Below are positions 1-64,000 of a stretch of 64,000 bases of DNA, piece by piece (the stretch's first letter is position 1; every line of letters begins with the position of its first letter). The notes below the pieces were generated by a model. The model had not been told where the DNA came from. It did no database searches and saw only the letters and a program-made list of their open reading frames with translations. Origin of the DNA: Candidatus Latescibacterota bacterium (GTDB lineage: Bacteria; Latescibacterota; UBA2968; UBA8231); contig OZ252098.1 of NCBI GenBank assembly GCA_965248355.1, positions 5,376,001-5,440,000 of the forward strand, read 5' to 3'. Made by a program: the position numbers and the translations under genes.

Positions 1-2
1 TC

Positions 3-656
3 CTCGGATGCGAGATGACCCTGACCCTGATCCGGGAGATGCTCCGCGGCTCCCGGGAGACCTTCGAGGGGCAGGCCTACGACATCGGCTGGATCCGCAG
101 CCGCACGGTCCCGGACGAGGAGGAGTTCATGACCATGCTGCGGAAGAAGACCGGCTGGTACACCGGCCGGGGACCGTGCACGGCGGGGGCCATCATCGCC
201 GGGGCGCCGGAGTCGCAGCAGCGCGCTATCGGCGACTTCGGCGAGGCCATGGCCATCGCCTTCCAGATCCGCGACGACCTGCTGAACCTGATGTCGACGG
301 AGGACGACGCGGCGCAGGCGCCGGGCCTGACGGCGGGGGCCTACGGCAAGGAGCGGGGCGGCGACATCGCCGAGGGCAAGCGCACCCTGATCATCATCGA
401 CCTGCTGAGAAAGTGCGACGGCGCAGACCGCTGCCGCGTCCTCGAGATCCTGCACACCGGGCGCGACGAGACGACGCCCGAGCAGACCGAGACCGTGATC
501 GGCATGGCCACCGAGCGCGGTTCGATCGCCTACGCCTCCGAAGTGGCGGACCGGCGCGGCCAGGAAGCCCATCAACTGCTGGAAGAGCTACCGGCGACGG
601 AAGAGCGGGAACTGCTGCGGGAGATGCTGGAGTTCTTCGTCCACAGGGCTTACTGA
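3..656 (+). CDS. Polyprenyl synthetase (trans-isoprenyl diphosphate synthase), 5'-truncated by window edge
   Basis: Motifs EGQAYD, KKTG, second aspartate-rich region AFQIRDDLLN and GGDIAEGKRT; frame open from window start. Confidence 0.9.
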   Translation, partial: LGCEMTLTLIREMLRGSRETFEGQAYDIGWIRSRTVPDEEEFMTMLRKKTGWYTGRGPCTAGAIIAGAPESQQRAIGDFGEAMAIAFQIRDDLLNLMSTEDDAAQAPGLTAGAYGKERGGDIAEGKRTLIIIDLLRKCDGADRCRVLEILHTGRDETTPEQTETVIGMATERGSIAYASEVADRRGQEAHQLLEELPATEERELLREMLEFFVHRAY

Positions 657-690
657 GCCGCGAGGCGGGCCTCCCGGCGGGGTTCCGCGC

Positions 691-1743
691 TCAGTCCCCC
701 GGGTCGTACAGGTAAGCCAGCAGCAGCCGCGCGCAGTTGACGATGGCGCCGGCGTGGCAGATCTCGAGACCGTGGGTGTTGTCGCCCGGGTAGGCGATCA
801 GGGAGGCGCGGCCGGCGGAGCCGGCGGCCCTGGCCAGGGTGGCATCGCTGGCGTAGCTGCTGAGGACGGCGGTCTGCACGCCGAAACCGAGATCCCCGGC
901 CAGCACCGTCATGTGATCGATCATGGGCTCGTGGTAGAGCCCGGAGACATCCTTTGAGGGCAGGACCGGGTCGGCGGTGTTGGCGATCTGGTACTCCTCG
1001 GCCACGGGGGCCAGGTCGAGGGCGATGACGGTCTCGGCCGGCAACTGACCCACCGACCAGACGGCGCCGAGACCGCCGATCTCCTCCTCGGCGCTGGCCA
1101 CGAGGTAGACGTCCCGGGCCGGCGGCTCCCGGTGCAACTGGCGGGCGGCGGCCACCAGCACGGCGAGTCCCGCCCGGCAGTCGAGGTTGTAGCCGCACAG
1201 GAACTCCTCTCCCAGCCACCACGGGGTCTTCCGCCCCCGCGCCAGCACCACGCGCCGCCCCGGCCGCACGCCGTGGCGCTTCAGGCTGTCCGCATCGAGC
1301 TTCGTCTCCACGTACATCTTCTCCCACGTCAGGGCGGCGCCGGACTTCAGGGCGCCGGCCGGGCTCTCGCCCGTGACGTGCTTGGAGCCGATGGAGAGCA
1401 CGCCGGGAACGGACTCGGAGCCGAGCACCTCCACCGGGGTCTCGCCCACGGCCCAGGGGTGCAGTCCGCCCACGGGCTGAACGCGCAGACGGCCCCCGGC
1501 CTCGACGCGCTTGACGATCATGCAGATCTCGTCCTTGTGGGCGGTCACCGCCGTGGCGCTGTCGCTCCGGCGGCCCTTGAAGCGGAGGACGAGGCTGCCG
1601 GCGGCGTCCTGACGGATCCCTTCGGCGCAGAAGGCCAGCATCTCGAGCAGCAGAGCATCGACCTCCCCTTCGACCCCGGAGGGTCCGTGGGCTACCAGCA
1701 GGCGTTCCAGGTCGGCGACCAGGAGGGAGCGGTCGACGTTCAC
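691..1743 (-). CDS. M42 family metallo-aminopeptidase
   Basis: GPSGVE, AHKDE, NLDCRAG, EEEIG and late His (NTHG) metal-ligand pattern of M42/M20 peptidases. Confidence 0.85.
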   Translation of the reverse strand: MNVDRSLLVADLERLLVAHGPSGVEGEVDALLLEMLAFCAEGIRQDAAGSLVLRFKGRRSDSATAVTAHKDEICMIVKRVEAGGRLRVQPVGGLHPWAVGETPVEVLGSESVPGVLSIGSKHVTGESPAGALKSGAALTWEKMYVETKLDADSLKRHGVRPGRRVVLARGRKTPWWLGEEFLCGYNLDCRAGLAVLVAAARQLHREPPARDVYLVASAEEEIGGLGAVWSVGQLPAETVIALDLAPVAEEYQIANTADPVLPSKDVSGLYHEPMIDHMTVLAGDLGFGVQTAVLSSYASDATLARAAGSAGRASLIAYPGDNTHGLEICHAGAIVNCARLLLAYLYDPGD

Positions 1744-1762
1744 GGCGGGTCCTTTCGCCGGC

Positions 1763-2389
1763 TCAGTTTCCCATGGCGGCGGCTGCCGGCATCAGCTCGC
1801 CGAGGAATTCGTCGGCCAGGGAGCGCAGACGCTTCTGCAGGCGCAGGCGGCCCCGGTTGACCCGGGACTTCACCGTGCCCACCGGGCAGTCGATGATCTT
1901 GGCGATCTCCTCGTAGGACAAGCCGTCGAGATCGCGCAACTCCACCGCTTCCCGGAACTCCACCGGCAACTCCTCGATGGCGCGGGTGACCGAGGAATGC
2001 ACCTTGCGCGCATCCGTATATTCGCCAGGAAGCGGGTCGGAGTCCACCGGCTCGAAGCAGGAGATACGCTCCTCCTCCTCCGGGGGGGGACCGATGGGGA
2101 CCCAGTGCCAGCGCTTGCGCCGGCGCAGCTCGGTCTTGGCCAGGTTCCCGGCGATGGTGTAGAGCCAGGTCGAGACCTGCTCGATGGCGGGGTACTGGTG
2201 CTTGTGGCGCAGGCAGCGCAGGAAAGTCTCCTGCACGATGTCCTCGGCGGTCTCGCGGTCGCCCACGAAGCGATAGGCGAAGCTGTACAGGGGCGCGCGG
2301 TAGCGCCGCACGAGGACGGCGAGCTTGTTCGTGTCGTGGGCGGCCTGCCGCAGGACGTTGCGATCGGAGTGCGCTTGGGTGGCATCCAT
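1763..2389 (-). CDS. ECF (RpoE-like) RNA polymerase sigma factor
   Basis: Region 2 AEDIVQETF...TWLYTIAGN and region 4 GLSYEEIA..IDCPVGTVKSRVNRGR; start moved to ATG at 2389, preceded by GGAGG. Confidence 0.92.
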   Translation of the reverse strand: MDATQAHSDRNVLRQAAHDTNKLAVLVRRYRAPLYSFAYRFVGDRETAEDIVQETFLRCLRHKHQYPAIEQVSTWLYTIAGNLAKTELRRRKRWHWVPIGPPPEEEERISCFEPVDSDPLPGEYTDARKVHSSVTRAIEELPVEFREAVELRDLDGLSYEEIAKIIDCPVGTVKSRVNRGRLRLQKRLRSLADEFLGELMPAAAAMGN

Positions 2390-2441
2390 GACTGCCTCCA
2401 TCTCTTGCGAGGGCTTGGCTGTAGGTCTCGTGGTCTGGAAC

Positions 2442-2456
2442 GCAATCTGCGTGCCA
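2442..2456 (-). promoter_or_regulatory. Sigma54 -24/-12 promoter upstream of the ECF sigma gene
   Basis: Minus strand TGGCACGCAGATTGC matches TGGCAC-N5-TTGC exactly, about 53 bp before the start codon. Confidence 0.75.
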
Positions 2457-2648
2457 GACCATGAATATTCTCGCAACCACCTGTTTACAATGATGTTGTG
2501 GAGTATTCCCCCGATCCTGTCCGAGACTCTGAGGACCGGCTGGCGGCTCAGGATTCTGAGGATTCGCTCCAGAGTTCTGAGCCTTGGGCGGCTTTGACCC
2601 GCTTCGGATGCGGCCCTTAGATTCGGCGCCATCCCAGCGGAAAGAAGA

Positions 2649-3263
2649 ATGGACGCGGACGTCACCCGGACCCTCCAGAAGTTCTGCGAGACCAACGACC
2701 TCCGGCGGCTCGAGGCGGAGGAGATCCTGGAGTTGCTGGCCGACGGGGAGGATCCCGAGTGGATCGCCTCCCAGGCGGCTCAGGACCGGCCCGGGTCGGC
2801 GGAGCCCCTCGCCGCCCTGCTCGAGGAACTGGCTCCTCAAGTGCGGCCGGCCCCGGTCGAAGAGGCGGAGCCGGAGATAGCGGCCGAGAGTCCCGGGATC
2901 GACATCGAGTCGAGGCTGGGCGCCCTCGGTCAAGCCCTGCCCCCCGGGGTCGATGCCGGGCAGCTGCGGCAGGTGCTGGACTCGCCGCAGGGCGGGCTGA
3001 TGGCCGACTTCGGTCTGTTCTGCCAGGAGCGCGGTTACGAGTCTCCCGGGGAGGAGGAGCTGCAACGGATCCACGAAGAATGGCTGCAGACCCCGCGGGA
3101 CAGCCTCGGCGGCCGGCGCCCGGCGGAGATGCTGCAGGGAGGGCGGCTGCTGCCGGAGAGGGTGGTCACCTTCCGCCGCCAGCAGCCGAAGGTGGGGCGC
3201 AACGACCCCTGTCCGTGCGGCAGCGGCAGGAAGCACAAGAAGTGCTGCGGGCGAGGAGGCTGA
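2649..3263 (+). CDS. SEC-C motif domain-containing protein
   Basis: C-terminal [20 protein letters not shown]. Confidence 0.85.
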
Positions 3264-3267
3264 GGGA

Positions 3268-3807
3268 TTGGAGCGGAAGGAGGGCCGGATCGCCGGCGTC
3301 TTCACCCTGGAGCTGGACGTGTTCGGCGACCACCGCGGGAGGTTCGCCGAGATCTTCCGCCGCGAGTGGTTCCCCGGGCGCGCCTGGGATCGGTTTCAGG
3401 TCAACCGCTCCCACTCGGTGCCCGGCGTCCTGCGCGGCCTGCACTTCCACCACCTCCAGGCCGACTGCTGGCACTGCGTGGCCGGGTCGTTGCGCGTAGG
3501 TCTGTACGACCTGCGGCGGAGATCCCCGACCCGCGGCGTGGGGGAGGTCCTGCAACTCGACGGCGAGTCCTTCCGGTCTCTCTTCATCCCGCCGGGAGTG
3601 GCACACGGCTATCACACCCTCACCGAGGCGACCTTCCTGTACGTGGTCGACCAGTACTACACGGGAGGGGACGAGCGCGGCCTGGCCTGGGACGATCCGG
3701 AGGTCGGCCTCGACTGGGGCGTCAAGCCCGGCACGAGCCCCTCGATCTCCGAGCGGGACGCCGCCAACCCCCGGCTGTGCGAGCTCGGAGAGGCCGACCT
3801 GCCCTGA
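3268..3807 (+). CDS. rfbC: dTDP-4-dehydrorhamnose 3,5-epimerase family protein
   Basis: DHRGRFAE, GVLRGLHFH, DLRRRSPT, FIPPGVAHGY, WDDP, SERD motifs; TTG start. Confidence 0.88.
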   Translation: MERKEGRIAGVFTLELDVFGDHRGRFAEIFRREWFPGRAWDRFQVNRSHSVPGVLRGLHFHHLQADCWHCVAGSLRVGLYDLRRRSPTRGVGEVLQLDGESFRSLFIPPGVAHGYHTLTEATFLYVVDQYYTGGDERGLAWDDPEVGLDWGVKPGTSPSISERDAANPRLCELGEADLP

Positions 3808-4661
3808 TGGTCCTGCTCGAGTCCCTCGTGCGCTCCGGAGCGTTGCGCATCGCGCCTCCGGGGCAGGTGTTCTGGTACACCTCCGGCACGGTGGGGCCCT
3901 ACTACATCAACACCCACTACCTCTTTGGCGGCCCCGAAGGCGCCGGGGAGCTGCTCGCCTTCATCGATGCCGAGTCGAGGTTCGCCGATTTCCACGCACG
4001 CCTGGTGGAGCGCGTCTCGGCGCAGCTGGCATCGGACCGGGACTATGCCGCCGTGATCGACGCCCTGGTCGCCTCGATCGGCAGGCGTGAGCCGGCGGGC
4101 GGGGTCGACTGGATCTCGGGAGGAGAGCGCCGCGACTGGTTCTTCTCCGCCGCCGTCGCCCTGAGGACGGGGCGTCCGCACCTCTACCTCTACAAGGACG
4201 GAGCCGCCCTGCGGCCGGAGGGGGATGTCCTGAAGGAGGCCGGCGATCTCCGTGGCCGGACCACGGCTCACGTGGCCGACCTGGTGACCGAGGCCTCCTC
4301 CTACACCCGCGCCTGGATCCCGGCGTTGCGCGGGCGGGGCGGTGAGATGGCGGTCAGCGCCAACGTCGTCGACCGCGGACAGGGGGGGGTGGAGGTGATC
4401 GCCGCGGCCGGCGTCGACGCCGGGGCCTGTCTGCGCATCGACGAGGTCATGTTCGCCGATCTGCGCCATCGCCGCCTGATCAGCGAGGTCCAGCATTCGC
4501 TGCTGGTCGACTACTTCGGCGACCCCGCCGGCGCCATGCGCCGTTTCCTCTTGGAGCACCCGGCCTTCCTCCAGGGCGCTCTGGCCTCCGGCGAGGCGCG
4601 CATCGCCGAGCGGGCCCGGCTGCTGGTGGAGCGGGATCCGTACGGGTTGAGGGACGGCTGA
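3807..4661 (+). CDS. Orotate phosphoribosyltransferase-like (type I PRTase) protein
   Basis: FWYTSG..GPYYIN, HVADLVTEASSY (PRPP loop variant), VVDRGQGG; TGATG overlap with the upstream gene. Confidence 0.7.
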   Translation: MVLLESLVRSGALRIAPPGQVFWYTSGTVGPYYINTHYLFGGPEGAGELLAFIDAESRFADFHARLVERVSAQLASDRDYAAVIDALVASIGRREPAGGVDWISGGERRDWFFSAAVALRTGRPHLYLYKDGAALRPEGDVLKEAGDLRGRTTAHVADLVTEASSYTRAWIPALRGRGGEMAVSANVVDRGQGGVEVIAAAGVDAGACLRIDEVMFADLRHRRLISEVQHSLLVDYFGDPAGAMRRFLLEHPAFLQGALASGEARIAERARLLVERDPYGLRDG

Positions 4662-4670
4662 GGCCGCCGC

Positions 4671-7600
4671 CTATCCGGCCGCCTCGAGCATCTCCTCCAC
4701 CACCTGCACCGACACCAGCTGGGACACACCCTCCTCCGGCATGGTCACGCCGTGGAGGGCGTCGGCCGACGCCATGGACAGCTTGTTGTGCGTCACCGCG
4801 ATGAACTGGGTGGTGCGCGCGAACTCGCGCAGCACGTGCAGGAAGCGCTCGGTGTTGGTGTCGTCCAGGGGGGCGTCGACCTCGTCGAGGATGCACCAGG
4901 GGCTCGGCTTGACCTGGTAGATGGCGAAGAGCAGGGCGATCGCCGTCAGGGCGCGCTCGCCCCCGGAGAGCAGGCCGATGCTCTGCAGGCGCTTGCCCCG
5001 GGGCCGGGCGGTGATCTCGATGTTGGACTCCAGGGGATCCGCGTCGGCCTCCAGTTGCAGATCGGCCTCGCCGCCGGGAAAGAACCGGGCGAAGGTCTCG
5101 CGGAACCTCTCGCGGATCTCGGTGAAGGTCTCGCGGAAGAGGCGCCGGGCGACGCGGTCGATGTGCTGAAGGCTCTTGCGCAGGTCCTCGGCGGCGGCCT
5201 GCAGGTCGTCGCGCTGTCCGCAGAGGAAATCGTGGCGCTCCTTCTGCTCCTCGAAATCCTCCAGGACCGCCACGTCCACCGCGCCCAGCCGCCCGATGGA
5301 GCGGCGGATCTGCTCCAGCCGATGACCGGCGGCTTCAGCGTCGAAGTCGGCCTCCTCGAGGGGACCGAGACCCGCCACATCGACCTCGTATTCCTCGGTG
5401 AGCCGCTCCTGGACCCGCCGGGACTCGGCGCCCATCTCCGCGAGCCGCAGCTCCAACTGGTGCCGGCGGTCCCTCTCGGCCACCAGGTCCCGCTGCAGGC
5501 GGCGGATCTCCTCCTCGAGCCGTTGGACCCCGGCCGTCCCCTCCTGCCACTGGCGGTGGCGGTCCTGACGCTCGCCTTCCAGACGCTCCCGCTCCCCGTG
5601 GCTGGCGGCCAGTTGCGCCGTGATCTCCTTCTCTTCCTCCTCCAGCCGGGCACGGTCCCGATCGGCCTGGGTCACCTCCTTCTGCAGCCGTTCGATCGTG
5701 GTCTCGTGACTCTGGCGGACCCGTTCCAGGCGCTCGGACTCGTCCCGCAGACCCCTGGTCTGCGCCTCGATCCGAACCTTCTCCATGCGCAGGCCTCCGA
5801 GGGCCTCCTGCTGCTCGCGCCGGAAGTGCTCGGCGGCCTCGAGCCGCTCCTCCCGGGACTGGATCCGGGCCTCCAGCTCCGCCGCCTCCCCCTCGATCCG
5901 GGTCAGGCGCTCCTCTTCCAGAGGGCCGCCGTCGGCCAGCCGGCGGAGCCTCTCCGCGATCTCGGTGAGCCTTTTCTGCTGTTGCTCGCGTCGAGCCGTC
6001 AGCCGGTCCCGCTCGTCGCGGGCCGAGCGAAGCTGCAGGCGCTCCTCCCCCTCGGCCTGGCGTTCGCTCTCCAGCCGCCCGGTCAGGCTTCCCATGCGGG
6101 CCTCGAGGACGTCCCGGCGCCTCACCTCCGCTCCGGTGACCGCCTCGGCGGCGGCCAGGCGCGCCTGCCGGCGCGACAGGGCGAAGCGCAGCTCTCCGAT
6201 CTCCCGTCGCCGCCGGAGGAGGCCTTCCTCGGATGCCTCGGCGCCGCCGGCCAGGCGACCATCGGTGCCGACCCCCTCGCCGACCGCGGTCACGAGGCGC
6301 ATGGGCAAGCCGCGGTGCCGGCGGGCCAGGGCGACCGCCGTGGGCAGATCGTCCACGAGAAAGGCGTTGTGCAGAAGCCGGTTCAGCAGCGGCGCCAGGT
6401 GGTCGCCGGCCCGGACCCGCTCCACCAGGGGGCCCGAGACCCCGGCGACACCGCTCAGGTCCACCGGCGGCTCCCGGGGGCCGTCCTGCCAGGAGAGGGG
6501 GTAGATCCCCGCCCGGCCGGAGCGTCGGCGCAGGTATTCGAGGGCTTCCAGCAAACCGTCGTCACGGCGGGCCACCAGGGCCTCGAGGGCGTCGCCCAGA
6601 ACGGTTTCCACGGCGCGTTCCAGACCCGGTTCGACCGCGACCAGATCCCCGAGGACGCCTTCGAAGAGTTCGGAGCAGGGGGAATCGACCAACAGCTCGC
6701 GGACCCCGCCGGCATAGCCTTCGTACCCGGAGCGCAGCTTCTCCAGGCCCTGGACGCGGGCGCTCTCCGACTCGATCTCGCGGCGCAGCTCGGCCAGGCG
6801 GCCGATGCTCGCCGAGACGACGGCTTCGGCCACCGCCCTCCTCTGCCTGGCCTGGTCGAGAACTTCGGCGATCGCCGCGATCCGCCCCCGGCGCACCTCC
6901 AACCGGGATTCGACGGCCGCCACCGAGGTGCGCGCCCGGTCCAGGCCGCCGTCGTCCTCCTCGACCTCGGCGCGCAGGTGCGCCGCCATCTGCTCGAGGC
7001 CGTGGCCCTCCGTCCGCAGCCGGACCATGGATTCGCTGCGCTCGCTCCTCTCGCGCATCAGCTCGCGCAAACGGCGGTTCTCGCCTTCCAGTCCAGACCG
7101 GATCGACTCGTAGTCCGCGAAGGCTGCAGAGGTCTTGTCCTCCTGCGATCGCAACCGGTCCGCCACGCCCGCCGCCTTGGCCTCGGTCCGCTCGAGATTC
7201 GACCGGGTCTCCTCGAGCTGGCCGGCGGTCTCGCGCAGCTGGGTGCGCGAGTCCTCCCGCAGGCCCGAGGCGCGCTCCATGGACCGCTCCTGGGCCTGGC
7301 GCCGCTCCCGCGACGAGACCAGCCGGGTGTCGAGGGTGTGGATCTCCTCCTGACATCTGGACAGGCGAAGGCCCGCCTCCTGCAGGGCGCCCTCGGACTC
7401 GGTGAAGGCGAGGCGCTGCGTCTCCAGCTCGGCCTCGAGGGCCGTGAACCTGGTCAGTCCCGCCTCAACCGTCCTGGACAGCTCGTCGAACTCCTGCTGC
7501 AGGGGCTGCAGCCGCTCCTGCAGGGAGAAGAACTGGTGCCGGCCGAAGCGCACGTCGAGGTCGTCGAGCTCGGACCTCAACTCCTGGTAGCGTCGGGCCC

Positions 7601-8231
7601 GGCCCACCTGGCGGCCGAGGAGGTCGACGTTCCGCTTGATCTCGCCGATGCGATCCTCGAGGCGCAACAGGTCCGCCCGGGTCGACTCGAGCTTGTTCCA
7701 GGTCGACCGCCTGCGGGCCTTGTACTTGGTGATCCCCGCCGCTTCCTCGAGGAGGCGGCGGCGGTTCTCGGTCTTGTCGCTGATGATCTCGTCGACCATC
7801 CCCTGCTCCATCACCGAGTAGGCCCCCGGACCCAGTCCCGTATCCATCAGCAGGTTCTGGATGTCGAGGAGCCGGCACGGAACCTTGTTCAGCAGATAGT
7901 CGCTGTCGCCGGAGCGGAACAGGCGGCGGGTGATGGTCACCTCCGTGTAGTCGATGGCCAGTCCCTGCTCGGTGTTGTCGATGGTCAGCGATACCTCGCA
8001 CATGCCCAGAGGCTTGCGGCTGCGGGTGCCGGCGAAGATCACGTCCTCCATGCGGTGGCCGCGAACGGCGCCGGCGCGCTGCTCGCCGAGGACCCACCGG
8101 ATCGCTTCCACGATGTTGGACTTGCCGCAGCCATTGGGCCCGACGATACCCGTGATCCCGGAACCGAAGGGGATCTCCGTCTTGTTGAGGAAGGACTTGA
8201 AGCCGAAGACGTCGAGATGGGTCAGACGCAA
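4671..8231 (-). CDS. smc: Chromosome segregation protein SMC
   Basis: Walker A GPNGCGKSN, long coiled coils with hinge, LSGGE signature, Walker B ILDEVDAPLD. Confidence 0.97.
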   Translation of the reverse strand: MRLTHLDVFGFKSFLNKTEIPFGSGITGIVGPNGCGKSNIVEAIRWVLGEQRAGAVRGHRMEDVIFAGTRSRKPLGMCEVSLTIDNTEQGLAIDYTEVTITRRLFRSGDSDYLLNKVPCRLLDIQNLLMDTGLGPGAYSVMEQGMVDEIISDKTENRRRLLEEAAGITKYKARRRSTWNKLESTRADLLRLEDRIGEIKRNVDLLGRQVGRARRYQELRSELDDLDVRFGRHQFFSLQERLQPLQQEFDELSRTVEAGLTRFTALEAELETQRLAFTESEGALQEAGLRLSRCQEEIHTLDTRLVSSRERRQAQERSMERASGLREDSRTQLRETAGQLEETRSNLERTEAKAAGVADRLRSQEDKTSAAFADYESIRSGLEGENRRLRELMRERSERSESMVRLRTEGHGLEQMAAHLRAEVEEDDGGLDRARTSVAAVESRLEVRRGRIAAIAEVLDQARQRRAVAEAVVSASIGRLAELRREIESESARVQGLEKLRSGYEGYAGGVRELLVDSPCSELFEGVLGDLVAVEPGLERAVETVLGDALEALVARRDDGLLEALEYLRRRSGRAGIYPLSWQDGPREPPVDLSGVAGVSGPLVERVRAGDHLAPLLNRLLHNAFLVDDLPTAVALARRHRGLPMRLVTAVGEGVGTDGRLAGGAEASEEGLLRRRREIGELRFALSRRQARLAAAEAVTGAEVRRRDVLEARMGSLTGRLESERQAEGEERLQLRSARDERDRLTARREQQQKRLTEIAERLRRLADGGPLEEERLTRIEGEAAELEARIQSREERLEAAEHFRREQQEALGGLRMEKVRIEAQTRGLRDESERLERVRQSHETTIERLQKEVTQADRDRARLEEEEKEITAQLAASHGERERLEGERQDRHRQWQEGTAGVQRLEEEIRRLQRDLVAERDRRHQLELRLAEMGAESRRVQERLTEEYEVDVAGLGPLEEADFDAEAAGHRLEQIRRSIGRLGAVDVAVLEDFEEQKERHDFLCGQRDDLQAAAEDLRKSLQHIDRVARRLFRETFTEIRERFRETFARFFPGGEADLQLEADADPLESNIEITARPRGKRLQSIGLLSGGERALTAIALLFAIYQVKPSPWCILDEVDAPLDDTNTERFLHVLREFARTTQFIAVTHNKLSMASADALHGVTMPEEGVSQLVSVQVVEEMLEAAG

Positions 8232-8322
8232 GCCGAAATCTCCTCGCCGGAGGCGCGACCGGCGGGAACGGGCGGATGCGGGGAGAGAGGCGAACCACTA
8301 CCGGGTGGGGAGCGACACAGGA

Positions 8323-8352
8323 ACGATACCATCATGTAGGTTACCCGGTCAA
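8323..8352 (-). promoter_or_regulatory. Putative sigma70 promoter of smc
   Basis: Minus strand TTGACC-N18-TATCGT with TG extension. Confidence 0.45.
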
Positions 8353-8386
8353 GGCGGAGACCGGCGGGCCGGGTGCCCTGGGCGCC

Positions 8387-8872
8387 TCAGAAATCGAGCG
8401 TCGAGTCGTCGGGAAGCTCGTCGTCGAGGCCCATGGAGATGGCGTGCTCGGCGGTGATCTCCCGGCGTCCGCCGAAGCCGCCGTCCACCTCGTGCCAGTA
8501 GCCGATGCCGGCTTCGCCCCGGCGCCAGCACAGGTAGACCCAGCGTCCCTCGTAGGTGGTGGGGAAATCGACGATACCCTGTTCCAGGCCCCCGGCGGGA
8601 AAGCGCAGGCCAAGGGCGAGGATGTCCTTGTGCACGATCCCCTCCACGGCCGCCGCGGCCTCCTCCATGCCGCGGCGGTGGTCGAGGAGCTCGGCGTGGT
8701 CCGGGTTGTCCGCCGATTCGACGTCGTCCCCCCAGAGGGTCTGAAGGATCTGGAGGCCTTCGTAGTGCCGGACCCAGCTCTGGCGGTGCTCGTCCAGGCG
8801 GGCGAAGACCGACTCCAGCCAGGGGATCATGCCCTTGGCCTGGTCGATGGTGAAGGGGCGGTGGGAAGCCAT
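8387..8872 (-). CDS. DUF2203 family protein
   Basis: FTIDQAKGMIP N-terminus and GIVDFPT...VYLCWRRGE..IGYWHEVDGGFGGRR. Confidence 0.85.
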   Translation of the reverse strand: MASHRPFTIDQAKGMIPWLESVFARLDEHRQSWVRHYEGLQILQTLWGDDVESADNPDHAELLDHRRGMEEAAAAVEGIVHKDILALGLRFPAGGLEQGIVDFPTTYEGRWVYLCWRRGEAGIGYWHEVDGGFGGRREITAEHAISMGLDDELPDDSTLDF

Positions 8873-9018
8873 GTCGTTACAGGAAGATATGCAGAGTGGC
8901 CTGCCGCGGGTGGCGGAAGGGCCTTCGATGTGGAATTCTTGCGCAGCATGGGGGGCGGCGTCATATTTGCTCGGCGCCCGGGCTCGCCCCCGGGCCTTCT
9001 TCGTTGAGGCTCTCCGTA

Positions 9019-11140
<2,122 letters not shown>

Positions 11141-11186
11141 GGCCCCGCTCTCGCCCGATATCGCCGGACCGCGCCTCGCCGGCGCC

Positions 11187-13007
11187 GTGACCGCCCTTTC
11201 GTTGCTCGGTCTCCTCGGCTGCGGTTTTGCCGACAGGCCCCCGTCCCCGGAGCCTGAAGCCCCGGAGGGGATCGAGCGCGAGTCGTGGGACGTGCAGCTT
11301 GAGCTGCGCGGCAATGCCTCCTCGGTCGCCGTGGAGGCCGCCTACGTGGCCGACCTGCCGGACGGCATCACACGCGCCGACGGCGGCGTGACAGTGACCT
11401 TCATCGACTCCCAGGGCGGACCTGCGACCCGGATCAGGGCCGAACACCTGCTCATCGACCACGGCCAGGACGTTGTCGGCTTCTCGGGCGATGTGGTCGC
11501 CGAGGCCGGCGGTCCCGGGGTCACGGCCCGCGCCGACTCCCTCACCTGGGACCGCCGCACCGACCGCCTGGACGCCGCCGCCGCCGACCTCATCCTGCCG
11601 GACGGCCGGCTGCGGGCCGGCCGGCTCGACGGCGGCAGCGACCTGGCGTCCTGGTCGGCCACCGATGTGGCCGGCGCTTTCTCTGGATCCCGCGACCGTG
11701 CGGAAGATCCCGCGGCCCTCGTCCACATCGAGGCCGCCAGCGCCGCCCTGCAGGTTCACGGCGGCCAGGTCGCGGCCTCCTTCGACCAGGTGCGGTCGCG
11801 CTGGCGCGACCGCCGGTTCGCGGCTCTGCGCGCCCGCTACGAAGGCCGCAGCCGCCGGATGGTTCTGGAGGGTTCGGCCTCCATGGTGGACAGTGGACGC
11901 GGACGACGCCTGCTGGCCGATGTCATCGACATCGAGCTCAGCCGGTCCCGCTTCGCGGCGGCCGGCAACGTGCGCGTCGAGGGCGAGGCCCGCCTGTGGG
12001 CGGAGACGATCGAGGAAGACGGGGATCGCTGGCGAGTCCAGGGGGACCCGGCGCGGGCCGAGGTGGACGGGCGCACGCTGCGGGCGCGCAGGCTCTACGT
12101 CAGCGAGGGCACCGACACGGTCATGGCGGCCGGGGAAGTGTCGGCCTGGGAGGGGGGGCGGCGCATCACCGCCGACTCCCTGTGCCTGGCCCGGCCCGAG
12201 GACGAGGTGGAGGCCTTCGGCGCCGTGAGGGTGGCCGCAGACGACCTCGAGGGCGACCTGCGTTCCCGGCGGCTCCGGTCCGGCGCCGCCGGCGACCGGC
12301 TCGTCATGTGGAGGGAAGCCCGCCTGACGCGCAGCCGCGAGTACGGCGGCGACCTGACCCTGCGCGCCGATTCCCTGATCCTCGACCGCTCGCAGCAGCA
12401 CCTGGACGCGATCGGGGCCTTCCTCCTCGAGTCGCCGCCCGCCGTCGAGTTGAGGGCCCGCCGCGGCGTCTACGACACCCAGGGAGGGGCGGCGGCCCTG
12501 TTCGGCGAGGTCGAGTTCCTCCACCACACCGAGGCCGGCACCAGCCGCCTGGTCTCGGACAGCAGCCGCCTCGAGCTGGCGGACGGCGGGCCGGTGGCCC
12601 TGACCTGGCCCGACGACCTGCGGGGGCGTCTGAGGGGGAGCGGGGAGACCTGGCTCAGCGCCGGTTCAGGGCGCGCTGCGCTGGTCTCCGGCAGGCTGAG
12701 CAGCCTGGCTCTGGAGGGCCGCGTCGAGGCCGTTCACCGCGGCCCCTCGGAGGAGCGCCTCAGCCGGTTCACGGCCGAGCGGATGGAGCTGAGCTTCGAC
12801 GACGCGGGGAGCCTGAGACAGGTCCTGGCCAGCGGGGCCGCCCAGGTCCGCCTGCGGCTGTCCGAAGGCGGACGTGAAGAGGAGGTCTCGCTCAACGAGA
12901 TAGAGGGAGAGGGGCTGGAGATCGACCTGCAGGAGGGAGTCGTGCAAACGGTGCGGGTCCTCGATGAAGTCGAGGGCCGCTTCGAGCCCGCCGGGCGGGG
13001 CGACTGA
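11187..13007 (+). CDS. Long LptC/LptA (OstA)-like beta-jellyroll lipoprotein
   Basis: Lipobox-like LLGC after a GTG start; ADGGVTVTF, LTWDRRTD and repeated ADSL/GxV beta motifs; lies directly before lptB; start uncertain. Confidence 0.65.
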   Translation: MTALSLLGLLGCGFADRPPSPEPEAPEGIERESWDVQLELRGNASSVAVEAAYVADLPDGITRADGGVTVTFIDSQGGPATRIRAEHLLIDHGQDVVGFSGDVVAEAGGPGVTARADSLTWDRRTDRLDAAAADLILPDGRLRAGRLDGGSDLASWSATDVAGAFSGSRDRAEDPAALVHIEAASAALQVHGGQVAASFDQVRSRWRDRRFAALRARYEGRSRRMVLEGSASMVDSGRGRRLLADVIDIELSRSRFAAAGNVRVEGEARLWAETIEEDGDRWRVQGDPARAEVDGRTLRARRLYVSEGTDTVMAAGEVSAWEGGRRITADSLCLARPEDEVEAFGAVRVAADDLEGDLRSRRLRSGAAGDRLVMWREARLTRSREYGGDLTLRADSLILDRSQQHLDAIGAFLLESPPAVELRARRGVYDTQGGAAALFGEVEFLHHTEAGTSRLVSDSSRLELADGGPVALTWPDDLRGRLRGSGETWLSAGSGRAALVSGRLSSLALEGRVEAVHRGPSEERLSRFTAERMELSFDDAGSLRQVLASGAAQVRLRLSEGGREEEVSLNEIEGEGLEIDLQEGVVQTVRVLDEVEGRFEPAGRGD

Positions 13008-13020
13008 GCAGGGCCCGCGG

Positions 13021-13740
13021 ATGCTGCGCGTCGAGGAGATCGTCAAGACCTACGGCCGGCGGCGGGTCGTGGACGGCGTCTCCGTGCACCTCGGTCCTGG
13101 CGAGGTCGTGGGCCTCCTGGGGCCGAACGGAGCCGGCAAGACGACCACCTTCCACAGCATCACCGGCTTCGTGCGCCCCGATGGCGGACGGGTGCTGCTC
13201 GACGACGAGGACCTGACCTGCCTGCCCATGTACCAACGGGCCCGACGGGGGATCGGCTACCTGCCGCAGGAGACCTCGATCTTCCGTGGTCTGTCGGTGG
13301 CGCAGAACGTCTCCGCCGTGCTCGAGGCGCGCGGCGTCGGCCGCCGGCAGAGGGAGGAACGCGTGGCCGGCCTGCTGGCCGAGCTGAACCTCGAGGCCCG
13401 CGCCGGCCAGCGCGCGGACAGCCTCTCCGGAGGCGAGACCCGCCGCGTCGAGATCGCCCGGGCCCTGGCCACGGAGCCGCGCTACATGCTCCTGGACGAA
13501 CCCTTCACCGGCATCGACCCGCGCACGGTGGACGACATCCAGTCGATCGTCGGTGAGCTGCGCGCCAAGGGGCTGAGCATCCTCATCACCGACCACAACG
13601 CTCATGAAACCCTGGAGATCGCGGACCGGGCCTACGTAATGGTCGACGGAGTGATCCTGACCTCCGGCACCGCTCCCGACCTCGCCCGCGACCGGGACGT
13701 GCGCAGGCTCTACCTCGGCGACCGTTTTCGTCTCTCCTGA
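13021..13740 (+). CDS. lptB: LPS export ABC transporter ATP-binding protein
   Basis: GLLGPNGAGKTT, GYLPQETSIF, LSGGETRRVEIARAL, LLDEPF, ITDHN, YLGDRF; between the lptC-like gene and rpoN. Confidence 0.95.
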   Translation: MLRVEEIVKTYGRRRVVDGVSVHLGPGEVVGLLGPNGAGKTTTFHSITGFVRPDGGRVLLDDEDLTCLPMYQRARRGIGYLPQETSIFRGLSVAQNVSAVLEARGVGRRQREERVAGLLAELNLEARAGQRADSLSGGETRRVEIARALATEPRYMLLDEPFTGIDPRTVDDIQSIVGELRAKGLSILITDHNAHETLEIADRAYVMVDGVILTSGTAPDLARDRDVRRLYLGDRFRLS

Positions 13741-13797
13741 CCGGCACCGGCGGTGGTCGGCCGAGAAACGCTTGCAGCAAATGTTGTGCCTCGATCC

Positions 13798-13827
13798 TTG
13801 ACAGGCTCCGGGGCCCCGGGGTATATT
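13798..13827 (+). promoter_or_regulatory. Putative sigma70 promoter of rpoN
   Basis: TTGACA-N18-TATATT in the lptB-rpoN gap. Confidence 0.6.
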
Positions 13828-13888
13828 CACCCCAGAAACTCTCGGCCGTACGGCCTCAAGTCATTACAAGAGTGAAGGTTACGCTACC

Positions 13889-15409
13889 GTGACGATGCTC
13901 CGTCTGTCACAGAGTCTCAGCCTGCAGCAGCGCATGGCGCCGCAGTTGATACAATCGCTGCAGCTGTTGCAGATGTCGACGCTTGAGCTGGAGCTGGAGA
14001 TCAAGCAGCAGATGGAGATCAACCCCCTCCTGGAGGAGGCGGCGGAGCTGGACGAGGAGGATCTCGAGCCCGAGCCGGAGCCGGAGGAGCTCGAGACGCC
14101 CGAGCAGGAAGCGGCCCTCGAGGAGCAGGAGTTGAAGGAGGAGGAGGTTCCCGAGGATCTCGACGAGATCGACTGGGATGCCCTGCTCGACGACCAGCTC
14201 GACCAGAACTCCTACAACGAGGAGATCACCGAGTACGACCCGGACTGGGAGCAGGACCGCGAGCCCCGGGAGAACCGCATCACCACCGTCGCTCCCCTGA
14301 TCGAGCTGCTGAAGGAGCAGTTGCTGATGAGCGACCTGCAGGGCGCGGATGTGGAGACGGCGGAGTTCATCATCGGCAGCATCGACGACCGCGGGTTCCT
14401 GACCTGCACCGCCGAGGAGATCGCCGAGGCGGTCGACGTGCCCGTGGAAGACGTGGAGCGCGTCCTGGCCGTCATCCATACCTTCGAACCGCCCGGCATC
14501 GGGGCCCGCGATCTGGTCGAATGCCTGCTGATCCAGCTCGAGTTGAAGGAGGGCCGGGAGAACTACTATGACTTGGAGCTGGCCAGGAAGGTGGTGCGCC
14601 ACCACATGGAGGATCTCACCCGGCGCCGGTTCTCACAGATCACCCGCGCCCTCGGCGTCGAGAACGAGGAGTTGAGGGGGGCCATGGAGGTGATCGAGCG
14701 ATTGCACCCGAACGCCGCCGCCGCCGTGGAGGCCGGGTTCAGCAGCCCCGGCATGCTCACCCTCGACACCAGCGTCGCCTACATCACGCCCGACCTGATC
14801 GTCGAAAAGGTGGGAGAGGACTGGGTCGTCAGCCTCACCGACGGCCACCTGCCGTCGTTGACCATCAACCGCTCCTACGCCCAGCTGGTGAGGGGCCGTC
14901 GAGGCCGCAGGGACGAAGTCAGGACCTACGTGTCGAAGAAGCTCAACGACGCGCGCTGGCTGCTCAACGCCATCAACCAGCGTCGGGCGACGATGCTCAA
15001 GGTCTCCAACTACCTGGTGCGGGCGCAGATGAACTGGTTCGAGCACGGCCCCGCCCATCTCAGGCCGATGATCCTTCAGGACGCGGCCGATGCCGTGGGC
15101 ATGCACGTGTCGACCATCAGCCGGGTCAGCAACGGCAAGTACATGCAGACGCCCCACGGCGTGTTCGAGCTCAAGTATTTCTTCGACAGCAAGGTTCAGC
15201 GCGACGATGGCGAGGAGGTATCGTCGCGCAGCGTCAAGGAGAGCATCTCCGCCCTGATCGAGGGCGAGGACAAGCAGGAGCCCCTCAGCGATCAGGCCAT
15301 CGCCGACGAGCTCGGCAAGGAGGGCATCAAGATCGCCCGCCGCACGGTGGCAAAGTACCGCGTGCAGCTCGGTATCAACTCCCAGCGCTATCGCAAGCAG
15401 GTGTTCTGA
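13889..15409 (+). CDS. rpoN: RNA polymerase sigma-54 factor
   Basis: Q/L-rich region I, PPGIGARDL, HVSTISRV HTH and RpoN box ARRTVAKYR. Confidence 0.97.
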   Translation: MTMLRLSQSLSLQQRMAPQLIQSLQLLQMSTLELELEIKQQMEINPLLEEAAELDEEDLEPEPEPEELETPEQEAALEEQELKEEEVPEDLDEIDWDALLDDQLDQNSYNEEITEYDPDWEQDREPRENRITTVAPLIELLKEQLLMSDLQGADVETAEFIIGSIDDRGFLTCTAEEIAEAVDVPVEDVERVLAVIHTFEPPGIGARDLVECLLIQLELKEGRENYYDLELARKVVRHHMEDLTRRRFSQITRALGVENEELRGAMEVIERLHPNAAAAVEAGFSSPGMLTLDTSVAYITPDLIVEKVGEDWVVSLTDGHLPSLTINRSYAQLVRGRRGRRDEVRTYVSKKLNDARWLLNAINQRRATMLKVSNYLVRAQMNWFEHGPAHLRPMILQDAADAVGMHVSTISRVSNGKYMQTPHGVFELKYFFDSKVQRDDGEEVSSRSVKESISALIEGEDKQEPLSDQAIADELGKEGIKIARRTVAKYRVQLGINSQRYRKQVF

Positions 15410-15425
15410 GGCCGGCCCCGCACCC

Positions 15426-15455
15426 TTGACAACGCCCACGGCGGCGCCGTAGCCT
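15426..15455 (+). promoter_or_regulatory. Putative sigma70 promoter of the lipoprotein/FlgD-tail genes
   Basis: TTGACA-N18-TAGCCT. Confidence 0.45.
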
Positions 15456-15468
15456 AGCCGGTCAGCCC

Positions 15469-16218
15469 ATGCAGACGGAGAGATCGACCATGAGACTCCT
15501 GCCGGTCGCCGCCAGCCTCCTCCTTCTCGGTAGCGGGTGTGGATACAGCTACTACTCCAGTCCCCTGCGCCCCGCAGGCGGGCAGGAGGAGGCCATGACC
15601 GTGGCCGACGACGGTTCGGTGACCTACGCGCAGGGTCGGCTCGAAGTCCGGCTTCGCCCTCTCACCGACGAGGAGCTCAACCGCCAGTTCGCCTCCCACT
15701 CCCGCTCGGGGCCCGCGTCGACCAATCCCTTCACCTTCGGCGACACCGAGCTCGGGGAGGGCGGGGAGGGACAGCCCCGCTTCACGGTCTTTCATCTCAA
15801 CGTCAAGAACTACGCCTTCCCCAAGGTACAGATCGACCCGACCCAGGTGGAGCTGGCGGCGGACAACGGCCGCCGGTACTGGAGCCTCGACGTACGGCAG
15901 CTGGAAAACTACTACCGGGCCTACGTCCTCGGTTACCGGGGCAACGAATACGACCGCTTTCAGGAGCGCATCGACCTGGCCAGGCGCAACATGTTCCGCA
16001 AAGAGGTCATCTTCAGCGGTCAGGAATCGGAGGGCTACCTCGTCTTTCCGGTGCTCCACCCGGACGTCGCGCAGATCGAGGTGACGATCTTCGACACGGT
16101 GCTCCGGTTCGACTATCGCAACGAGCCGATGGAGACGGTGAACATCCGCTACCGGTTCGAGCGCGACGTGGGCCGCCTCTACCCGGACGGCACCCGGACG
16201 CTCTCCGCCAGGGACTGA
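15469..16218 (+). CDS. Hypothetical lipoprotein (paralogue of 24944-25702)
   Basis: Signal peptide with LGSGC lipobox; shares TVADDGxVTYxQGRLE, RPxTDEELNRQF, NPxTFG, QESEGYLVF and FERxxGRxYPDG with 24944-25702. Confidence 0.75.
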   Translation: MQTERSTMRLLPVAASLLLLGSGCGYSYYSSPLRPAGGQEEAMTVADDGSVTYAQGRLEVRLRPLTDEELNRQFASHSRSGPASTNPFTFGDTELGEGGEGQPRFTVFHLNVKNYAFPKVQIDPTQVELAADNGRRYWSLDVRQLENYYRAYVLGYRGNEYDRFQERIDLARRNMFRKEVIFSGQESEGYLVFPVLHPDVAQIEVTIFDTVLRFDYRNEPMETVNIRYRFERDVGRLYPDGTRTLSARD

Positions 16219-16308
16219 CCCTTGGCCGCCACCGGAGGGGGTCAGCCGCCCCCGACCGGGAGCCCCCATGGTTACGCGGCCCCGAAACGAAATCTTGGGA
16301 GAAACGCG

Positions 16309-18960
16309 ATGATCAGGATATCGACCCTGGCGCTGCTGGGCGCCCTGTTCCTGGCCAGCGACGGCTGGGCCGAGATCAAGAGCTGGCGCGTCGGTGACGA
16401 CACCCATCCATGGGTCCTGCGGCCGGTGACCGGCCGCCTCGACCTGGGACGCAGCTGGGCCGTGGAGTTGCTCGCCGACGACGACGGCGACGGCCTGATC
16501 GACGAGGATCCCGTCGAGCTCATGGACAACGATGACGACGGGTCGATCAACGAAGATCCCGAGGATCCGCAGGTCGACAACGACGGCGATGGGCGCCTCA
16601 ACGAAGACGAGGACAACAACGTCGACGACGATGGCGACGGGCTCATCGACGAGGATCCGTCCGAGTTGATCGACAACGATATCGACGGGCTGATCAACGA
16701 GGACGGCCCCGACCCGCAGGTCGACAACGACGGCGACGGCCTGCTCAACGAGGACGGCCTGTACTCCCGGTACGACGACGACTGGGACGGCCGGCTCAAC
16801 GAGGATCCCGTCAACGGTGTGGACGACGATGGCGACGGGCTGGTGGACGAGGATCCCACCATGCCCGAGCACGGGGGCGGCGTGACCACCTGGATCCGGC
16901 CGATCCGCCTCGACAGCCTGCGCAACCTCGCCTACATGCTCAACCAGCGCTACAAGGCCGGCGAGTTCGGCGGCGTCATCCCCGGAAAGGATACCCAGCG
17001 GCCCTACATGGTGGTGCCGAGCGACCACGGCTACCGCCGCGAGGTCTCCGACCCCGTCTCCGGCGACTACTGGGCGGCGGCGGGGGTGATCCGCCGGGAG
17101 GATGCCGAGAGGTCGGTGGACGGCAACCTCTTCACGGAGTTCAACAGCACCAAGTACCATCGCGGGGGCATCGCGATGAACCTGATGGGCTACTACTACC
17201 TCAACCGCATCACCTTCCGCCCCCACCCGACCCTGCCGGGAGGCACTATCGCCAACTACTACATCCGCTACGGCGATCAGAACTCGATCAACGTCCGTTC
17301 CGAGTCCATCCAGGCCAACAGGACGTTGGTCTCCACCACCCGCGATCAACTCACCCCGGTGATCAAGAACCTCCGCTTCCCCACCTATGTCGCCGGCCGC
17401 GTCGACATCTTTTCCATCGATCCCGAGGGCGAGCTCAGCCAGATCGCCGAGCTCGGCCACTTTGGCGACGGTTTCGCCATCGACGGCCAGTACACCTCCG
17501 CCGTCATCGACGTGGGCGTCCCCACGCCGCGCGCCCGCCGCTACGACCGCGAGATCGAGCAGTTCTCTGCCGGGGAGCAGGACGCGTACGAGAGCCAGTT
17601 CGATCTGGACGCGCCCGGCGACCAGGTCAACTGGGGCAAGGTGCGCTGGAGGGGCCGCCGCGACGGCCTCGGAGGCGACGTGCGCATCCAGTTCCGGGTC
17701 GGCAACTCCCTGGACACCCACATCTATGCCCGCCGCCTGGGCCCCGGCTTCGAGGATGACCGGGACGCCAACGGCGATCCCCTGGACCTGTTCTCCTGGA
17801 TCAAGCTCACCGACGGCCGCATCCCCGAACGCGAGTTGCGGTACAACGAGCTGGGCGCCGACGTGGGCGAGGACGGGGTCCGGGGTTGGAGCTTCTGGTC
17901 GGCGCCCTTCAAGCTGGAGGACGGCCTCATCGACGAGAGTCTGCCCGAGTCCGAATGGAGCGACGGCGGCGTCCAGTTGCCCCTGCCCGGAGGGACCCGC
18001 TACATCCAGTTCCGCGTCTATTTCGACGGCCCCCAGCACGGCGGCGCCCTCCTGGACTTCATCGAGTTCGACTACGACGCGCCCCTCGTCTCCGGGGGAG
18101 TGGTGGCCGAGATCTTCCCGTCGGGCGTTCCCCTGGGGGAGGAAACCCTCTTCCGCTACTACCTACGGCCGCTCTTCGAGCCGGGGGATCCCCTGGTCTT
18201 CAACCGGATCGAGATCGACGTTCCCAGCGTCGACACCCGCATCGACACCCTGCGCGTCGACGGCCAGGACTGGATCGAAATCGCCGCCGGCGCCGGCGGC
18301 GACCCCCTCCTGGACATCCATCCCGTCCGCCTCGCGCCCGCTCCGGGCAGCGCCGACAGCCTGGGGCAATTCGCCCAGTCCCTCGTGACCGACCCGAGGA
18401 CCGGACTGCCCAGGCTGTCGATCAAGCTGCCCTCCATGGGCGCCGAGCACTTCCGGTTCGACCAGAACATCGAGGTCGTCTTTCGCTCCCGGCTCTTCCA
18501 GGGCTCCAAGCAGTTCCTCAGTACCTTGTGGAATGACGAGGTGGGCGCGGGCGAGGCGATCCCCCAGCCCACCGAAGACGGGGACGCCACTCCCGACGTG
18601 GGCACCAACTCCCGGCTGGTCGTCGTCGATGACATCGGCCGCGTCGTCGAGGCGCCCCGCGTCACTCCCAATCCCTTCACCCCCAACGGCGACGGAATCA
18701 ACGACGAGGTGGTCTTCTCCTTCGACCTCTTCCTCCTCATGGAGGAGGTGGAGGTGCAGTTCGAGATCTACGACCTGTCCGGGCGCCGCCTGGTCCGGTT
18801 CGAGGCCGGCGACACGGCGGCGGGAGCCCTCGAGTTCACCTGGGACGGCCGCGACCAGAACGGCCAGCAGGTCCCGCCGGGGATCTATCTCTACCGTTTC
18901 GCCGTCGACTCCGACGACACCTCCGCCCTGAACTCCGGTGTCCTGTCCGTAGCCTATTGA
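16309..18960 (+). CDS. Secreted protein with Asp-rich repeats and C-terminal FlgD-Ig/CHU_C-like domain
   Basis: Signal peptide MIRISTLALLGALFLASDGWA; eight DxDGDGxxxED repeats; tail PNPFTPNGDGINDE...IYDLSGR...WDGRD...PPGIYLY...VAY. Confidence 0.78.
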   Translation: MIRISTLALLGALFLASDGWAEIKSWRVGDDTHPWVLRPVTGRLDLGRSWAVELLADDDGDGLIDEDPVELMDNDDDGSINEDPEDPQVDNDGDGRLNEDEDNNVDDDGDGLIDEDPSELIDNDIDGLINEDGPDPQVDNDGDGLLNEDGLYSRYDDDWDGRLNEDPVNGVDDDGDGLVDEDPTMPEHGGGVTTWIRPIRLDSLRNLAYMLNQRYKAGEFGGVIPGKDTQRPYMVVPSDHGYRREVSDPVSGDYWAAAGVIRREDAERSVDGNLFTEFNSTKYHRGGIAMNLMGYYYLNRITFRPHPTLPGGTIANYYIRYGDQNSINVRSESIQANRTLVSTTRDQLTPVIKNLRFPTYVAGRVDIFSIDPEGELSQIAELGHFGDGFAIDGQYTSAVIDVGVPTPRARRYDREIEQFSAGEQDAYESQFDLDAPGDQVNWGKVRWRGRRDGLGGDVRIQFRVGNSLDTHIYARRLGPGFEDDRDANGDPLDLFSWIKLTDGRIPERELRYNELGADVGEDGVRGWSFWSAPFKLEDGLIDESLPESEWSDGGVQLPLPGGTRYIQFRVYFDGPQHGGALLDFIEFDYDAPLVSGGVVAEIFPSGVPLGEETLFRYYLRPLFEPGDPLVFNRIEIDVPSVDTRIDTLRVDGQDWIEIAAGAGGDPLLDIHPVRLAPAPGSADSLGQFAQSLVTDPRTGLPRLSIKLPSMGAEHFRFDQNIEVVFRSRLFQGSKQFLSTLWNDEVGAGEAIPQPTEDGDATPDVGTNSRLVVVDDIGRVVEAPRVTPNPFTPNGDGINDEVVFSFDLFLLMEEVEVQFEIYDLSGRRLVRFEAGDTAAGALEFTWDGRDQNGQQVPPGIYLYRFAVDSDDTSALNSGVLSVAY
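16477..16857 (+). repeat. Eight imperfect D(N/D)DGDG(L/R)(I/L/V)(D/N)ED coding repeats
   Basis: Read directly from the translation: DDDGDGLIDED, DNDDDGSINED, DNDGDGRLNED, DDDGDGLIDED, DNDIDGLINED, DNDGDGLLNED, DDDWDGRLNED, DDDGDGLVDED. Confidence 0.85.
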
Positions 18961-19010
18961 GGTGCTGATCCCGAGTTCATAGGGCGCCGGCAGTGAGGCG
19001 CCTCCCGGTC

Positions 19011-21104
19011 ATGGGTCACAGGTCCCGCCTCCTTGCGGGCGCCCTCATGCTGTCGGCCCTCGCCCTGCGCCTGGGATACATCCACCAGCACAGCGCCAGT
19101 CCGTTCTTCGACGCGCCCGTCGTCGATGCCCGGACCTTCCTCGAGCAGGCCCGGGCCATCGCCGGCGGTGATCTCCTCGGCGGCCCCGAACCCTACTGGC
19201 AGCCCCCGCTCTACATCTACCTGCTGGCCTTTGTCTGCTGGCTCCTGCCGGGCTCGTACTTCGTCGGCATCCGGCTCCTGCACGTCCTCCTAGGGGCCCT
19301 CTCCTGTCTCCTGGTCTACGGCCTCGCCCGCCGCGCCTTCGGCGAGCCGGCCGGCCGAATCGCCGGCTGTGCCGCCGCCGTGTGCGGCACCTTCCTCTAT
19401 TTCGAGGGTGAGCTGCTGGCGGTGCCGGTGGAGGTCTTCCTCAACCTCCTGCTCCTTCACCTCCTCCTGCGGGCCCTCGACCGCAACCGAGGCCGCGACT
19501 GGGGGCTGGCCGGGGTGACGGCCGGGTTGGCGGCCCTCGCCCGGCCCAACATCCTGCTATTCGCGGCGCTCTACTGCGCCTGGCACCTGTGGCGGCGGCG
19601 CCCCGTGCGCGCTCTCCTCCCTTTCGTGGGCTGCGGCCTCCTGGTGATCCTGCCCGTCACCGTGCGCAACTGGGCCGCCGAGCCGGGGTTGGTCCTCGTC
19701 TCCGCCAACGGGGGCGTCAACTTCCATATCGGCAACAACGCCGACTACGAACGCACCGTCGCCCTGCGTCCGGGCGTGGAATGGGAGGAGATGGTCTCGG
19801 AGCCGGCCAGGGCAGGCCACGTGACGGCCGCCGCCAAGTCCTCCTACTTCCTGGGCAAGGGGCTGGCCTGGATCGCCGGCCATCCCATCGACTATCTCGG
19901 CCTGCTCGGCAGGAAGACCCTGCACTTCTGGAGCGGCCCCGAGACGAAGCGCAACCAGGATGTCTACTACGCCCGCCGGTACTCCTGGATCCTGAGCCTC
20001 CTGCTCTGGGACCGGTATCTCTCGGTGCCTTTCGGCCTGGTCGGACCCCTGAGCCTTCTCGGCCTGGGGTTGAGCCTCCGGATCCGGGGCGATCCCGCGG
20101 CCCTGCTGCGGCTCTACGCCCTCGGCTATACCGCGTCGGTCCTGTTGTTCTTCCCCGCCGCCCGTTACCGCATGCCGGTCCTTCCCGTGCTGATCGCCTT
20201 TGCCGCCCTCGCGGCCTGGCGCCTGTTCTCGAGCCTGCGCCGGGGAGCCTGGCCGGAGGTCTCGAGGCTGGGGGTGCCCCTGGCGGTCCTCCTGATCCTG
20301 TGCAACCTGACCCGCGCCGCCCCCGCCGACGAGGACGCCCAACTCCACTTCGACCTGGGCGAGGTCTATCTGCGCAAGGGGGAGTACGTCCTGTCCGAGG
20401 GCCACTCGCGCCGGGCGCTGGAGCTGGATCCGGAGTACAACTACGCCCGCCACAACCTGGCCGTGGCCTGTTTCCACCAGGGCCGCTACGGCGAAAGCGC
20501 GCGGACGGCGCGGGCCACCCTGGAGGAGAACCCCCGGAGGGTGGACACCCATGTGCTGCTCGCCAAGGTCCACCTGGCCCTGCAGGAGCCGCGGCAGGCC
20601 CTGACGAGCCTGCGCAGGGCCCTGGAGATCGATCCGGGCTCCGGCATGGCCAACTACGAGTACGGCCGCCTGCTCTATGGCCAGGGGCACTACGCCGAGG
20701 CCGCGGAGCACTTCCGGCGGGCCCTGCCCGCCCGGCCGCACGACTTCAGGCTCCACTACCAGCTCGGACGGGCCCTGCACCAGGCCGGGAAGGCCGAGGC
20801 CGCCATCGCCCGGTATCAGCAGGCCCTGGCCCTGGAGAGACGGCCCGAGGCCCTGGTCGCCATCGGCGCCCTGCATCTGGTCGAGGGACGCACGCAGAGA
20901 GCCAGGAGCCATTTCCTGCAAGCCCTGGAGCTGGACCCGGACAACGCGGAGGCCCACGTGAACCTGGCCCTCATCGATGTCGAGGAGGGACGGCTCGCCG
21001 CGGCCGTCGAGCGGTTGCGCCAGGTCCTGGCGAGGGGCTCCTCACCCCAGGCCCGGGGCCTGCTCGATGAGGCCCGGCGACGGATGCGCGCCGGCCGGGA
21101 CTGA
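19011..21104 (+). CDS. GT-C fold (ArnT/PMT-like, GT39-type) membrane glycosyltransferase with C-terminal TPRs
   Basis: Many TM helices; VVDARTF, PYWQPPLY, ARPN, NGGVNFHIGNN, RYRMP; TPR repeats (ALELDPEYNYARHNLA, ALELDPDNAEAHVNLA). Confidence 0.78.
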   Translation: MGHRSRLLAGALMLSALALRLGYIHQHSASPFFDAPVVDARTFLEQARAIAGGDLLGGPEPYWQPPLYIYLLAFVCWLLPGSYFVGIRLLHVLLGALSCLLVYGLARRAFGEPAGRIAGCAAAVCGTFLYFEGELLAVPVEVFLNLLLLHLLLRALDRNRGRDWGLAGVTAGLAALARPNILLFAALYCAWHLWRRRPVRALLPFVGCGLLVILPVTVRNWAAEPGLVLVSANGGVNFHIGNNADYERTVALRPGVEWEEMVSEPARAGHVTAAAKSSYFLGKGLAWIAGHPIDYLGLLGRKTLHFWSGPETKRNQDVYYARRYSWILSLLLWDRYLSVPFGLVGPLSLLGLGLSLRIRGDPAALLRLYALGYTASVLLFFPAARYRMPVLPVLIAFAALAAWRLFSSLRRGAWPEVSRLGVPLAVLLILCNLTRAAPADEDAQLHFDLGEVYLRKGEYVLSEGHSRRALELDPEYNYARHNLAVACFHQGRYGESARTARATLEENPRRVDTHVLLAKVHLALQEPRQALTSLRRALEIDPGSGMANYEYGRLLYGQGHYAEAAEHFRRALPARPHDFRLHYQLGRALHQAGKAEAAIARYQQALALERRPEALVAIGALHLVEGRTQRARSHFLQALELDPDNAEAHVNLALIDVEEGRLAAAVERLRQVLARGSSPQARGLLDEARRRMRAGRD

Positions 21105-21147
21105 CCCGCTCGAGAGATCCGTCCCCGGGGAGAAGCGGTTCAGGCCC

Positions 21148-23166
21148 TCAGCGGGTCGCCCCGGCCCGGATGCGTTCCACGAGGGCGCGCCCTACGGCCT
21201 CCCGGCCCTGCTCCGCGGCGACCTGAAGCGCATAGCGCTCGGCGTCCTCGGAGCGGCCAGCCGCCATCAGCTCGAGAACCAGCAGGTCGAGAAGCTCGGC
21301 GAAGAACCTGCGCCGGATCTTTCCGTCCTGCACGGCGCCTTCCAGGGCAGCCAGGGCCCCGTCCCTCTCCCCCAGGAGATGGAGGGCATACCCCTCGATG
21401 AACGCCTGCAGCCCCGGGGAGAAGTCCGGCGCCCGGCCCAGGAAGCGCAGGCGGTCCAGGAGGGTGCCCAAGGCGGCTCTCTCCGTCTCCTCCAGGGGGT
21501 GCCCCATGAGCTGACCGCAGCGCACCCAGCGCAGGGTGGCCCACAGGTCGCCCCATATGGTGAAGGGCCGCTCGAGGCGGGAGGCGCGGTAGTAGTCCCG
21601 GGCCCGCGGGAAGTCCCGCGCGGCAAAGAGCGATTCAGCCACGTTCAGGGCCAGGAGGTTCGGCCCCTTCCCCTCCAGCCAGCTCTCGACCCCGCGCCGC
21701 TCCCCCGGGCTCAGTCCCTTCAGGAGTACCTCTCCCTGCCGCCGAAGGTCCTCCGCCCGCTCCTCGTTGCCGCGGTCCAAGGGGGGTGCGGTGAAAAGGC
21801 TGGCCATGGCCCTGGCCACGGCCAGGTCCTCGACGGGCAGGTCGCCGAGGCGGCGGCGGTAGCGGTCGTCGGCCTGGAGCCGCTTGAGCTCGCGGACGGA
21901 GAACCCCCAGGGGGGAGGTGCCTCCCGCAGCGCCGCGGTCACCGCGCGGGCGATCAGGGTCTGGCCGGGAGCGGTGGGATGCAGGTGATCGGCCATGAGC
22001 TCCCAGCCCACTCCGGCGGCCGGGCTGCGCTCCAGGAACCCGGCCTCCACCTCGGCCAGCAGCGCCCCTTCCTCGGCCGCCACCTGGCGCACGACCTCGT
22101 TCAGCCGGGCCGTGGCCCGCCAGGGCCGGGTATCCAGCTCGCGGGCCTGCACGTAGGCGGACCTCGCCGCGGCCCCGTCCCCCAGGCGCTCCAGGTGATG
22201 GCCGCGCAGGAAGTGCAGGTAGGCGTCGTCCTCCTTCAGCTCCCGAGCCTCTTCCAGGGCCGCCAGGGCGGCGGGCGAGGCCTGATGCCGGCCGCCGGCC
22301 GCCAGCAGATCGAGGTAGGCCGCGCCATCCTCCCCGGGAGAGGGCTCGCCGCGGGCCGGCGCGAAGCCCCGTTCGTTGCTGGTGAGGGTGCAGAGGACCA
22401 GGGGGATGCCCCGCTTCCGGCAGAAGGCGGCCACTTCCCGCAGGTTCCCCTCCAGGTTGGCCGCGGCCCTCTCCCGCCGCGGATCACCCACCGGGACGGC
22501 TCCCGTCCGGGACATGACCTCCAGAAGGTCGGCGCTCCGATCCTGCCCCGTGTCGAAGGCCCCGAGCAGCCGGCCCACGAGTCTGGTCATCCGCCACTGC
22601 ATCGCCGCGTAGTGGATTCCCTTGGCCCACACGCCCCGGCCGCCCTGGGAAAGGGAGGCGGCTCCGTACACTCCATGGAACTCGTTGTGTCCGGTGTAGA
22701 CCACCACGAGGTCGACCGCCAGAGCCCGGACACCGTCCTCCACGGCGCGGGCGACGGCGAAGCTCGAGGCCGCCGTGATCCCGGCGTTGAAGACCTCGAC
22801 AGGGCGGCCGAGATGGAGATCCCGGAGCATCTCCTGGAGGTAGGACGGCGCCGAGAGGCGCCTGGGATGGGGGAAGCCCTGCACCGTCGAACCGCCAGCG
22901 AAGAGCACCCGCAGGGCCTCCTGCGGGGCGGGTTCGATGTAGGGCCGGGGGGTCATGCGGATGCCGCCCAGGGGGAAGTCCCCCGCGACGCCGGCGAAGA
23001 ACCGGCGGGGGTAGTCCGGATTGACGGCGTGGAGGGTCCGGTCCTTGACCCTGGCGAGCTGGAGGGTGAAGGACGGGGGGGCCAGGGCCGGGATCAGCCG
23101 CAGCGCCCCTTCCAGGAGCAGCATCAGAACCAGGCCGAGGAACAGCGCCGCGAGGCGCATGCTCAT
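21148..23166 (-). CDS. SGNH/GDSL hydrolase-like membrane-anchored protein with TPRs
   Basis: N-terminal TM, GGSTVQG (block I), NAG (II), YTGHNEFHG (III), DHLHP (V). Confidence 0.72.
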   Translation of the reverse strand: MSMRLAALFLGLVLMLLLEGALRLIPALAPPSFTLQLARVKDRTLHAVNPDYPRRFFAGVAGDFPLGGIRMTPRPYIEPAPQEALRVLFAGGSTVQGFPHPRRLSAPSYLQEMLRDLHLGRPVEVFNAGITAASSFAVARAVEDGVRALAVDLVVVYTGHNEFHGVYGAASLSQGGRGVWAKGIHYAAMQWRMTRLVGRLLGAFDTGQDRSADLLEVMSRTGAVPVGDPRRERAAANLEGNLREVAAFCRKRGIPLVLCTLTSNERGFAPARGEPSPGEDGAAYLDLLAAGGRHQASPAALAALEEARELKEDDAYLHFLRGHHLERLGDGAAARSAYVQARELDTRPWRATARLNEVVRQVAAEEGALLAEVEAGFLERSPAAGVGWELMADHLHPTAPGQTLIARAVTAALREAPPPWGFSVRELKRLQADDRYRRRLGDLPVEDLAVARAMASLFTAPPLDRGNEERAEDLRRQGEVLLKGLSPGERRGVESWLEGKGPNLLALNVAESLFAARDFPRARDYYRASRLERPFTIWGDLWATLRWVRCGQLMGHPLEETERAALGTLLDRLRFLGRAPDFSPGLQAFIEGYALHLLGERDGALAALEGAVQDGKIRRRFFAELLDLLVLELMAAGRSEDAERYALQVAAEQGREAVGRALVERIRAGATR

Positions 23167-23179
23167 GGCCCCCCGCCTC

Positions 23180-24865
23180 TTACCGGGAATCGCGGTCCTG
23201 GCGGGCGGCGGCGTAACCGGAGAGCGCCTCCTCGCGGATCTGCACCTCCTGGGCGTGGACACGACGCAGCGAATCGAGGAAGGTCTCGAAGAGCGCGGCT
23301 TCCCGCCCCCTGCGGATCTGCCCGCCGATGCGCCGCCGGATCCGCCAGAAAGGCACAGCCTCCTTCTCGAAGGGCTGGTCCAGGCGGAAGACGCTGTATC
23401 TCTCCTGGACCTCCAGCGGACCTTGCAGCAGGCCCACGTCCTCGGTGTTGCGGTCTCCGAAGACGGTGCGGTACGGCGACTGGTAGAGGGGCTGGATGGT
23501 GACCCTGCCGCTGTCGCCGAAAGTGTGGCCGCCCACGGGCTTCATGCCGGGACGCACCGAGTGGAGGGCCGCGAGTACCTCCAGCCGTTCTCCGGACCGC
23601 GCCCGAGCGAGGATCGAGTCGGCCAAGGCGCGGGTTTCGCAGAGCACCTCGGTCATGTGGATGAAGCCGGGAAGGGATGTGTAGGATTCCAGGTTCTGCT
23701 CGTAGTGAGCCTTCACCTCTTCTTCGGTCACCTCGACCCGGCCCTCCACCACGTCCTGTCGCAGTCGGGCCGCCATCAGCGCCAGGCGCTCCCTCTCCCT
23801 CCACTCCACCAGGCCCGGCCGCTCGGGCCACCCCCGGGCCCGGGCCTCGAGGACCAGCAGGGCGTCGGGGAGTATCCTCACATCGAGGGCCCGGAGGACG
23901 GCCGCGCTGTCCGGGGGCGCGGCGTTTCTCTCCAGGTCGCGCAGCCCCTCCAAGGCGTCGAGCACCGTGATGGCACCACCCTCGTACTCGATCAGGGGCG
24001 CCTGCTCCTGGGCCGGGTCGATCCCCCGGCCGTGCAACCCGTCGAGAACGGCCTGCACGAGGCGGTGGTGATAGCGCACGCCGCGCGCCTCCTTGAGCGA
24101 ATCGATGACCGCCGTGCGCCGCTCCCAGCCCTTGCGCGTTACCAGGCGCTGGAAGATCTCCAGGCGCAACTGCTCGAAGGGAAGGCGCCGCTTCCGGAGC
24201 ACCTTGACCACCTCGTAGCCCTCGAAGGTGCGGATCGGCTCGCTGACCTGCCCTTCCTCCAGGTGGAAGGCCCCCTCGCGCAGGCTGGGAACGGCATCCG
24301 AGGGCCCGAAGAAGGCCTGCAGGTCGCCGCCCTTGTCCGCGTCGCCGGCCAGGGATCGCTCCCGGGCCAGCCCGGAGAAGCCGGCTCCTTCCGACAGCAG
24401 GCGGATGATCTCGCGGGCCTCTTCCTCGCGGGCGGAGAGGATGTGGGCGGGCCAGATCTCCCAACCCAGCGACTGCTCCTCGTAGAAGGCGCGCAGCTCT
24501 TCCTCCGTGACCGAGACGCGGGCGTCGACCAGCTCCCTGGACAGTTCCCCGGCGGCGCGTTCATCGACCATCGCCGAGAGGGTCCTCTCCAGGTCCGGGA
24601 GCCGGTCCAGCCCCCGCCGGCCGGCCTCGCCCAGTACCAGCTCCCTGTCCACGAGGCTCTGAAGGTGGGCGCGATGGGCCGCTGCGTCCTCCTTCTTCGA
24701 TCGCAGGTAGTCGGGCAGGGTCCGCTCGTACTCGTCCAGGTCCAGGGCGGTGATCGCCCGCCCGTCGACCGTGGCCAGGACCGCGGCGGGATCGCCGGGT
24801 CCGGCCTGGGGGGCGCACGCCGGGAGGACGGCGCAAAGACCCACTGCGATAGATCTCCACAACAT
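23180..24865 (-). CDS. PpiC/parvulin-type peptidyl-prolyl isomerase (PrsA/SurA-like foldase), lipoprotein
   Basis: LPAC lipobox, LATVDGRAIT, AHIL, FSGLARERS..DKGGDL, GQVSEPIRT..GY; a second degenerate parvulin domain follows. Confidence 0.85.
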   Translation of the reverse strand: MLWRSIAVGLCAVLPACAPQAGPGDPAAVLATVDGRAITALDLDEYERTLPDYLRSKKEDAAAHRAHLQSLVDRELVLGEAGRRGLDRLPDLERTLSAMVDERAAGELSRELVDARVSVTEEELRAFYEEQSLGWEIWPAHILSAREEEAREIIRLLSEGAGFSGLARERSLAGDADKGGDLQAFFGPSDAVPSLREGAFHLEEGQVSEPIRTFEGYEVVKVLRKRRLPFEQLRLEIFQRLVTRKGWERRTAVIDSLKEARGVRYHHRLVQAVLDGLHGRGIDPAQEQAPLIEYEGGAITVLDALEGLRDLERNAAPPDSAAVLRALDVRILPDALLVLEARARGWPERPGLVEWRERERLALMAARLRQDVVEGRVEVTEEEVKAHYEQNLESYTSLPGFIHMTEVLCETRALADSILARARSGERLEVLAALHSVRPGMKPVGGHTFGDSGRVTIQPLYQSPYRTVFGDRNTEDVGLLQGPLEVQERYSVFRLDQPFEKEAVPFWRIRRRIGGQIRRGREAALFETFLDSLRRVHAQEVQIREEALSGYAAARQDRDSR

Positions 24866-24943
24866 CGATGGTCGTCCTGTCAAAGAAACTGCGCGGCGCC
24901 CCCTTGCGGCGGGACCGCGCAGTCAGGTGATATCGAGGACCTG

Positions 24944-25702
24944 CTAGTCGCTGGTGGCCACCCTGCTTCCGTCCGGGTAGATGCGGCCGATCTCCCGTTC
25001 GAAGCGCATGGCCACGTCCACCGCCTCCACCGGATCCCCCTTGAAGTCGAAGCGCACCACCACGCCGGGGATATGGACCGTCAGTGCCTCCACGTCCGGG
25101 GCCAGGGGCCTGAAGACCAGGTACCCCTCGCTCTCCTGGGCGCTGAAGATCGGCCTGCCGGAGAGCATCGTGCCGCGCAGGATGGAGTCCCGCTCGTTCC
25201 AGGTGGAGTAGGCGTTGCCGCTCACCCCCGGGGCGTTGCCGCCGGTTCCCCCTCCCACGTAGCGGTGGTAGTAGATCCAGAGCTGTTCGTGGGTCAGGGC
25301 GTGGTACTTGCGGCCGTTGGAGGTGGTGATATGGACCCTCTCGGGGTCCAGGAGGACCTTGGGGTACTGGTAGTTGGAGATGAAGACCCGGAAGACGGTG
25401 AAGCGTTGGGGGGTGTCCCCGGTGCGGAAGTAGGTGGAGTTGCCGAAGGTGTAGGGGTTGCGCGAGTCGGCCCCGTCCCCGGAGAAGGAGCTGAACTGGC
25501 GGTTCAGCTCCTCGTCGGTCATGGGCCGCAGGCTGATCTCGAGACGGCCCTGGGTATAGGTGACGGTGCCGTCGTCGGCCACCGTCTTGTTCTCTCCCTG
25601 CTCGGCCTCGCTCATGGGCTGGAGGGCCTCCGCGTAATAGCGGTATGAGCAGCCGGGAAGAAGCAGCAGGGCCGGAAGCAGCGGAATGAGGCACTTGATC
25701 AT
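24944..25702 (-). CDS. Hypothetical lipoprotein (paralogue of 15469-16218)
   Basis: LLPGC lipobox; extensive identity blocks with 15469-16218. Confidence 0.75.
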   Translation of the reverse strand: MIKCLIPLLPALLLLPGCSYRYYAEALQPMSEAEQGENKTVADDGTVTYTQGRLEISLRPMTDEELNRQFSSFSGDGADSRNPYTFGNSTYFRTGDTPQRFTVFRVFISNYQYPKVLLDPERVHITTSNGRKYHALTHEQLWIYYHRYVGGGTGGNAPGVSGNAYSTWNERDSILRGTMLSGRPIFSAQESEGYLVFRPLAPDVEALTVHIPGVVVRFDFKGDPVEAVDVAMRFEREIGRIYPDGSRVATSD

Positions 25703-25711
25703 GATCCCCTC

Positions 25712-28462
25712 CTACTCTACGCCGGCGAAGATGGTTACGAACATGGTCGTCTCCGTCCTCGCCTTCTCCGCCGAGGCGCGGTCGATGCGGGAGACGCGGA
25801 ACCCGGCCTGGGTCCACACGTTGAAGCCTTGGTACTCCGCACTGTTGGTGACCTGAAGGGCATAGACCATCTCGTCGCGGTCCGAGCGCAGCTGGTGGTT
25901 CTTCAACTCCTCGCGGAACTGCTTGACGAGCAGGTACTCGAGGCCGGTCTGCAACTCGGTGTGGGACAGGATCGGCAGGCGCAGGACCAGGGACCCGAGC
26001 TCGCGCAACTCCGTCGTGGCCACGCGCACCAGGGTGTTCTCCCGGCGCGAGGGGCGCTGGCGCATGTACTCGCTCTTCCACCGGGGCTGGATCTTGAAGG
26101 GGCCGAGGTCGAGGGTGTAGTCGATCTTGTTGAGGATGCCGACGAAGGAGGCCGTCTCGCGGATGTCCTGCTGCTCCACGGGCCGCTCGGAGTAGTTCGA
26201 CTGGCCCAGGACCTCCCACTTGACCCGGTTGCGGAAGTGCAGGCGGTCGCCCCGGTACAGGTAGCCCAGGTACAGGGTGTTGGCCCATCCGTCGCGCAGG
26301 GGCAGGGGATCGGCGTAGTCCACGAAGTCTCCGCGCGAGCCTTCGAGGACGACCCACTCGATCACGTTGTCGCGGATGTCGTCCTGGGCCCGCCGGTAGT
26401 TGTTGTAGACCTGCACGCGCCCCAGGCCCGCGTAGTCCTTGTCGAGGGTGAGCAGGACGTAGTTGGTGGCGTTCCTCCGGTCGTCGGCCAACTGGCGCTC
26501 GTCGAGGCGGCCCACGGTGAGGCGCGCCTCCGGCCCCAGGTGGGAACCGACGTAGAAGTTGTACCCGCGCCGGTCCCGCTTGTAAAGGTAGTCGGGGAAG
26601 TCGTCGTTCTCGAAGCGGTCGACGATGCCGTTGTTGTTCATGTCGATCCCGAAGAGGAACTCGGGCCGGTCCGAGGAGAAGCGCAGGAAGGGCTCCTCGT
26701 AGTCGGGCTGCTGGTTGCGGCGGTACTCGGTGTCGTTCTGGTTGTAATCGTTGATGAAGTCGTTGTTCTCGTCGTACCCGGGAAAGACCCTGAGGTCGTG
26801 GCCGAAGTTGGCCCGCCGCCAGTCGGGATTGCGGTCCTGGTCGTCGTTGTCGTCGACGAACTCGTAGACGAAACGGCTCTCGTCGTCGTAGTGGATGTCG
26901 GCGGCGTCGTTCAGAACGCCCGCCAGGTAGGAGCTGGTGCCGTAGCCGGCGTCGACGTTGTAGAGCTCGCCGAATCCGAAGTAGGGGTAGGCCCGCTTGT
27001 AGAGGTTGACGAACCAGGCGTCGGCCGAGGTGTTGTGGGAACGGTGGTTGGTCACGTCCACCTCGGTCCGCCGCGGGTAGCGGAAATGCTGGCGGTTCCG
27101 GTCGTACTCGGCGGAGAGAAAGAACCCGCCCACGTCGGTGATGTCGATGGTGCCGCCGAAGATCTCATTGGCCACGGGCAGGCCGTACTTGACGCTCACG
27201 AAGCCCTGGTTCGAGCCGTCCCGCACGTTGCCCGGCGCCCGCAGGGTGCGCTCCGGGATGCCCTCGGAGAGCAGGACCGGCTGATCGTTGGCGTTGAGCT
27301 GGCGGTTGGAGGTGAGGTCGATGCGGTAGTCGTTGGCCAGGAGAAAGCGGAACTCGATGCTCCGGATCTGCTCGGGCTGGGGGCCGAAGGAAGCCTGGTA
27401 CTGGGGTCCCTCGAGGTCGTAGATCAGCACGATGATCTCGCGGCCGTCGGCGGAGAGGAAGCCCTGGGGGTTGAGGAAGCCTCCCTGCTCGGAGGGATGG
27501 AAGGCGAGGATGTTGCTGTCGCCGATGCGGCGGCGGTTGCTGATGCGCTCGCCGTCGATGGTGGTGATGATCATCTCTTCCTGGTAGTAGGCGGCGCCGG
27601 CGATGTCGTCCTCGGGCGAATCGTCGCTCAGGCGCACCTCGATGCGCGTGATGTCGGCGCTGTTCTGGCCCTCGGTCAGGGTTCCCTTGAAGGGGTTGCC
27701 CTGGAAGGCCTGCCCCTTGGTGGAGGAGTTGAAGGCGTTCACGTAGGTCCCGCCCAGCTTGACGAAGTCGCCCACCTGGACGGTGCCGCGGCCCCCGAGC
27801 AGGTTGGTGTCGTTCGAGCGGAACCGGCCTGTGCTGGTCGCCTCCGGCCCCTCGATGCTGCCGGGCGCGCTGGGACGGGAGACGAGCAGGGTCGCCTCGT
27901 ACTTGTCGGTGGCCATGTCCAGCTGAATGCCGGCGAAGGACGGCTTGGAGAAGGTCATCGGCGTCAGGGTGGAACGGATGCGGTCGCCGACGGTCATGGC
28001 ATAGGAGTACTGGCCCTTCTGGTCGGAGGCGACGATCAGGTTGGAGAACCAGCCGTAGGAGTTGGTCTTGAAGAGGCTGCTGCCCGATGTCTGCGGGGCC
28101 GCGACGATCCAGTCGTAGACGAGCCGGCCGCGGGTGACGTAGTTCCCGTAGAGGTCGTAGAAGTACTCTCCCTCCAGGGAGGTGTTCACGAAGCGCTGAT
28201 AGTGCCGGCGGGCGTAGTTGGTGTACTCCTGTTGGCGCCATTGGTACTCGTTGAACAACTCCTGCGGCACGTACCACTTCTTGACCGCCGGGTCCAGGGC
28301 GTCGAAGAGTACGCCCGGCCCCGTTGGCGCGTAATGGACTTCGCCGCCTCGGCGCACGCCCAGCCGGGCTCCGAAGTCCTCCTGCGCCGCCAGGTCCTGC
28401 GCGATCGCCCCCAGCATCAGCACTGCCAGAGCACAGGGGTGCCACCTCCTCGCTGTGTTCAC
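25712..28462 (-). CDS. Large secreted/outer-membrane protein of unknown function
   Basis: Signal peptide; Asp/Asn-rich loops (DDNDDQD, DMNNNGIVD); Tyr-rich alternating beta-strand pattern in the C-terminal third; GGAGG before GTG. Confidence 0.6.
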   Translation of the reverse strand: MNTARRWHPCALAVLMLGAIAQDLAAQEDFGARLGVRRGGEVHYAPTGPGVLFDALDPAVKKWYVPQELFNEYQWRQQEYTNYARRHYQRFVNTSLEGEYFYDLYGNYVTRGRLVYDWIVAAPQTSGSSLFKTNSYGWFSNLIVASDQKGQYSYAMTVGDRIRSTLTPMTFSKPSFAGIQLDMATDKYEATLLVSRPSAPGSIEGPEATSTGRFRSNDTNLLGGRGTVQVGDFVKLGGTYVNAFNSSTKGQAFQGNPFKGTLTEGQNSADITRIEVRLSDDSPEDDIAGAAYYQEEMIITTIDGERISNRRRIGDSNILAFHPSEQGGFLNPQGFLSADGREIIVLIYDLEGPQYQASFGPQPEQIRSIEFRFLLANDYRIDLTSNRQLNANDQPVLLSEGIPERTLRAPGNVRDGSNQGFVSVKYGLPVANEIFGGTIDITDVGGFFLSAEYDRNRQHFRYPRRTEVDVTNHRSHNTSADAWFVNLYKRAYPYFGFGELYNVDAGYGTSSYLAGVLNDAADIHYDDESRFVYEFVDDNDDQDRNPDWRRANFGHDLRVFPGYDENNDFINDYNQNDTEYRRNQQPDYEEPFLRFSSDRPEFLFGIDMNNNGIVDRFENDDFPDYLYKRDRRGYNFYVGSHLGPEARLTVGRLDERQLADDRRNATNYVLLTLDKDYAGLGRVQVYNNYRRAQDDIRDNVIEWVVLEGSRGDFVDYADPLPLRDGWANTLYLGYLYRGDRLHFRNRVKWEVLGQSNYSERPVEQQDIRETASFVGILNKIDYTLDLGPFKIQPRWKSEYMRQRPSRRENTLVRVATTELRELGSLVLRLPILSHTELQTGLEYLLVKQFREELKNHQLRSDRDEMVYALQVTNSAEYQGFNVWTQAGFRVSRIDRASAEKARTETTMFVTIFAGVE

Positions 28463-28520
28463 AGATACCTCCCTTGTTGTCCTGCTCTCCGGTCCCGGTT
28501 GCCCAGGGTATCGTGATTCT

Positions 28521-31500
28521 TCAATAGGCCACGTGGACGAGCCGCATGAACTGGCTGTCCTCGAAATCGGCCTCGACCTTGATCCGGCAGAGATAGATCC
28601 CCGGCGGCACCAGCCGTCCGCCCGGGTCGCGCCCGTCCCAGGTGAAGGTGTTGTACCCCGCCTTGGGACTCGCCGCGGCGCTTTGCCCGCGGCCGACCAG
28701 GCGGCCTCCCAGGTCGAAGAACTCCACCTCCAGGGGCCGCTCCTCCAGCACCTTCAGCAGGACGAAGCGCACCGGCAGCTCGTCGTTGACGCCGTCGCCG
28801 TTGGGCGTGAAGACCGGGGCCAGCGCCACGTCCTGGATCAGGGGGCCCTCCAGCTCCGTCAGGCTCACCCTCGTGGTGGAGGACGCCACCAGCTCCGTGG
28901 CGTCCCTGGCGTCGGTGTCCACCCGCTGGAAGACGAGCTCATCGGAGTCGGAAGCGCGCACGAAGGAGGTGAACTCGATGCCTTCGCGGAAGCTCTGCGA
29001 CTCGAACTGCACCTCCACGAGGGCGTGTTCCCCGGCGGGCAGGCCGGTGTTGATCGAGAAGGGAAAGCGCACCCAGATCGAGTCCGGGCCGGCCATCACC
29101 TGCTCGAGGAGCTGCCCTTCCGAATCGCGGAAGACGCCGTCGCCGCCGGGGGCGAAGACGTTGTCGAAACGGGTGGCCACCGCCGAGGTCTCCTCCTGAT
29201 CCGGGTCGAGGGCAGAGGCCCTGCTGGCCACCTCCACCCGGCCGATGCGGACCCCGGTGAGGCGGGCGGCGCGGGGTGTGGTGATCAGCACCTCGTCGAA
29301 GCCGCCGCGCACGGTCGGGTCGGGCCCGGCGGAGCGGATGAAGTAGGAGAACCGCTGGGGCTCGAGGGGGTCGATGCCGCTGGGCGGGGTGTAGTCCGTG
29401 GACAGGACGTCCAGATCGGTCAACGCCCGCCCCGCCCCCTCGCCGCTCAGAAGCGCCAGCTCCCCGACCAGCTCCAGGGCCAGGGGAGGCGCCAGGTCGA
29501 TGCGCAGGCTGCGGAGCCGCGCCGTCTTGAAGGGGTCCTCCGACCGGAGGTTGACGCGGACCTGGATGAACTTGCGCGGGTTGGGAGAGGTGACGGCCGC
29601 CTCGTTGACGCCGTTGGTGGGCAGGTAGCTCTCGCTCCAGTTGCTCCAGCCGACGAAGGCCAGCTCGCCGTCCTTGGCGAAGGTCGAGCGCGGCGCCCGG
29701 CGCAGCTTCTTGCCGTCCTCGTCGACGAGGCCGTCGCCGTCGTTGTCCTTGAAGTCGATGGGGTCCTCGTCCTCCAGGCCGTCGCCGTCGTCGTCGGCGC
29801 GGGAGGCGTGCCTCTGGTCGCTGGGCAGGGTCTGCCAGTATTCCCAGGCGGCCCACTCCAGGGCGATCTGGTCATGGCGCTCCCTGGGGACCTCCGCGCG
29901 CTCCTCGCTGCCGGCCACGGTGACGACCTCGTAGTAGGTGAAGTTGCTGTCGGTCTGGTCGGAGGTGCGGGTCTGCACCTGGAGGCGGACGTCGGGATCG
30001 CTGCCGAGGGGCTCGATGCGCTCCACGGGCTGGCCGGTGAGGGGGTCGGTCTCGCGGACGATGATGTCGCCCTCCCAGACGATGCGGGGCAGGGTCTTGC
30101 GGATGAAGTCGCCCCGCGAGTCGGTCAGCGCGATGGGGGGCGAGTAGGCCCAGACGCTGACCGGGTAACCCTCGCCGTAGAGCTGGAACTCGGCCAGGGT
30201 CGCCAGCGCGCCATACCTGCCGGAAGACGACCCGGTAATGTCGAGGTCGCGGATCTGCAGGAAGCGGATCTTGCGGAAGGGGAAGTCCTCCTGGAAGATG
30301 CGCACCTTCGACGTGCGGTTGGTGAGCTTCTCCTCGCCGATGATGTTGTGCCACTGGAGCCCGTCCTCGAGCTGGGGGAAGTCGCTGCGGTCCTTCATGG
30401 CCACCGGCTTGAGCAGGGTGCCGTCGGAGACCAGGATGCCCGGGCCTATGAAGGCGCCATGGTTGCTCTGGTTGATGCGCTTGTTGACCACGGAGAGGTT
30501 GTCGACCCAGAACACGGCGCCCAGGTCGTACCAGGCCGTGCCCTTGACGTAGACGGGGGACCAGGTATTGGCCGCCCACTCCGTGTCGTAGTTCCCGTCG
30601 GTGGCCAGCTCGGGGGCGCCCAGTTCGCCGTGCTCGAGGGAGGCGCCGGCTCGGCTCTCGGGCCGGAAGGCGTAGTTGTCGCCCCTGGCCCAGACCAGGA
30701 CCTCGGCGAGGCGGGGGACCTCCTTGACGTAGTAGAGGATCGGCCCGCGCTTTGCCTCGGGCAGGTCCTGGTACTTGTCACTGGCGGTCTGATTGCGGTT
30801 GTCCAGGAGGTCGACGAGCAGGCCGCCGGCCGTCCGCCGCTGATGGATGATGGCGCCGCGGCGCTCCCTCGGCAGCGCCTCGTAGGCGAGGCGGGCCTCT
30901 TCACCCGATCCCAGGAAGGCATCGCGCCAGAAATCGGAGCCCGTGGCCTTGAAGCGGACGTACTGGAGAAAGGTCCCGCTGATGTCGGGGATGCCGTCCT
31001 GGTCCCAGTCGGCCCGGTCCAGGGGAGAGAGAGGGAAGGTCATCTGCCCGTAGCGGCCGTCCGTGCCGGGCACGGGCACGAGCGCCACGCCGTCCACCCC
31101 GACCACCCCCGACGCCGCCTGGGCGACGAGGCTGAAGCGCAGATTGCTGCCCAGGGGGAAGGGGAAGCGCTCGCCCATGGAGGCGAAGATCGCGAAGGCT
31201 TTGACGGGTTGGCCGGGGAACTCTCCCTCGAACTGGTCGGAGGGAAAGATGAAGGTCAGGCTGTCGGCGAAGACCAGCCGGCCGAGGTCGATCTCCACCT
31301 CCCACTCGCGCAGGCCGTCGAGATGGAAGTCGCCCGGGGCGCCCAGGCGGCTGGCGTGATCGGCGGGCGTGTCCGGCTCCCAGAACGTGGTCAGGTCGCC
31401 GTCGATGATGTTGCCGGCCAGGCCGTCGTTGGTCTTGGCGGTGGCCCCGCCCCGGGTCGGCGAGCCCTGGGCCCGGACCTGGTCCTTGTAGGTGTAGTCC

Positions 31501-31766
31501 GTGGCCGTGGGCGCCACGTTGACGTTGCGCCGGAAGAAGACCGGTCTCAGGCCGTCGGGGCCGACCTCGAGGATGTCCACCTCGCCCACGGGCACGTTGA
31601 GACTGGTGACCAGGTCGTTCTGGTAGATCCAGTTCTCCCAGTGGGAGACCCGGTCCACGCGGATCGAGCCGCCCTGCAGGCGGTAGGCGAGGTTGGCCTG
31701 GGCCAAGGAGCCATCCGGCAGGGAAACCAGGGCGATGGACGCCCCCAACGTCAGCAGCCGTTTCAT
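28521..31766 (-). CDS. Secreted protein with C-terminal FlgD-Ig/CHU_C-like domain
   Basis: Signal peptide; discoidin-like IIDGDLTTFW and ATDGNYDTEW; two DxDGDGLxDED repeats; tail FTPNGDGVNDE...WDGRD...PPGIYLC...VAY. Confidence 0.78.
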   Translation of the reverse strand: MKRLLTLGASIALVSLPDGSLAQANLAYRLQGGSIRVDRVSHWENWIYQNDLVTSLNVPVGEVDILEVGPDGLRPVFFRRNVNVAPTATDYTYKDQVRAQGSPTRGGATAKTNDGLAGNIIDGDLTTFWEPDTPADHASRLGAPGDFHLDGLREWEVEIDLGRLVFADSLTFIFPSDQFEGEFPGQPVKAFAIFASMGERFPFPLGSNLRFSLVAQAASGVVGVDGVALVPVPGTDGRYGQMTFPLSPLDRADWDQDGIPDISGTFLQYVRFKATGSDFWRDAFLGSGEEARLAYEALPRERRGAIIHQRRTAGGLLVDLLDNRNQTASDKYQDLPEAKRGPILYYVKEVPRLAEVLVWARGDNYAFRPESRAGASLEHGELGAPELATDGNYDTEWAANTWSPVYVKGTAWYDLGAVFWVDNLSVVNKRINQSNHGAFIGPGILVSDGTLLKPVAMKDRSDFPQLEDGLQWHNIIGEEKLTNRTSKVRIFQEDFPFRKIRFLQIRDLDITGSSSGRYGALATLAEFQLYGEGYPVSVWAYSPPIALTDSRGDFIRKTLPRIVWEGDIIVRETDPLTGQPVERIEPLGSDPDVRLQVQTRTSDQTDSNFTYYEVVTVAGSEERAEVPRERHDQIALEWAAWEYWQTLPSDQRHASRADDDGDGLEDEDPIDFKDNDGDGLVDEDGKKLRRAPRSTFAKDGELAFVGWSNWSESYLPTNGVNEAAVTSPNPRKFIQVRVNLRSEDPFKTARLRSLRIDLAPPLALELVGELALLSGEGAGRALTDLDVLSTDYTPPSGIDPLEPQRFSYFIRSAGPDPTVRGGFDEVLITTPRAARLTGVRIGRVEVASRASALDPDQEETSAVATRFDNVFAPGGDGVFRDSEGQLLEQVMAGPDSIWVRFPFSINTGLPAGEHALVEVQFESQSFREGIEFTSFVRASDSDELVFQRVDTDARDATELVASSTTRVSLTELEGPLIQDVALAPVFTPNGDGVNDELPVRFVLLKVLEERPLEVEFFDLGGRLVGRGQSAAASPKAGYNTFTWDGRDPGGRLVPPGIYLCRIKVEADFEDSQFMRLVHVAY

Positions 31767-31798
31767 GGCGGATCCCTCTCTTTCCGTGTCCGGGCAGC

Positions 31799-34288
31799 CT
31801 AGTAGGCTACGGAGACGATGCGGGTCTGGGCTTGGCCTGCGTCATCGGCATCGGTGGAGATGCTGAGAATGTAGATCCCGGGCGGGACCACCTGCCCATG
31901 GTCGTCGCGGCCGTCCCACTGCTGGGAATACCCTCCCGAGGACAGCTCGCGCTCGATGAGGCGCAGGCGCCGGCCGCCCAGATCGAAGACCTCCAGGCGC
32001 ACCGGTTTCGGCGTCACCAGGCGCTGCACGTCGAGTGAGACGGTCAACTCGTCGTTGATGGCGTCGCCGTTGGGCGTGAAGGGATTGGGCTCGATGCGGA
32101 TGTTGGTCACCAGGTCCTCGCTCTGGGCGGAGATGTCGGCGCTCACCACCAGCGAGTTCCTGTCCGAGAGGTTCTCCGTGGCCGCGAAGTCGATCACGTC
32201 GCTGCCGGTCACCCTCTGCGGCAGGAAGAAGGCCAGGGTATCGAGGGTTCCCTCGCCGCGCGCCAGGGCCAGGATGCCCCGGCTGCTGAAGTCCCGCTCC
32301 GCCTCCGCGCCCAGACTATCGAGGAATACGCTGGCGAAGAAGGGGGTGCGGAAATCGATGACGCGGCAGCGGAAGCGGGCTTTCACCCGAACCTCGCGAC
32401 CCTGTCCGTCGCCGACCGGCTCGATGGCGGGGAAGCCGACGACGAACTGATCGTCGGCCACGTGCACCACCCGGAACCGACCTTCTTCGATCTCGCCCGC
32501 GCCCTCCCCCGCGTTTGCGAACTGCCGCACCTGACCGTCCCCCAGGTCCACCTCCAGCTCCTCGATGGCCTCGCTGCGCACCGGGGTGAAGACCTGAAGG
32601 CGGTTGAAGCCGGTGTTGCCGGCGCCGAGGGAGGCCTGCAGGGCCAGCACGAAGGAGGTGTCGAGGCCGGCGATGACGTCCGCCGCCGGAGCGATCTCGC
32701 CGAAGAGCTCGTCGGTGCTCTGCGGGGAGGAGTACTCGATGCGCAGGTTGCGCAGGATGGTGGCCGACTCCGGGGACCGGCCCAGGAAATCCACCTCCGC
32801 CTGGATGAAGGGACGCCCGCTCGGCGCAGGGATCAGGTCGCCGTTGTTGGCCACCTGGGAACTGCTCCAGAACTCGAGGTCGGGCTCGATGCGGCCGCGC
32901 ACGCTGACCGGGAGGCCGATGTAGTCCGCACGGCTCTGGCGGATGGACGCGCGGTCCTCGGGCAGGGCGGCGCTCCAGATGTCGCGCGCCTCGATGTTGA
33001 AATCCTTGGACTCCAGGTCGACCTCCTGGCCCCAGGTGGGGGAACCCGGCCGTCTGTCGATGATGTTGGCGTTCCCCTCCCCCCGGCGCCACTCCACCTC
33101 GCGGTCGAGATAGTTGATCTGGAACAGAACGTCGGGCTCGGTGGTGAAGCCCGTGCGCACACGCACGATGATCCTCGACCGGGAGGGATCGCCGATCTTC
33201 TCCTCGTCCCAGAAGATCCTCCCCAGGGTGGCCGGGGGCACGGGCAGGGCGTTGGAGGTGTAGGTCGCGGAGCGCACGAAGCCGTCGGCGAAGTACTCCA
33301 TCTCGGCGAGGTCGTAGTCCAGCGGGGTCTGGAAGTCCATCCTCGAGTAGCGCATCTGCACGGGCGGATCGAAGGCCACGGAGATCGTGTCCTGCCGGTT
33401 GACCGGCACGTTCGCCTGGGGGAGGAAGGTGGGAAAGGTGTCCCCGATCTTGCTGAACAGGGGGTAGCCCAGGGGCCCGGTATTCGGATCTACGAGGCTC
33501 AGGCCGGCGATCTCCGTCTCGGTGTCGGGCAGGCCGCGATAGAAGGTGTAGGCGGAGACGCGCACCGGCTCCTCGAGGCTGGGATAGAGGCGGAAGAGGC
33601 GGATGGGGAAGTAGCGCCCCAGGTCGACGTAGAGTCTCCACTTCTGCGTCACGTCCTGTCCAACCCGGTCGATGCGCTCGAAGTGGGTGGTGGGATCGCC
33701 GTCGAAGACGCGGGCCAGACCCTCCTGGCGGCGGATGCCGGTCAGGGCTTGCTCCCAGATGGCGAGGTAGGTGAGATTCAGACTCTTGTTGTACTTGTCG
33801 GCGCCGGGGGGGCGGGGGAAGGACTCGGCCACGTTGATCATGGCCTCGATCTCGGTGACGCCGGCGCGGCGCAGCAGCTGCACCCCTTCCAGGCTGCGCG
33901 GGAAGGGGCTCCAGCGGGGGATCAGGACCGAGCCCGCGGCGAGGAGCGAGCCGTCCGGGAGCTCCACGTCCTGCGGTGCCACCACGTCGGTCCGGGTCAC
34001 GTGGTAGGAGAAGGCGAGGAGGAGGGAGTCGGTGGCCGCATCTGCTTCGTCGGCGGTCAGGTCGAGGGAGATCTCGGGAACGGGGATCCAGCGCGCCGGA
34101 GAGATGGGGCCGATGCCGCCCTCGTGGCCTTCGAGGTCGACCAGCTCGATGTAGGTGTTCTCCGAGACCGACCCCTGCTGGATGCCGGCCCAGGTGTCGT
34201 CGCCGGGAATCGAGAACAGGCGCAACTCGGCGCCGGCGTCGACCGCCCATACCGAGAAGACCAGCGCGGCACAGATCCCGATTCTCAT
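31799..34288 (-). CDS. Secreted protein with C-terminal FlgD-Ig/CHU_C-like domain
   Basis: Signal peptide MRIGICAALVFSVWAVDAGA; VFDGDPTT..VDLGRYFPI discoidin-like motif; tail PNPFTPNGDAINDE...WDGRD...PPGIYIL...VAY. Confidence 0.78.
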   Translation of the reverse strand: MRIGICAALVFSVWAVDAGAELRLFSIPGDDTWAGIQQGSVSENTYIELVDLEGHEGGIGPISPARWIPVPEISLDLTADEADAATDSLLLAFSYHVTRTDVVAPQDVELPDGSLLAAGSVLIPRWSPFPRSLEGVQLLRRAGVTEIEAMINVAESFPRPPGADKYNKSLNLTYLAIWEQALTGIRRQEGLARVFDGDPTTHFERIDRVGQDVTQKWRLYVDLGRYFPIRLFRLYPSLEEPVRVSAYTFYRGLPDTETEIAGLSLVDPNTGPLGYPLFSKIGDTFPTFLPQANVPVNRQDTISVAFDPPVQMRYSRMDFQTPLDYDLAEMEYFADGFVRSATYTSNALPVPPATLGRIFWDEEKIGDPSRSRIIVRVRTGFTTEPDVLFQINYLDREVEWRRGEGNANIIDRRPGSPTWGQEVDLESKDFNIEARDIWSAALPEDRASIRQSRADYIGLPVSVRGRIEPDLEFWSSSQVANNGDLIPAPSGRPFIQAEVDFLGRSPESATILRNLRIEYSSPQSTDELFGEIAPAADVIAGLDTSFVLALQASLGAGNTGFNRLQVFTPVRSEAIEELEVDLGDGQVRQFANAGEGAGEIEEGRFRVVHVADDQFVVGFPAIEPVGDGQGREVRVKARFRCRVIDFRTPFFASVFLDSLGAEAERDFSSRGILALARGEGTLDTLAFFLPQRVTGSDVIDFAATENLSDRNSLVVSADISAQSEDLVTNIRIEPNPFTPNGDAINDELTVSLDVQRLVTPKPVRLEVFDLGGRRLRLIERELSSGGYSQQWDGRDDHGQVVPPGIYILSISTDADDAGQAQTRIVSVAY

Positions 34289-34361
34289 TCCCTTGCTCCC
34301 GGTAGAGAGAGTATGACGGCCGCCCGGAGACGGGGAGACGGGCAACTGCAGCACGAGGTCC

Positions 34362-34376
34362 GCACTCGTTGTGCCG
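34362..34376 (-). promoter_or_regulatory. Possible sigma54 promoter upstream of the FlgD-tail gene array
   Basis: Minus strand CGGCACAACGAGTGC keeps GG-N10-GC spacing and GGCAC; two deviations from consensus. Confidence 0.35.
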
Positions 34377-34457
34377 AAGCGCTTCTCAAGTGCAAAGAGA
34401 GGGAGGAATACATCCCCTCCCTCTCTTCATGGAACCAAACGGATAACTAACCGGTGT

Positions 34458-35351
34458 CTACTGATTCAGCGAGGCCTTGATGCGGCCCCACGAGTTTCCT
34501 TCGACCGCCGTGCCCAGGCCGACCAGTCGGGCGTCGACGAAGCGCTCGGCAAAGCGCCAGGTCGCGGCCTGACCGGACAGGGTGTGGAAGGCCCGGTCCT
34601 GGCCCACGTCCTTGTCGGTGTCCGGCGTCGAGATCTGGTAGCCGATGATCTTGCCGTCAAACAGCTCGGAGGCCTGGCTGTCGTCGGGGCTGTTCCAGAT
34701 CAGGTCGTCGAAGGGGGTGCAGAAGAACTCGATGATGCTGACCGTCGGCCCGTCGCCGACGGAAGTGCCGCCGCCGTCAGCGTAGGGCAGATCGTTGACC
34801 CACTCGGCGCCGGCGCCGAGGTAGAAGACGTGACGGCCCGAAGGGTCGTCGGCGACGGCGATGTACTGCTGCGCCGCGCGGTTGTTGTTGAGCTTCTCCT
34901 CCTCGTCGTTCCAGTCCGGGTTGGCCGAGCCGGTGTAGTCGCCGCCCGTGTGGTCGCCGTCGAGCATGACCTCGATGGCCTCGTAGTTCCACGGGCTGCT
35001 GCCGTCGTACTCCCTGCCGAAGTAGACGTTGTCGATGCGCTCCATGGCGAACCAGATGGTCTGGGAGCTGCTGTTCCAGGCGGACCAGATGCGGTAGTCG
35101 AGGTCGGCCGGATCGTACTGGGCGCCGTCGCCCACCGTCGGATCCTGGTACAGGTCGGTGGGCAGGTAGGTCGCATCGCCGGCCACGTCTTCCCAGTCCT
35201 CGACCGTGCCGTCCGTGAAGTCGAGATCCGTCAGATCGGCGTCGGAGAGCTCGAAAAGGGTGTAGATCCTGTCGCCGATGTGGGCGTTGGCACCCCCCGC
35301 CAGGCCACAGACCAAGCCGAGAGCGACAAGCACTGCGAGGTAGTTCCTCAT
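34458..35351 (-). CDS. Acidic secreted protein, possible CBM9/DOMON-like fold, with C-terminal TAVExxSWGRIKA motif
   Basis: Signal peptide ending ANA; DGTVEDW, EVMLDGDHTGG; ends TAVEGNSWGRIKASLNQ; AAGGAG RBS. Confidence 0.65.
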   Translation of the reverse strand: MRNYLAVLVALGLVCGLAGGANAHIGDRIYTLFELSDADLTDLDFTDGTVEDWEDVAGDATYLPTDLYQDPTVGDGAQYDPADLDYRIWSAWNSSSQTIWFAMERIDNVYFGREYDGSSPWNYEAIEVMLDGDHTGGDYTGSANPDWNDEEEKLNNNRAAQQYIAVADDPSGRHVFYLGAGAEWVNDLPYADGGGTSVGDGPTVSIIEFFCTPFDDLIWNSPDDSQASELFDGKIIGYQISTPDTDKDVGQDRAFHTLSGQAATWRFAERFVDARLVGLGTAVEGNSWGRIKASLNQ

Positions 35352-35462
35352 TGCTAAGGGCTCCTTGTCAAAGAGGAATTTGTTTGGTTGGAAAAGAGAT
35401 ATCTGCAGTCTCTGCAGATCGGGTCTTCAGTGAAAAAGCCGTTGCGTCTTCCCTCCTTTCTC

Positions 35463-35502
35463 GTCGTTAGGGTTGTCGTATGGTCGTTAGGGTTGTCGTA
35501 TG
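35463..35502. repeat. Perfect 20-bp tandem repeat (2 copies) GTCGTTAGGGTTGTCGTATG
   Basis: Copies at 35463-35482 and 35483-35502 in the intergenic region. Confidence 0.95.
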
Positions 35503-35736
35503 TCAGCCTTGCTCCGGGATCCGTGCGGTCGGCTGCCCTCCGCTCAGCCATCCTCCCTTTTCGACATCCAGCCCAACTGTCACTACTCATCCGAGCAGTG
35601 CAGTATGGATCAGGTTGGGAAGCAGGCGGGCGGGGAGGCTCCCCAATTCAGAAAAGGAACTAGTGGGAAAAGAGCGCCGGGTTGTCAAGACCTTTCCACG
35701 ATTCCGCAACGGCACGGATTCCACGGGGTTCCGGTC

Positions 35737-36543
35737 TCAGCGTCCCATCCAGCCCCCGTCCACCAGCAGGGTGGCGCCGTGAACGTAGCGCGAGGCGTCC
35801 GAGGCCAGGAAGACCACGGGCCCGCTGAAGTCCTCCGGCTCGCCCCAGCGCCCGGCGGGGATGCGGTCGAGAATGGCGGCGCTCCGCCCGGGGTCGCCGC
35901 GCAGGGCCTCGGTGTTGTCGGTGGCCACGTATCCGGGGGCGATGGCGTTCACGTTGACGCCGCGCGAGGCCCACTCGTTTGCGAAGGCCATGGTCAGGGT
36001 GTGGATTCCTCCCTTGCTGGCGCTGTATCCCGGGACGGTGATGCCGCCCTGGAAGCTGAGCACCGAGGCGAGAAAGATCACCTTGCCGCTGCCGCGGGCG
36101 GCCATCCGGCCGCCGATCTCGCGGGTGAGCACGAACTGGGCGCTGAGGTTGATCTCGAGGATCCGGTCCCAGTACTCGTCCCGGTGCCGGGCCGCTGGCT
36201 CTCGCAGGATCGTGCCGGCGTTGTTGACGAGGATGTCGATGCGCGGGTGGTCCGACTGCACCAGGTCGATGAAGGCCCGCAGCGCCCCGCGGTCGGCGAA
36301 GTCACACTGGTAGGGGGCGAAGGAACACCCCAGGCGGACGACCTGCCTCTCCACGGCACTGTCCCTTTCCTCCAGGGAGGCCGAGACGCCGATCACGTCG
36401 GCGCCGGCCTGGGCCAGACCGACGGCCATGGCCCTGCCGATCCCCCTCCGGCAGCCGGTGACCAGGGCCACCCGACCCGACAGGTCGAACGGGTGGGCGA
36501 GGTCCGGGCGTCGAGCACCGGGGTCATGGCACAGGGACGCCAC
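35737..36543 (-). CDS. kduD: SDR oxidoreductase, 2-dehydro-3-deoxy-D-gluconate 5-dehydrogenase-like
   Basis: VALVTGCRRGIG, NNAG, FQGGITVPGYSASKGG, NEWASRGVNVNAIAPGY, RIPAGRWG, VDGGWMGR; start uncertain. Confidence 0.8.
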   Translation of the reverse strand: MASLCHDPGARRPDLAHPFDLSGRVALVTGCRRGIGRAMAVGLAQAGADVIGVSASLEERDSAVERQVVRLGCSFAPYQCDFADRGALRAFIDLVQSDHPRIDILVNNAGTILREPAARHRDEYWDRILEINLSAQFVLTREIGGRMAARGSGKVIFLASVLSFQGGITVPGYSASKGGIHTLTMAFANEWASRGVNVNAIAPGYVATDNTEALRGDPGRSAAILDRIPAGRWGEPEDFSGPVVFLASDASRYVHGATLLVDGGWMGR

Positions 36544-36560
36544 CCCAACCGTCCCGGGTG

Positions 36561-37802
36561 TCAGATCAGCGCCCCGTCCCCGGAGAAGCGCATGGGCTCG
36601 AACTCGCCCAGGCGCTCCAGGTCGGGGTGGTCGCTGTCCCGGGCCAGGGGCTCGCTGAGCTGCACGTGCTCCACGCTCAGGGTGTTGCGGATGCGGGCCG
36701 CCCGCAGTGAGGCGCCGTCGTCGATGCGCAGGACCTCGAGCATGGAGGCGATCGCCTCGCGGTCGTCCCCCTTCACGATCGGTACGTAGGCCCGGTTGAG
36801 GAAGGTCGAGGTGAAGGCGTTGGCGTAGGTGGCCTCGAAGTCGATGGAGTCGAAGAGCTGACGGGTGATCACGTCGGCCAGGCCCACGCCGTTGGCGTTG
36901 CCGTGGGTCCTCTCGGAGAGCCTGCGCACGAAGATGCGCGAGACCCCGGGTTCGTCGGGCTCGGCCACGCCGGGCAACAGGAGGCGGCCGATGACGTTGG
37001 TGTCCATGCCGGTGCCGGAGATGTCCTTGCCCATCTCGTCGACGATCAGCAGGTCGATGCCGTTCGCCAGGATGCGGGGCATGTTGCTGCGGGCGACCTC
37101 GAGCAGGCGGGCCTCGCCGCACAGGATGTCGCTGGGGGGCAGGGCGGTGACGCTGGCCGTCTGGTCGTAGGCGTTCTCCACGAGGGCGACGCCGGCGAGA
37201 ACGTTCAGGCGGCCGAGGAGAGCGGCGCCCAGGGCCGGGATCAGCCGCGCCAGGCCCTCGGCCCCCTGGCCATGGGCCATGGTCGCGCCCCGGTGGCAGC
37301 CGAGACCGATGGCGAGCATCTTGACGACGCCGCTCTCGTGGGTGCCGCGGAAGGAGGTGTGGGGCTTGACGCGGTTGATGACGATCACGCCGTCGGCCTC
37401 CAGGGCCAGCCGGTTGACGAGGACGGGCGTGCCGTCGTCGAGGCGGCCGACCTGGACGACCTCCATGGTGGCCTCCACCGGACAGCCCATCTCCTTGGGG
37501 CCGAGGCCGTAGCTGTCCAGCACCTCCTTCTGGCCCTCGGCCGTGGCGCCGCCGTGGCTGCCCATGGCGGGCAGAATGAAGGGCCGGCCCCCGGCGGCGC
37601 GTACCGCGTCGACGACGGTGCGGGTGATCGCGGGGATGTTGGAGATTCCGCGGCTGCCGCCGGTGACGGCGACGCGCTGGCCGGGGCGGATGCGCCCGGC
37701 GAGGCCGCAGCGCTCCAGCTCGGCGGAGACGGCGGCGGCCACGTCGTCGAGGCTCTCGGCGGCGAAGCGCTGCCGGAAGGGGGCCATCCGGGGGAAGGAC
37801 AA
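36561..37802 (-). CDS. Lactate racemase (LarA/DUF2088-like) domain protein
   Basis: VAVTGGSRGI, PAMGSHGGATAEGQ, NRVKPHTSF, GKDISGTGMDTNVIGR, HGNANGVGLAD, RIRNTL. Confidence 0.75.
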   Translation of the reverse strand: MSFPRMAPFRQRFAAESLDDVAAAVSAELERCGLAGRIRPGQRVAVTGGSRGISNIPAITRTVVDAVRAAGGRPFILPAMGSHGGATAEGQKEVLDSYGLGPKEMGCPVEATMEVVQVGRLDDGTPVLVNRLALEADGVIVINRVKPHTSFRGTHESGVVKMLAIGLGCHRGATMAHGQGAEGLARLIPALGAALLGRLNVLAGVALVENAYDQTASVTALPPSDILCGEARLLEVARSNMPRILANGIDLLIVDEMGKDISGTGMDTNVIGRLLLPGVAEPDEPGVSRIFVRRLSERTHGNANGVGLADVITRQLFDSIDFEATYANAFTSTFLNRAYVPIVKGDDREAIASMLEVLRIDDGASLRAARIRNTLSVEHVQLSEPLARDSDHPDLERLGEFEPMRFSGDGALI

Positions 37803-37806
37803 GGGG

Positions 37807-38373
37807 CTATCCCACCAGGGCGCCGCGCAGGTCGTGAGCGCGGTCACGGATCGGTCTCGACGGCGTCGGCACCGGCTCGCCGCCGGGCTCGAGGCGCCAG
37901 ATGAAGACCGCCGGACCCTCGACCTCGAAGTGCATGGGCAGCATGCGGTCGAAGTCCTCCGGGGCGTCGATCGTGTGCACCTGGTGCAGGCCGGCTGCGC
38001 GGGCCATGGCCTCGAAGTCGACGACCCCGGCACCCGGCACGGGCTGATTGCCGGTGACCTCGTAGGTTCCGTTCTCGGTGATGATCAGGCTGTAGTTGCG
38101 GCCCCCCCCCTGGGCCATGGTCACCAGCGTCCCCAGGCACATCAGGGTGGAGCCGTCACCGTTGAGACAGAGCACGCGCCGCCCGGGCTGCGCCAGGGCC
38201 AGCCCGTAGGCCAGGTCGGCGGCGTGGCCCATGGCGCTGTCCACCGAGGCGAAGTCGAGAGGCGTGTCGGACAGCTCCGCCCAGGGCATGGCGACACTCA
38301 TGGTGGTCACCACCACGTCGTCCTGGCGCCGGGCCGCGGCGAGCTTCCTCAGGCAGCGGTACTTGTCGAGCAC
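37807..38373 (-). CDS. ThDP-dependent decarboxylase beta subunit (ComE/phosphonopyruvate decarboxylase-like)
   Basis: AMGHA, ThDP motif GDGSTLM...ENGTYEVTGNQP. Confidence 0.82.
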   Translation of the reverse strand: MLDKYRCLRKLAAARRQDDVVVTTMSVAMPWAELSDTPLDFASVDSAMGHAADLAYGLALAQPGRRVLCLNGDGSTLMCLGTLVTMAQGGGRNYSLIITENGTYEVTGNQPVPGAGVVDFEAMARAAGLHQVHTIDAPEDFDRMLPMHFEVEGPAVFIWRLEPGGEPVPTPSRPIRDRAHDLRGALVG

Positions 38374-38375
38374 GG

Positions 38376-38870
38376 CTATTCCGTGGTGCCCACGAGGAGG
38401 ACCGCCGCCGGCAGCGAGCGCTCGCGGGCGAGGCCGAAGGCCCCGGCGACCTGGGTTTGCGGGTCGCCCTCGTCGTCGAGCACCGAGTAGGGGATGTCCC
38501 AGGCCTTCAGGGTCGGCTCGAAGAAGGTCGCCGCCGTGTCGACGCGCCCGGCGCCCGGGGCCATCGACTGAAAGCCCCGGTAGCCCATGAGCATGACCAG
38601 GGGCAGGCCCATGTTGTAGGCCGTGCCGCGGAAGGCGTCGCCCGTCTCCAGGAACCCCGTGTTCTGGATGATGACGACGGGCGTGACGCCCCCCAGATAG
38701 AGGCCGCTGGCCACGGCGAAGGCCTCCCCCTCCCGGGTGACGCCGATCACCTCCAGCTCGTCGTCGGCCCAGAGCGCCTCGAAGAGGGCCCGCGAGCCGT
38801 TGTCGGGCAGGCCGACGACGTGGGTGACGCCCTGTCTCTTCAACTCGGCGACGATCGGTTCGGACCGCAA
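38376..38870 (-). CDS. ThDP-dependent decarboxylase alpha subunit (ComD-like)
   Basis: GVTHVVGLPD, TREGEA, IQNTG, LMGYRG; TTG start after GGAG at the 3' end of track ORF 38376-39812. Confidence 0.8.
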   Translation of the reverse strand: MRSEPIVAELKRQGVTHVVGLPDNGSRALFEALWADDELEVIGVTREGEAFAVASGLYLGGVTPVVIIQNTGFLETGDAFRGTAYNMGLPLVMLMGYRGFQSMAPGAGRVDTAATFFEPTLKAWDIPYSVLDDEGDPQTQVAGAFGLARERSLPAAVLLVGTTE

Positions 38871-38884
38871 GGGGCTCCGTTCCC

Positions 38885-40078
38885 TCAGACGAAGATCGAG
38901 CGGTTGGAAATGCCGTAGGCGAACCCGGACTGCTGCACGCCGCCCACGTACTGGGCCGTGCGCCCGGCGGGCACCGTGCCCTCGTACCACTGCGTGAAGG
39001 CGGGGTTGAAGGCGGCGAGAGAGTCCCGGTTGGCCGCGGCGTCGGCGCCCGCGCCGATGTAGGCGTTGTTGAATACCCCGTCGGCCTTCAGGCCCCGGCC
39101 CCCGGCCTCCTTCACGCGGGCGTCGACGCCGTCGAGGATGTCGCCGGCGTCGTGACCGGCCACGGCGCTGACCATGGCCTCGGTGATGCCGCCGTGGCGG
39201 ATGGCGGTCCAGGTGCTGAAGCCGTGCTCGAGGCGGCCGGAGCGGAGGATCTCCACGCCGTCGCCGCTGACCACGCGGGGCTGCGGCTCGACGACCCCGT
39301 CGAGGTTGGGGATCCGCGACACCGGGTAGATCAGCCCCGCGGGCCGGTGGTCGCCGAAGTAGTCCTCGAAGACCTCGCGCACGATGTCGATGCGGCTCCA
39401 GGCCTGATCCGGCGCATCGTCGACGGCTACGAGGATCTCCATCCAGACCGTCTGCGTGCGGAAGTCGACGCCGGCCTCGGCGAGGGGCCTGGCGTACTGC
39501 TCCTCGAGGACGAAGGCCATCTCGCGGGCCACGTCCGGGCCGAGGGTGGTGATCGTCTCGCCGTCCTTGCGGTGCATCACCGAGGCGCCGCTCGGCTGAT
39601 GGTCGGTCCACGACCCGAAGTCGAGCCGGCCGCCGCCGATCTCGACGTCGCCCGCGGCGGCCTTGATCTGGATCTCGAAGAGCGCCGCCGGGTCGGGGAA
39701 GCCCTCGGGGTGGGTGAAACGGGCCATCCGGTTGGAGCGCATCGGCCCCCCGGTGACCACCTGCAGCATGGCGCCGTACACGGCGTTGAAGGCGTTCTTG
39801 CGGGCGTCGCACTCATCCCGCGAGGAGGAGGGCGTCGTCCACAGGACGTCGGTCTTGTACACGTCGGACCAGTGGGCCTTGCCCAGCGCCAGACCGGCGT
39901 TCAGGTTCTCGATGGTGCCGAACCACTCCGAGCCCACCTCGTTCGGGTACTGGGTGCCCACGTTGCCGCTGGGCTCCACGAGGCGGGTGACCTTGCTCTC
40001 GTCGTCGATCTGCACGACCTCGCAGGTGCCGCAGAACACGGCGCCGGGGCGATGCCGGATGATGTGTACCTCTGCCAT
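38885..40078 (-). CDS. Hypothetical protein with possible RidA/YjgF-like repeats
   Basis: Good coding bias; recurring AFNAVYG, VFEDYFGDHRPA and AFNPAFTQWY...RTA segments resemble RidA-fold helices. Confidence 0.5.
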   Translation of the reverse strand: MAEVHIIRHRPGAVFCGTCEVVQIDDESKVTRLVEPSGNVGTQYPNEVGSEWFGTIENLNAGLALGKAHWSDVYKTDVLWTTPSSSRDECDARKNAFNAVYGAMLQVVTGGPMRSNRMARFTHPEGFPDPAALFEIQIKAAAGDVEIGGGRLDFGSWTDHQPSGASVMHRKDGETITTLGPDVAREMAFVLEEQYARPLAEAGVDFRTQTVWMEILVAVDDAPDQAWSRIDIVREVFEDYFGDHRPAGLIYPVSRIPNLDGVVEPQPRVVSGDGVEILRSGRLEHGFSTWTAIRHGGITEAMVSAVAGHDAGDILDGVDARVKEAGGRGLKADGVFNNAYIGAGADAAANRDSLAAFNPAFTQWYEGTVPAGRTAQYVGGVQQSGFAYGISNRSIFV

Positions 40079-40195
40079 CGGGTCTCTTCCGCTTCCTTAT
40101 AGGTGATGTGAGGGGATGGGCGGCGTGCGCAAACCACCAAAGATACGGGTCCCCGCGCGGCTCTTCAAACCGGGGGGCCCGTCCTGACCGGCGCC

Positions 40196-40924
40196 GTGCT
40201 TCTCGCCAGGGAGCCCGTCGCCGGGAAGGCGAAGACCCGTCTGCAACCGCGCCTGACCGCCGGCCAGGCGGCCGGGCTGTACGCCGCCTTCCTGCGCGAC
40301 AGCGCCGCCAACCTGGCCGCCTCGACGGCGCGCAGAAAGATCGTGGCCGTGGCGCCGCCCGAGGGCGAGCCGGCCGTCCGCGCCCTGCTGGACGGGTACG
40401 ACGGGCTGACCTTCGAAGGGCAGCCCGGGGGCTCCCTCGGAGAGCGCATGGAAGTCCTGTGCCGCCGCGCCGTCGGCGCCGGCTGCGGACGCGTCGTCCT
40501 GCTCGGTTCCGACAGCCCCTCGTTGCCGGCTCCGTCCATCGACGAGGCCCTGCACCGGCTGCGCGCTGCCGACGTGGTGATCGGTCCCAGCGTCGACGGG
40601 GGATACTACCTCATCGGTCTGCGGGCCGAGGCGCTGCCGGCGGCGGCGCCGGCGCTCTTCCAGGGGATCGAGTGGGGTACGGGGCGGGTCCTCGAGCAGA
40701 CCCTGGCGGCTCTGCCCGGCGGGCTCCGCCTGTCGCTGATGCCGCCTTGGTACGACGTGGACGTGCCGGCGGCGGCGGCCTTCCTGCGCGCCCATCTGGA
40801 GGCGCTGGCCCGGAGCGGCGACGAGAGCACCGGCCGCCACTCCCGGGCGGCGCTGCGCGGCCTCGACCTGCCGCCGCCGAGCCAGGGCCTCGCCGCGCCC
40901 GGCGCCGGGTCTAGAGGCCCATGA
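40196..40924 (+). CDS. DUF2064/TIGR04282 family (CofC-like, GT-A fold) protein
   Basis: AREPVAGKAKTRL, QPGGSLGERM, LLGSDSPSL, IGPSVDGGYYLIGL, WYDVD. Confidence 0.85.
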   Translation: MLLAREPVAGKAKTRLQPRLTAGQAAGLYAAFLRDSAANLAASTARRKIVAVAPPEGEPAVRALLDGYDGLTFEGQPGGSLGERMEVLCRRAVGAGCGRVVLLGSDSPSLPAPSIDEALHRLRAADVVIGPSVDGGYYLIGLRAEALPAAAPALFQGIEWGTGRVLEQTLAALPGGLRLSLMPPWYDVDVPAAAAFLRAHLEALARSGDESTGRHSRAALRGLDLPPPSQGLAAPGAGSRGP

Positions 40925-41678
40925 TCCGGTAGCCGGCGTCGACGTACATCACCTCGCCCGTCATCCCGCGGCTCAGCCGGCTGCACAGGAACAGGGCCGC
41001 GTCCCCGATCTCGTCGACCTCGTTGTTGCGCTTGAGGGCGGCGCGCTCGGCGTGGACCCTGAGCATGGCGTTGAAGTCGCGGATCCCGCGCGCGGCCAGC
41101 GTGCGGATCGGCCCCGCCGAGAGCCCGTTGACGCGGATCTCCTTTTCTCCCAGCTCGCTGGCCAGGTAGCGGATGCCGGACTCCAGGGCGGCCTTGGCCA
41201 CGCCCATGACGTTGTATCTCGGGATGGCGCGCTCGCTGCCCAGGTAGGTGAGGGCGACGACGCCGCAGCCCGGCTTCATGAGCGGCTCGGCGCCGCGCAC
41301 GAGGACGTTGAGCGAGTAGGCGCTCACGCCGAGGGCCAGGTCGTACCCGCTTCGGCTCGTGTCCGCGAAACGGCCGTCCAGGTCTTCGCGGCGGGCGAAG
41401 GCGATGGCGTGGACCAGGCAGTCGAGACCGCCCATCTCCCGGGCGACAACCTCGAAAGCGGAGGCGACCGACTCGTCGTCGGTGACGTCGCACTGGACCA
41501 GCAGGGGCGGCTTCCGCAGCTGGCCGGTGATCCCCTCGATGCTCTCCAGCTCCCGCTCTCCCAAGTATCCCAGGGCCAGCCGGGCCCCCTCGCGGTCGAG
41601 AGAGCGCGCGGTGGCCCAGGCGATGCTCCTGTGGTTGGCGACGCCGGTGACGAAACCGGCGCATTCCTGCATCAGCAT
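40911..41678 (-). CDS. fabI: Enoyl-ACP reductase (NADH)
   Basis: GVANHRSIAW, VHAIAFA, SAYSL, LTYLG, YNVMGVAKAALE, SAGPIRTLAA, VDAG; GGAGG RBS. Confidence 0.93.
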   Translation of the reverse strand: MLMQECAGFVTGVANHRSIAWATARSLDREGARLALGYLGERELESIEGITGQLRKPPLLVQCDVTDDESVASAFEVVAREMGGLDCLVHAIAFARREDLDGRFADTSRSGYDLALGVSAYSLNVLVRGAEPLMKPGCGVVALTYLGSERAIPRYNVMGVAKAALESGIRYLASELGEKEIRVNGLSAGPIRTLAARGIRDFNAMLRVHAERAALKRNNEVDEIGDAALFLCSRLSRGMTGEVMYVDAGYRIMGL

Positions 41679-43567
41679 GCCGTGTCCTCCCTGTTGGGTA
41701 CGGCGGCGGTGGATGGGCTCTCCGTCAACTGCAGGCCGGTGGCGTCGAGCCGGTAGGCGACGACGCCGGAACGGGCATGGGCCCGTTGGTCCCTCAGCTT
41801 CCTCAGACACGCGTGGAGGCGCTTCTCTTCTCCCTCGCGGCACACGAACAGGCCGAAGCCGCCGCCGCCGGCGCCGGTTAGCGTGCCCCCTTCGGTGAAG
41901 TCGGACAAAGGCGGCTCGAAGAGCTGCTGAAGGGCGGGGCTGGTGGCCCGGGGATCGAGGATGCAGCGCAGCTGCCAGTAGCGGCTGGCCAGTCGCCCGA
42001 GGGCGCCGTAGTCGCCGGCCCGCAGGGCCTCGACCATCTCGTCGTGGATCGACAGGGACTCGCGAATGGCGCCGTAGCTCTGCCGCCGGCGGCCCAGGTA
42101 GGCCTCCATGACCACGTTCAGGCCCCGGGTGGCTCCCCTGGCGATGCCGGTGTCGAAGAGCACCACGCGGCGGCGGAACTCCTCGGCGTCGATGTCTATG
42201 TAGGTCAGTTCCGGCGCCGGAAGCCCGTCCGTGGGGGGAGCGTAGAAGTCCTTCACGGCGCTCGGACCTCCCCGGGCGCCGCGCGCGTCCTGCCATCCCG
42301 AGTTCAGGCCGATGGAGTGCTCGAGGAGCACGCTCTGATCGTAGAGTCCGGGATACTCGCCTTCGTCGCCGCCGGCCGGGTGGCCCACGAGACGGTAGAG
42401 CACCTTGAGGATGGCCGCCGCCAGGATGCTGCTGGTGCCCAGGCCGGAGCCCTGCTGCACGGTGCAGGCCGTGGTGATCTCGAGCCCGCCGCCGCCGCGG
42501 AAGGCGGCCAGGTCGCCCACCACGTCGTCGGAGTCCGGACGGACGATCCCGGTGTGCACCAGGCCCTGCTTGACCATGCGCAAGGCCTCGTCGCCGCCGC
42601 GCCGGTAGGCGAAGAACAGGTCGCTCTGGGTCCTGGCGTCGCCCCGCCGGTCGATCTCGAAGTCGGCCTGGAAGTCGGCGGAGCGCGAGCGCAGCACGAG
42701 GCGCGGCTCGGGCAGCGGCCGGGCGCCGACGTACAGGGGCGGAGCGACCTTCCCGGAGTCGCCGGCCTGCAGGACGATGCCGGCGTTCAGGGTCTTGCCT
42801 CCCTGCTCCTTGCTGCGGATGTGGTTGTCGGAGGCGTTGGCGCTCGACAGGCCGAGGCGCAGGGGGGCGCGCACCTCGAACAAGGTCTCGCGGTCTGTGG
42901 CGGCCATCGGCGCGCCGGCCGGGGGAGGGCTCCCGGCCGCCTCTAGGGATTGGTGCATGTCCTCCCTCTGCAACTCGTTCACCCGCGCCTCGTACGCGGC
43001 GGGCAGATCGGCGGCCGCCCTCTTCTCCTTCAGCGCCGTGATCGCTCGACTGTCGATGGCGCACGCGGGCAGCGAGCGCCGCCGCCAGATGCCGCCGTCC
43101 TGCAAGCGCCCGAACAGGGAGGCGAGGATGACGGCCGCCCTCATGCCTCGCAGCCGGCGCTGGGTGCCCTCCAGCTGCCCGAGGTAAGCCGACAGCTGGC
43201 CGACCGTGGCCACGAGCGTCGCGACCCCGTTCTCCGGGACCAGGGAGAGGATGTCCTCGTGGTCGACGTCGATCAGGCTGTCGACGACGGCCACCACGAG
43301 CCCGGGAAGCTCCTTCTCCACCGCCGGACCGAAGAGCTCGGTCCAGGCCTCGGAGGAGAGGGAGCCGCGCAGGATCCCGATCGCTTCCCCCGTCTGCAGG
43401 GAACGGGCAAGTCCGGGCGACAGAACCAGGACCCGCAGCAGGGCGCGGCGCCGGGCCAGTGAGAGACGACCCGCGCGGGCCTGGCGCACGACCTCGTCCA
43501 ACAGAGGCCGCACCTCCTCGAGGGAGGAGGCTTCCGCCAGGCGGGTGGTCGTCTTCTCCACGCTCAC
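41672..43567 (-). CDS. GHMP-family sugar kinase (fucokinase/HddA-like) with N-terminal helical extension
   Basis: RAPLRLGL, GGKTLNAGI, GSGLGTSSILAAA, SGWQD, GAGGGGF; GTG start overlaps the upstream stop (GTGA). Confidence 0.8.
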   Translation of the reverse strand: MSVEKTTTRLAEASSLEEVRPLLDEVVRQARAGRLSLARRRALLRVLVLSPGLARSLQTGEAIGILRGSLSSEAWTELFGPAVEKELPGLVVAVVDSLIDVDHEDILSLVPENGVATLVATVGQLSAYLGQLEGTQRRLRGMRAAVILASLFGRLQDGGIWRRRSLPACAIDSRAITALKEKRAAADLPAAYEARVNELQREDMHQSLEAAGSPPPAGAPMAATDRETLFEVRAPLRLGLSSANASDNHIRSKEQGGKTLNAGIVLQAGDSGKVAPPLYVGARPLPEPRLVLRSRSADFQADFEIDRRGDARTQSDLFFAYRRGGDEALRMVKQGLVHTGIVRPDSDDVVGDLAAFRGGGGLEITTACTVQQGSGLGTSSILAAAILKVLYRLVGHPAGGDEGEYPGLYDQSVLLEHSIGLNSGWQDARGARGGPSAVKDFYAPPTDGLPAPELTYIDIDAEEFRRRVVLFDTGIARGATRGLNVVMEAYLGRRRQSYGAIRESLSIHDEMVEALRAGDYGALGRLASRYWQLRCILDPRATSPALQQLFEPPLSDFTEGGTLTGAGGGGFGLFVCREGEEKRLHACLRKLRDQRAHARSGVVAYRLDATGLQLTESPSTAAVPNREDTAC

Positions 43568-45048
43568 TCTCGCGGGGTCTTCCGGCAGCGGGCGGCCAGG
43601 CCGTCCCACACATCCAGGGAGACCCCCGCCTCGACGCGGCCCTCCCCGGAGCCGGGGAGGAACCGGGCGTGGGCCAGACCGGCGGGGCGGGGGTTGAGCT
43701 CGAGCAGCACGGGCCACACCTCGCCGTCGGGAGTCGCGTCGAGAACCAGGTCGACGCCGCTGAGACCGAGGCCGCCCACGATGCCGGCGGCGGTCTCGGC
43801 CAGCCTTCGCGCTCTCTCCAGGTCCGCACTGCGGAAGGCGACGCTCCGGCCGCTGGCGCGCAGGACCAGGGAGGAGGTCACGCTCTGCAGGGGCCGCATG
43901 CGGCCCCCGGGTCCCCGGGCGGCGGGGGTGTCGATGCCGGCGCCCACCAGGGCGTAGCCGGACTCGGCCCGCAGGCCGGAGGCGCCGGCGGCCACGTGCA
44001 GCCGGATGGCCAGACTGTGGCGGCCACCGGTCTCCGGATCGCGCCAGGCGACGCCGTCCCGCCGCTCTTCCAGGCGCGCCGGACCCCACTCCCAGCAGGC
44101 GCTCAGCTGCGCGTCCAGCAGGGCGTCGGCCTCGGGATCGGAGGCCGACAGGAAGCGCACCCCCTGTCCCTCGGTGCCGTCGTTGGGCTTGACCACGATC
44201 TGACCGGTGCGCTGCAGGAAGGCGCGGGCGGCGAGGCGATGGCCCGGCGCCACGAGTACCCCTGCCGGCACCTCGAGCCCGGCGGCCGCCCAGCGCCCCG
44301 AGAGGCCGTGCTTGTCGTCGGCGGTGGCCGAGGGAGGGCCGGGGTTGACCAGGGGGCAGGTCAGGCGGCGCGCCCAGACCAGGTGGCACCGCGTCTGCTG
44401 CGGGCCCAGGGCCAGCAGCTGCGCCGAGTGCAGGTCGGCCGGCTCCGACAGAGTGGTCTCGGAGAACCGGTCGCGCTCGGCATCCAGCCACAGGACGCGC
44501 CGGGCGCGCCCGTTGCACAGCCAGTCCCCGTGCACGCCGAGGACGCGGTAGAAGGGTCCTCCGGCGCGGGCGTCACGGACGCAGGCGTCGGCGGCCAGGG
44601 GGTAGAGCTCGTGGGTGATGAGGGGAGCCGCGGCAAAGATCACGGCGTGGTTCCAGCGTCCGCCCGGAGGCAGCTTCCGCCGGGGCCCGGTCTCGATGCA
44701 GACCTCCGGAGCCATGGGCTCGCTCACGAGGTCGGCGACGGCGAGATCGACGATGCGGCCGGCGTACTCCCCGTTCGGGCCCAGCAGGCCGCGCACGGCG
44801 GCCACCGCCCCCGGGGCCAGGGCCTGGTCCAGGCCCCCCCCGCCGGCGGAGATCCACTCGCTCCAGGCGCGGCGGCACCGGTCGCGGGCCGACGAGTCCG
44901 GCCCTCCCGGGACCGAGGCGCGCTCGGAGATGAGGTACTTCAGCAGGACGCTGGCCTCGCTCGCCGCCAGGGCCGTCCCGCGGCCGATGCCCAGGCCGTC
45001 GCAGGCCCGCGTCCAGGCGACCTCGAGGTGCCGGTCGTCGTCGCTCAC
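43564..45048 (-). CDS. ATP-grasp fold ligase (RimK-like)
   Basis: LVNP...ADDK...GLEVP, IVVKPNDGTEGQGV, GVDLVL, LLELNPRPAG; GTG start overlaps the upstream stop (GTGA). Confidence 0.78.
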   Translation of the reverse strand: MSDDDRHLEVAWTRACDGLGIGRGTALAASEASVLLKYLISERASVPGGPDSSARDRCRRAWSEWISAGGGGLDQALAPGAVAAVRGLLGPNGEYAGRIVDLAVADLVSEPMAPEVCIETGPRRKLPPGGRWNHAVIFAAAPLITHELYPLAADACVRDARAGGPFYRVLGVHGDWLCNGRARRVLWLDAERDRFSETTLSEPADLHSAQLLALGPQQTRCHLVWARRLTCPLVNPGPPSATADDKHGLSGRWAAAGLEVPAGVLVAPGHRLAARAFLQRTGQIVVKPNDGTEGQGVRFLSASDPEADALLDAQLSACWEWGPARLEERRDGVAWRDPETGGRHSLAIRLHVAAGASGLRAESGYALVGAGIDTPAARGPGGRMRPLQSVTSSLVLRASGRSVAFRSADLERARRLAETAAGIVGGLGLSGVDLVLDATPDGEVWPVLLELNPRPAGLAHARFLPGSGEGRVEAGVSLDVWDGLAARCRKTPRE

Positions 45049-48000
45049 CGATCCCTCTCGAGGGCCCGCAGGTAGTCCTCGCCGGCACGGCTGAGGTCGC
45101 GCAGCACGATGCGGGCGTTCTCCCCCACCCGGTCGCAGTCGAAGGGCCGGCCGCCGGCGTCGCTGGCGGCGCGTTCCCGGGCCTCCTCGCGCAGCGCCAC
45201 CCGGTCCCACAGGCCGACGCCGATGTTCGGCTCGATGAGGACGACGCGCCAGCCCGACAGGGTGCCCGGGAAGCGTCGGTCTCCATGCTGGAGGATGAAC
45301 ACGGGCTCGACTCCGGGCTGGCGGTTCACCTCGACCAGGTCCCCCGGCTCGGCGAACTGCGGCGTCACCAGGAAATCGAGCATCATGTAGCGCGGCGTGC
45401 CGTACGACAGACCGGTCAGGTCGCGGCCGACCGGACGGCCGGTGTCGCGGCGGTAGGCATCGGCGCTGCGCCCCTCGTACGCGCTCAGGGCCTCCATGAC
45501 CCGGCGGGCGGCGGCGGCCAGGCCGTCGAACAGGGCCTGCCGGCACGAGGGCTGCACGATCTCGGGGAGGAACCGCTCCAGGCTGCCGCCGCGGCCGACG
45601 TTGGTGATCAGCTGCTTGCTGTTGAGGGTGATCCAGTGGGACAGGTGCCAGCGCTGCTCGAGGGGCAGGTCGGCGGCCGGATCGTCGGAGGAGACGATCA
45701 CCCGGTGCGATCCGTAGATCGGCGACCGCGGCCGGCGCCGGCGCTCGACGGCGGAGCCCCACTCGACGACCTGGCGCCGCACGAAGGAGTCGATGAAGTC
45801 GTCGGTGGCCCAGGCCTCCGGCGAGGACAGGATCACCTCCTGGATGGCGACGTTGTGGCGCAGGCTGATCTGGTAGATGAAGTCGACGGCGCGCTCGAGC
45901 TCGGTCTCGTCGAGCGAGGTGGAGGCGAGCCGCCGCAGGACGAAGGCCCGGGCGTTGCGCCCCCCGGACTCGGCGGCGTCCTTGATCATCACCAGGCGGT
46001 GGTGCCGGGCGAACTCGCGCAGCCCGGGGTAGTCCGACCCGTCCAGGCCGTTCTCGATCGACTTCCTGGCCGCCCCCTCGGAGGACGCGCGCCGGGTGTC
46101 GGCGGCGAGCCAGTCGATCTCGTGGGGCACGTCGACGCCGGAGGCGGCGACGAAGATGTCGGGGTACTTGGCCTTGTCGTAGGTGGTCCAGGTGTGGAAC
46201 AGGGACTGCACCGAGTAGGGCAGGCCGCAGTCCTCCAGGCGCCCCTCGTGGTAGCGGGGATCGCCGTGGAAGGGATAGACCACGGCGGCCCTCAGGGGGC
46301 GGGTGAAGCGCACGGCCAGACGGACCCCCTTGGGGGTGCACTCGGCGGCGGCCTGGGCGGCAGCCGCGTCGGCGTCGAGGCCGCCATGGCGGACCAGGGC
46401 CGCCGCGTATTCCTCCCGGGAGACGTGGAGGTGGCCGGAGCAGACCTGCACGACGGGCCGGTCTTCCCCCTGGCCCTCCACCAGGTCGACGCCGCGGCTG
46501 ATGATCAGGTTGGCCCCGGGCCGTCCCGCCGCGGTCAGCTCGCGGGACAGGGTCGGACCCTCGACCAGGGCCCGGGAGTAGTGGGTGCGGCCCACGGGCA
46601 GGGCGATCAGGTGGTTGACGCGCCGGTCCGCGTCGATCAGGTCGGGATCGAAGGCGGCGAAGACGGGGGGGATCGGGAAGCCGTCGTTGCGCATGAAGGC
46701 GAGCTCGCGCAACTGTCCGTAGGCCCGCCAGCGGCGCTCCCACTCCGAGACGGCGGTGACGCCGATGGGGTCGACGGCGACCTCGCCTTCGTAGCGGCCG
46801 AGCAGCAGATCCCGATCCTGGAGCGTCCGCCCGGCCAGCTCGGTGTGATGGGTGACCACGTGGCGCAGGTAGCGGCCGAGCCATCCGTGGTGCTCGACGG
46901 CCAGCTCGTACAGGGCGTCGCCCGAGTACCCGGCGAACCCGACCCCCCGGGAGTAGACCCAGGGCCGGTACTCGTGGAAGTGATCGTCGATCGTCTCGGC
47001 GAAGAAGTCGGTCAGGGCGCGCCAGAGGCCCTCGGCGTCGGGCGGGGCCCCCGGCCGGGTGCAGGGCAGGGTCGTCTCCAGGGCCAGGAGGATGTAGAGC
47101 AGCTCGGCCCCGGCCGCCACCTGCCGCAGGCCGTGACCGGCGCCGCCGGCCCCGTCGCGCTCGACCACGGCCTGGGCGAGGCGTCCAAAGTCCCCCACGT
47201 CCTCGTAGCCGCCGGCGATCCGCCGCCAGTCCTCCGGGTCGATCTCGGGGCCGAGGAACAGCTGCGACAGGTGGTCGTGGAAGCGCTGGGCCTCGTCGGC
47301 GTGGTCCTCGTCGTACTGCTCGCTCACGAGGGCCGAGAGGGCGGTGCGGGCGTGGGCGATGAAGGCGCCGAAGGCCGCGTCGGTGACCGCCCCGCCGCCG
47401 TCGCCCAGCGCCTCCAGAGCCGCGGCCCTCGCCTCGGCGAAGGAGGCCGGCCGGCCGTCGACGGACTCGGCGCCGCGATGCCGCTCGTGGAGGGCCCGGG
47501 CGCGGAGGATGCGGGCCCGCAACTGGCTGCGGGCCTCGAGAGCGGCGGCGGGCTGGTCCTCGGCCGCCTTGTTCGAGCTCTCCAGCCCCTTCTCCTCGCG
47601 GAACTCCTCCAGCTCCGGGGGCCGGGCCGGGTGCAGGAGCAGGCTCTCCAGCTCCCGGGACTCCGCGTCTCCGGCTCCAAGGCCAAGGTCCCGGCGCCAG
47701 CCGTCGATCTCTTCCTGGGGGGCTCCGTCGAGTAGGAAGAGGCCGCCCAGGACGAGGAAGTCGGCGAAGGTGGCCCGCTCCAGGGGCAGGCCGCCGGCGA
47801 GTCGGGCCAGGGACCGGGAGACCAGCTCGTCGCGTCGTCGCAGGCGTCCGAAGCGGCGCAGCTTGTCGACCTCGCCCAGTTGCTGCTCCGCCTCCTGACC
47901 GAGGCGCACCTCGGCGAGGATCCGCTCGTACTCGGCGGCGGCGGCCTCGGCGTCGCCGCCGCGCCGGATCTCGGCCAGGCGCCGCGCCCGCCGCCGTTGC

Positions 48001-51000
48001 CGCCGCATGGCCTGGCGCCAGCCTTCGACGGTCCGGCTCCCCAGGCCGATGCCGGCGTAGACCGGCTCCCGGCCGTGGCGCTCCCCGGCGGCGAACCAGA
48101 GCATGACGTCGAGCCGGTTGAGGGCGCGGCGCCGGGCCCCGGAGGCGCCGTCGACGATGACCAGGGCGCTGTCCGGATTCCCCTCCAGCATCAGCCGGCA
48201 GACCGCCGCCGGGTCCTCCAGGAGCCGCAGCAAGCCCCGGTGGGGGATGCCGGTGTCGAGGACGTCGGCGCCCTGCAGGGCCCGTTCGTACGAGCGCTCC
48301 GGACCGAGGACCTGCAGGGCCAGGGCGTGGAGCCGGCCGCAGAGCCGCCGCGACAGGTCGGCCCGGAGGCTGTCGTCAACATCGGCCGCCGTCGCCCAGC
48401 GCTCGAGGTGGGGGCCGTAGGTGGCCAGGCTGGCGTCGATCTCGGCGTTGCTGAACCCGGCCGCGGCCAGCTCCTGGCGGGCCCCCTCGGCGATCGCCTC
48501 CAGGCTCGTGTCGCTGGTATAGCCGAGCAGGTCCTGGGTCGAGAGGCCGGTAGGGGACACGACGCGGATCTCGGCCGGCCGGGGCGGCGCGGGGAACAGC
48601 TCCCGCAGGAGGCCGGGGGTCGCCGGATCGCCGGCATCGAGACCGAGGGCGGCGGCGGCGCGGTCGGCCCGGCCGCGGCCCTCGACCCCGTCGAACCCGT
48701 CCGACAGCAGTCCCGCCAGGGTCTGCCCCTCGGCGTCGAGGGCGTGGAGCAGGTGGTCGGCCGTGCCGCACAGGATCTCGAACTTGCGCATGCCGGCGGC
48801 GAACCGGCCGTCCTGCGTGTCGGGCTTGTACTCCGCGGTGAGCACCACCACCGGGGCGGCGGCGACGCCCTCGTGACGGCGGGCGGCCTCGGCCAGGGCC
48901 CGCCGGGTCAGCCAGACCTTGAAGAAGGGCATGAAGCGGTTCACGTGCTCGGCGCCGGCCACCATCTTGTGCACGCCCCAGCGCGCCACCCGCGCCGTGG
49001 TGGCGCGCTCCGAGTCCCGCAGCTCGGGCTGGCCGAGCCCCTCCAGGACCTCGGCCAGGCGCGTGATCTGGAAGACGGGGACGGGTCCCCGCTCCCCCTC
49101 CCGGACGGCGAACAACCTGCCGAGGCCGGCCACGTCGCCCAGAACTCCGGCGGCCCAGGCCTCCCACTCGAAGCGCGCGGCGAAGTCCTCGCGGCGGCCG
49201 AGGATCCCGACGGCGGCGCGGGCGACCCCGTCGTGGTGCTCGGCCGGCACGCCGAGCTGACGCAGCTTCTCGGCGCGGCCGAGGGTGAGGACGAACTCGA
49301 GGAACAGGCCGTCCTTGGGCACGCAGTAGCCGCCGTAGCCCTCGCCGGCCGGATGGATCACGCGGTCGCCCCGGCGGCTCATCTGGTCGCCCATCTCCTC
49401 GATGTCGCCGTGGCCGCTGGCCGAGACCATGAGGGACAGGGCGTTGGAGAAGGCGAGGTGCGAGGCCATGCTGGCGTTCTCGCCCGTCTTGAGGATCTCG
49501 GGCTCGGTGAGGCTGTCGTAGCTGCGCACCGACTTGTTGATCAGCCCGTAGATCTCTCGTCCGGCCCGCGCCGAGGCGCGGTCGGCGCCGCCGACCCACT
49601 GCGACCAGGTCTCCACCGACTCCCGCTCCCGGTGGCCGAGGTCGACCCGGCTCGGGGTGTACAGCAGGTGATAGCGCTTGTCGCCCCCGGCGGCTCCGTA
49701 GCGGTGGGCCGGATCGAGGCTCAGGTGGGCCAGGCCGTGGCTCAACAGCACCTGCTTGCGGGCCGTGGTCTTCGCCAGCCGCGAGAACCGGCGCAGGTAG
49801 GTGCGCCGGCGGTCGTCGCCATCGGCGCCGCCTTCGCGGGACCACTCGGCCAGCAGCCGGCGCCGGGCCAGGAACCGGGTGAAGCTCTCCAGGTCCTGTC
49901 GGTAGTCCTCGTCCCCTTCCACGACGCGCACCAGGGCGGCCGGCCGCGACAGGGCCGGCTCGGCGGCGCGCAGGGCGGCCACCTCCTCCTCGAGCTGACG
50001 GCCGTTGCGCGCCGCCACCCGGTCCAGGGCCTCGCGGGACAGCTCCTCGTCCCGGGCCTCGCACAGCCGCCCGATTTCGGCGGGATCGGAGACGTCGCCG
50101 GCCTCGCGCTCGCCGCCGCGTTCCTCCGCCAGCTCGAGCAGGGCGCCCAGGACGGCGACCTCCTCCTGCACCGTGCGGTTGCGGCCGACGACGCGCGACA
50201 CGGCCGCGCTCTCGTCGAGATCCTCCTCGGCGGCGGTCTCCTCCACCTCGACCCGGATCCCCAGCTCGCGCACCACCCGCTCCCCGAGGGCGCACAGCCG
50301 CCGGCGGTAGAAGGCCCGTCGTTCGTCGACCTCGGACTCCAGCCCGCGCGCGGCCACCACGTTGTGCAGGGCCATCGACTCCTCGAGCCAGGTGCGGATG
50401 TAGCCGTCGGTCATCCCCGCCGACTGGGTGGTCAGCACGTGCAGCACCGGCAGAGGACGGCGGGGCTCGAGGGCCCCCCGGTGGAGGGACCGGGCGCGGG
50501 CGGTGCCGACCTCGGCCTCGAGATCGACGAGGCTCGACCAGGGCTCCTGCCGGGCGCGGGTCAGGGCATCGGCGAGAGTCGAGCCGGACTCGTCCGACCA
50601 CTCGAGCAACAGGGCGCACAGGGCCTCGAAGGGCTCCTCCTCCTCGCGCTCGATGCGGCCCCGCAGATCGGCGGCGCGCTCCCGGGCGAGGCGCGACACC
50701 AGCCCGGCGGCGCGGGCGATCTCCGCGGACGGGTCGCCCGGCGCGGCGCGGGCCCAGTCGAGGGCGGCGGCCTCGTCCCCGCCCGGGCCGGCCTCCCGGC
50801 ACAGGAGCCAGCGCGCCGCGGCCAGGTACTCGGTGTCGGCCACGTCGCGCAGGTTCGCGGCCCAGTGGTCGGCCATCTCCTCGCGGAAGGACTCCTCCAT
50901 GCCGTCGATGTCGATCACCGTGCGCGTCGACTCGACGCCTTCGTCGTCGACGAGGACCTCCTCCTTTATGAACAGGGGGATGGCCTCGATCCAGTGGTCG

Positions 51001-52559
51001 GAGACCTCCAGCCAGCGGTAGTCGGGGCTGGAGTAGAGGCGGTCGCCGGCGAGGCGCACCAGCTTGGTGAGGTTGTCGGCCTTGCCCAGGTAGGGCTCCT
51101 CGAACTCGTTGATCTTCACCAGCAGGTGCGAGCCGGTGGGGGAGGGGCGCTGGCTGATGACGACGTAGGCGGCGTTTCTCGAGGGGGACCGCAGCAGCTC
51201 GCCGCGCACCCGCTCGACCAGGCCGAGGCGCCGGCGGACGAGGCCGCTCGCCGAATCGACGTCGAGGGCGGTCTCCGGGGCGCCGGCCAGCTCATCGCCG
51301 TGGTCCTCCACCCGGGCGCGGGCCCGGTGCAGTCCCTGCATGAGGTCGTCCCGCTGCGCGTCGAGAACGGCTTCCTCGTAGCGCTCGCAGGCCCCCTCCA
51401 GCTGGATCAGGGAGACCGCCTGGTCCACCTCCAGCAGCAGCCGCAGCTCCAGGGCCGGCGACTGCAGAGCGGCGGCCCCGGCGGCGGCCGTCCAGGCCTC
51501 CTCGGCCAGCGGCTTCCAGGCCGGCGTCGGCGAGAGGCGCACGGCGTCGGCGAAGAGCGTGCCCTGGTTGTGGAAGGCGCGGCTCATGCGGCCGAAGACC
51601 AGCTCCTGTCCCGAGGACCGGGTCTCGCGGGAGAGGCGGCGGATGTTCTCCGCCTCGACCTCGCGGTCGTAGTCGCGCAGCACGCCGTAGAGCAGCAGGC
51701 GCTTGTCGTCCACGTCGGCGTCGCTGTCGAGGATCTCGCCGGCGGCCCGGCGGTCGTAGGGCAGGTCGAGACGATCCTGGCCGAGGAGCCAGGTGATCCA
51801 CCGGTCGCGGCCGTGCGGGGCTTCTTCGCGGCTCGCCCGCCGCAGGAAGGAGGAGAACAGGTTGCCGGCGTCGAGCTCTCCCGAGCCCTCGAGCAGGGCC
51901 AGGAGCACGGCCTGGTCCGGCCGTCCGAGACGGCCGTGGAGGTCGACGACCCAGTGCAGGGCCTGGCGCAGCGAGGCGCCGCGGACGACGTCGAGCTGGG
52001 CGAACAGCCCGAGGGCGAGGAGGAGCTCGACGCCGCGCAACCGCTCGGGCACCTCGGCGCTCAGATCGTCCTTGGCCTCCAGGCCGATCCCGAGGGCGGC
52101 CATGGCGTCGGCGGCCAGCCACAACCGCCGGCCGTCGAAATCGAGGAGGCGCTCGTGGCCCCGGCACAGGACCAGGGGCCGGTCGGTGCCGCGCAGGCTT
52201 GCGGCCAGCTCCGCCAGGCGGGCGTCGCCCTCGAAGCGCCGGGAGACCAGGCGGGCGGACCGTTCGCACAGCCGGGCCGCCAGCGCCGCCTCGGGGCCGG
52301 CGTCGTCGGGAACGGCCACGGACGTGTCGGCAAAGGGGCGGGAGCCGAAGGCCAGGGAACCGGCGGCCAGGATCTCGCCGGGGCCGCGCCGGGCGCGGCA
52401 GATCCCCGTGGGCCGGTGGTGGTCCACGAGCCGGAGGGGAAGGCCCTGGAGGCTCAGCGGCGGGGGCACGGTAACGGGCGAGGTTTCATCCCCGGTCTGC
52501 GGGAGCCGGTCGTCGTTCTTGTCGCCGGGAGAGATCCGGGGGTTGCTGACGGGGGCCAC
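45045..52559 (-). CDS. Giant fusion: nucleotide-sugar (UDP-Glc/GDP-Man family) dehydrogenase-like core plus C-terminal ATP-grasp domain
   Basis: YTPSRVDLG, EILKTGEN, GEGYGGYCVPKD, EYKPDTQDGR (dehydrogenase); YDKAKY, MIKDAAESGG, IQEVI, TNVGRGG, LDFLV, IEPNIG (ATP-grasp); true start may be near 52469. Confidence 0.72.
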   Translation of the reverse strand: MAPVSNPRISPGDKNDDRLPQTGDETSPVTVPPPLSLQGLPLRLVDHHRPTGICRARRGPGEILAAGSLAFGSRPFADTSVAVPDDAGPEAALAARLCERSARLVSRRFEGDARLAELAASLRGTDRPLVLCRGHERLLDFDGRRLWLAADAMAALGIGLEAKDDLSAEVPERLRGVELLLALGLFAQLDVVRGASLRQALHWVVDLHGRLGRPDQAVLLALLEGSGELDAGNLFSSFLRRASREEAPHGRDRWITWLLGQDRLDLPYDRRAAGEILDSDADVDDKRLLLYGVLRDYDREVEAENIRRLSRETRSSGQELVFGRMSRAFHNQGTLFADAVRLSPTPAWKPLAEEAWTAAAGAAALQSPALELRLLLEVDQAVSLIQLEGACERYEEAVLDAQRDDLMQGLHRARARVEDHGDELAGAPETALDVDSASGLVRRRLGLVERVRGELLRSPSRNAAYVVISQRPSPTGSHLLVKINEFEEPYLGKADNLTKLVRLAGDRLYSSPDYRWLEVSDHWIEAIPLFIKEEVLVDDEGVESTRTVIDIDGMEESFREEMADHWAANLRDVADTEYLAAARWLLCREAGPGGDEAAALDWARAAPGDPSAEIARAAGLVSRLARERAADLRGRIEREEEEPFEALCALLLEWSDESGSTLADALTRARQEPWSSLVDLEAEVGTARARSLHRGALEPRRPLPVLHVLTTQSAGMTDGYIRTWLEESMALHNVVAARGLESEVDERRAFYRRRLCALGERVVRELGIRVEVEETAAEEDLDESAAVSRVVGRNRTVQEEVAVLGALLELAEERGGEREAGDVSDPAEIGRLCEARDEELSREALDRVAARNGRQLEEEVAALRAAEPALSRPAALVRVVEGDEDYRQDLESFTRFLARRRLLAEWSREGGADGDDRRRTYLRRFSRLAKTTARKQVLLSHGLAHLSLDPAHRYGAAGGDKRYHLLYTPSRVDLGHRERESVETWSQWVGGADRASARAGREIYGLINKSVRSYDSLTEPEILKTGENASMASHLAFSNALSLMVSASGHGDIEEMGDQMSRRGDRVIHPAGEGYGGYCVPKDGLFLEFVLTLGRAEKLRQLGVPAEHHDGVARAAVGILGRREDFAARFEWEAWAAGVLGDVAGLGRLFAVREGERGPVPVFQITRLAEVLEGLGQPELRDSERATTARVARWGVHKMVAGAEHVNRFMPFFKVWLTRRALAEAARRHEGVAAAPVVVLTAEYKPDTQDGRFAAGMRKFEILCGTADHLLHALDAEGQTLAGLLSDGFDGVEGRGRADRAAAALGLDAGDPATPGLLRELFPAPPRPAEIRVVSPTGLSTQDLLGYTSDTSLEAIAEGARQELAAAGFSNAEIDASLATYGPHLERWATAADVDDSLRADLSRRLCGRLHALALQVLGPERSYERALQGADVLDTGIPHRGLLRLLEDPAAVCRLMLEGNPDSALVIVDGASGARRRALNRLDVMLWFAAGERHGREPVYAGIGLGSRTVEGWRQAMRRQRRRARRLAEIRRGGDAEAAAAEYERILAEVRLGQEAEQQLGEVDKLRRFGRLRRRDELVSRSLARLAGGLPLERATFADFLVLGGLFLLDGAPQEEIDGWRRDLGLGAGDAESRELESLLLHPARPPELEEFREEKGLESSNKAAEDQPAAALEARSQLRARILRARALHERHRGAESVDGRPASFAEARAAALEALGDGGGAVTDAAFGAFIAHARTALSALVSEQYDEDHADEAQRFHDHLSQLFLGPEIDPEDWRRIAGGYEDVGDFGRLAQAVVERDGAGGAGHGLRQVAAGAELLYILLALETTLPCTRPGAPPDAEGLWRALTDFFAETIDDHFHEYRPWVYSRGVGFAGYSGDALYELAVEHHGWLGRYLRHVVTHHTELAGRTLQDRDLLLGRYEGEVAVDPIGVTAVSEWERRWRAYGQLRELAFMRNDGFPIPPVFAAFDPDLIDADRRVNHLIALPVGRTHYSRALVEGPTLSRELTAAGRPGANLIISRGVDLVEGQGEDRPVVQVCSGHLHVSREEYAAALVRHGGLDADAAAAQAAAECTPKGVRLAVRFTRPLRAAVVYPFHGDPRYHEGRLEDCGLPYSVQSLFHTWTTYDKAKYPDIFVAASGVDVPHEIDWLAADTRRASSEGAARKSIENGLDGSDYPGLREFARHHRLVMIKDAAESGGRNARAFVLRRLASTSLDETELERAVDFIYQISLRHNVAIQEVILSSPEAWATDDFIDSFVRRQVVEWGSAVERRRRPRSPIYGSHRVIVSSDDPAADLPLEQRWHLSHWITLNSKQLITNVGRGGSLERFLPEIVQPSCRQALFDGLAAAARRVMEALSAYEGRSADAYRRDTGRPVGRDLTGLSYGTPRYMMLDFLVTPQFAEPGDLVEVNRQPGVEPVFILQHGDRRFPGTLSGWRVVLIEPNIGVGLWDRVALREEARERAASDAGGRPFDCDRVGENARIVLRDLSRAGEDYLRALERDR

Positions 52560-52764
52560 CTTCGGGGAGCTCCCGGCCGCCGGCGGGAAGGCAAGCCCGG
52601 CCGGTGAGGGATGGAAGGAGGGAAATTAGACCCCCGCGGAAAGGCGGGCAACACCGCCTGGGGGGGCTCTCCCCTCGGGCGGGATGCCCTTCGCGCCTGC
52701 AGAAGAAGAGCCGCCCCGAAGCGTGGGGAAGGGCCGTTGAGGGCCTCCCTTCAGGCGGCCGCGG

Positions 52765-53307
52765 TCAGGATTCCTCCTCCTCCTCGGCGAACAGCTCGGC
52801 GAGGTCGTAGACGTCCTCTCCGACGGTCACGGTCCCTCCGTAGGTCGGCGGATCGGTCGTGGCGTCGATGGTGATGTCCACGTTGACGTCGACCGGACCT
52901 TCCTGGCCCCCCAGCCCGCTGGCCACCAGGTCTCCCTTCAGAGTCACCGGTTGAACGAGAAGGTCCAGTGTCAGCTCGCCGTCGAGGACGAGCTGGCCGT
53001 CGGCCGAGAAGGATTCCAGCGTCAGCGTGCTGCCCGTCACCGCAAGGGTTCCCTGCTCCCCTTCGATGGTGCCGCCTCCGGTCAACAGCAACCCCATCGC
53101 CTTGACCACCACGGGCTCGAGGGCCGAGAACAACCCCTGAACCTGCTCCTGCGCCTCGGCGGCCTCCTCTTCCTTCGTCGTTCCGTTCTCCGGCCCGGTC
53201 GGTCCGTTGCCCTCGTCGTCGCCGCAGGCCAGGGCGAGCAGGGCGAGGGGCATGATGAGCAGGATCAGCCTCCGGGTCCCGCGGTAACGGCCGGGAACCT
53301 GTCTCAT
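52765..53307 (-). CDS. Hypothetical lipoprotein
   Basis: GGAGG RBS, basic N-region, LALAC lipobox, acidic beta-rich body. Confidence 0.7.
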   Translation of the reverse strand: MRQVPGRYRGTRRLILLIMPLALLALACGDDEGNGPTGPENGTTKEEEAAEAQEQVQGLFSALEPVVVKAMGLLLTGGGTIEGEQGTLAVTGSTLTLESFSADGQLVLDGELTLDLLVQPVTLKGDLVASGLGGQEGPVDVNVDITIDATTDPPTYGGTVTVGEDVYDLAELFAEEEEES

Positions 53308-53369
53308 GGAATCCTCCATTTTATTGGTGGCGTTGGTGGCGGCATCACGGCGCCGGTCGAACCGGTGGC

Positions 53370-53587
53370 TCACGGCTTCGCCTCGACGAAGCGGAGAAGC
53401 TCCTCCCTCGTCCTGGCGTAGTTCAACAGGTACACGGCGACGACCAGGTCGACCTGGTCGTCGCCGCTCGGGAGGTCTCCCAGGATCTCGAACAGCGAGT
53501 AGGCCTCGACATATCTGCGAAAAGCAGAAGCTTCGAGTCCTGGTAGGCTTCGGCGATGGCGTCGTACTGATTCTCCGATGGACTCAC
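53370..53587 (-). pseudogene. Degraded class I SAM-dependent methyltransferase fragment
   Basis: QYDAIAEAYQDSKLL, then a frameshift into FRRYVEAYSLFEILGDL and VDLVVAVYLLNYARTREEL; the SAM-binding motif I between them is missing. Confidence 0.55.
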
Positions 53588-53645
53588 GAGTCTCTCCCGA
53601 CGCATGACTCGGCCCGGACCGGAACTCGACGGCGGGCTGGATCCC

Positions 53646-54044
53646 TCACCTGCGGGTGGTCCGGGCGCGCCGGGCGCTGGCGAGCAGGGCGGACACGTCC
53701 GACAGCAGGGCCTCGTTCTTGAAGGGCTTTTCAAGCACCCGGTCGGCGCCGGCGATGCTGGCCAGAGTCGTGGCCAGTTCCGGGTTCTGGTGCATGCCGC
53801 CGCCGGAGATGGCGATGATGCCGAGGGCGGGATGGCTCTTGCGCAGCTTCTTGATCAGCTGGACGCCGGTCATCCCCGGCATGTTCACGTCGGTCAGGAG
53901 GATGTCCGGACCGTGGGAGGCCACGCTCTCCAGGGCCGCTTCGGAGCGGTCCGCCTCGAGGACCTGGTACCCGGAACGCCGCAACAGCATGGCCAGCGCC
54001 GAGAGGACGCCCTCGTCGTGCTCGGTGATCAGGACGGTGGCCAT
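53646..54044 (-). CDS. Single-domain response regulator (receiver)
   Basis: LITEHDE, LTDVNMPGMTG, ISGG, LEKPF. Confidence 0.9.
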   Translation of the reverse strand: MATVLITEHDEGVLSALAMLLRRSGYQVLEADRSEAALESVASHGPDILLTDVNMPGMTGVQLIKKLRKSHPALGIIAISGGGMHQNPELATTLASIAGADRVLEKPFKNEALLSDVSALLASARRARTTRR

Positions 54045-54047
54045 GGT

Positions 54048-55055
54048 TCAAGCCTCCGCTTCGGACCTGGGGATGAGGATCTCGAAGGCCGTCCCCTCGC
54101 CGGGCGACGACTTGACGGTGATCTTGCCATGCCATCCCTGGACAAAGCTGTCCACCACGGCCAGCCCCAGGCCCGTGCCCTTCCCGGTCTCCTTGGTGGT
54201 GAAGAAGGGCTCGAAGACCTTGTCCCTCACCTCGGGCGCCATGCCGGTGCCCTCGTCGGCCACGGTCACGCGGACATACCGGCCCGCCGCCAATCCCCGG
54301 GAGCGTGCGCCCCGGGCGTCGAGGGTGAGGGCGTCGAGGCCGATCGTTACCGTGCCCTTCCGGGTCATCGCCTCGGCCGCGTTCTTGAGCAGGTTCGTCA
54401 ACACCTGCCTGAACTCCGTCGGGTTGACGCGGATGGCGCCGGTCTCCTCCGCGATCCGGGTCTCGATCTGGATGCGGCTCCGGTAGGAGTCCTGGGCCTC
54501 GGCGGTGAAGTCCGCGAGATCCCGCGCCGGCGCCACTTCCTCCGGCTCCTGGGTGCCGCCGGCGGGGAAGGCCAGGGTGCCCTTGACGATCTCGGAGCCG
54601 TGCTCGGCGGCCTTGAGGATGTGCCGCATCCGGCTGCGGCGCTCCTCCGGCGAATCCTCGCGGTCGAGGCTGATCTGGGCCAGGGTGATGATGGGCTGCA
54701 GGACGTTGTTGAACTCGTGGGCGAGACCTCCGGTGAGGGCTCCCATGGCCGCCATCTTGCAGGCTTCGCCGAGCTGATCCTCCGTGGCCCGGCGCTTCTC
54801 CACGGCCTGCGCCAGGCGGGCTTCCGTTCTCTTCAGCTCGCGGTTCAGCCGCGAGGCCTCGCGCCAGCGCTGCGCGGCGAACCAGACGATCACGAGGGCC
54901 AGGGCGGGCACGGCGGCGAGGGCCTCGCCGAACTCCCACTTCCGGTAATGGCGCGTCATGTCCAAGAGGGCCTCGACCAGGTCGATCCTGGCGAAGGCGT
55001 AACCCATGAGGGCACAGGCGAAGGCGCCGATGATCAGGTCCCTGGAGGCTTTCAT
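54048..55055 (-). CDS. Membrane sensor histidine kinase
   Basis: Two TM helices; H-box GGLAHEFNNVL, N-box QVLTNLLKNA, DEGTGM, FEPFFTTK, GTGLGL. Confidence 0.9.
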   Translation of the reverse strand: MKASRDLIIGAFACALMGYAFARIDLVEALLDMTRHYRKWEFGEALAAVPALALVIVWFAAQRWREASRLNRELKRTEARLAQAVEKRRATEDQLGEACKMAAMGALTGGLAHEFNNVLQPIITLAQISLDREDSPEERRSRMRHILKAAEHGSEIVKGTLAFPAGGTQEPEEVAPARDLADFTAEAQDSYRSRIQIETRIAEETGAIRVNPTEFRQVLTNLLKNAAEAMTRKGTVTIGLDALTLDARGARSRGLAAGRYVRVTVADEGTGMAPEVRDKVFEPFFTTKETGKGTGLGLAVVDSFVQGWHGKITVKSSPGEGTAFEILIPRSEAEA

Positions 55056-55183
55056 GGAGAGATCCCGGTGTGTGAAGGGGTCGAGGCCGCCAAGCGGTTC
55101 GCCCGAAAAGAAAGTGCAGCGGAGCGCCCGGCGCACCGGAGCCGCCGGGAGCCGAACCGATTTGCCGGGCCTCCGGCCGGCGG

Positions 55184-55217
55184 GCGATATTGGCCTCCCT
55201 GCGATATTGGCCTCCCT
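55184..55217. repeat. Perfect 17-bp tandem repeat (2 copies) GCGATATTGGCCTCCCT
   Basis: Copies at 55184-55200 and 55201-55217, ending 3 bp before the fhs ATG. Confidence 0.95.
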
Positions 55218-55220
55218 GCC

Positions 55221-56945
55221 ATGGAGACGAGGGTGAGCGATCTCGAAATCGCACGGGCGGCCACGCCGGGACCGGCCGTCGACATCGCCGCCGGCCTGGG
55301 GCTGTCGGAGCGCGACATCGACCTGCATGGCCGCTACAAGGCCAAGATCCACCTCGATGCCGCGGACGGCCGGAACCGCGGCGCGGCAGGGAAGTACGTC
55401 GTCGTCACCGCCATGACCCCCACCCGGCACGGCGAGGGCAAGACCACCACCACCATCGGTCTCAGCCAGGCCCTCAACGCCATCGGCCAACCCTCGATCG
55501 CCACGATCCGTCAGCCCTCCATGGGACCGACCTTCGGCATCAAGGGAGGCGCCGCCGGCGGCGGCTACTCGCAGGTCATCCCCATGGACGAGATGAACCT
55601 GCACCTGACGGGCGACATCCACGCCGTCACCTCGGCCCACAACCTGCTCTCGGCGGCCGTGGACGCGCGCCTCTACCACGAGGAGCGCCTGAGCGCCAGG
55701 CGCCTGCGGCGCCGCGGCCTGAAGCGGCTCGACATCGACCCGGAGCAGGTCGCCTGGAAACGGGTCGTCGACCTGGGGGACCGCGCCCTGCGCGAGATCG
55801 TCGTCGGCGAGGGCGGGGAGGGGGTGCGCCGCCGCAGCGGCTTCGACATCACCGCCGCCTCCGAGGTGATGGCGATCCTGGCGCTGGCCAGGGACCTGCG
55901 GGACCTGCGGGCCCGCCTCGGGCGGATCGTGGCCGCCTTCGACCGGGCGGGGCGGCCGGTGACCGCCGAGGACCTGGGCGCCGCCGGGGCCATGGCGGTC
56001 CTGCTCAGGGACGCCATGATGCCCAACCTGTTGCAGACCCTGGAGAACACGCCGGTCCTGGTCCACGCCGGGCCCTTCGCCAACATCGCCCACGGCAACA
56101 GCTCCATCGTGGCCGACGAGATGGCCCTTGCCCTGATGGGGGACGGGTACCTCGTGACCGAGAGCGGCTTCGGCGCCGACTGCGGCTTCGAGAAGCTCTG
56201 CCACGTCAAGTGCCGCTACTCCGGCTTGCGGCCGGACTGCGCCGTCGTCGTGGCCACGGTGCGGGCCCTCAAGTCCCACGGCGGCGCCCCGGAAGCCCGC
56301 GAGGCCGACGCCGCTCAAGAGATGGAGTGGCTGGAGCAGGGGGTGGACAACCTGGCCGCAAACATCCGCATCGTGGGCGAGTTCGGCGTCCCCGCCGTGG
56401 TCGCCCTCAACCTCTTCTCCGGGGACACCGACGCCGAGATCGAGCGAGTTCTCCAGGCGGCGGTGGGCCACGGCGCCGTGGCGGCCTGCGCCTGCGACGT
56501 CTGGTCCCGGGGAGGCGCCGGAGGGGCGGAACTGGCTCGAGCCGTGGTCGACGTTTGCCGGTCCGGGTCGAACTTCGAGTTTCTCTACGGGGAAGAGACG
56601 CCGCTGCGCGACAAGATCGAGACCGTGGCCACGCGCATCTACGGCGCCTCGGGAGTGGAGCTGGCCCCGGAAGCGGAGCGCAGCATCGAGCGTTGCGAGC
56701 AGCTCGGTTTCGGATCCGTGCCCGTGAACATGGCCAAGACCCACCTGTCGCTGTCGCACGATCCGGAACTGCGGGGAGTGCCCACGGGCTTCGTGCTGCC
56801 CGTGCGGGACGTGGTCCTGTCGGCCGGCGCCGGCTTCGTCGTTCCCCTGTGCGGCGAGATCCGCCGCATGCCGGGGCTGCCGTCGAAGCCGGCCTTCATG
56901 AACCTCGACCTCGACGCGGAAGGCCGGGTGGTGGGGTTGGCCTGA
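55221..56945 (+). CDS. fhs: Formate--tetrahydrofolate ligase
   Basis: TPTRHGEGKTTT, GIKGGAAGGGYSQV, NLHLTGDIHA, FDITAASE, HAGPFANIAHG, MAKTHLSLS, MPGLP. Confidence 0.96.
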   Translation: METRVSDLEIARAATPGPAVDIAAGLGLSERDIDLHGRYKAKIHLDAADGRNRGAAGKYVVVTAMTPTRHGEGKTTTTIGLSQALNAIGQPSIATIRQPSMGPTFGIKGGAAGGGYSQVIPMDEMNLHLTGDIHAVTSAHNLLSAAVDARLYHEERLSARRLRRRGLKRLDIDPEQVAWKRVVDLGDRALREIVVGEGGEGVRRRSGFDITAASEVMAILALARDLRDLRARLGRIVAAFDRAGRPVTAEDLGAAGAMAVLLRDAMMPNLLQTLENTPVLVHAGPFANIAHGNSSIVADEMALALMGDGYLVTESGFGADCGFEKLCHVKCRYSGLRPDCAVVVATVRALKSHGGAPEAREADAAQEMEWLEQGVDNLAANIRIVGEFGVPAVVALNLFSGDTDAEIERVLQAAVGHGAVAACACDVWSRGGAGGAELARAVVDVCRSGSNFEFLYGEETPLRDKIETVATRIYGASGVELAPEAERSIERCEQLGFGSVPVNMAKTHLSLSHDPELRGVPTGFVLPVRDVVLSAGAGFVVPLCGEIRRMPGLPSKPAFMNLDLDAEGRVVGLA

Positions 56946-56947
56946 GC

Positions 56948-56983
56948 GCCGCCGGGCGGCTCAGGCCGCCTGGAACTCGTCGA
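56948..56983. repeat. Direct repeat, left copy (att-like)
   Basis: GCCGCCGGGCGGCTCAGGCCGCCTGGAACTCGTCGA; 35 of 36 bases identical to 61125-61160. Confidence 0.9.
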
Positions 56984-56991
56984 CCACCGGT

Positions 56992-57159
56992 CTATGAAGG
57001 CTTCTTCGATTGATCTGAAGAGTTGTTGCTTGAGCCCTTCTTGGGGGGTTTGGCTCCTTTGGGCATGGGAATATTCACCTTGATCGCGGGTATATTCCTA
57101 TCCTCAGAGAGCTGTCTGCTCTTGGTCGTGGAACTCTTTTCTTTAGCCACTTGACTCAT
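56992..57159 (-). CDS. Possible small basic Lys/Pro/Ser-rich protein (55 aa)
   Basis: ATG at 57159 overlaps the end of the upstream ORF; contains VNIPMPKGAKPPKK. Confidence 0.3.
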   Translation of the reverse strand: MSQVAKEKSSTTKSRQLSEDRNIPAIKVNIPMPKGAKPPKKGSSNNSSDQSKKPS

Positions 57160-57666
57160 CTCCTGATGGAGAGGTTCCAAAGTAAGACTCGAAGTAAGCT
57201 CGTGTTCGTTCGGTTGCTTCGGTTTCGCAGTTTGGTTTGTGTGGCAGAGTTTGATCCTTGAAGTGTTTGTGGGATGCCTCCAGTTTTCTCTGCTTTAGGT
57301 CGGTAACGAGTTCGTAGATAGCCTTGTCCGAAAGTTCGCCTTCAAAAACCGAAAACCACTTGCTCTCTGCCTCAAGGGCTAATTTCTCCTGTTCTGTATT
57401 GAGGCTTCCGATAGCCTGGCACGTTTCTGAAATGGAAGAAACCCCTTGACCGCATTGACTACTTGCGAGGCGGCAATTAGAGATCCCCAGATCATGCCAT
57501 ATTCTTGCCAGATTGCCCATCCCCCAATGCTTGAACTGGAAGTAATAGCCAAGAATGCCTGTATCCGACTATTCCACTTTCCCGAGTGAATCTGGTAGGA
57601 CTGCAGATAGTAGACACCGGCCCTGAACTGCACCAAGTTGTCCCAGTAGATGCTCTGATAGTTCAA
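57143..57666 (-). pseudogene. Frameshifted two-TM (SLATT-like) membrane protein
   Basis: ORF 57379-57666 (FLAITSSSSIGGWAIW, IWGSLIAASQVVNAV) joins ORF 57143-57520 (QAIGSLNTEQEKLALEAESKW) if one base is added near 57418. Confidence 0.55.
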
Positions 57667-57735
57667 GTTGAATTACCGCCTTGTCCTCGCGTTGATTCGT
57701 TCGCCCATCCGCTGGACAGTTCCGACGAGATAGCT

Positions 57736-57764
57736 ATTCTACGGGTGCTGAAGGACCCTGGCAA
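57736..57764 (-). promoter_or_regulatory. Putative sigma70 promoter of the two-TM gene
   Basis: Minus strand TTGCCA-N17-TAGAAT. Confidence 0.5.
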
Positions 57765-57795
57765 CTATAGGCCCTTCGCGTACGGAGCCGGTTTA

Positions 57796-60700
57796 TCAGC
57801 CCTTCAAGTCAAACAAATCGCCTTTGGTTGCTTGCGCCGTGGGCGGTTTGCGCATCTCCTCCGGCACCGGTGGCAATTCCTCGGCTTGGATGCAATCGCT
57901 CGCGACGACGGCTTCGAGTAACCTCTCCTGTTCGGGATAGCAGTTCACCGTTTCTTCCAGGACCCAAAGTAACTCGAGTAGTTCCGTCGTGAACTGACTG
58001 GTCCAGCCCTCGGGGCGGATGTCGTCGAGGGGGGAGGACTTCCTGCCCGCCCCCTTTTTCATGCGGTACTTGAGCCAGGACCGCACGACCTTGAGACCAG
58101 AGACCTCGAACTCGTACACGGCGGGTTCGACAGGCGAAAACTCCCCACCGCTGATACGGAGAGTCCTGGCCCCGTCGTCATAGACGAATTCCTCTGCAGG
58201 GCGGGGGATGGCCTCGACGCATCTTGCGGCACCGGGCGGTATACGCCCGGGGGTCTGGCCCGGAGGCACGAAGCGCTTGGCGTAGGTGTGGAGCCACAGC
58301 AGCCGCGCGCCTGCCCTGCGGATCTCCTCGAAGAGCTGCCCGTCCTTTGTGATCGGAACGCACAGTTCTCTTGTTTCCAGCTCCCTGTCGAACCGTTTGG
58401 TGAAGGCCGGCTGTGCCAACACTCCGTAGAGATAGGCGACGAAGTCTTCGGGTGTGATCTTGCGACCATGTGACGTGCTGAGCACTTCGAGCAGCAAAGG
58501 AGCAATGTTCGCCTCCGAGGCATCCTGGGCGCGGTAGAGAGGGATAACCTCCTTGGCGCCATAGGAGCCTCGAAAATGATGGAGATCGGGAAGGTGAGCG
58601 CAGGAAGTCAGTGCAGGCCCAGATCCCAGAGGTCGAGAGAACAAACTCGTCAAGTACAACTGCCGGTCGCCGTGGACGCGCCATAGATCAGGACGTGGGC
58701 GGGACATCAAGCGACCGTCCGCGACAAGGTAATGCCGGTCGAAAGAGCGATACGCGTACCGCTGGACTTCAGGGAGAGGGGTGTTATTCGGTAGTTTGGA
58801 TATCGGCGTCGAATCGGCCCGGTCTGTCAGAGTGACGAGATAAGACCCATCAATCTTGCGGTCGCCAGTCTCCCGGAATGCATCGGCGCGATCCGCTGCA
58901 TCCAGCAGACTGCGCCAACGCCGTTCCAGCGTGACTGAGTCCGGCGCAATCGGCCATGTCCGCTTGAGCTGCACTCCCGAGTGCTGCCAGGGCATGAGAT
59001 CAGTGAGCAAAGGCCAACTGAAGTAGGCTCCTTGCCCGACTGGACGGAATGGAGCCATCCAGTCATCTGAGCAATCCTGCCACTCCAAGCTGGAAAAGTC
59101 CCGAATGGCGTCGAGGATCGCGAGTTTCTCGCCGCGGGTGCCCTCCACGCGGGTGTAGTGCACGCACGCAGGCCGGTCCTGTCGCACCTCCTGAGAGCGG
59201 AAGGCTACGGCAATGGTGACAGGGGTCTTAATGGCAAAGACGTTGTCATCCTGGCGTGTGCCGCGTCCCTCGCCGCCAAGGTCGAGAATCCAGATCTCGT
59301 CGCACTGCCGGCGCATATGCTCGCGCATCCCGGAGAAAGCGTCGCCGTCGAGGTAGCTGGAGGCGCTGATGAAGCTGACCACACCGGGGCCGTTGGAGGT
59401 CTCGTGTTCGAACACCTTCCACAGCGCCCAGCGCCAGAAATAGACGTAGAGGTTGTAGAGGTTCTTGAGGTGGATCCCATGGCCAGCGGCAACCGCGGGG
59501 TCGAGAAACTCACGGAGAATCGCAGGATCCCCGTCGTCTCCCCAGCGGACCCAGCCGCCGGTGCGGCCCTTGTTTGCGTAGTCGGCCTCGTGCCGGTCGT
59601 AAGGGGGATTGCCCAGGCAGACGATGACGGGGACCGCGCTCTTGACTTCCAGGGCCTTCTTGTGTTGCTCGGCGATGGGCCGCAGGATCAAGGGCATCTG
59701 CGGAGGCTTGGAGTGTGGGCTCTCCAGGGTGTCCGTCAGGTAGATGCGCGTGCCATCGGCGGGCAGCGTTGCCCCGGCGTCCTGCAGGGCAAGGCTGACA
59801 CGCAACTCGCTCACCGCATAGGCGCCTACGAGCAGCTCGAAGCCGTACAGGTTCTCGGCCAGCGCGGCGGCATGGCCGGGGACCGCACCCGGCCCCTGCT
59901 CATCCTTGACGCGGCCGAGGGCGTGTTCTATGACGCCGAGAAGATAGGTCCCGGTTCCCACGGCGGGATCGAGCGTGACCACACCGGGGTCGGCGAAGCC
60001 GAGCGGTTTGCCGAGACGGTGGACGAGCAGGTCGTCGATCAGACGCACCTGGGCGCGGACCACCTCGACAGGCGTGTAATAGACCCCCGTGTCCTTGCGT
60101 AGCTTGGCATCGTAGACGGTGAGGAAATCTTCGTAGAAGTAGAGCCAGGGATCCTCCGGACCGGAGAGCGTGGCTGGCGTCACGGCATCGATCACCCGCA
60201 GCAGCAGGTCCACGGAGGCGGCGATTTCCGCTCGCGCCACCGGATCGGTCAGAACCTGCAACGCCCGCGACAGCAGGTTGTGCTGTGCGGCCAGCGCCTC
60301 TCTCGCGTTCTCGAGGGTGAGCGGGTCGGCCCCTTCGCTGCAGCCCAGCAGCAAGGCGAAGGTGACAGTCTGGGCATAGGCGTCGGCGAACTGCTCGTCA
60401 GAGGCATCCGGGAAGAGCAGTTGCCGCCAGTCCCTCGCGAGCTCGACAAGGGGAGAATCCTGGTCTTTGAGGGCATCTGTCACGTCATCCCGCAACATGC
60501 GACATAGCGGTGCCAGCCGCTTGGCGAACCCTCTGAGGTCGATCTTGCCATCGCCGCCCATGGGGATGAAAGGCTCCCACAGAAGGAAATTGCGCAATAG
60601 GCGTTCGATGGAGCGGGCGTTCTGGGCCGTAACGGCCTTCCTACCGTCGACGCCAACCTCGCCAGAGATACGGACGACCTTGTCGACCAGTTCGCCGTCG

Positions 60701-61095
60701 CGATAGAGCGCCCACTCGTTGCCGTCGGAGTAGAGAATGTTCGGAATAGCGGAGAAGCGGTTGAATTGATGGCGGTTGTGGCCCTTGAAGCGGGTGGCCG
60801 TGGCGCCGACCCCGGGGGCCTTCAGCTCGACATATCCGGCGAGCAGTCGGTTGCGGTGAACAGCATAGTCCGGACGGCCGAGACGGTCGGGCAGGGGTGT
60901 CTCGCCGGTGCAGACTACTCTCCAACCGAGAGCCTGACCTGCCGTCGCCATGAAAGTCCCGAACGGGCCGCGTACCTGCTCTTCGGGTTCGCCAGGGGTG
61001 ACTTGCGTCATCTTGGCAGTCACCGCGGCGGCGAATTCCTGCAGGGCTACATGGATTGGGATTCTCTCAGTCGGTTCTCTATGCAAGTCGGTCAC
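57796..61095 (-). CDS. Single-polypeptide restriction-modification enzyme (PD-(D/E)xK nuclease, N6-adenine MTase, LlaBIII-like TRD; no helicase)
   Basis: RPDY...YVELKAPG; GVYYTPVEVV; motif I LDPAVGTGTYL; motif IV GNPPY; C-terminal YAYRSFDR...SRPRPDLW. Confidence 0.85.
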   Translation of the reverse strand: MTDLHREPTERIPIHVALQEFAAAVTAKMTQVTPGEPEEQVRGPFGTFMATAGQALGWRVVCTGETPLPDRLGRPDYAVHRNRLLAGYVELKAPGVGATATRFKGHNRHQFNRFSAIPNILYSDGNEWALYRDGELVDKVVRISGEVGVDGRKAVTAQNARSIERLLRNFLLWEPFIPMGGDGKIDLRGFAKRLAPLCRMLRDDVTDALKDQDSPLVELARDWRQLLFPDASDEQFADAYAQTVTFALLLGCSEGADPLTLENAREALAAQHNLLSRALQVLTDPVARAEIAASVDLLLRVIDAVTPATLSGPEDPWLYFYEDFLTVYDAKLRKDTGVYYTPVEVVRAQVRLIDDLLVHRLGKPLGFADPGVVTLDPAVGTGTYLLGVIEHALGRVKDEQGPGAVPGHAAALAENLYGFELLVGAYAVSELRVSLALQDAGATLPADGTRIYLTDTLESPHSKPPQMPLILRPIAEQHKKALEVKSAVPVIVCLGNPPYDRHEADYANKGRTGGWVRWGDDGDPAILREFLDPAVAAGHGIHLKNLYNLYVYFWRWALWKVFEHETSNGPGVVSFISASSYLDGDAFSGMREHMRRQCDEIWILDLGGEGRGTRQDDNVFAIKTPVTIAVAFRSQEVRQDRPACVHYTRVEGTRGEKLAILDAIRDFSSLEWQDCSDDWMAPFRPVGQGAYFSWPLLTDLMPWQHSGVQLKRTWPIAPDSVTLERRWRSLLDAADRADAFRETGDRKIDGSYLVTLTDRADSTPISKLPNNTPLPEVQRYAYRSFDRHYLVADGRLMSRPRPDLWRVHGDRQLYLTSLFSRPLGSGPALTSCAHLPDLHHFRGSYGAKEVIPLYRAQDASEANIAPLLLEVLSTSHGRKITPEDFVAYLYGVLAQPAFTKRFDRELETRELCVPITKDGQLFEEIRRAGARLLWLHTYAKRFVPPGQTPGRIPPGAARCVEAIPRPAEEFVYDDGARTLRISGGEFSPVEPAVYEFEVSGLKVVRSWLKYRMKKGAGRKSSPLDDIRPEGWTSQFTTELLELLWVLEETVNCYPEQERLLEAVVASDCIQAEELPPVPEEMRKPPTAQATKGDLFDLKG

Positions 61096-61124
61096 TACGC
61101 AGGCTATGGAGGGCGGCGGACTTG

Positions 61125-61160
61125 GCCGCCGGGCGGCTCAGTCCGCCTGGAACTCGTCGA
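61125..61160. repeat. Direct repeat, right copy (att-like), covering the stop codon of the PmoA-family gene
   Basis: GCCGCCGGGCGGCTCAGTCCGCCTGGAACTCGTCGA. Confidence 0.9.
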
Positions 61161-62043
61161 TCAGCCGGCGAACGACCTCATCGGGCCCGCGCCCGGGGTG
61201 CACGATCAGCCGGAAGCGCATGACCACCTCGCTGCCGCCGGGGATCGTCCAGCTGCCGTCGGCGCTCTCGTCCTTCAGGAAGTCGTGCAGGCCGAAGGGG
61301 TTGGCCGTGAACAGGCCGTACCCGCGCACGTGCCAGTGGGCGGGGTGCCAGGGGTTGGAGCGGTGGTCGACGACGGTGTGGCCCCACTGCGAGCCGTCGG
61401 CCAGCGGTCCCGAGTAGTCGACCCAGGCGGCGCGTTTTCCCCAGGTCGTCTCCTCGCCCTGGCCGCTGTCGAAGACGTCTCCCTCGGAGTTCTCGATGCG
61501 GCCCCGGTCCTTGGCGTCCATCGAGGTGGGCACGCGGATGGAGAACAGGCCGCCCTCCTTGGTGTCGCCGAAGGTGACGTCGCCGTAGCGGGCGCGCAGC
61601 ACGCTGCGCTGGTCGAGGACGCGCAGGGGTCCTTCGACGGCGATCCGGAAGGAGCGCTCCTCCTCCAGAAGGCGCTGGCCCCCCGGCCCGAACCAGTCGA
61701 CGACGCCGTCGATGGCGGCCGCGCCCCCGGCGGCGCCCACCTGCGGCTCCCCCCGCTGCAGCATGGAGCCGTGCCCCGGGCCGCGCACGCCTTCGTCCCA
61801 GAGGTTGAAGCCGTTCACCAGCCCGTGGGCGGTGTAGATGCTGCGGTGGTGGTAGTGGTCCTGGTTCTCCCCCTCCACGTCGGCGAAGGGGTAGGCCCGC
61901 GTCAGGGCCTGTCCCGAGGGGGTGAGCACGGGGTGGAAGCACGGCCGGCAGATGAAGTGGCCGTACACGTACTCGACGAAGAGCCCCCCGTCCACGTGGA
62001 CCGCTACGCGGCCCTCATCCGCCTTCAAGTCGACGTCGATCAT
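61138..62043 (-). CDS. PmoA/DUF6807 family soluble protein (not a methane monooxygenase)
   Basis: RPCFHPVLTPSG, DHYHHRSIY, GDTKEGG, WVDYSG, WHVRGYGLFTANPFG. Confidence 0.75.
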   Translation of the reverse strand: MIDVDLKADEGRVAVHVDGGLFVEYVYGHFICRPCFHPVLTPSGQALTRAYPFADVEGENQDHYHHRSIYTAHGLVNGFNLWDEGVRGPGHGSMLQRGEPQVGAAGGAAAIDGVVDWFGPGGQRLLEEERSFRIAVEGPLRVLDQRSVLRARYGDVTFGDTKEGGLFSIRVPTSMDAKDRGRIENSEGDVFDSGQGEETTWGKRAAWVDYSGPLADGSQWGHTVVDHRSNPWHPAHWHVRGYGLFTANPFGLHDFLKDESADGSWTIPGGSEVVMRFRLIVHPGRGPDEVVRRLIDEFQAD

Positions 62044-62061
62044 CCTCTCCTGTCCTGGTCA

Positions 62062-63396
62062 TCAGGCCGCCGCGTTGGCGCAGCAGCGCTTGTACTTGCG
62101 TCCGCTCCCGCATGGACACGGATCGTTCCGTCCCGGCGGGCCGGGCGCCGCCCGAGCCGCGTCCCTCCGCCGCACCCACTCCATCACGCCGGCGGCCGGC
62201 TGCCCGCTGCGCACCAGGTCCGCCATGACCCGCATGTACGGATCGACGTGGCCGAAGTAGATCTTGTAGCCGCGGCAGAGGTAGTTGAGCCCCTCCTCGC
62301 CGTGGGGGGTGCGCTCGAAGCGCTGCTTGGGGCAGCCGCCGTTGCAGGCGAAGCGGTAGTCGCACTCCAGGCAGTAGCGCGGCAGGCGGTCGGCCTTGTC
62401 CTGTCCGAAGCGGCGCTGCTCCGGGCTCGCCACCATGTCGCGGATCGTCTGCTCGCGCACGTTGCCGAGGTTGTACTCGGGATAGACGAAGTGGTCGCAG
62501 GAGTAGAGGTCGCCGTTGTGCTCGATGACCAGGGCGTTGCCGCAGGTCTCGGCGAAGATGCACAGGGAGGCGTCCTGGCCCAGCCAGCTGCCCAGGGAGA
62601 CGTCGAAGATCTGCACGAAGAGGCGGCCCACGTCGCGCCGCACCCACTCGTCGAAGACGGCGCACAGGAAGCGGCCGTACTGGGCCGGCCCCACCGACCA
62701 CCGGGTGACCGCCGCCTGGCCTTCGAATTCGGGGGCCACCAGCTCCAGCCCGGTCTCGTCCGGATCGCCGGTCAGGCGCTCGACGATGGGGATGAACTGC
62801 ATGAACCCGGAGCCGATCTCCTTGAGGAAGCGGTAGACCTCGAGGGGGTGGTCGCCGTTGTGGTTCTGCAGGACCGTGAGGGTGTTGAACTCAGCGCCGT
62901 GCTGCTTGAGCACCTCCAGGCCGGCCATGACGCGGTCGAAGGTCGGCTTCTGGCCCTTGTCGACGCGGTAGCGGTCGTGGAACTCCCGGGGCCCGTCGAT
63001 GGACAGGCCCACGAGGAAGTTCTCCCGGGCCAGGAACTCTCCCCACTCGTCGTCGAGGAGGATGCCGTTGGTCTGGAAGGCGTTGGTCACCTCCTTGCCC
63101 CCGGCGTAGCGCTTCTGCAGCTCCACGGCGCGGCGGAAGAAGTCCACCCCCAACAGCGTCGGCTCCCCGCCCTGCCAGGCGAAGTTCACGGCGGGCACGT
63201 CCTGGGCCTCGATGTACTGCTTCACGTACAGCTCCATCACCTCGTCGCTCATGCGCCAGTTGCGCCCGGCGTCGGGGTAGAGCTTCTCTTTTTCCAGGTA
63301 GAAGCAGTAGGAGCAGTCGATGTTGCAGACCGAGCCCGAGGGCTTGGCCATGACGTGGCAGGCCGACGGAGCGGTGAGCGGCTGGGATTGGGTCAT
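62062..63396 (-). CDS. Anaerobic sulfatase maturase (radical SAM/SPASM) with C-terminal SEC-C motif
   Basis: [78 protein letters not shown]. Confidence 0.93.
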   Translation of the reverse strand: MTQSQPLTAPSACHVMAKPSGSVCNIDCSYCFYLEKEKLYPDAGRNWRMSDEVMELYVKQYIEAQDVPAVNFAWQGGEPTLLGVDFFRRAVELQKRYAGGKEVTNAFQTNGILLDDEWGEFLARENFLVGLSIDGPREFHDRYRVDKGQKPTFDRVMAGLEVLKQHGAEFNTLTVLQNHNGDHPLEVYRFLKEIGSGFMQFIPIVERLTGDPDETGLELVAPEFEGQAAVTRWSVGPAQYGRFLCAVFDEWVRRDVGRLFVQIFDVSLGSWLGQDASLCIFAETCGNALVIEHNGDLYSCDHFVYPEYNLGNVREQTIRDMVASPEQRRFGQDKADRLPRYCLECDYRFACNGGCPKQRFERTPHGEEGLNYLCRGYKIYFGHVDPYMRVMADLVRSGQPAAGVMEWVRRRDAARAAPGPPGRNDPCPCGSGRKYKRCCANAAA

Positions 63397-63503
63397 GGGA
63401 GGGCGGTCGAGGGGGCGTGAGAGGGCGCTAGGATAGGCCTTCCCCGAAAGAGGATCAAACGCCCGGCCCGGGAGAACCGGGGCGGCTCGCAGGGAGCAAA
63501 CCC

Positions 63504-64000
63504 ATGAGATTCGCACCCGCCCTGTACCTGCTGTGGCTCGCCTCGTCCCTGGCGGCCGAGCCCCTCGTCGTGGTCGAGGAGGGCCGGAGCCGGGCCCGCG
63601 TCGGCCTGCACCCCGAGGCGGGGGAGTGGGAGCGGCGCGCCGCCGCCGACCTGGTGCGCTACATCGAGGAGATGAGCGGCGCCCGCCTGCCTCTCCTCGA
63701 CCGGACCGCCGACCTCGAGCAGGCCCTGGCCGAACCGTCCCCCCTCCTCCTGGTGGGCCGGGCCGCCCTCGAGGCCGATCCGTCCCTGGGCCCCAGGCTG
63801 CGGGCCCTCCGGAACCCCGACCCCGTCCTGCGCGGCGACGCCATCGTCGCGCAGCGCCGGGGGCAGCGCCTCTACCTGGCCGGCACCAACGACGAGTCCC
63901 ACTACTACGCCGCCGTGGAGCTGCTGCGGCGCTGGGGCTGCCGCTGGTACCTGCCCACCGACTTCGGCGCCACCATCCCCCGGCAGGCGACGCTGACCGT
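63504..64000 (+). CDS. Secreted DUF4838-like protein, 3'-truncated by window edge
   Basis: Signal peptide MRFAPALYLLWLASSLAA; AAADLVRYIEEMSGARLP, LYLAG, LLRRWGCRWYLP; absent from the ORF track because it has no stop in the window. Confidence 0.7.
   Translation, partial: MRFAPALYLLWLASSLAAEPLVVVEEGRSRARVGLHPEAGEWERRAAADLVRYIEEMSGARLPLLDRTADLEQALAEPSPLLLVGRAALEADPSLGPRLRALRNPDPVLRGDAIVAQRRGQRLYLAGTNDESHYYAAVELLRRWGCRWYLPTDFGATIPRQATLT

Follow-up and report, generated by a model that had tools for sequence, protein, structure and literature searches.

A giant conserved protein from a Latescibacterota bacterium with dehydrogenase-like and derived ATP-grasp-like modules, encoded beside a predicted second ATP-grasp ligase and a GHMP-family sugar kinase

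In the nucleotide-sugar dehydrogenase family (UDPG_MGDP_dh), the glutamate of the N-P-E-F/R motif plays a role in thioester hydrolysis. A module of a 2504-residue protein from a Candidatus Latescibacterota bacterium, here called the giant protein, resembles members of this family (3g79, 4r16, 4a7p and Cap5O, 3ojl) in the cysteine motif GG[YF]C[VI]PK[DE], the lysine and asparagine of K..EN and the YK..D.R motif, all colinear. It differs from them in being part of so long a chain, in reading PSR for PEF and in holding inserts of ~110 and ~200 aa. Cj1438 from Campylobacter jejuni works with a separate canonical UDP-glucose dehydrogenase. According to the published account, the C-terminal TupA-like ATP-grasp domain of Cj1438 amidates the C6 carboxylate of GlcA in the capsule; this conversion of a uronic-acid carboxylate to an amide makes it a functional model for the system described here, likened by chemistry alone (PMC11800379). 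Unlike the giant protein, Cj1438 has its ATP-grasp fused to a GT2 glycosyltransferase and not to a dehydrogenase-like module. A third point of comparison is offered by the GHMP kinase domain encoded further downstream, which is like those of the L-fucokinase/fucose-1-phosphate guanylyltransferase FKP and of the heptose kinases HddA/WcbL; unlike FKP, the 631-aa gene of the window (the whole 64,000-nucleotide stretch analyzed) showed no nucleotidyltransferase domain. For the giant-protein family itself, every database record is annotated as hypothetical, and full-text literature searches found no paper on it.

The coordinates of all features are collected in Table 1. The giant ORF has no internal stop, and its GC content at codon positions 1/2/3 is 0.78/0.50/0.95, with a GC3 of 0.92–0.97 in each 200-codon block. 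Its length is by itself poor proof of a gene, since DNA of 74% GC yields long spurious ORFs; the opposite strand holds two of these, of 1575 and 816 aa, neither with a Pfam match. Such frames are what an artefact, either a spurious high-GC ORF or a misassembly of separate genes, would have in its favor, and we nevertheless regard this explanation as practically negligible, as it is contradicted by the high GC3 in all blocks, by homologues in 57 loci and more than 140 proteins, and by the identical 2504-aa product already recorded in public gene calls for the same contig. The genome assembly is a single contig of 5.5 Mb, and dozens of assemblies made independently carry the full-length frame as well (57 loci outside this genome), which together exclude the misassembly that the initial annotation had named as a risk. 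The homologue search found 146 proteins, and among the 120 listed most were 2400–2680 aa long; an alignment of 26 full-length giant proteins had a mean column identity of 52%. The start is uncertain by ~30 codons, with GTG at 52559, 52469 or 52427 and public gene calls of both 2504 and 2474 aa. Motif positions recomputed from the translation agreed with those first reported, in the same order as in the family, and the catalytic-type residues of both domains were conserved far beyond chance; all residue counts given below refer to those stored family members that could be aligned in the column concerned. Judged by these features, the giant gene is real and strongly conserved, and would encode four colinear modules in one polypeptide.

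Table 1. Features of the giant gene and its surroundings, in positions of the window.
Feature	Position	Strand	Basis and remarks
Giant gene, 2504 aa	45045..52559	(-)	Stop included; one uninterrupted conserved frame
N-terminal conserved module, aa ~200–690	50490..51962	(-)	Family alignment; invariant LVFGRMSRAFHNQ, SQRPSPTGSHLL, HWIEAIPLFIKE
Nucleotide-sugar-dehydrogenase-like module, aa ~700–1490	48090..50462	(-)	Pfam, NCBIfam, PDB, hhalign, conservation counts
Lys1024 codon (family catalytic Lys, K..EN)	49488..49490	(-)	Translation (EILKTGEN); aligned to Lys of 3g79, 4r16
Cys1079 codon (family catalytic Cys, GGYCVPKD)	49323..49325	(-)	In GEGYGGYCVPKD; aligned to GGHC.xKD of 3g79, 4r16
EYKPDTQDGR motif	48804-48833	(-)	Translation
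Central conserved module, aa ~1490–1840	47040..48092	(-)	Family alignment; motifs EFREEKGxESSNKA, IAGGYEDIGDFGRLAQ
C-terminal derived ATP-grasp-like module, aa ~1840–2504	45048..47039	(-)	hhalign, Pfam in divergent member, conservation
K-loop VMIKDAAESGGRN, IKDAAESGG	45960-45986	(-)	Translation, alignment
IEPN motif	45225-45236	(-)	Translation; E-P-N = 45225-45233
Second ATP-grasp ligase gene, 494 aa	43564..45048	(-)	Pfam, PDB profile, hhalign; GTG start overlaps TGA stop of giant gene (GTGA)
GHMP-family sugar kinase gene, 631 aa	41672..43567	(-)	Pfam, NCBIfam, PDB; GTGA overlap with ATP-grasp gene
FabI-like short-chain reductase, 255 aa	40911..41678	(-)	Pfam adh_short_C2, E 1.8e-79; co-oriented
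247-aa gene	40097-40840	(-)	Co-oriented; no Pfam/NCBIfam match; syntenic in 4/57 loci
397-aa gene	38885-40078	(-)	Co-oriented; no Pfam/NCBIfam match; syntenic in 17/57 loci
Terminator-like hairpin followed by T-run	52633..52648	(-)	Between upstream 202-aa gene and giant gene
Receiver-only response regulator	53646-54047	(-)	Response_reg (Pfam)
Histidine kinase	54048-55049	(-)	HATPase_c, HisKA (Pfam)

Several comparisons relate the second module to the nucleotide-sugar dehydrogenases. It matched PF00984 at 26.1 bits (cut-off 25.4; aa 1021–1087, Pfam; 31.2 bits in the genome scan) and TIGR03026 at E 1.8e-15, over profile positions 144–274 of 413 only, while the PDB profile search returned 3g79 at E 4e-7. 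When compared by hhalign to 20 canonical UGDHs from related genomes, aa 814–1273 of the giant protein aligned to UGDH residues 22–351 of 457 (Prob 97.5, E 6e-12, 314 columns). The module carries the motifs KTT, TPSRVDLG, K1024/N1028, C1079/K1082/D1083 and YKPDTQDGR, and the ~110-aa insert lies between aa 1090 and 1207. Cys1079, K1082 and an Asp or Glu at position 1083 were each found in 178/178 members, K1024 in 179/179 and N1028 in 178/179, and within EYKPDTQDGR the lysine, aspartate and arginine were kept in 180/182, 181/182 and 179/180, respectively; even the amoebozoan and Omnitrophota members retain the dehydrogenase motifs. The stretch aa ~814–1273 is thus, by profile and motif, assigned as homologous to UDP-glucose/NDP-sugar dehydrogenases, in heavily remodelled form. 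The same genome separately encodes a canonical UDP-glucose dehydrogenase-type enzyme of 457 aa.

The remodelling affects parts that define the dehydrogenase family. No GxGxxG NAD loop was recognisable, and its expected place reads LHVLTTQSAGMT, of which T710 and T711 are invariant; the hhalign confidence was near zero for UGDH residues 1–100. Neither PF03721 nor PF03720 matched the window protein in Pfam, 12 giant forms at E<=0.001 or 39 members at E<=0.5. The glutamate of the PEF motif is replaced by Ser970 in 177/177 members (T-P-S-R vs s-P-E-f/r in the canonical enzymes), and the TIGR03026 score is below the subfamily cut-off (56.7 vs 189.8 bits, NCBIfam). Because of the missing GxGxxG loop and PF03721 match, the invariant serine, the large inserts and the low family score, dehydrogenase activity is only putative. 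The dehydrogenase domain called in the initial annotation therefore holds as regards homology and the Cys, Lys and Asn residues, and fails as regards GxGxxG, the PEF glutamate and the TIGR03026 cut-off.

The same losses, seen in all members scanned, could mean that the module is not NAD-dependent at all: it might serve for scaffolding or dimerisation, or supply a cysteine for an acyl-enzyme, and the protein as a whole would be a large ligase of the ATP-grasp type or a synthetase that builds oligomers or polymers without a template, like cyanophycin synthetase. We consider this possible, if rather doubtful. The invariance of Cys, Lys, Asn and Asp/Glu from bacteria to Amoebozoa would be unexpected for a pure scaffold, the YK..D.R motif is kept, and the Thr/Ser-rich loop could still hold a dinucleotide. 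The presence of two ATP-grasp domains per system, described below, would in turn suit a synthetase of this kind.

The C-terminal module is far more divergent. In the window protein no ATP-grasp match was found in Pfam at E<=1, and a PDB profile search with the module alignment returned no ATP-grasp at E<=10; scanning the C-terminal modules member by member gave Pfam matches in only 2/38 and 1/38 (E 0.06 and 0.18). The divergent member P0154, in contrast, matched GSH-S_ATP (27.1 bits vs a cut-off of 23, E 3.3e-6, aa 2100–2162) over a stretch that aligns to the VMIKDAAESGGRN loop of the window protein, and weaker matches to the ATP-grasp clan occur at the same place in P0237, P0177, P0128, P0156, P0179 and P0182. 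P0154 alone gave no ATP-grasp match in the PDB, and for a profile of 10 divergent C-terminal modules the top three PDB matches were ATP-grasp enzymes at E 0.15–2.3, not significant. When 162 C-terminal modules were compared by hhalign to the ATP-grasp family of the neighboring gene, the motifs aligned in register over 441 columns (E 1.3e-4, Prob 54%); an earlier comparison to that family gave E 0.18, and one to Ddl gave E 0.1.

The residues expected of the fold are nearly invariant in this module: K2193 in 211/212 members, S2198, G2199 and R2201 in 213/213, N2320 in 215/215, D2395 in 195/195, and E2443 and N2445 in 182/182, the roles of K2193 (ATP-binding loop) and of D2395, E2443 and N2445 (Mg ligands) being assigned by motif alignment. 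The motifs TNVGRGG and LDFLV (NVGRGG, MLDFL) lie between IKDAAESGG and IEPN, so that the order hhhK...ESGGR, N.GRGG, Asp and E-x-N is like that of RimK/LysX, glutathione synthetase, D-Ala-D-Ala ligase, ATPgrasp_ST and YheC/D. The N-terminal part of the module (PFHGDPRY..EGRLEDCGLPY..YDK) resembles the HG...E.G...LE..G.PY...DK part of Ddl-type ATP-grasps. Unlike the known ATP-grasp amidoligases, it has K then D instead of P, spans ~660 aa with extra segments and is fused behind three other modules. We thus tentatively assign the C-terminal module as a highly derived ATP-grasp, a conclusion reached transitively, through P0154 and the neighboring family. Of the ATP-grasp domain proposed at the outset, the invariant Lys, Asp and E-x-N are borne out together with these two lines of homology, whereas a profile match in the protein itself is missing.

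The picture of a fusion of just two domains proved too simple. The N-terminal and central modules are additional conserved parts; neither matched a PDB profile or Pfam, hhalign tied neither of them to another module, to Ddl or to UGDH, and the ESM Atlas returned nothing usable for them, so that ~700 N-terminal and ~350 central residues (~1,000 in total) match nothing known. The invariant SPTGSH suggested a phosphohistidine swivel domain, an assignment dropped because its histidine is absent from the dictyostelid protein.

The initial annotation also overlooked the two genes directly downstream. The 494-aa product reached ATPgrasp_ST (31.5 vs 31.4 bits) and ATP-grasp_3 (29.6 vs 23.2 bits) in Pfam; its family profile matched structures of RimK/LysX/Ddl (PDB, E 3e-7 to 1e-5) and was related to Ddl by hhalign (E 9e-7). 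The profile also met cyanophycin synthetase in the PDB (E 4e-4), a further point for a polymer-forming synthetase. As a separate observation, true RimK genes are few among the related genomes. The ATP-grasp gene is immediately downstream in 37/52 loci that hold the C-terminus of the giant gene, and in 7 of the 15 loci without it no more than 1.1 kb of sequence follows downstream.

In the 631-aa product, the kinase part spans aa ~233–615, preceded by ~230 aa without assignment. It matched GHMP_kinases_N (27.5 vs 22.3 bits) and GHMP_kinases_C (26.0 vs 21 bits) in Pfam, the fucokinase part of NF009948 (E 1.3e-34) and, in the PDB, fucokinase 9iip/5yys (E ~5e-18) as well as heptose kinases, with E values from 5e-18 to 1e-10 over these structures. 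A GHMP kinase follows the ATP-grasp gene in 22/40 loci with at least 3.4 kb of downstream sequence, including short GHMP kinases in cultured Methylococcaceae; in the other 18/40 loci with enough flank none was found near the giant gene. A three-gene cluster of giant gene, ATP-grasp gene and short GHMP kinase gene is present in Methylovulum miyakonense HT12 and in Methyloglobulus morosus KoM1. Two genomes in which the giant gene lacks these neighbors encode the ATP-grasp and kinase pair together on another contig. In one cultured methanotroph an aldose 1-epimerase is associated.

Gene fusions repeat this arrangement. In 38/42 stored relatives of >2700 aa, the C-terminal module is followed on the same chain by the second ATP-grasp, with the order unchanged, and GHMP_kinases_N was detected near the C-terminus in 8/12 giant forms scanned; a hexapeptide-repeat domain occurs in one distant fused relative only (P0188). 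The fused chains comprise 3,500–5,700 residues, up to 7,944, and range from Omnitrophota to dictyostelid amoebae, the family being present in several bacterial phyla and in Amoebozoa. As judged from the GTGA overlaps at both junctions, synteny and fusion, the giant gene, the 494-aa ATP-grasp gene and the GHMP kinase gene form a linked unit that is fused elsewhere.

The evidence as a whole gives about an even chance to a kinase, oxidoreductase and double-ligase pathway built around the megaenzyme, with the three genes acting as a unit in which the two downstream genes would be translationally coupled. The reaction order, substrate class, NAD dependence and product are what we infer for such a pathway. 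The GHMP kinase would phosphorylate a sugar, and a primary alcohol or aldehyde of a sugar-derived substrate would be processed on Cys1079 by thiohemiacetal/thioester chemistry. The two ATP-grasp domains would then use ATP to couple the carboxyl or acyl group so formed, via acyl-phosphate, to amine partners in two ligations, and the end product would be a short conjugate or a sugar acid in amide form. By analogy with Cj1438, it is plausible that a C6 carboxylate is channelled to the ligase, as first proposed.

A plainer enzyme would need no partners: a canonical 6-dehydrogenase would make a uronic acid and pass it to the C-terminal ATP-grasp within one bifunctional chain. Both homologies are supported, the motifs follow the family order, and amidation of GlcA by an ATP-grasp is known from the Campylobacter work (PMC11800379). 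We nevertheless find this quite unlikely, as a further ATP-grasp and a sugar kinase belong to the conserved unit and most long forms contain them by fusion, the protein has ~1,000 more conserved residues, and several features that define a dehydrogenase are missing. The pathway could instead modify a macromolecule, such as a protein or a cell-envelope polymer, with the ATP-grasps acting as RimK/TTL-type peptide ligases. The nearest solved relatives of the neighboring ligase include RimK and LysX, which add amino acids onto protein C-termini, and the large modules without a recognised fold could be substrate-docking surfaces. An anomeric-type sugar kinase and, in the methanotroph, an aldose 1-epimerase point instead to free-sugar metabolism, and no conserved carrier-protein gene was found next to the giant gene in the 57 loci, so that this explanation appears very unlikely.

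The genes further out are less consistently associated. The FabI-like reductase occurs in 17/57 loci and is syntenic only in loci labelled Latescibacterota or Gemmatimonadota; whether it is part of the system is uncertain. The histidine kinase and response regulator are both upstream of the giant gene in 20/57 loci and are possible regulators of it. The terminator-like hairpin weakly suggests that the giant gene begins its own transcript, with 1 such site found where 3.4 were expected in shuffled sequence. No sigma-70-like promoter was found, and Rfam gave no riboswitch or RNA leader at gathering score in 36000–58000. A role in anti-phage defence was considered and set aside, as neither the giant protein nor any of five neighbors was matched by PADLOC.

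A mean column identity of 52% across phyla, together with the recurrence in fused chains, indicates that the giant family is under strong selection, and it probably marks an undescribed metabolite or conjugate. The family may be viewed as a natural experiment in which the active site of a UDP-glucose dehydrogenase is re-used without the usual NAD loop and the hydrolytic glutamate. With an invariant serine in place of that glutamate and no classical NAD loop, the Cys-bound thioester may pass to a nucleophile other than water. In its boldest form, which we think unlikely, the system would be an ancient self-contained machine for a novel metabolite or oligomer, whose dehydrogenase-like module uses a non-water acceptor or another Cys reaction. 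If true, such thioester transfer or other Cys chemistry would be a reaction type undescribed for the dehydrogenase family. Among cultured and harmless organisms, homologues occur in the two named Methylococcaceae-type hosts, Methylovulum miyakonense HT12 and Methyloglobulus morosus KoM1, and in dictyostelids, the last having genetic tools, and these cultured hosts make the chemistry of the giant family directly testable.

The giant gene's minus-strand frame stays open for 2504 codons (ORF scan and translation), a length that is weak evidence in itself because the window has a GC content of 74% and two spurious open frames, 1575 and 816 codons long and unmatched in family searches, lie opposite the gene. 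Its GC content by codon position 1/2/3 is 0.78/0.50/0.95, with GC3 at 0.92–0.97 in all thirteen 200-codon blocks. A word-indexed search returned 146 homologues, mostly of 2400–2680 aa and with 90–100% query coverage among the 120 matches listed; databases already list an identical 2504-aa product for the same 5,503,661-base contig, and the gene occupies a single frame in 57 loci of other genomes. On these grounds chance and misassembly are both excluded: the single ORF proposed in the initial annotation is genuine, and the motifs named there were all recovered in place when recomputed from the translation.

The protein consists of four colinear modules, (a) to (d), spanning aa ~200–690, ~700–1490, ~1490–1840 and ~1840–2504. 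When 26 full-length members drawn from several phyla were aligned, the mean column identity was 52%, neither half being poorly conserved. Modules (a) and (c) are strongly conserved; PDB profile searches, Pfam (35 members scanned) and the ESM Atlas gave no match to either, and hhalign related neither to the other modules, to D-Ala-D-Ala ligase (Ddl) or to UDP-glucose dehydrogenase (UGDH).

Module (b) had been read as a nucleotide-sugar dehydrogenase, and its homology to these enzymes is well supported by sequence comparison. The PF00984 score of 26.1 bits is above the cut-off of 25.4, TIGR03026 matched with an E-value of 1.8e-15, yet far under the family cut-off, and PDB searches by sequence matched 3g79, 4r16 and 4a7p. 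An hhalign comparison in which 45 segments of the family were set against 20 canonical UGDH enzymes from related genomes (Prob 97.5, E 6e-12, 314 columns) paired aa 814–1273 with UGDH residues 22–351 of 457. As in the UGDH family, the Cys/Lys/Asn/Asp-or-Glu catalytic set is kept (C1079 178/178, K1024 179/179, N1028 178/179 and D/E1083 178/178 in aligned members, with K1082 also at 178/178), and the YK..D.R motif of the dehydrogenase C-terminal domain is likewise invariant; both are retained in the dictyostelid and Omnitrophota members. Unlike in that family, neither GxGxxG nor PF03721 was matched in any member scanned, the probable first strand being LHVLTTQSAGMT with both Thr invariant, the Glu of the P-E-F/R motif is replaced by Ser in 177/177 members, and the alignment confidence is nil over the first ~100 UGDH residues. 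Since these three defining features fail and an ordinary 457-aa UGDH is encoded elsewhere in the same genome, we call the module dehydrogenase-like rather than a dehydrogenase. With no NAD loop recognised and Ser in place of the Glu, it is a serious rival reading that module (b) does something other than the classical four-electron oxidation.

The ATP-grasp domain originally assigned to module (d) found no match in direct profile searches of the giant protein (Pfam, PDB) and was instead reached transitively. Used as the query profile against 1.84 billion representatives, the module recovered 129 proteins. One of them, P0154 (2445 aa), exceeds the Pfam threshold for GSH-S_ATP (27.1 vs 23 bits, E 3.3e-6) where its TIVVKPEKESGGRGARIF aligns with LVMIKDAAESGGRNARAF of the window protein, and six more members have sub-threshold ATP-grasp-clan matches at the same place. 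When 162 diverse modules were compared by hhalign with the ATP-grasp family of the neighbouring gene, itself clearly of ATP-grasp type and related to Ddl, 441 columns were aligned (E 1.3e-4, Prob 54%) with the K-loop, N.GRGG and DK motifs in register. PFHGDPRY..EGRLEDCGLPY pairs with HG.xGEDG..QG.LE...PY of Ddl in an alignment that is itself non-significant, and K2193, D2395, E2443 and N2445 are invariant. Module (d) is thus very probably an ATP-grasp homologue.

Gene calls from frame-plot and start-codon scanning place the giant gene at the head of a tight minus-strand series, with GTGA overlaps at the giant/ATP-grasp and ATP-grasp/kinase junctions. Upstream lie a weak terminator-like site, a 202-aa uncharacterised gene and, further away, genes for a cytoplasmic histidine kinase and a receiver-only response regulator.

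Features of the window and of related loci in other genomes (L022, L024, L032)
Feature	Location	Strand	Evidence or remarks
Giant gene	45045-52559	-	Coding statistics, homologues, module evidence
494-aa ATP-grasp	43564-45048	-	Ddl (hhalign E 9e-7); RimK/LysX/Ddl in PDB
631-aa GHMP kinase	41672-43567	-	Fucokinase/heptose-kinase type
FabI-like reductase	40911-41678	-	Family match
Two genes without named family	38885-40840	-	Unmatched in Pfam and NCBIfam
397-aa protein	38885-40078	-	One of the two genes in the row above; no match in Pfam, NCBIfam or PDB
DUF362/LarN-like gene, 507 aa	36561-38084	-	Lar_N/DUF362 (nickel-pincer lactate-racemase-like N-terminal) domains
1099-aa gene	57796-61095	-	Type ISP C-terminal specificity and N6 DNA methylase domains
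Three large proteins	16219-18960; 28521-31841; 31799-34426	+; -; -	Terminal CHU_C/FlgD_ig-type domains (type IX secretion sorting signals)
1013-aa gene adjoining these	25712-28753	-	No match in family search
ATP-grasp–GHMP kinase fusion	L022:16800-20075	+	One 1092-aa open frame
Short GHMP kinases of Methylococcaceae	L024:10644-11648; L032:19000-20040		After ATP-grasp
Aldose 1-epimerase, Methyloglobulus morosus	L024:227-1120	+	Just 5' of giant gene

The C-terminus of the giant gene is present in 52 of the 57 related loci, and in 37 of these the ATP-grasp gene follows directly 3'. Among the other 15, the sequence of seven ends within 1.1 kb downstream and eight truly lack the gene nearby, two of these eight genomes carrying an ATP-grasp and kinase pair on another contig. 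Of the 40 loci that have 3.4 kb of flank or more, 22 have a GHMP kinase behind the ATP-grasp; in Methyloglobulus morosus and Methylovulum miyakonense, both cultured methanotrophs, this kinase is short (334–346 aa) and without the N-terminal extension of ~230 aa present in the kinase of the window. Synteny of the FabI, 397-aa and LarN-like genes is limited to 16–17 loci labelled Latescibacterota or Gemmatimonadota (16/57 for the LarN-like gene), and these genes may simply be neighbours of the system. The 397-aa protein has 67–93% identity across 17 related loci, unusually high for an unnamed protein. Elsewhere in the window, the 1099-aa gene probably encodes a single-chain restriction-modification enzyme and was acquired; its region has a GC content of 0.60–0.63 vs about 0.70–0.74.

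In 38/42 stored relatives of more than 2700 aa, a second ATP-grasp is fused behind the C-terminal module, always in the order N-module, dehydrogenase-like, central, ATP-grasp 1, ATP-grasp 2, and GHMP_kinases_N lies near the end of 8/12 giant forms scanned. The L022 fusion, of ATP-grasp and kinase only, is intermediate between the form with three genes and the form with one. Rosetta-stone fusions of this kind show the window's three genes to act together. Behind the kinase, two split relatives beginning with the C-terminal ATP-grasp module have an additional domain, which in P0188 is a hexapeptide-repeat (LbH) domain and in P0239 a methyltransferase; giant forms of 5000–7944 aa have 1500–3300 additional N-terminal residues, so far unmatched in family searches.

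The carriers named in the records are Latescibacterota, Gemmatimonadota, Methylococcaceae, Armatimonadota, Omnitrophota, Handelsmanbacteria, Planctomycetota and a Leptolinea, and the distribution is patchy in the window's own phylum (46/168 genomes, 18/49 genera). Fused homologues of 2800–4200 aa, several on multi-megabase contigs, occur in Amoebozoa, namely in the dictyostelids Acytostelium, Heterostelium, Polysphondylium, Dictyostelium purpureum, D. citrinum and Synstelium, and in Clastostelium and Mastigamoeba. Aligned over ~2600 columns, Heterostelium PPL_02104 shares 28% identity with the window protein, and its Cys and Lys are conserved. In a quick FastTree phylogeny of 65 C-terminal modules (midpoint root), the amoebozoan sequences appear to nest within the clade of fused bacterial forms, a nesting from which no direction of transfer is read. 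Source names are all "hypothetical" or automatic domain names, and full-text searches of the freely accessible literature by domains, amoebozoan locus tags and taxa found no paper on the proteins; the giant protein is a member of an uncharacterised family.

The initial annotation had the dehydrogenase passing its product to the ligase, an idea that appears chemically sound, since Cj1438C is an ATP-grasp enzyme amidating the C6 carboxylate of GlcA (PMC11800379), but incomplete. The sequence data establish that the modules are homologous, that the catalytic residues are conserved and that the three genes are coupled and fused. In the proposed mechanism the kinase would activate a sugar, the Cys-containing module may oxidise a substrate derived from a sugar or act on it by acyl-enzyme chemistry, and the two ATP-grasp domains would then form two amide (or ester) bonds in succession, with acyl phosphates as intermediates.
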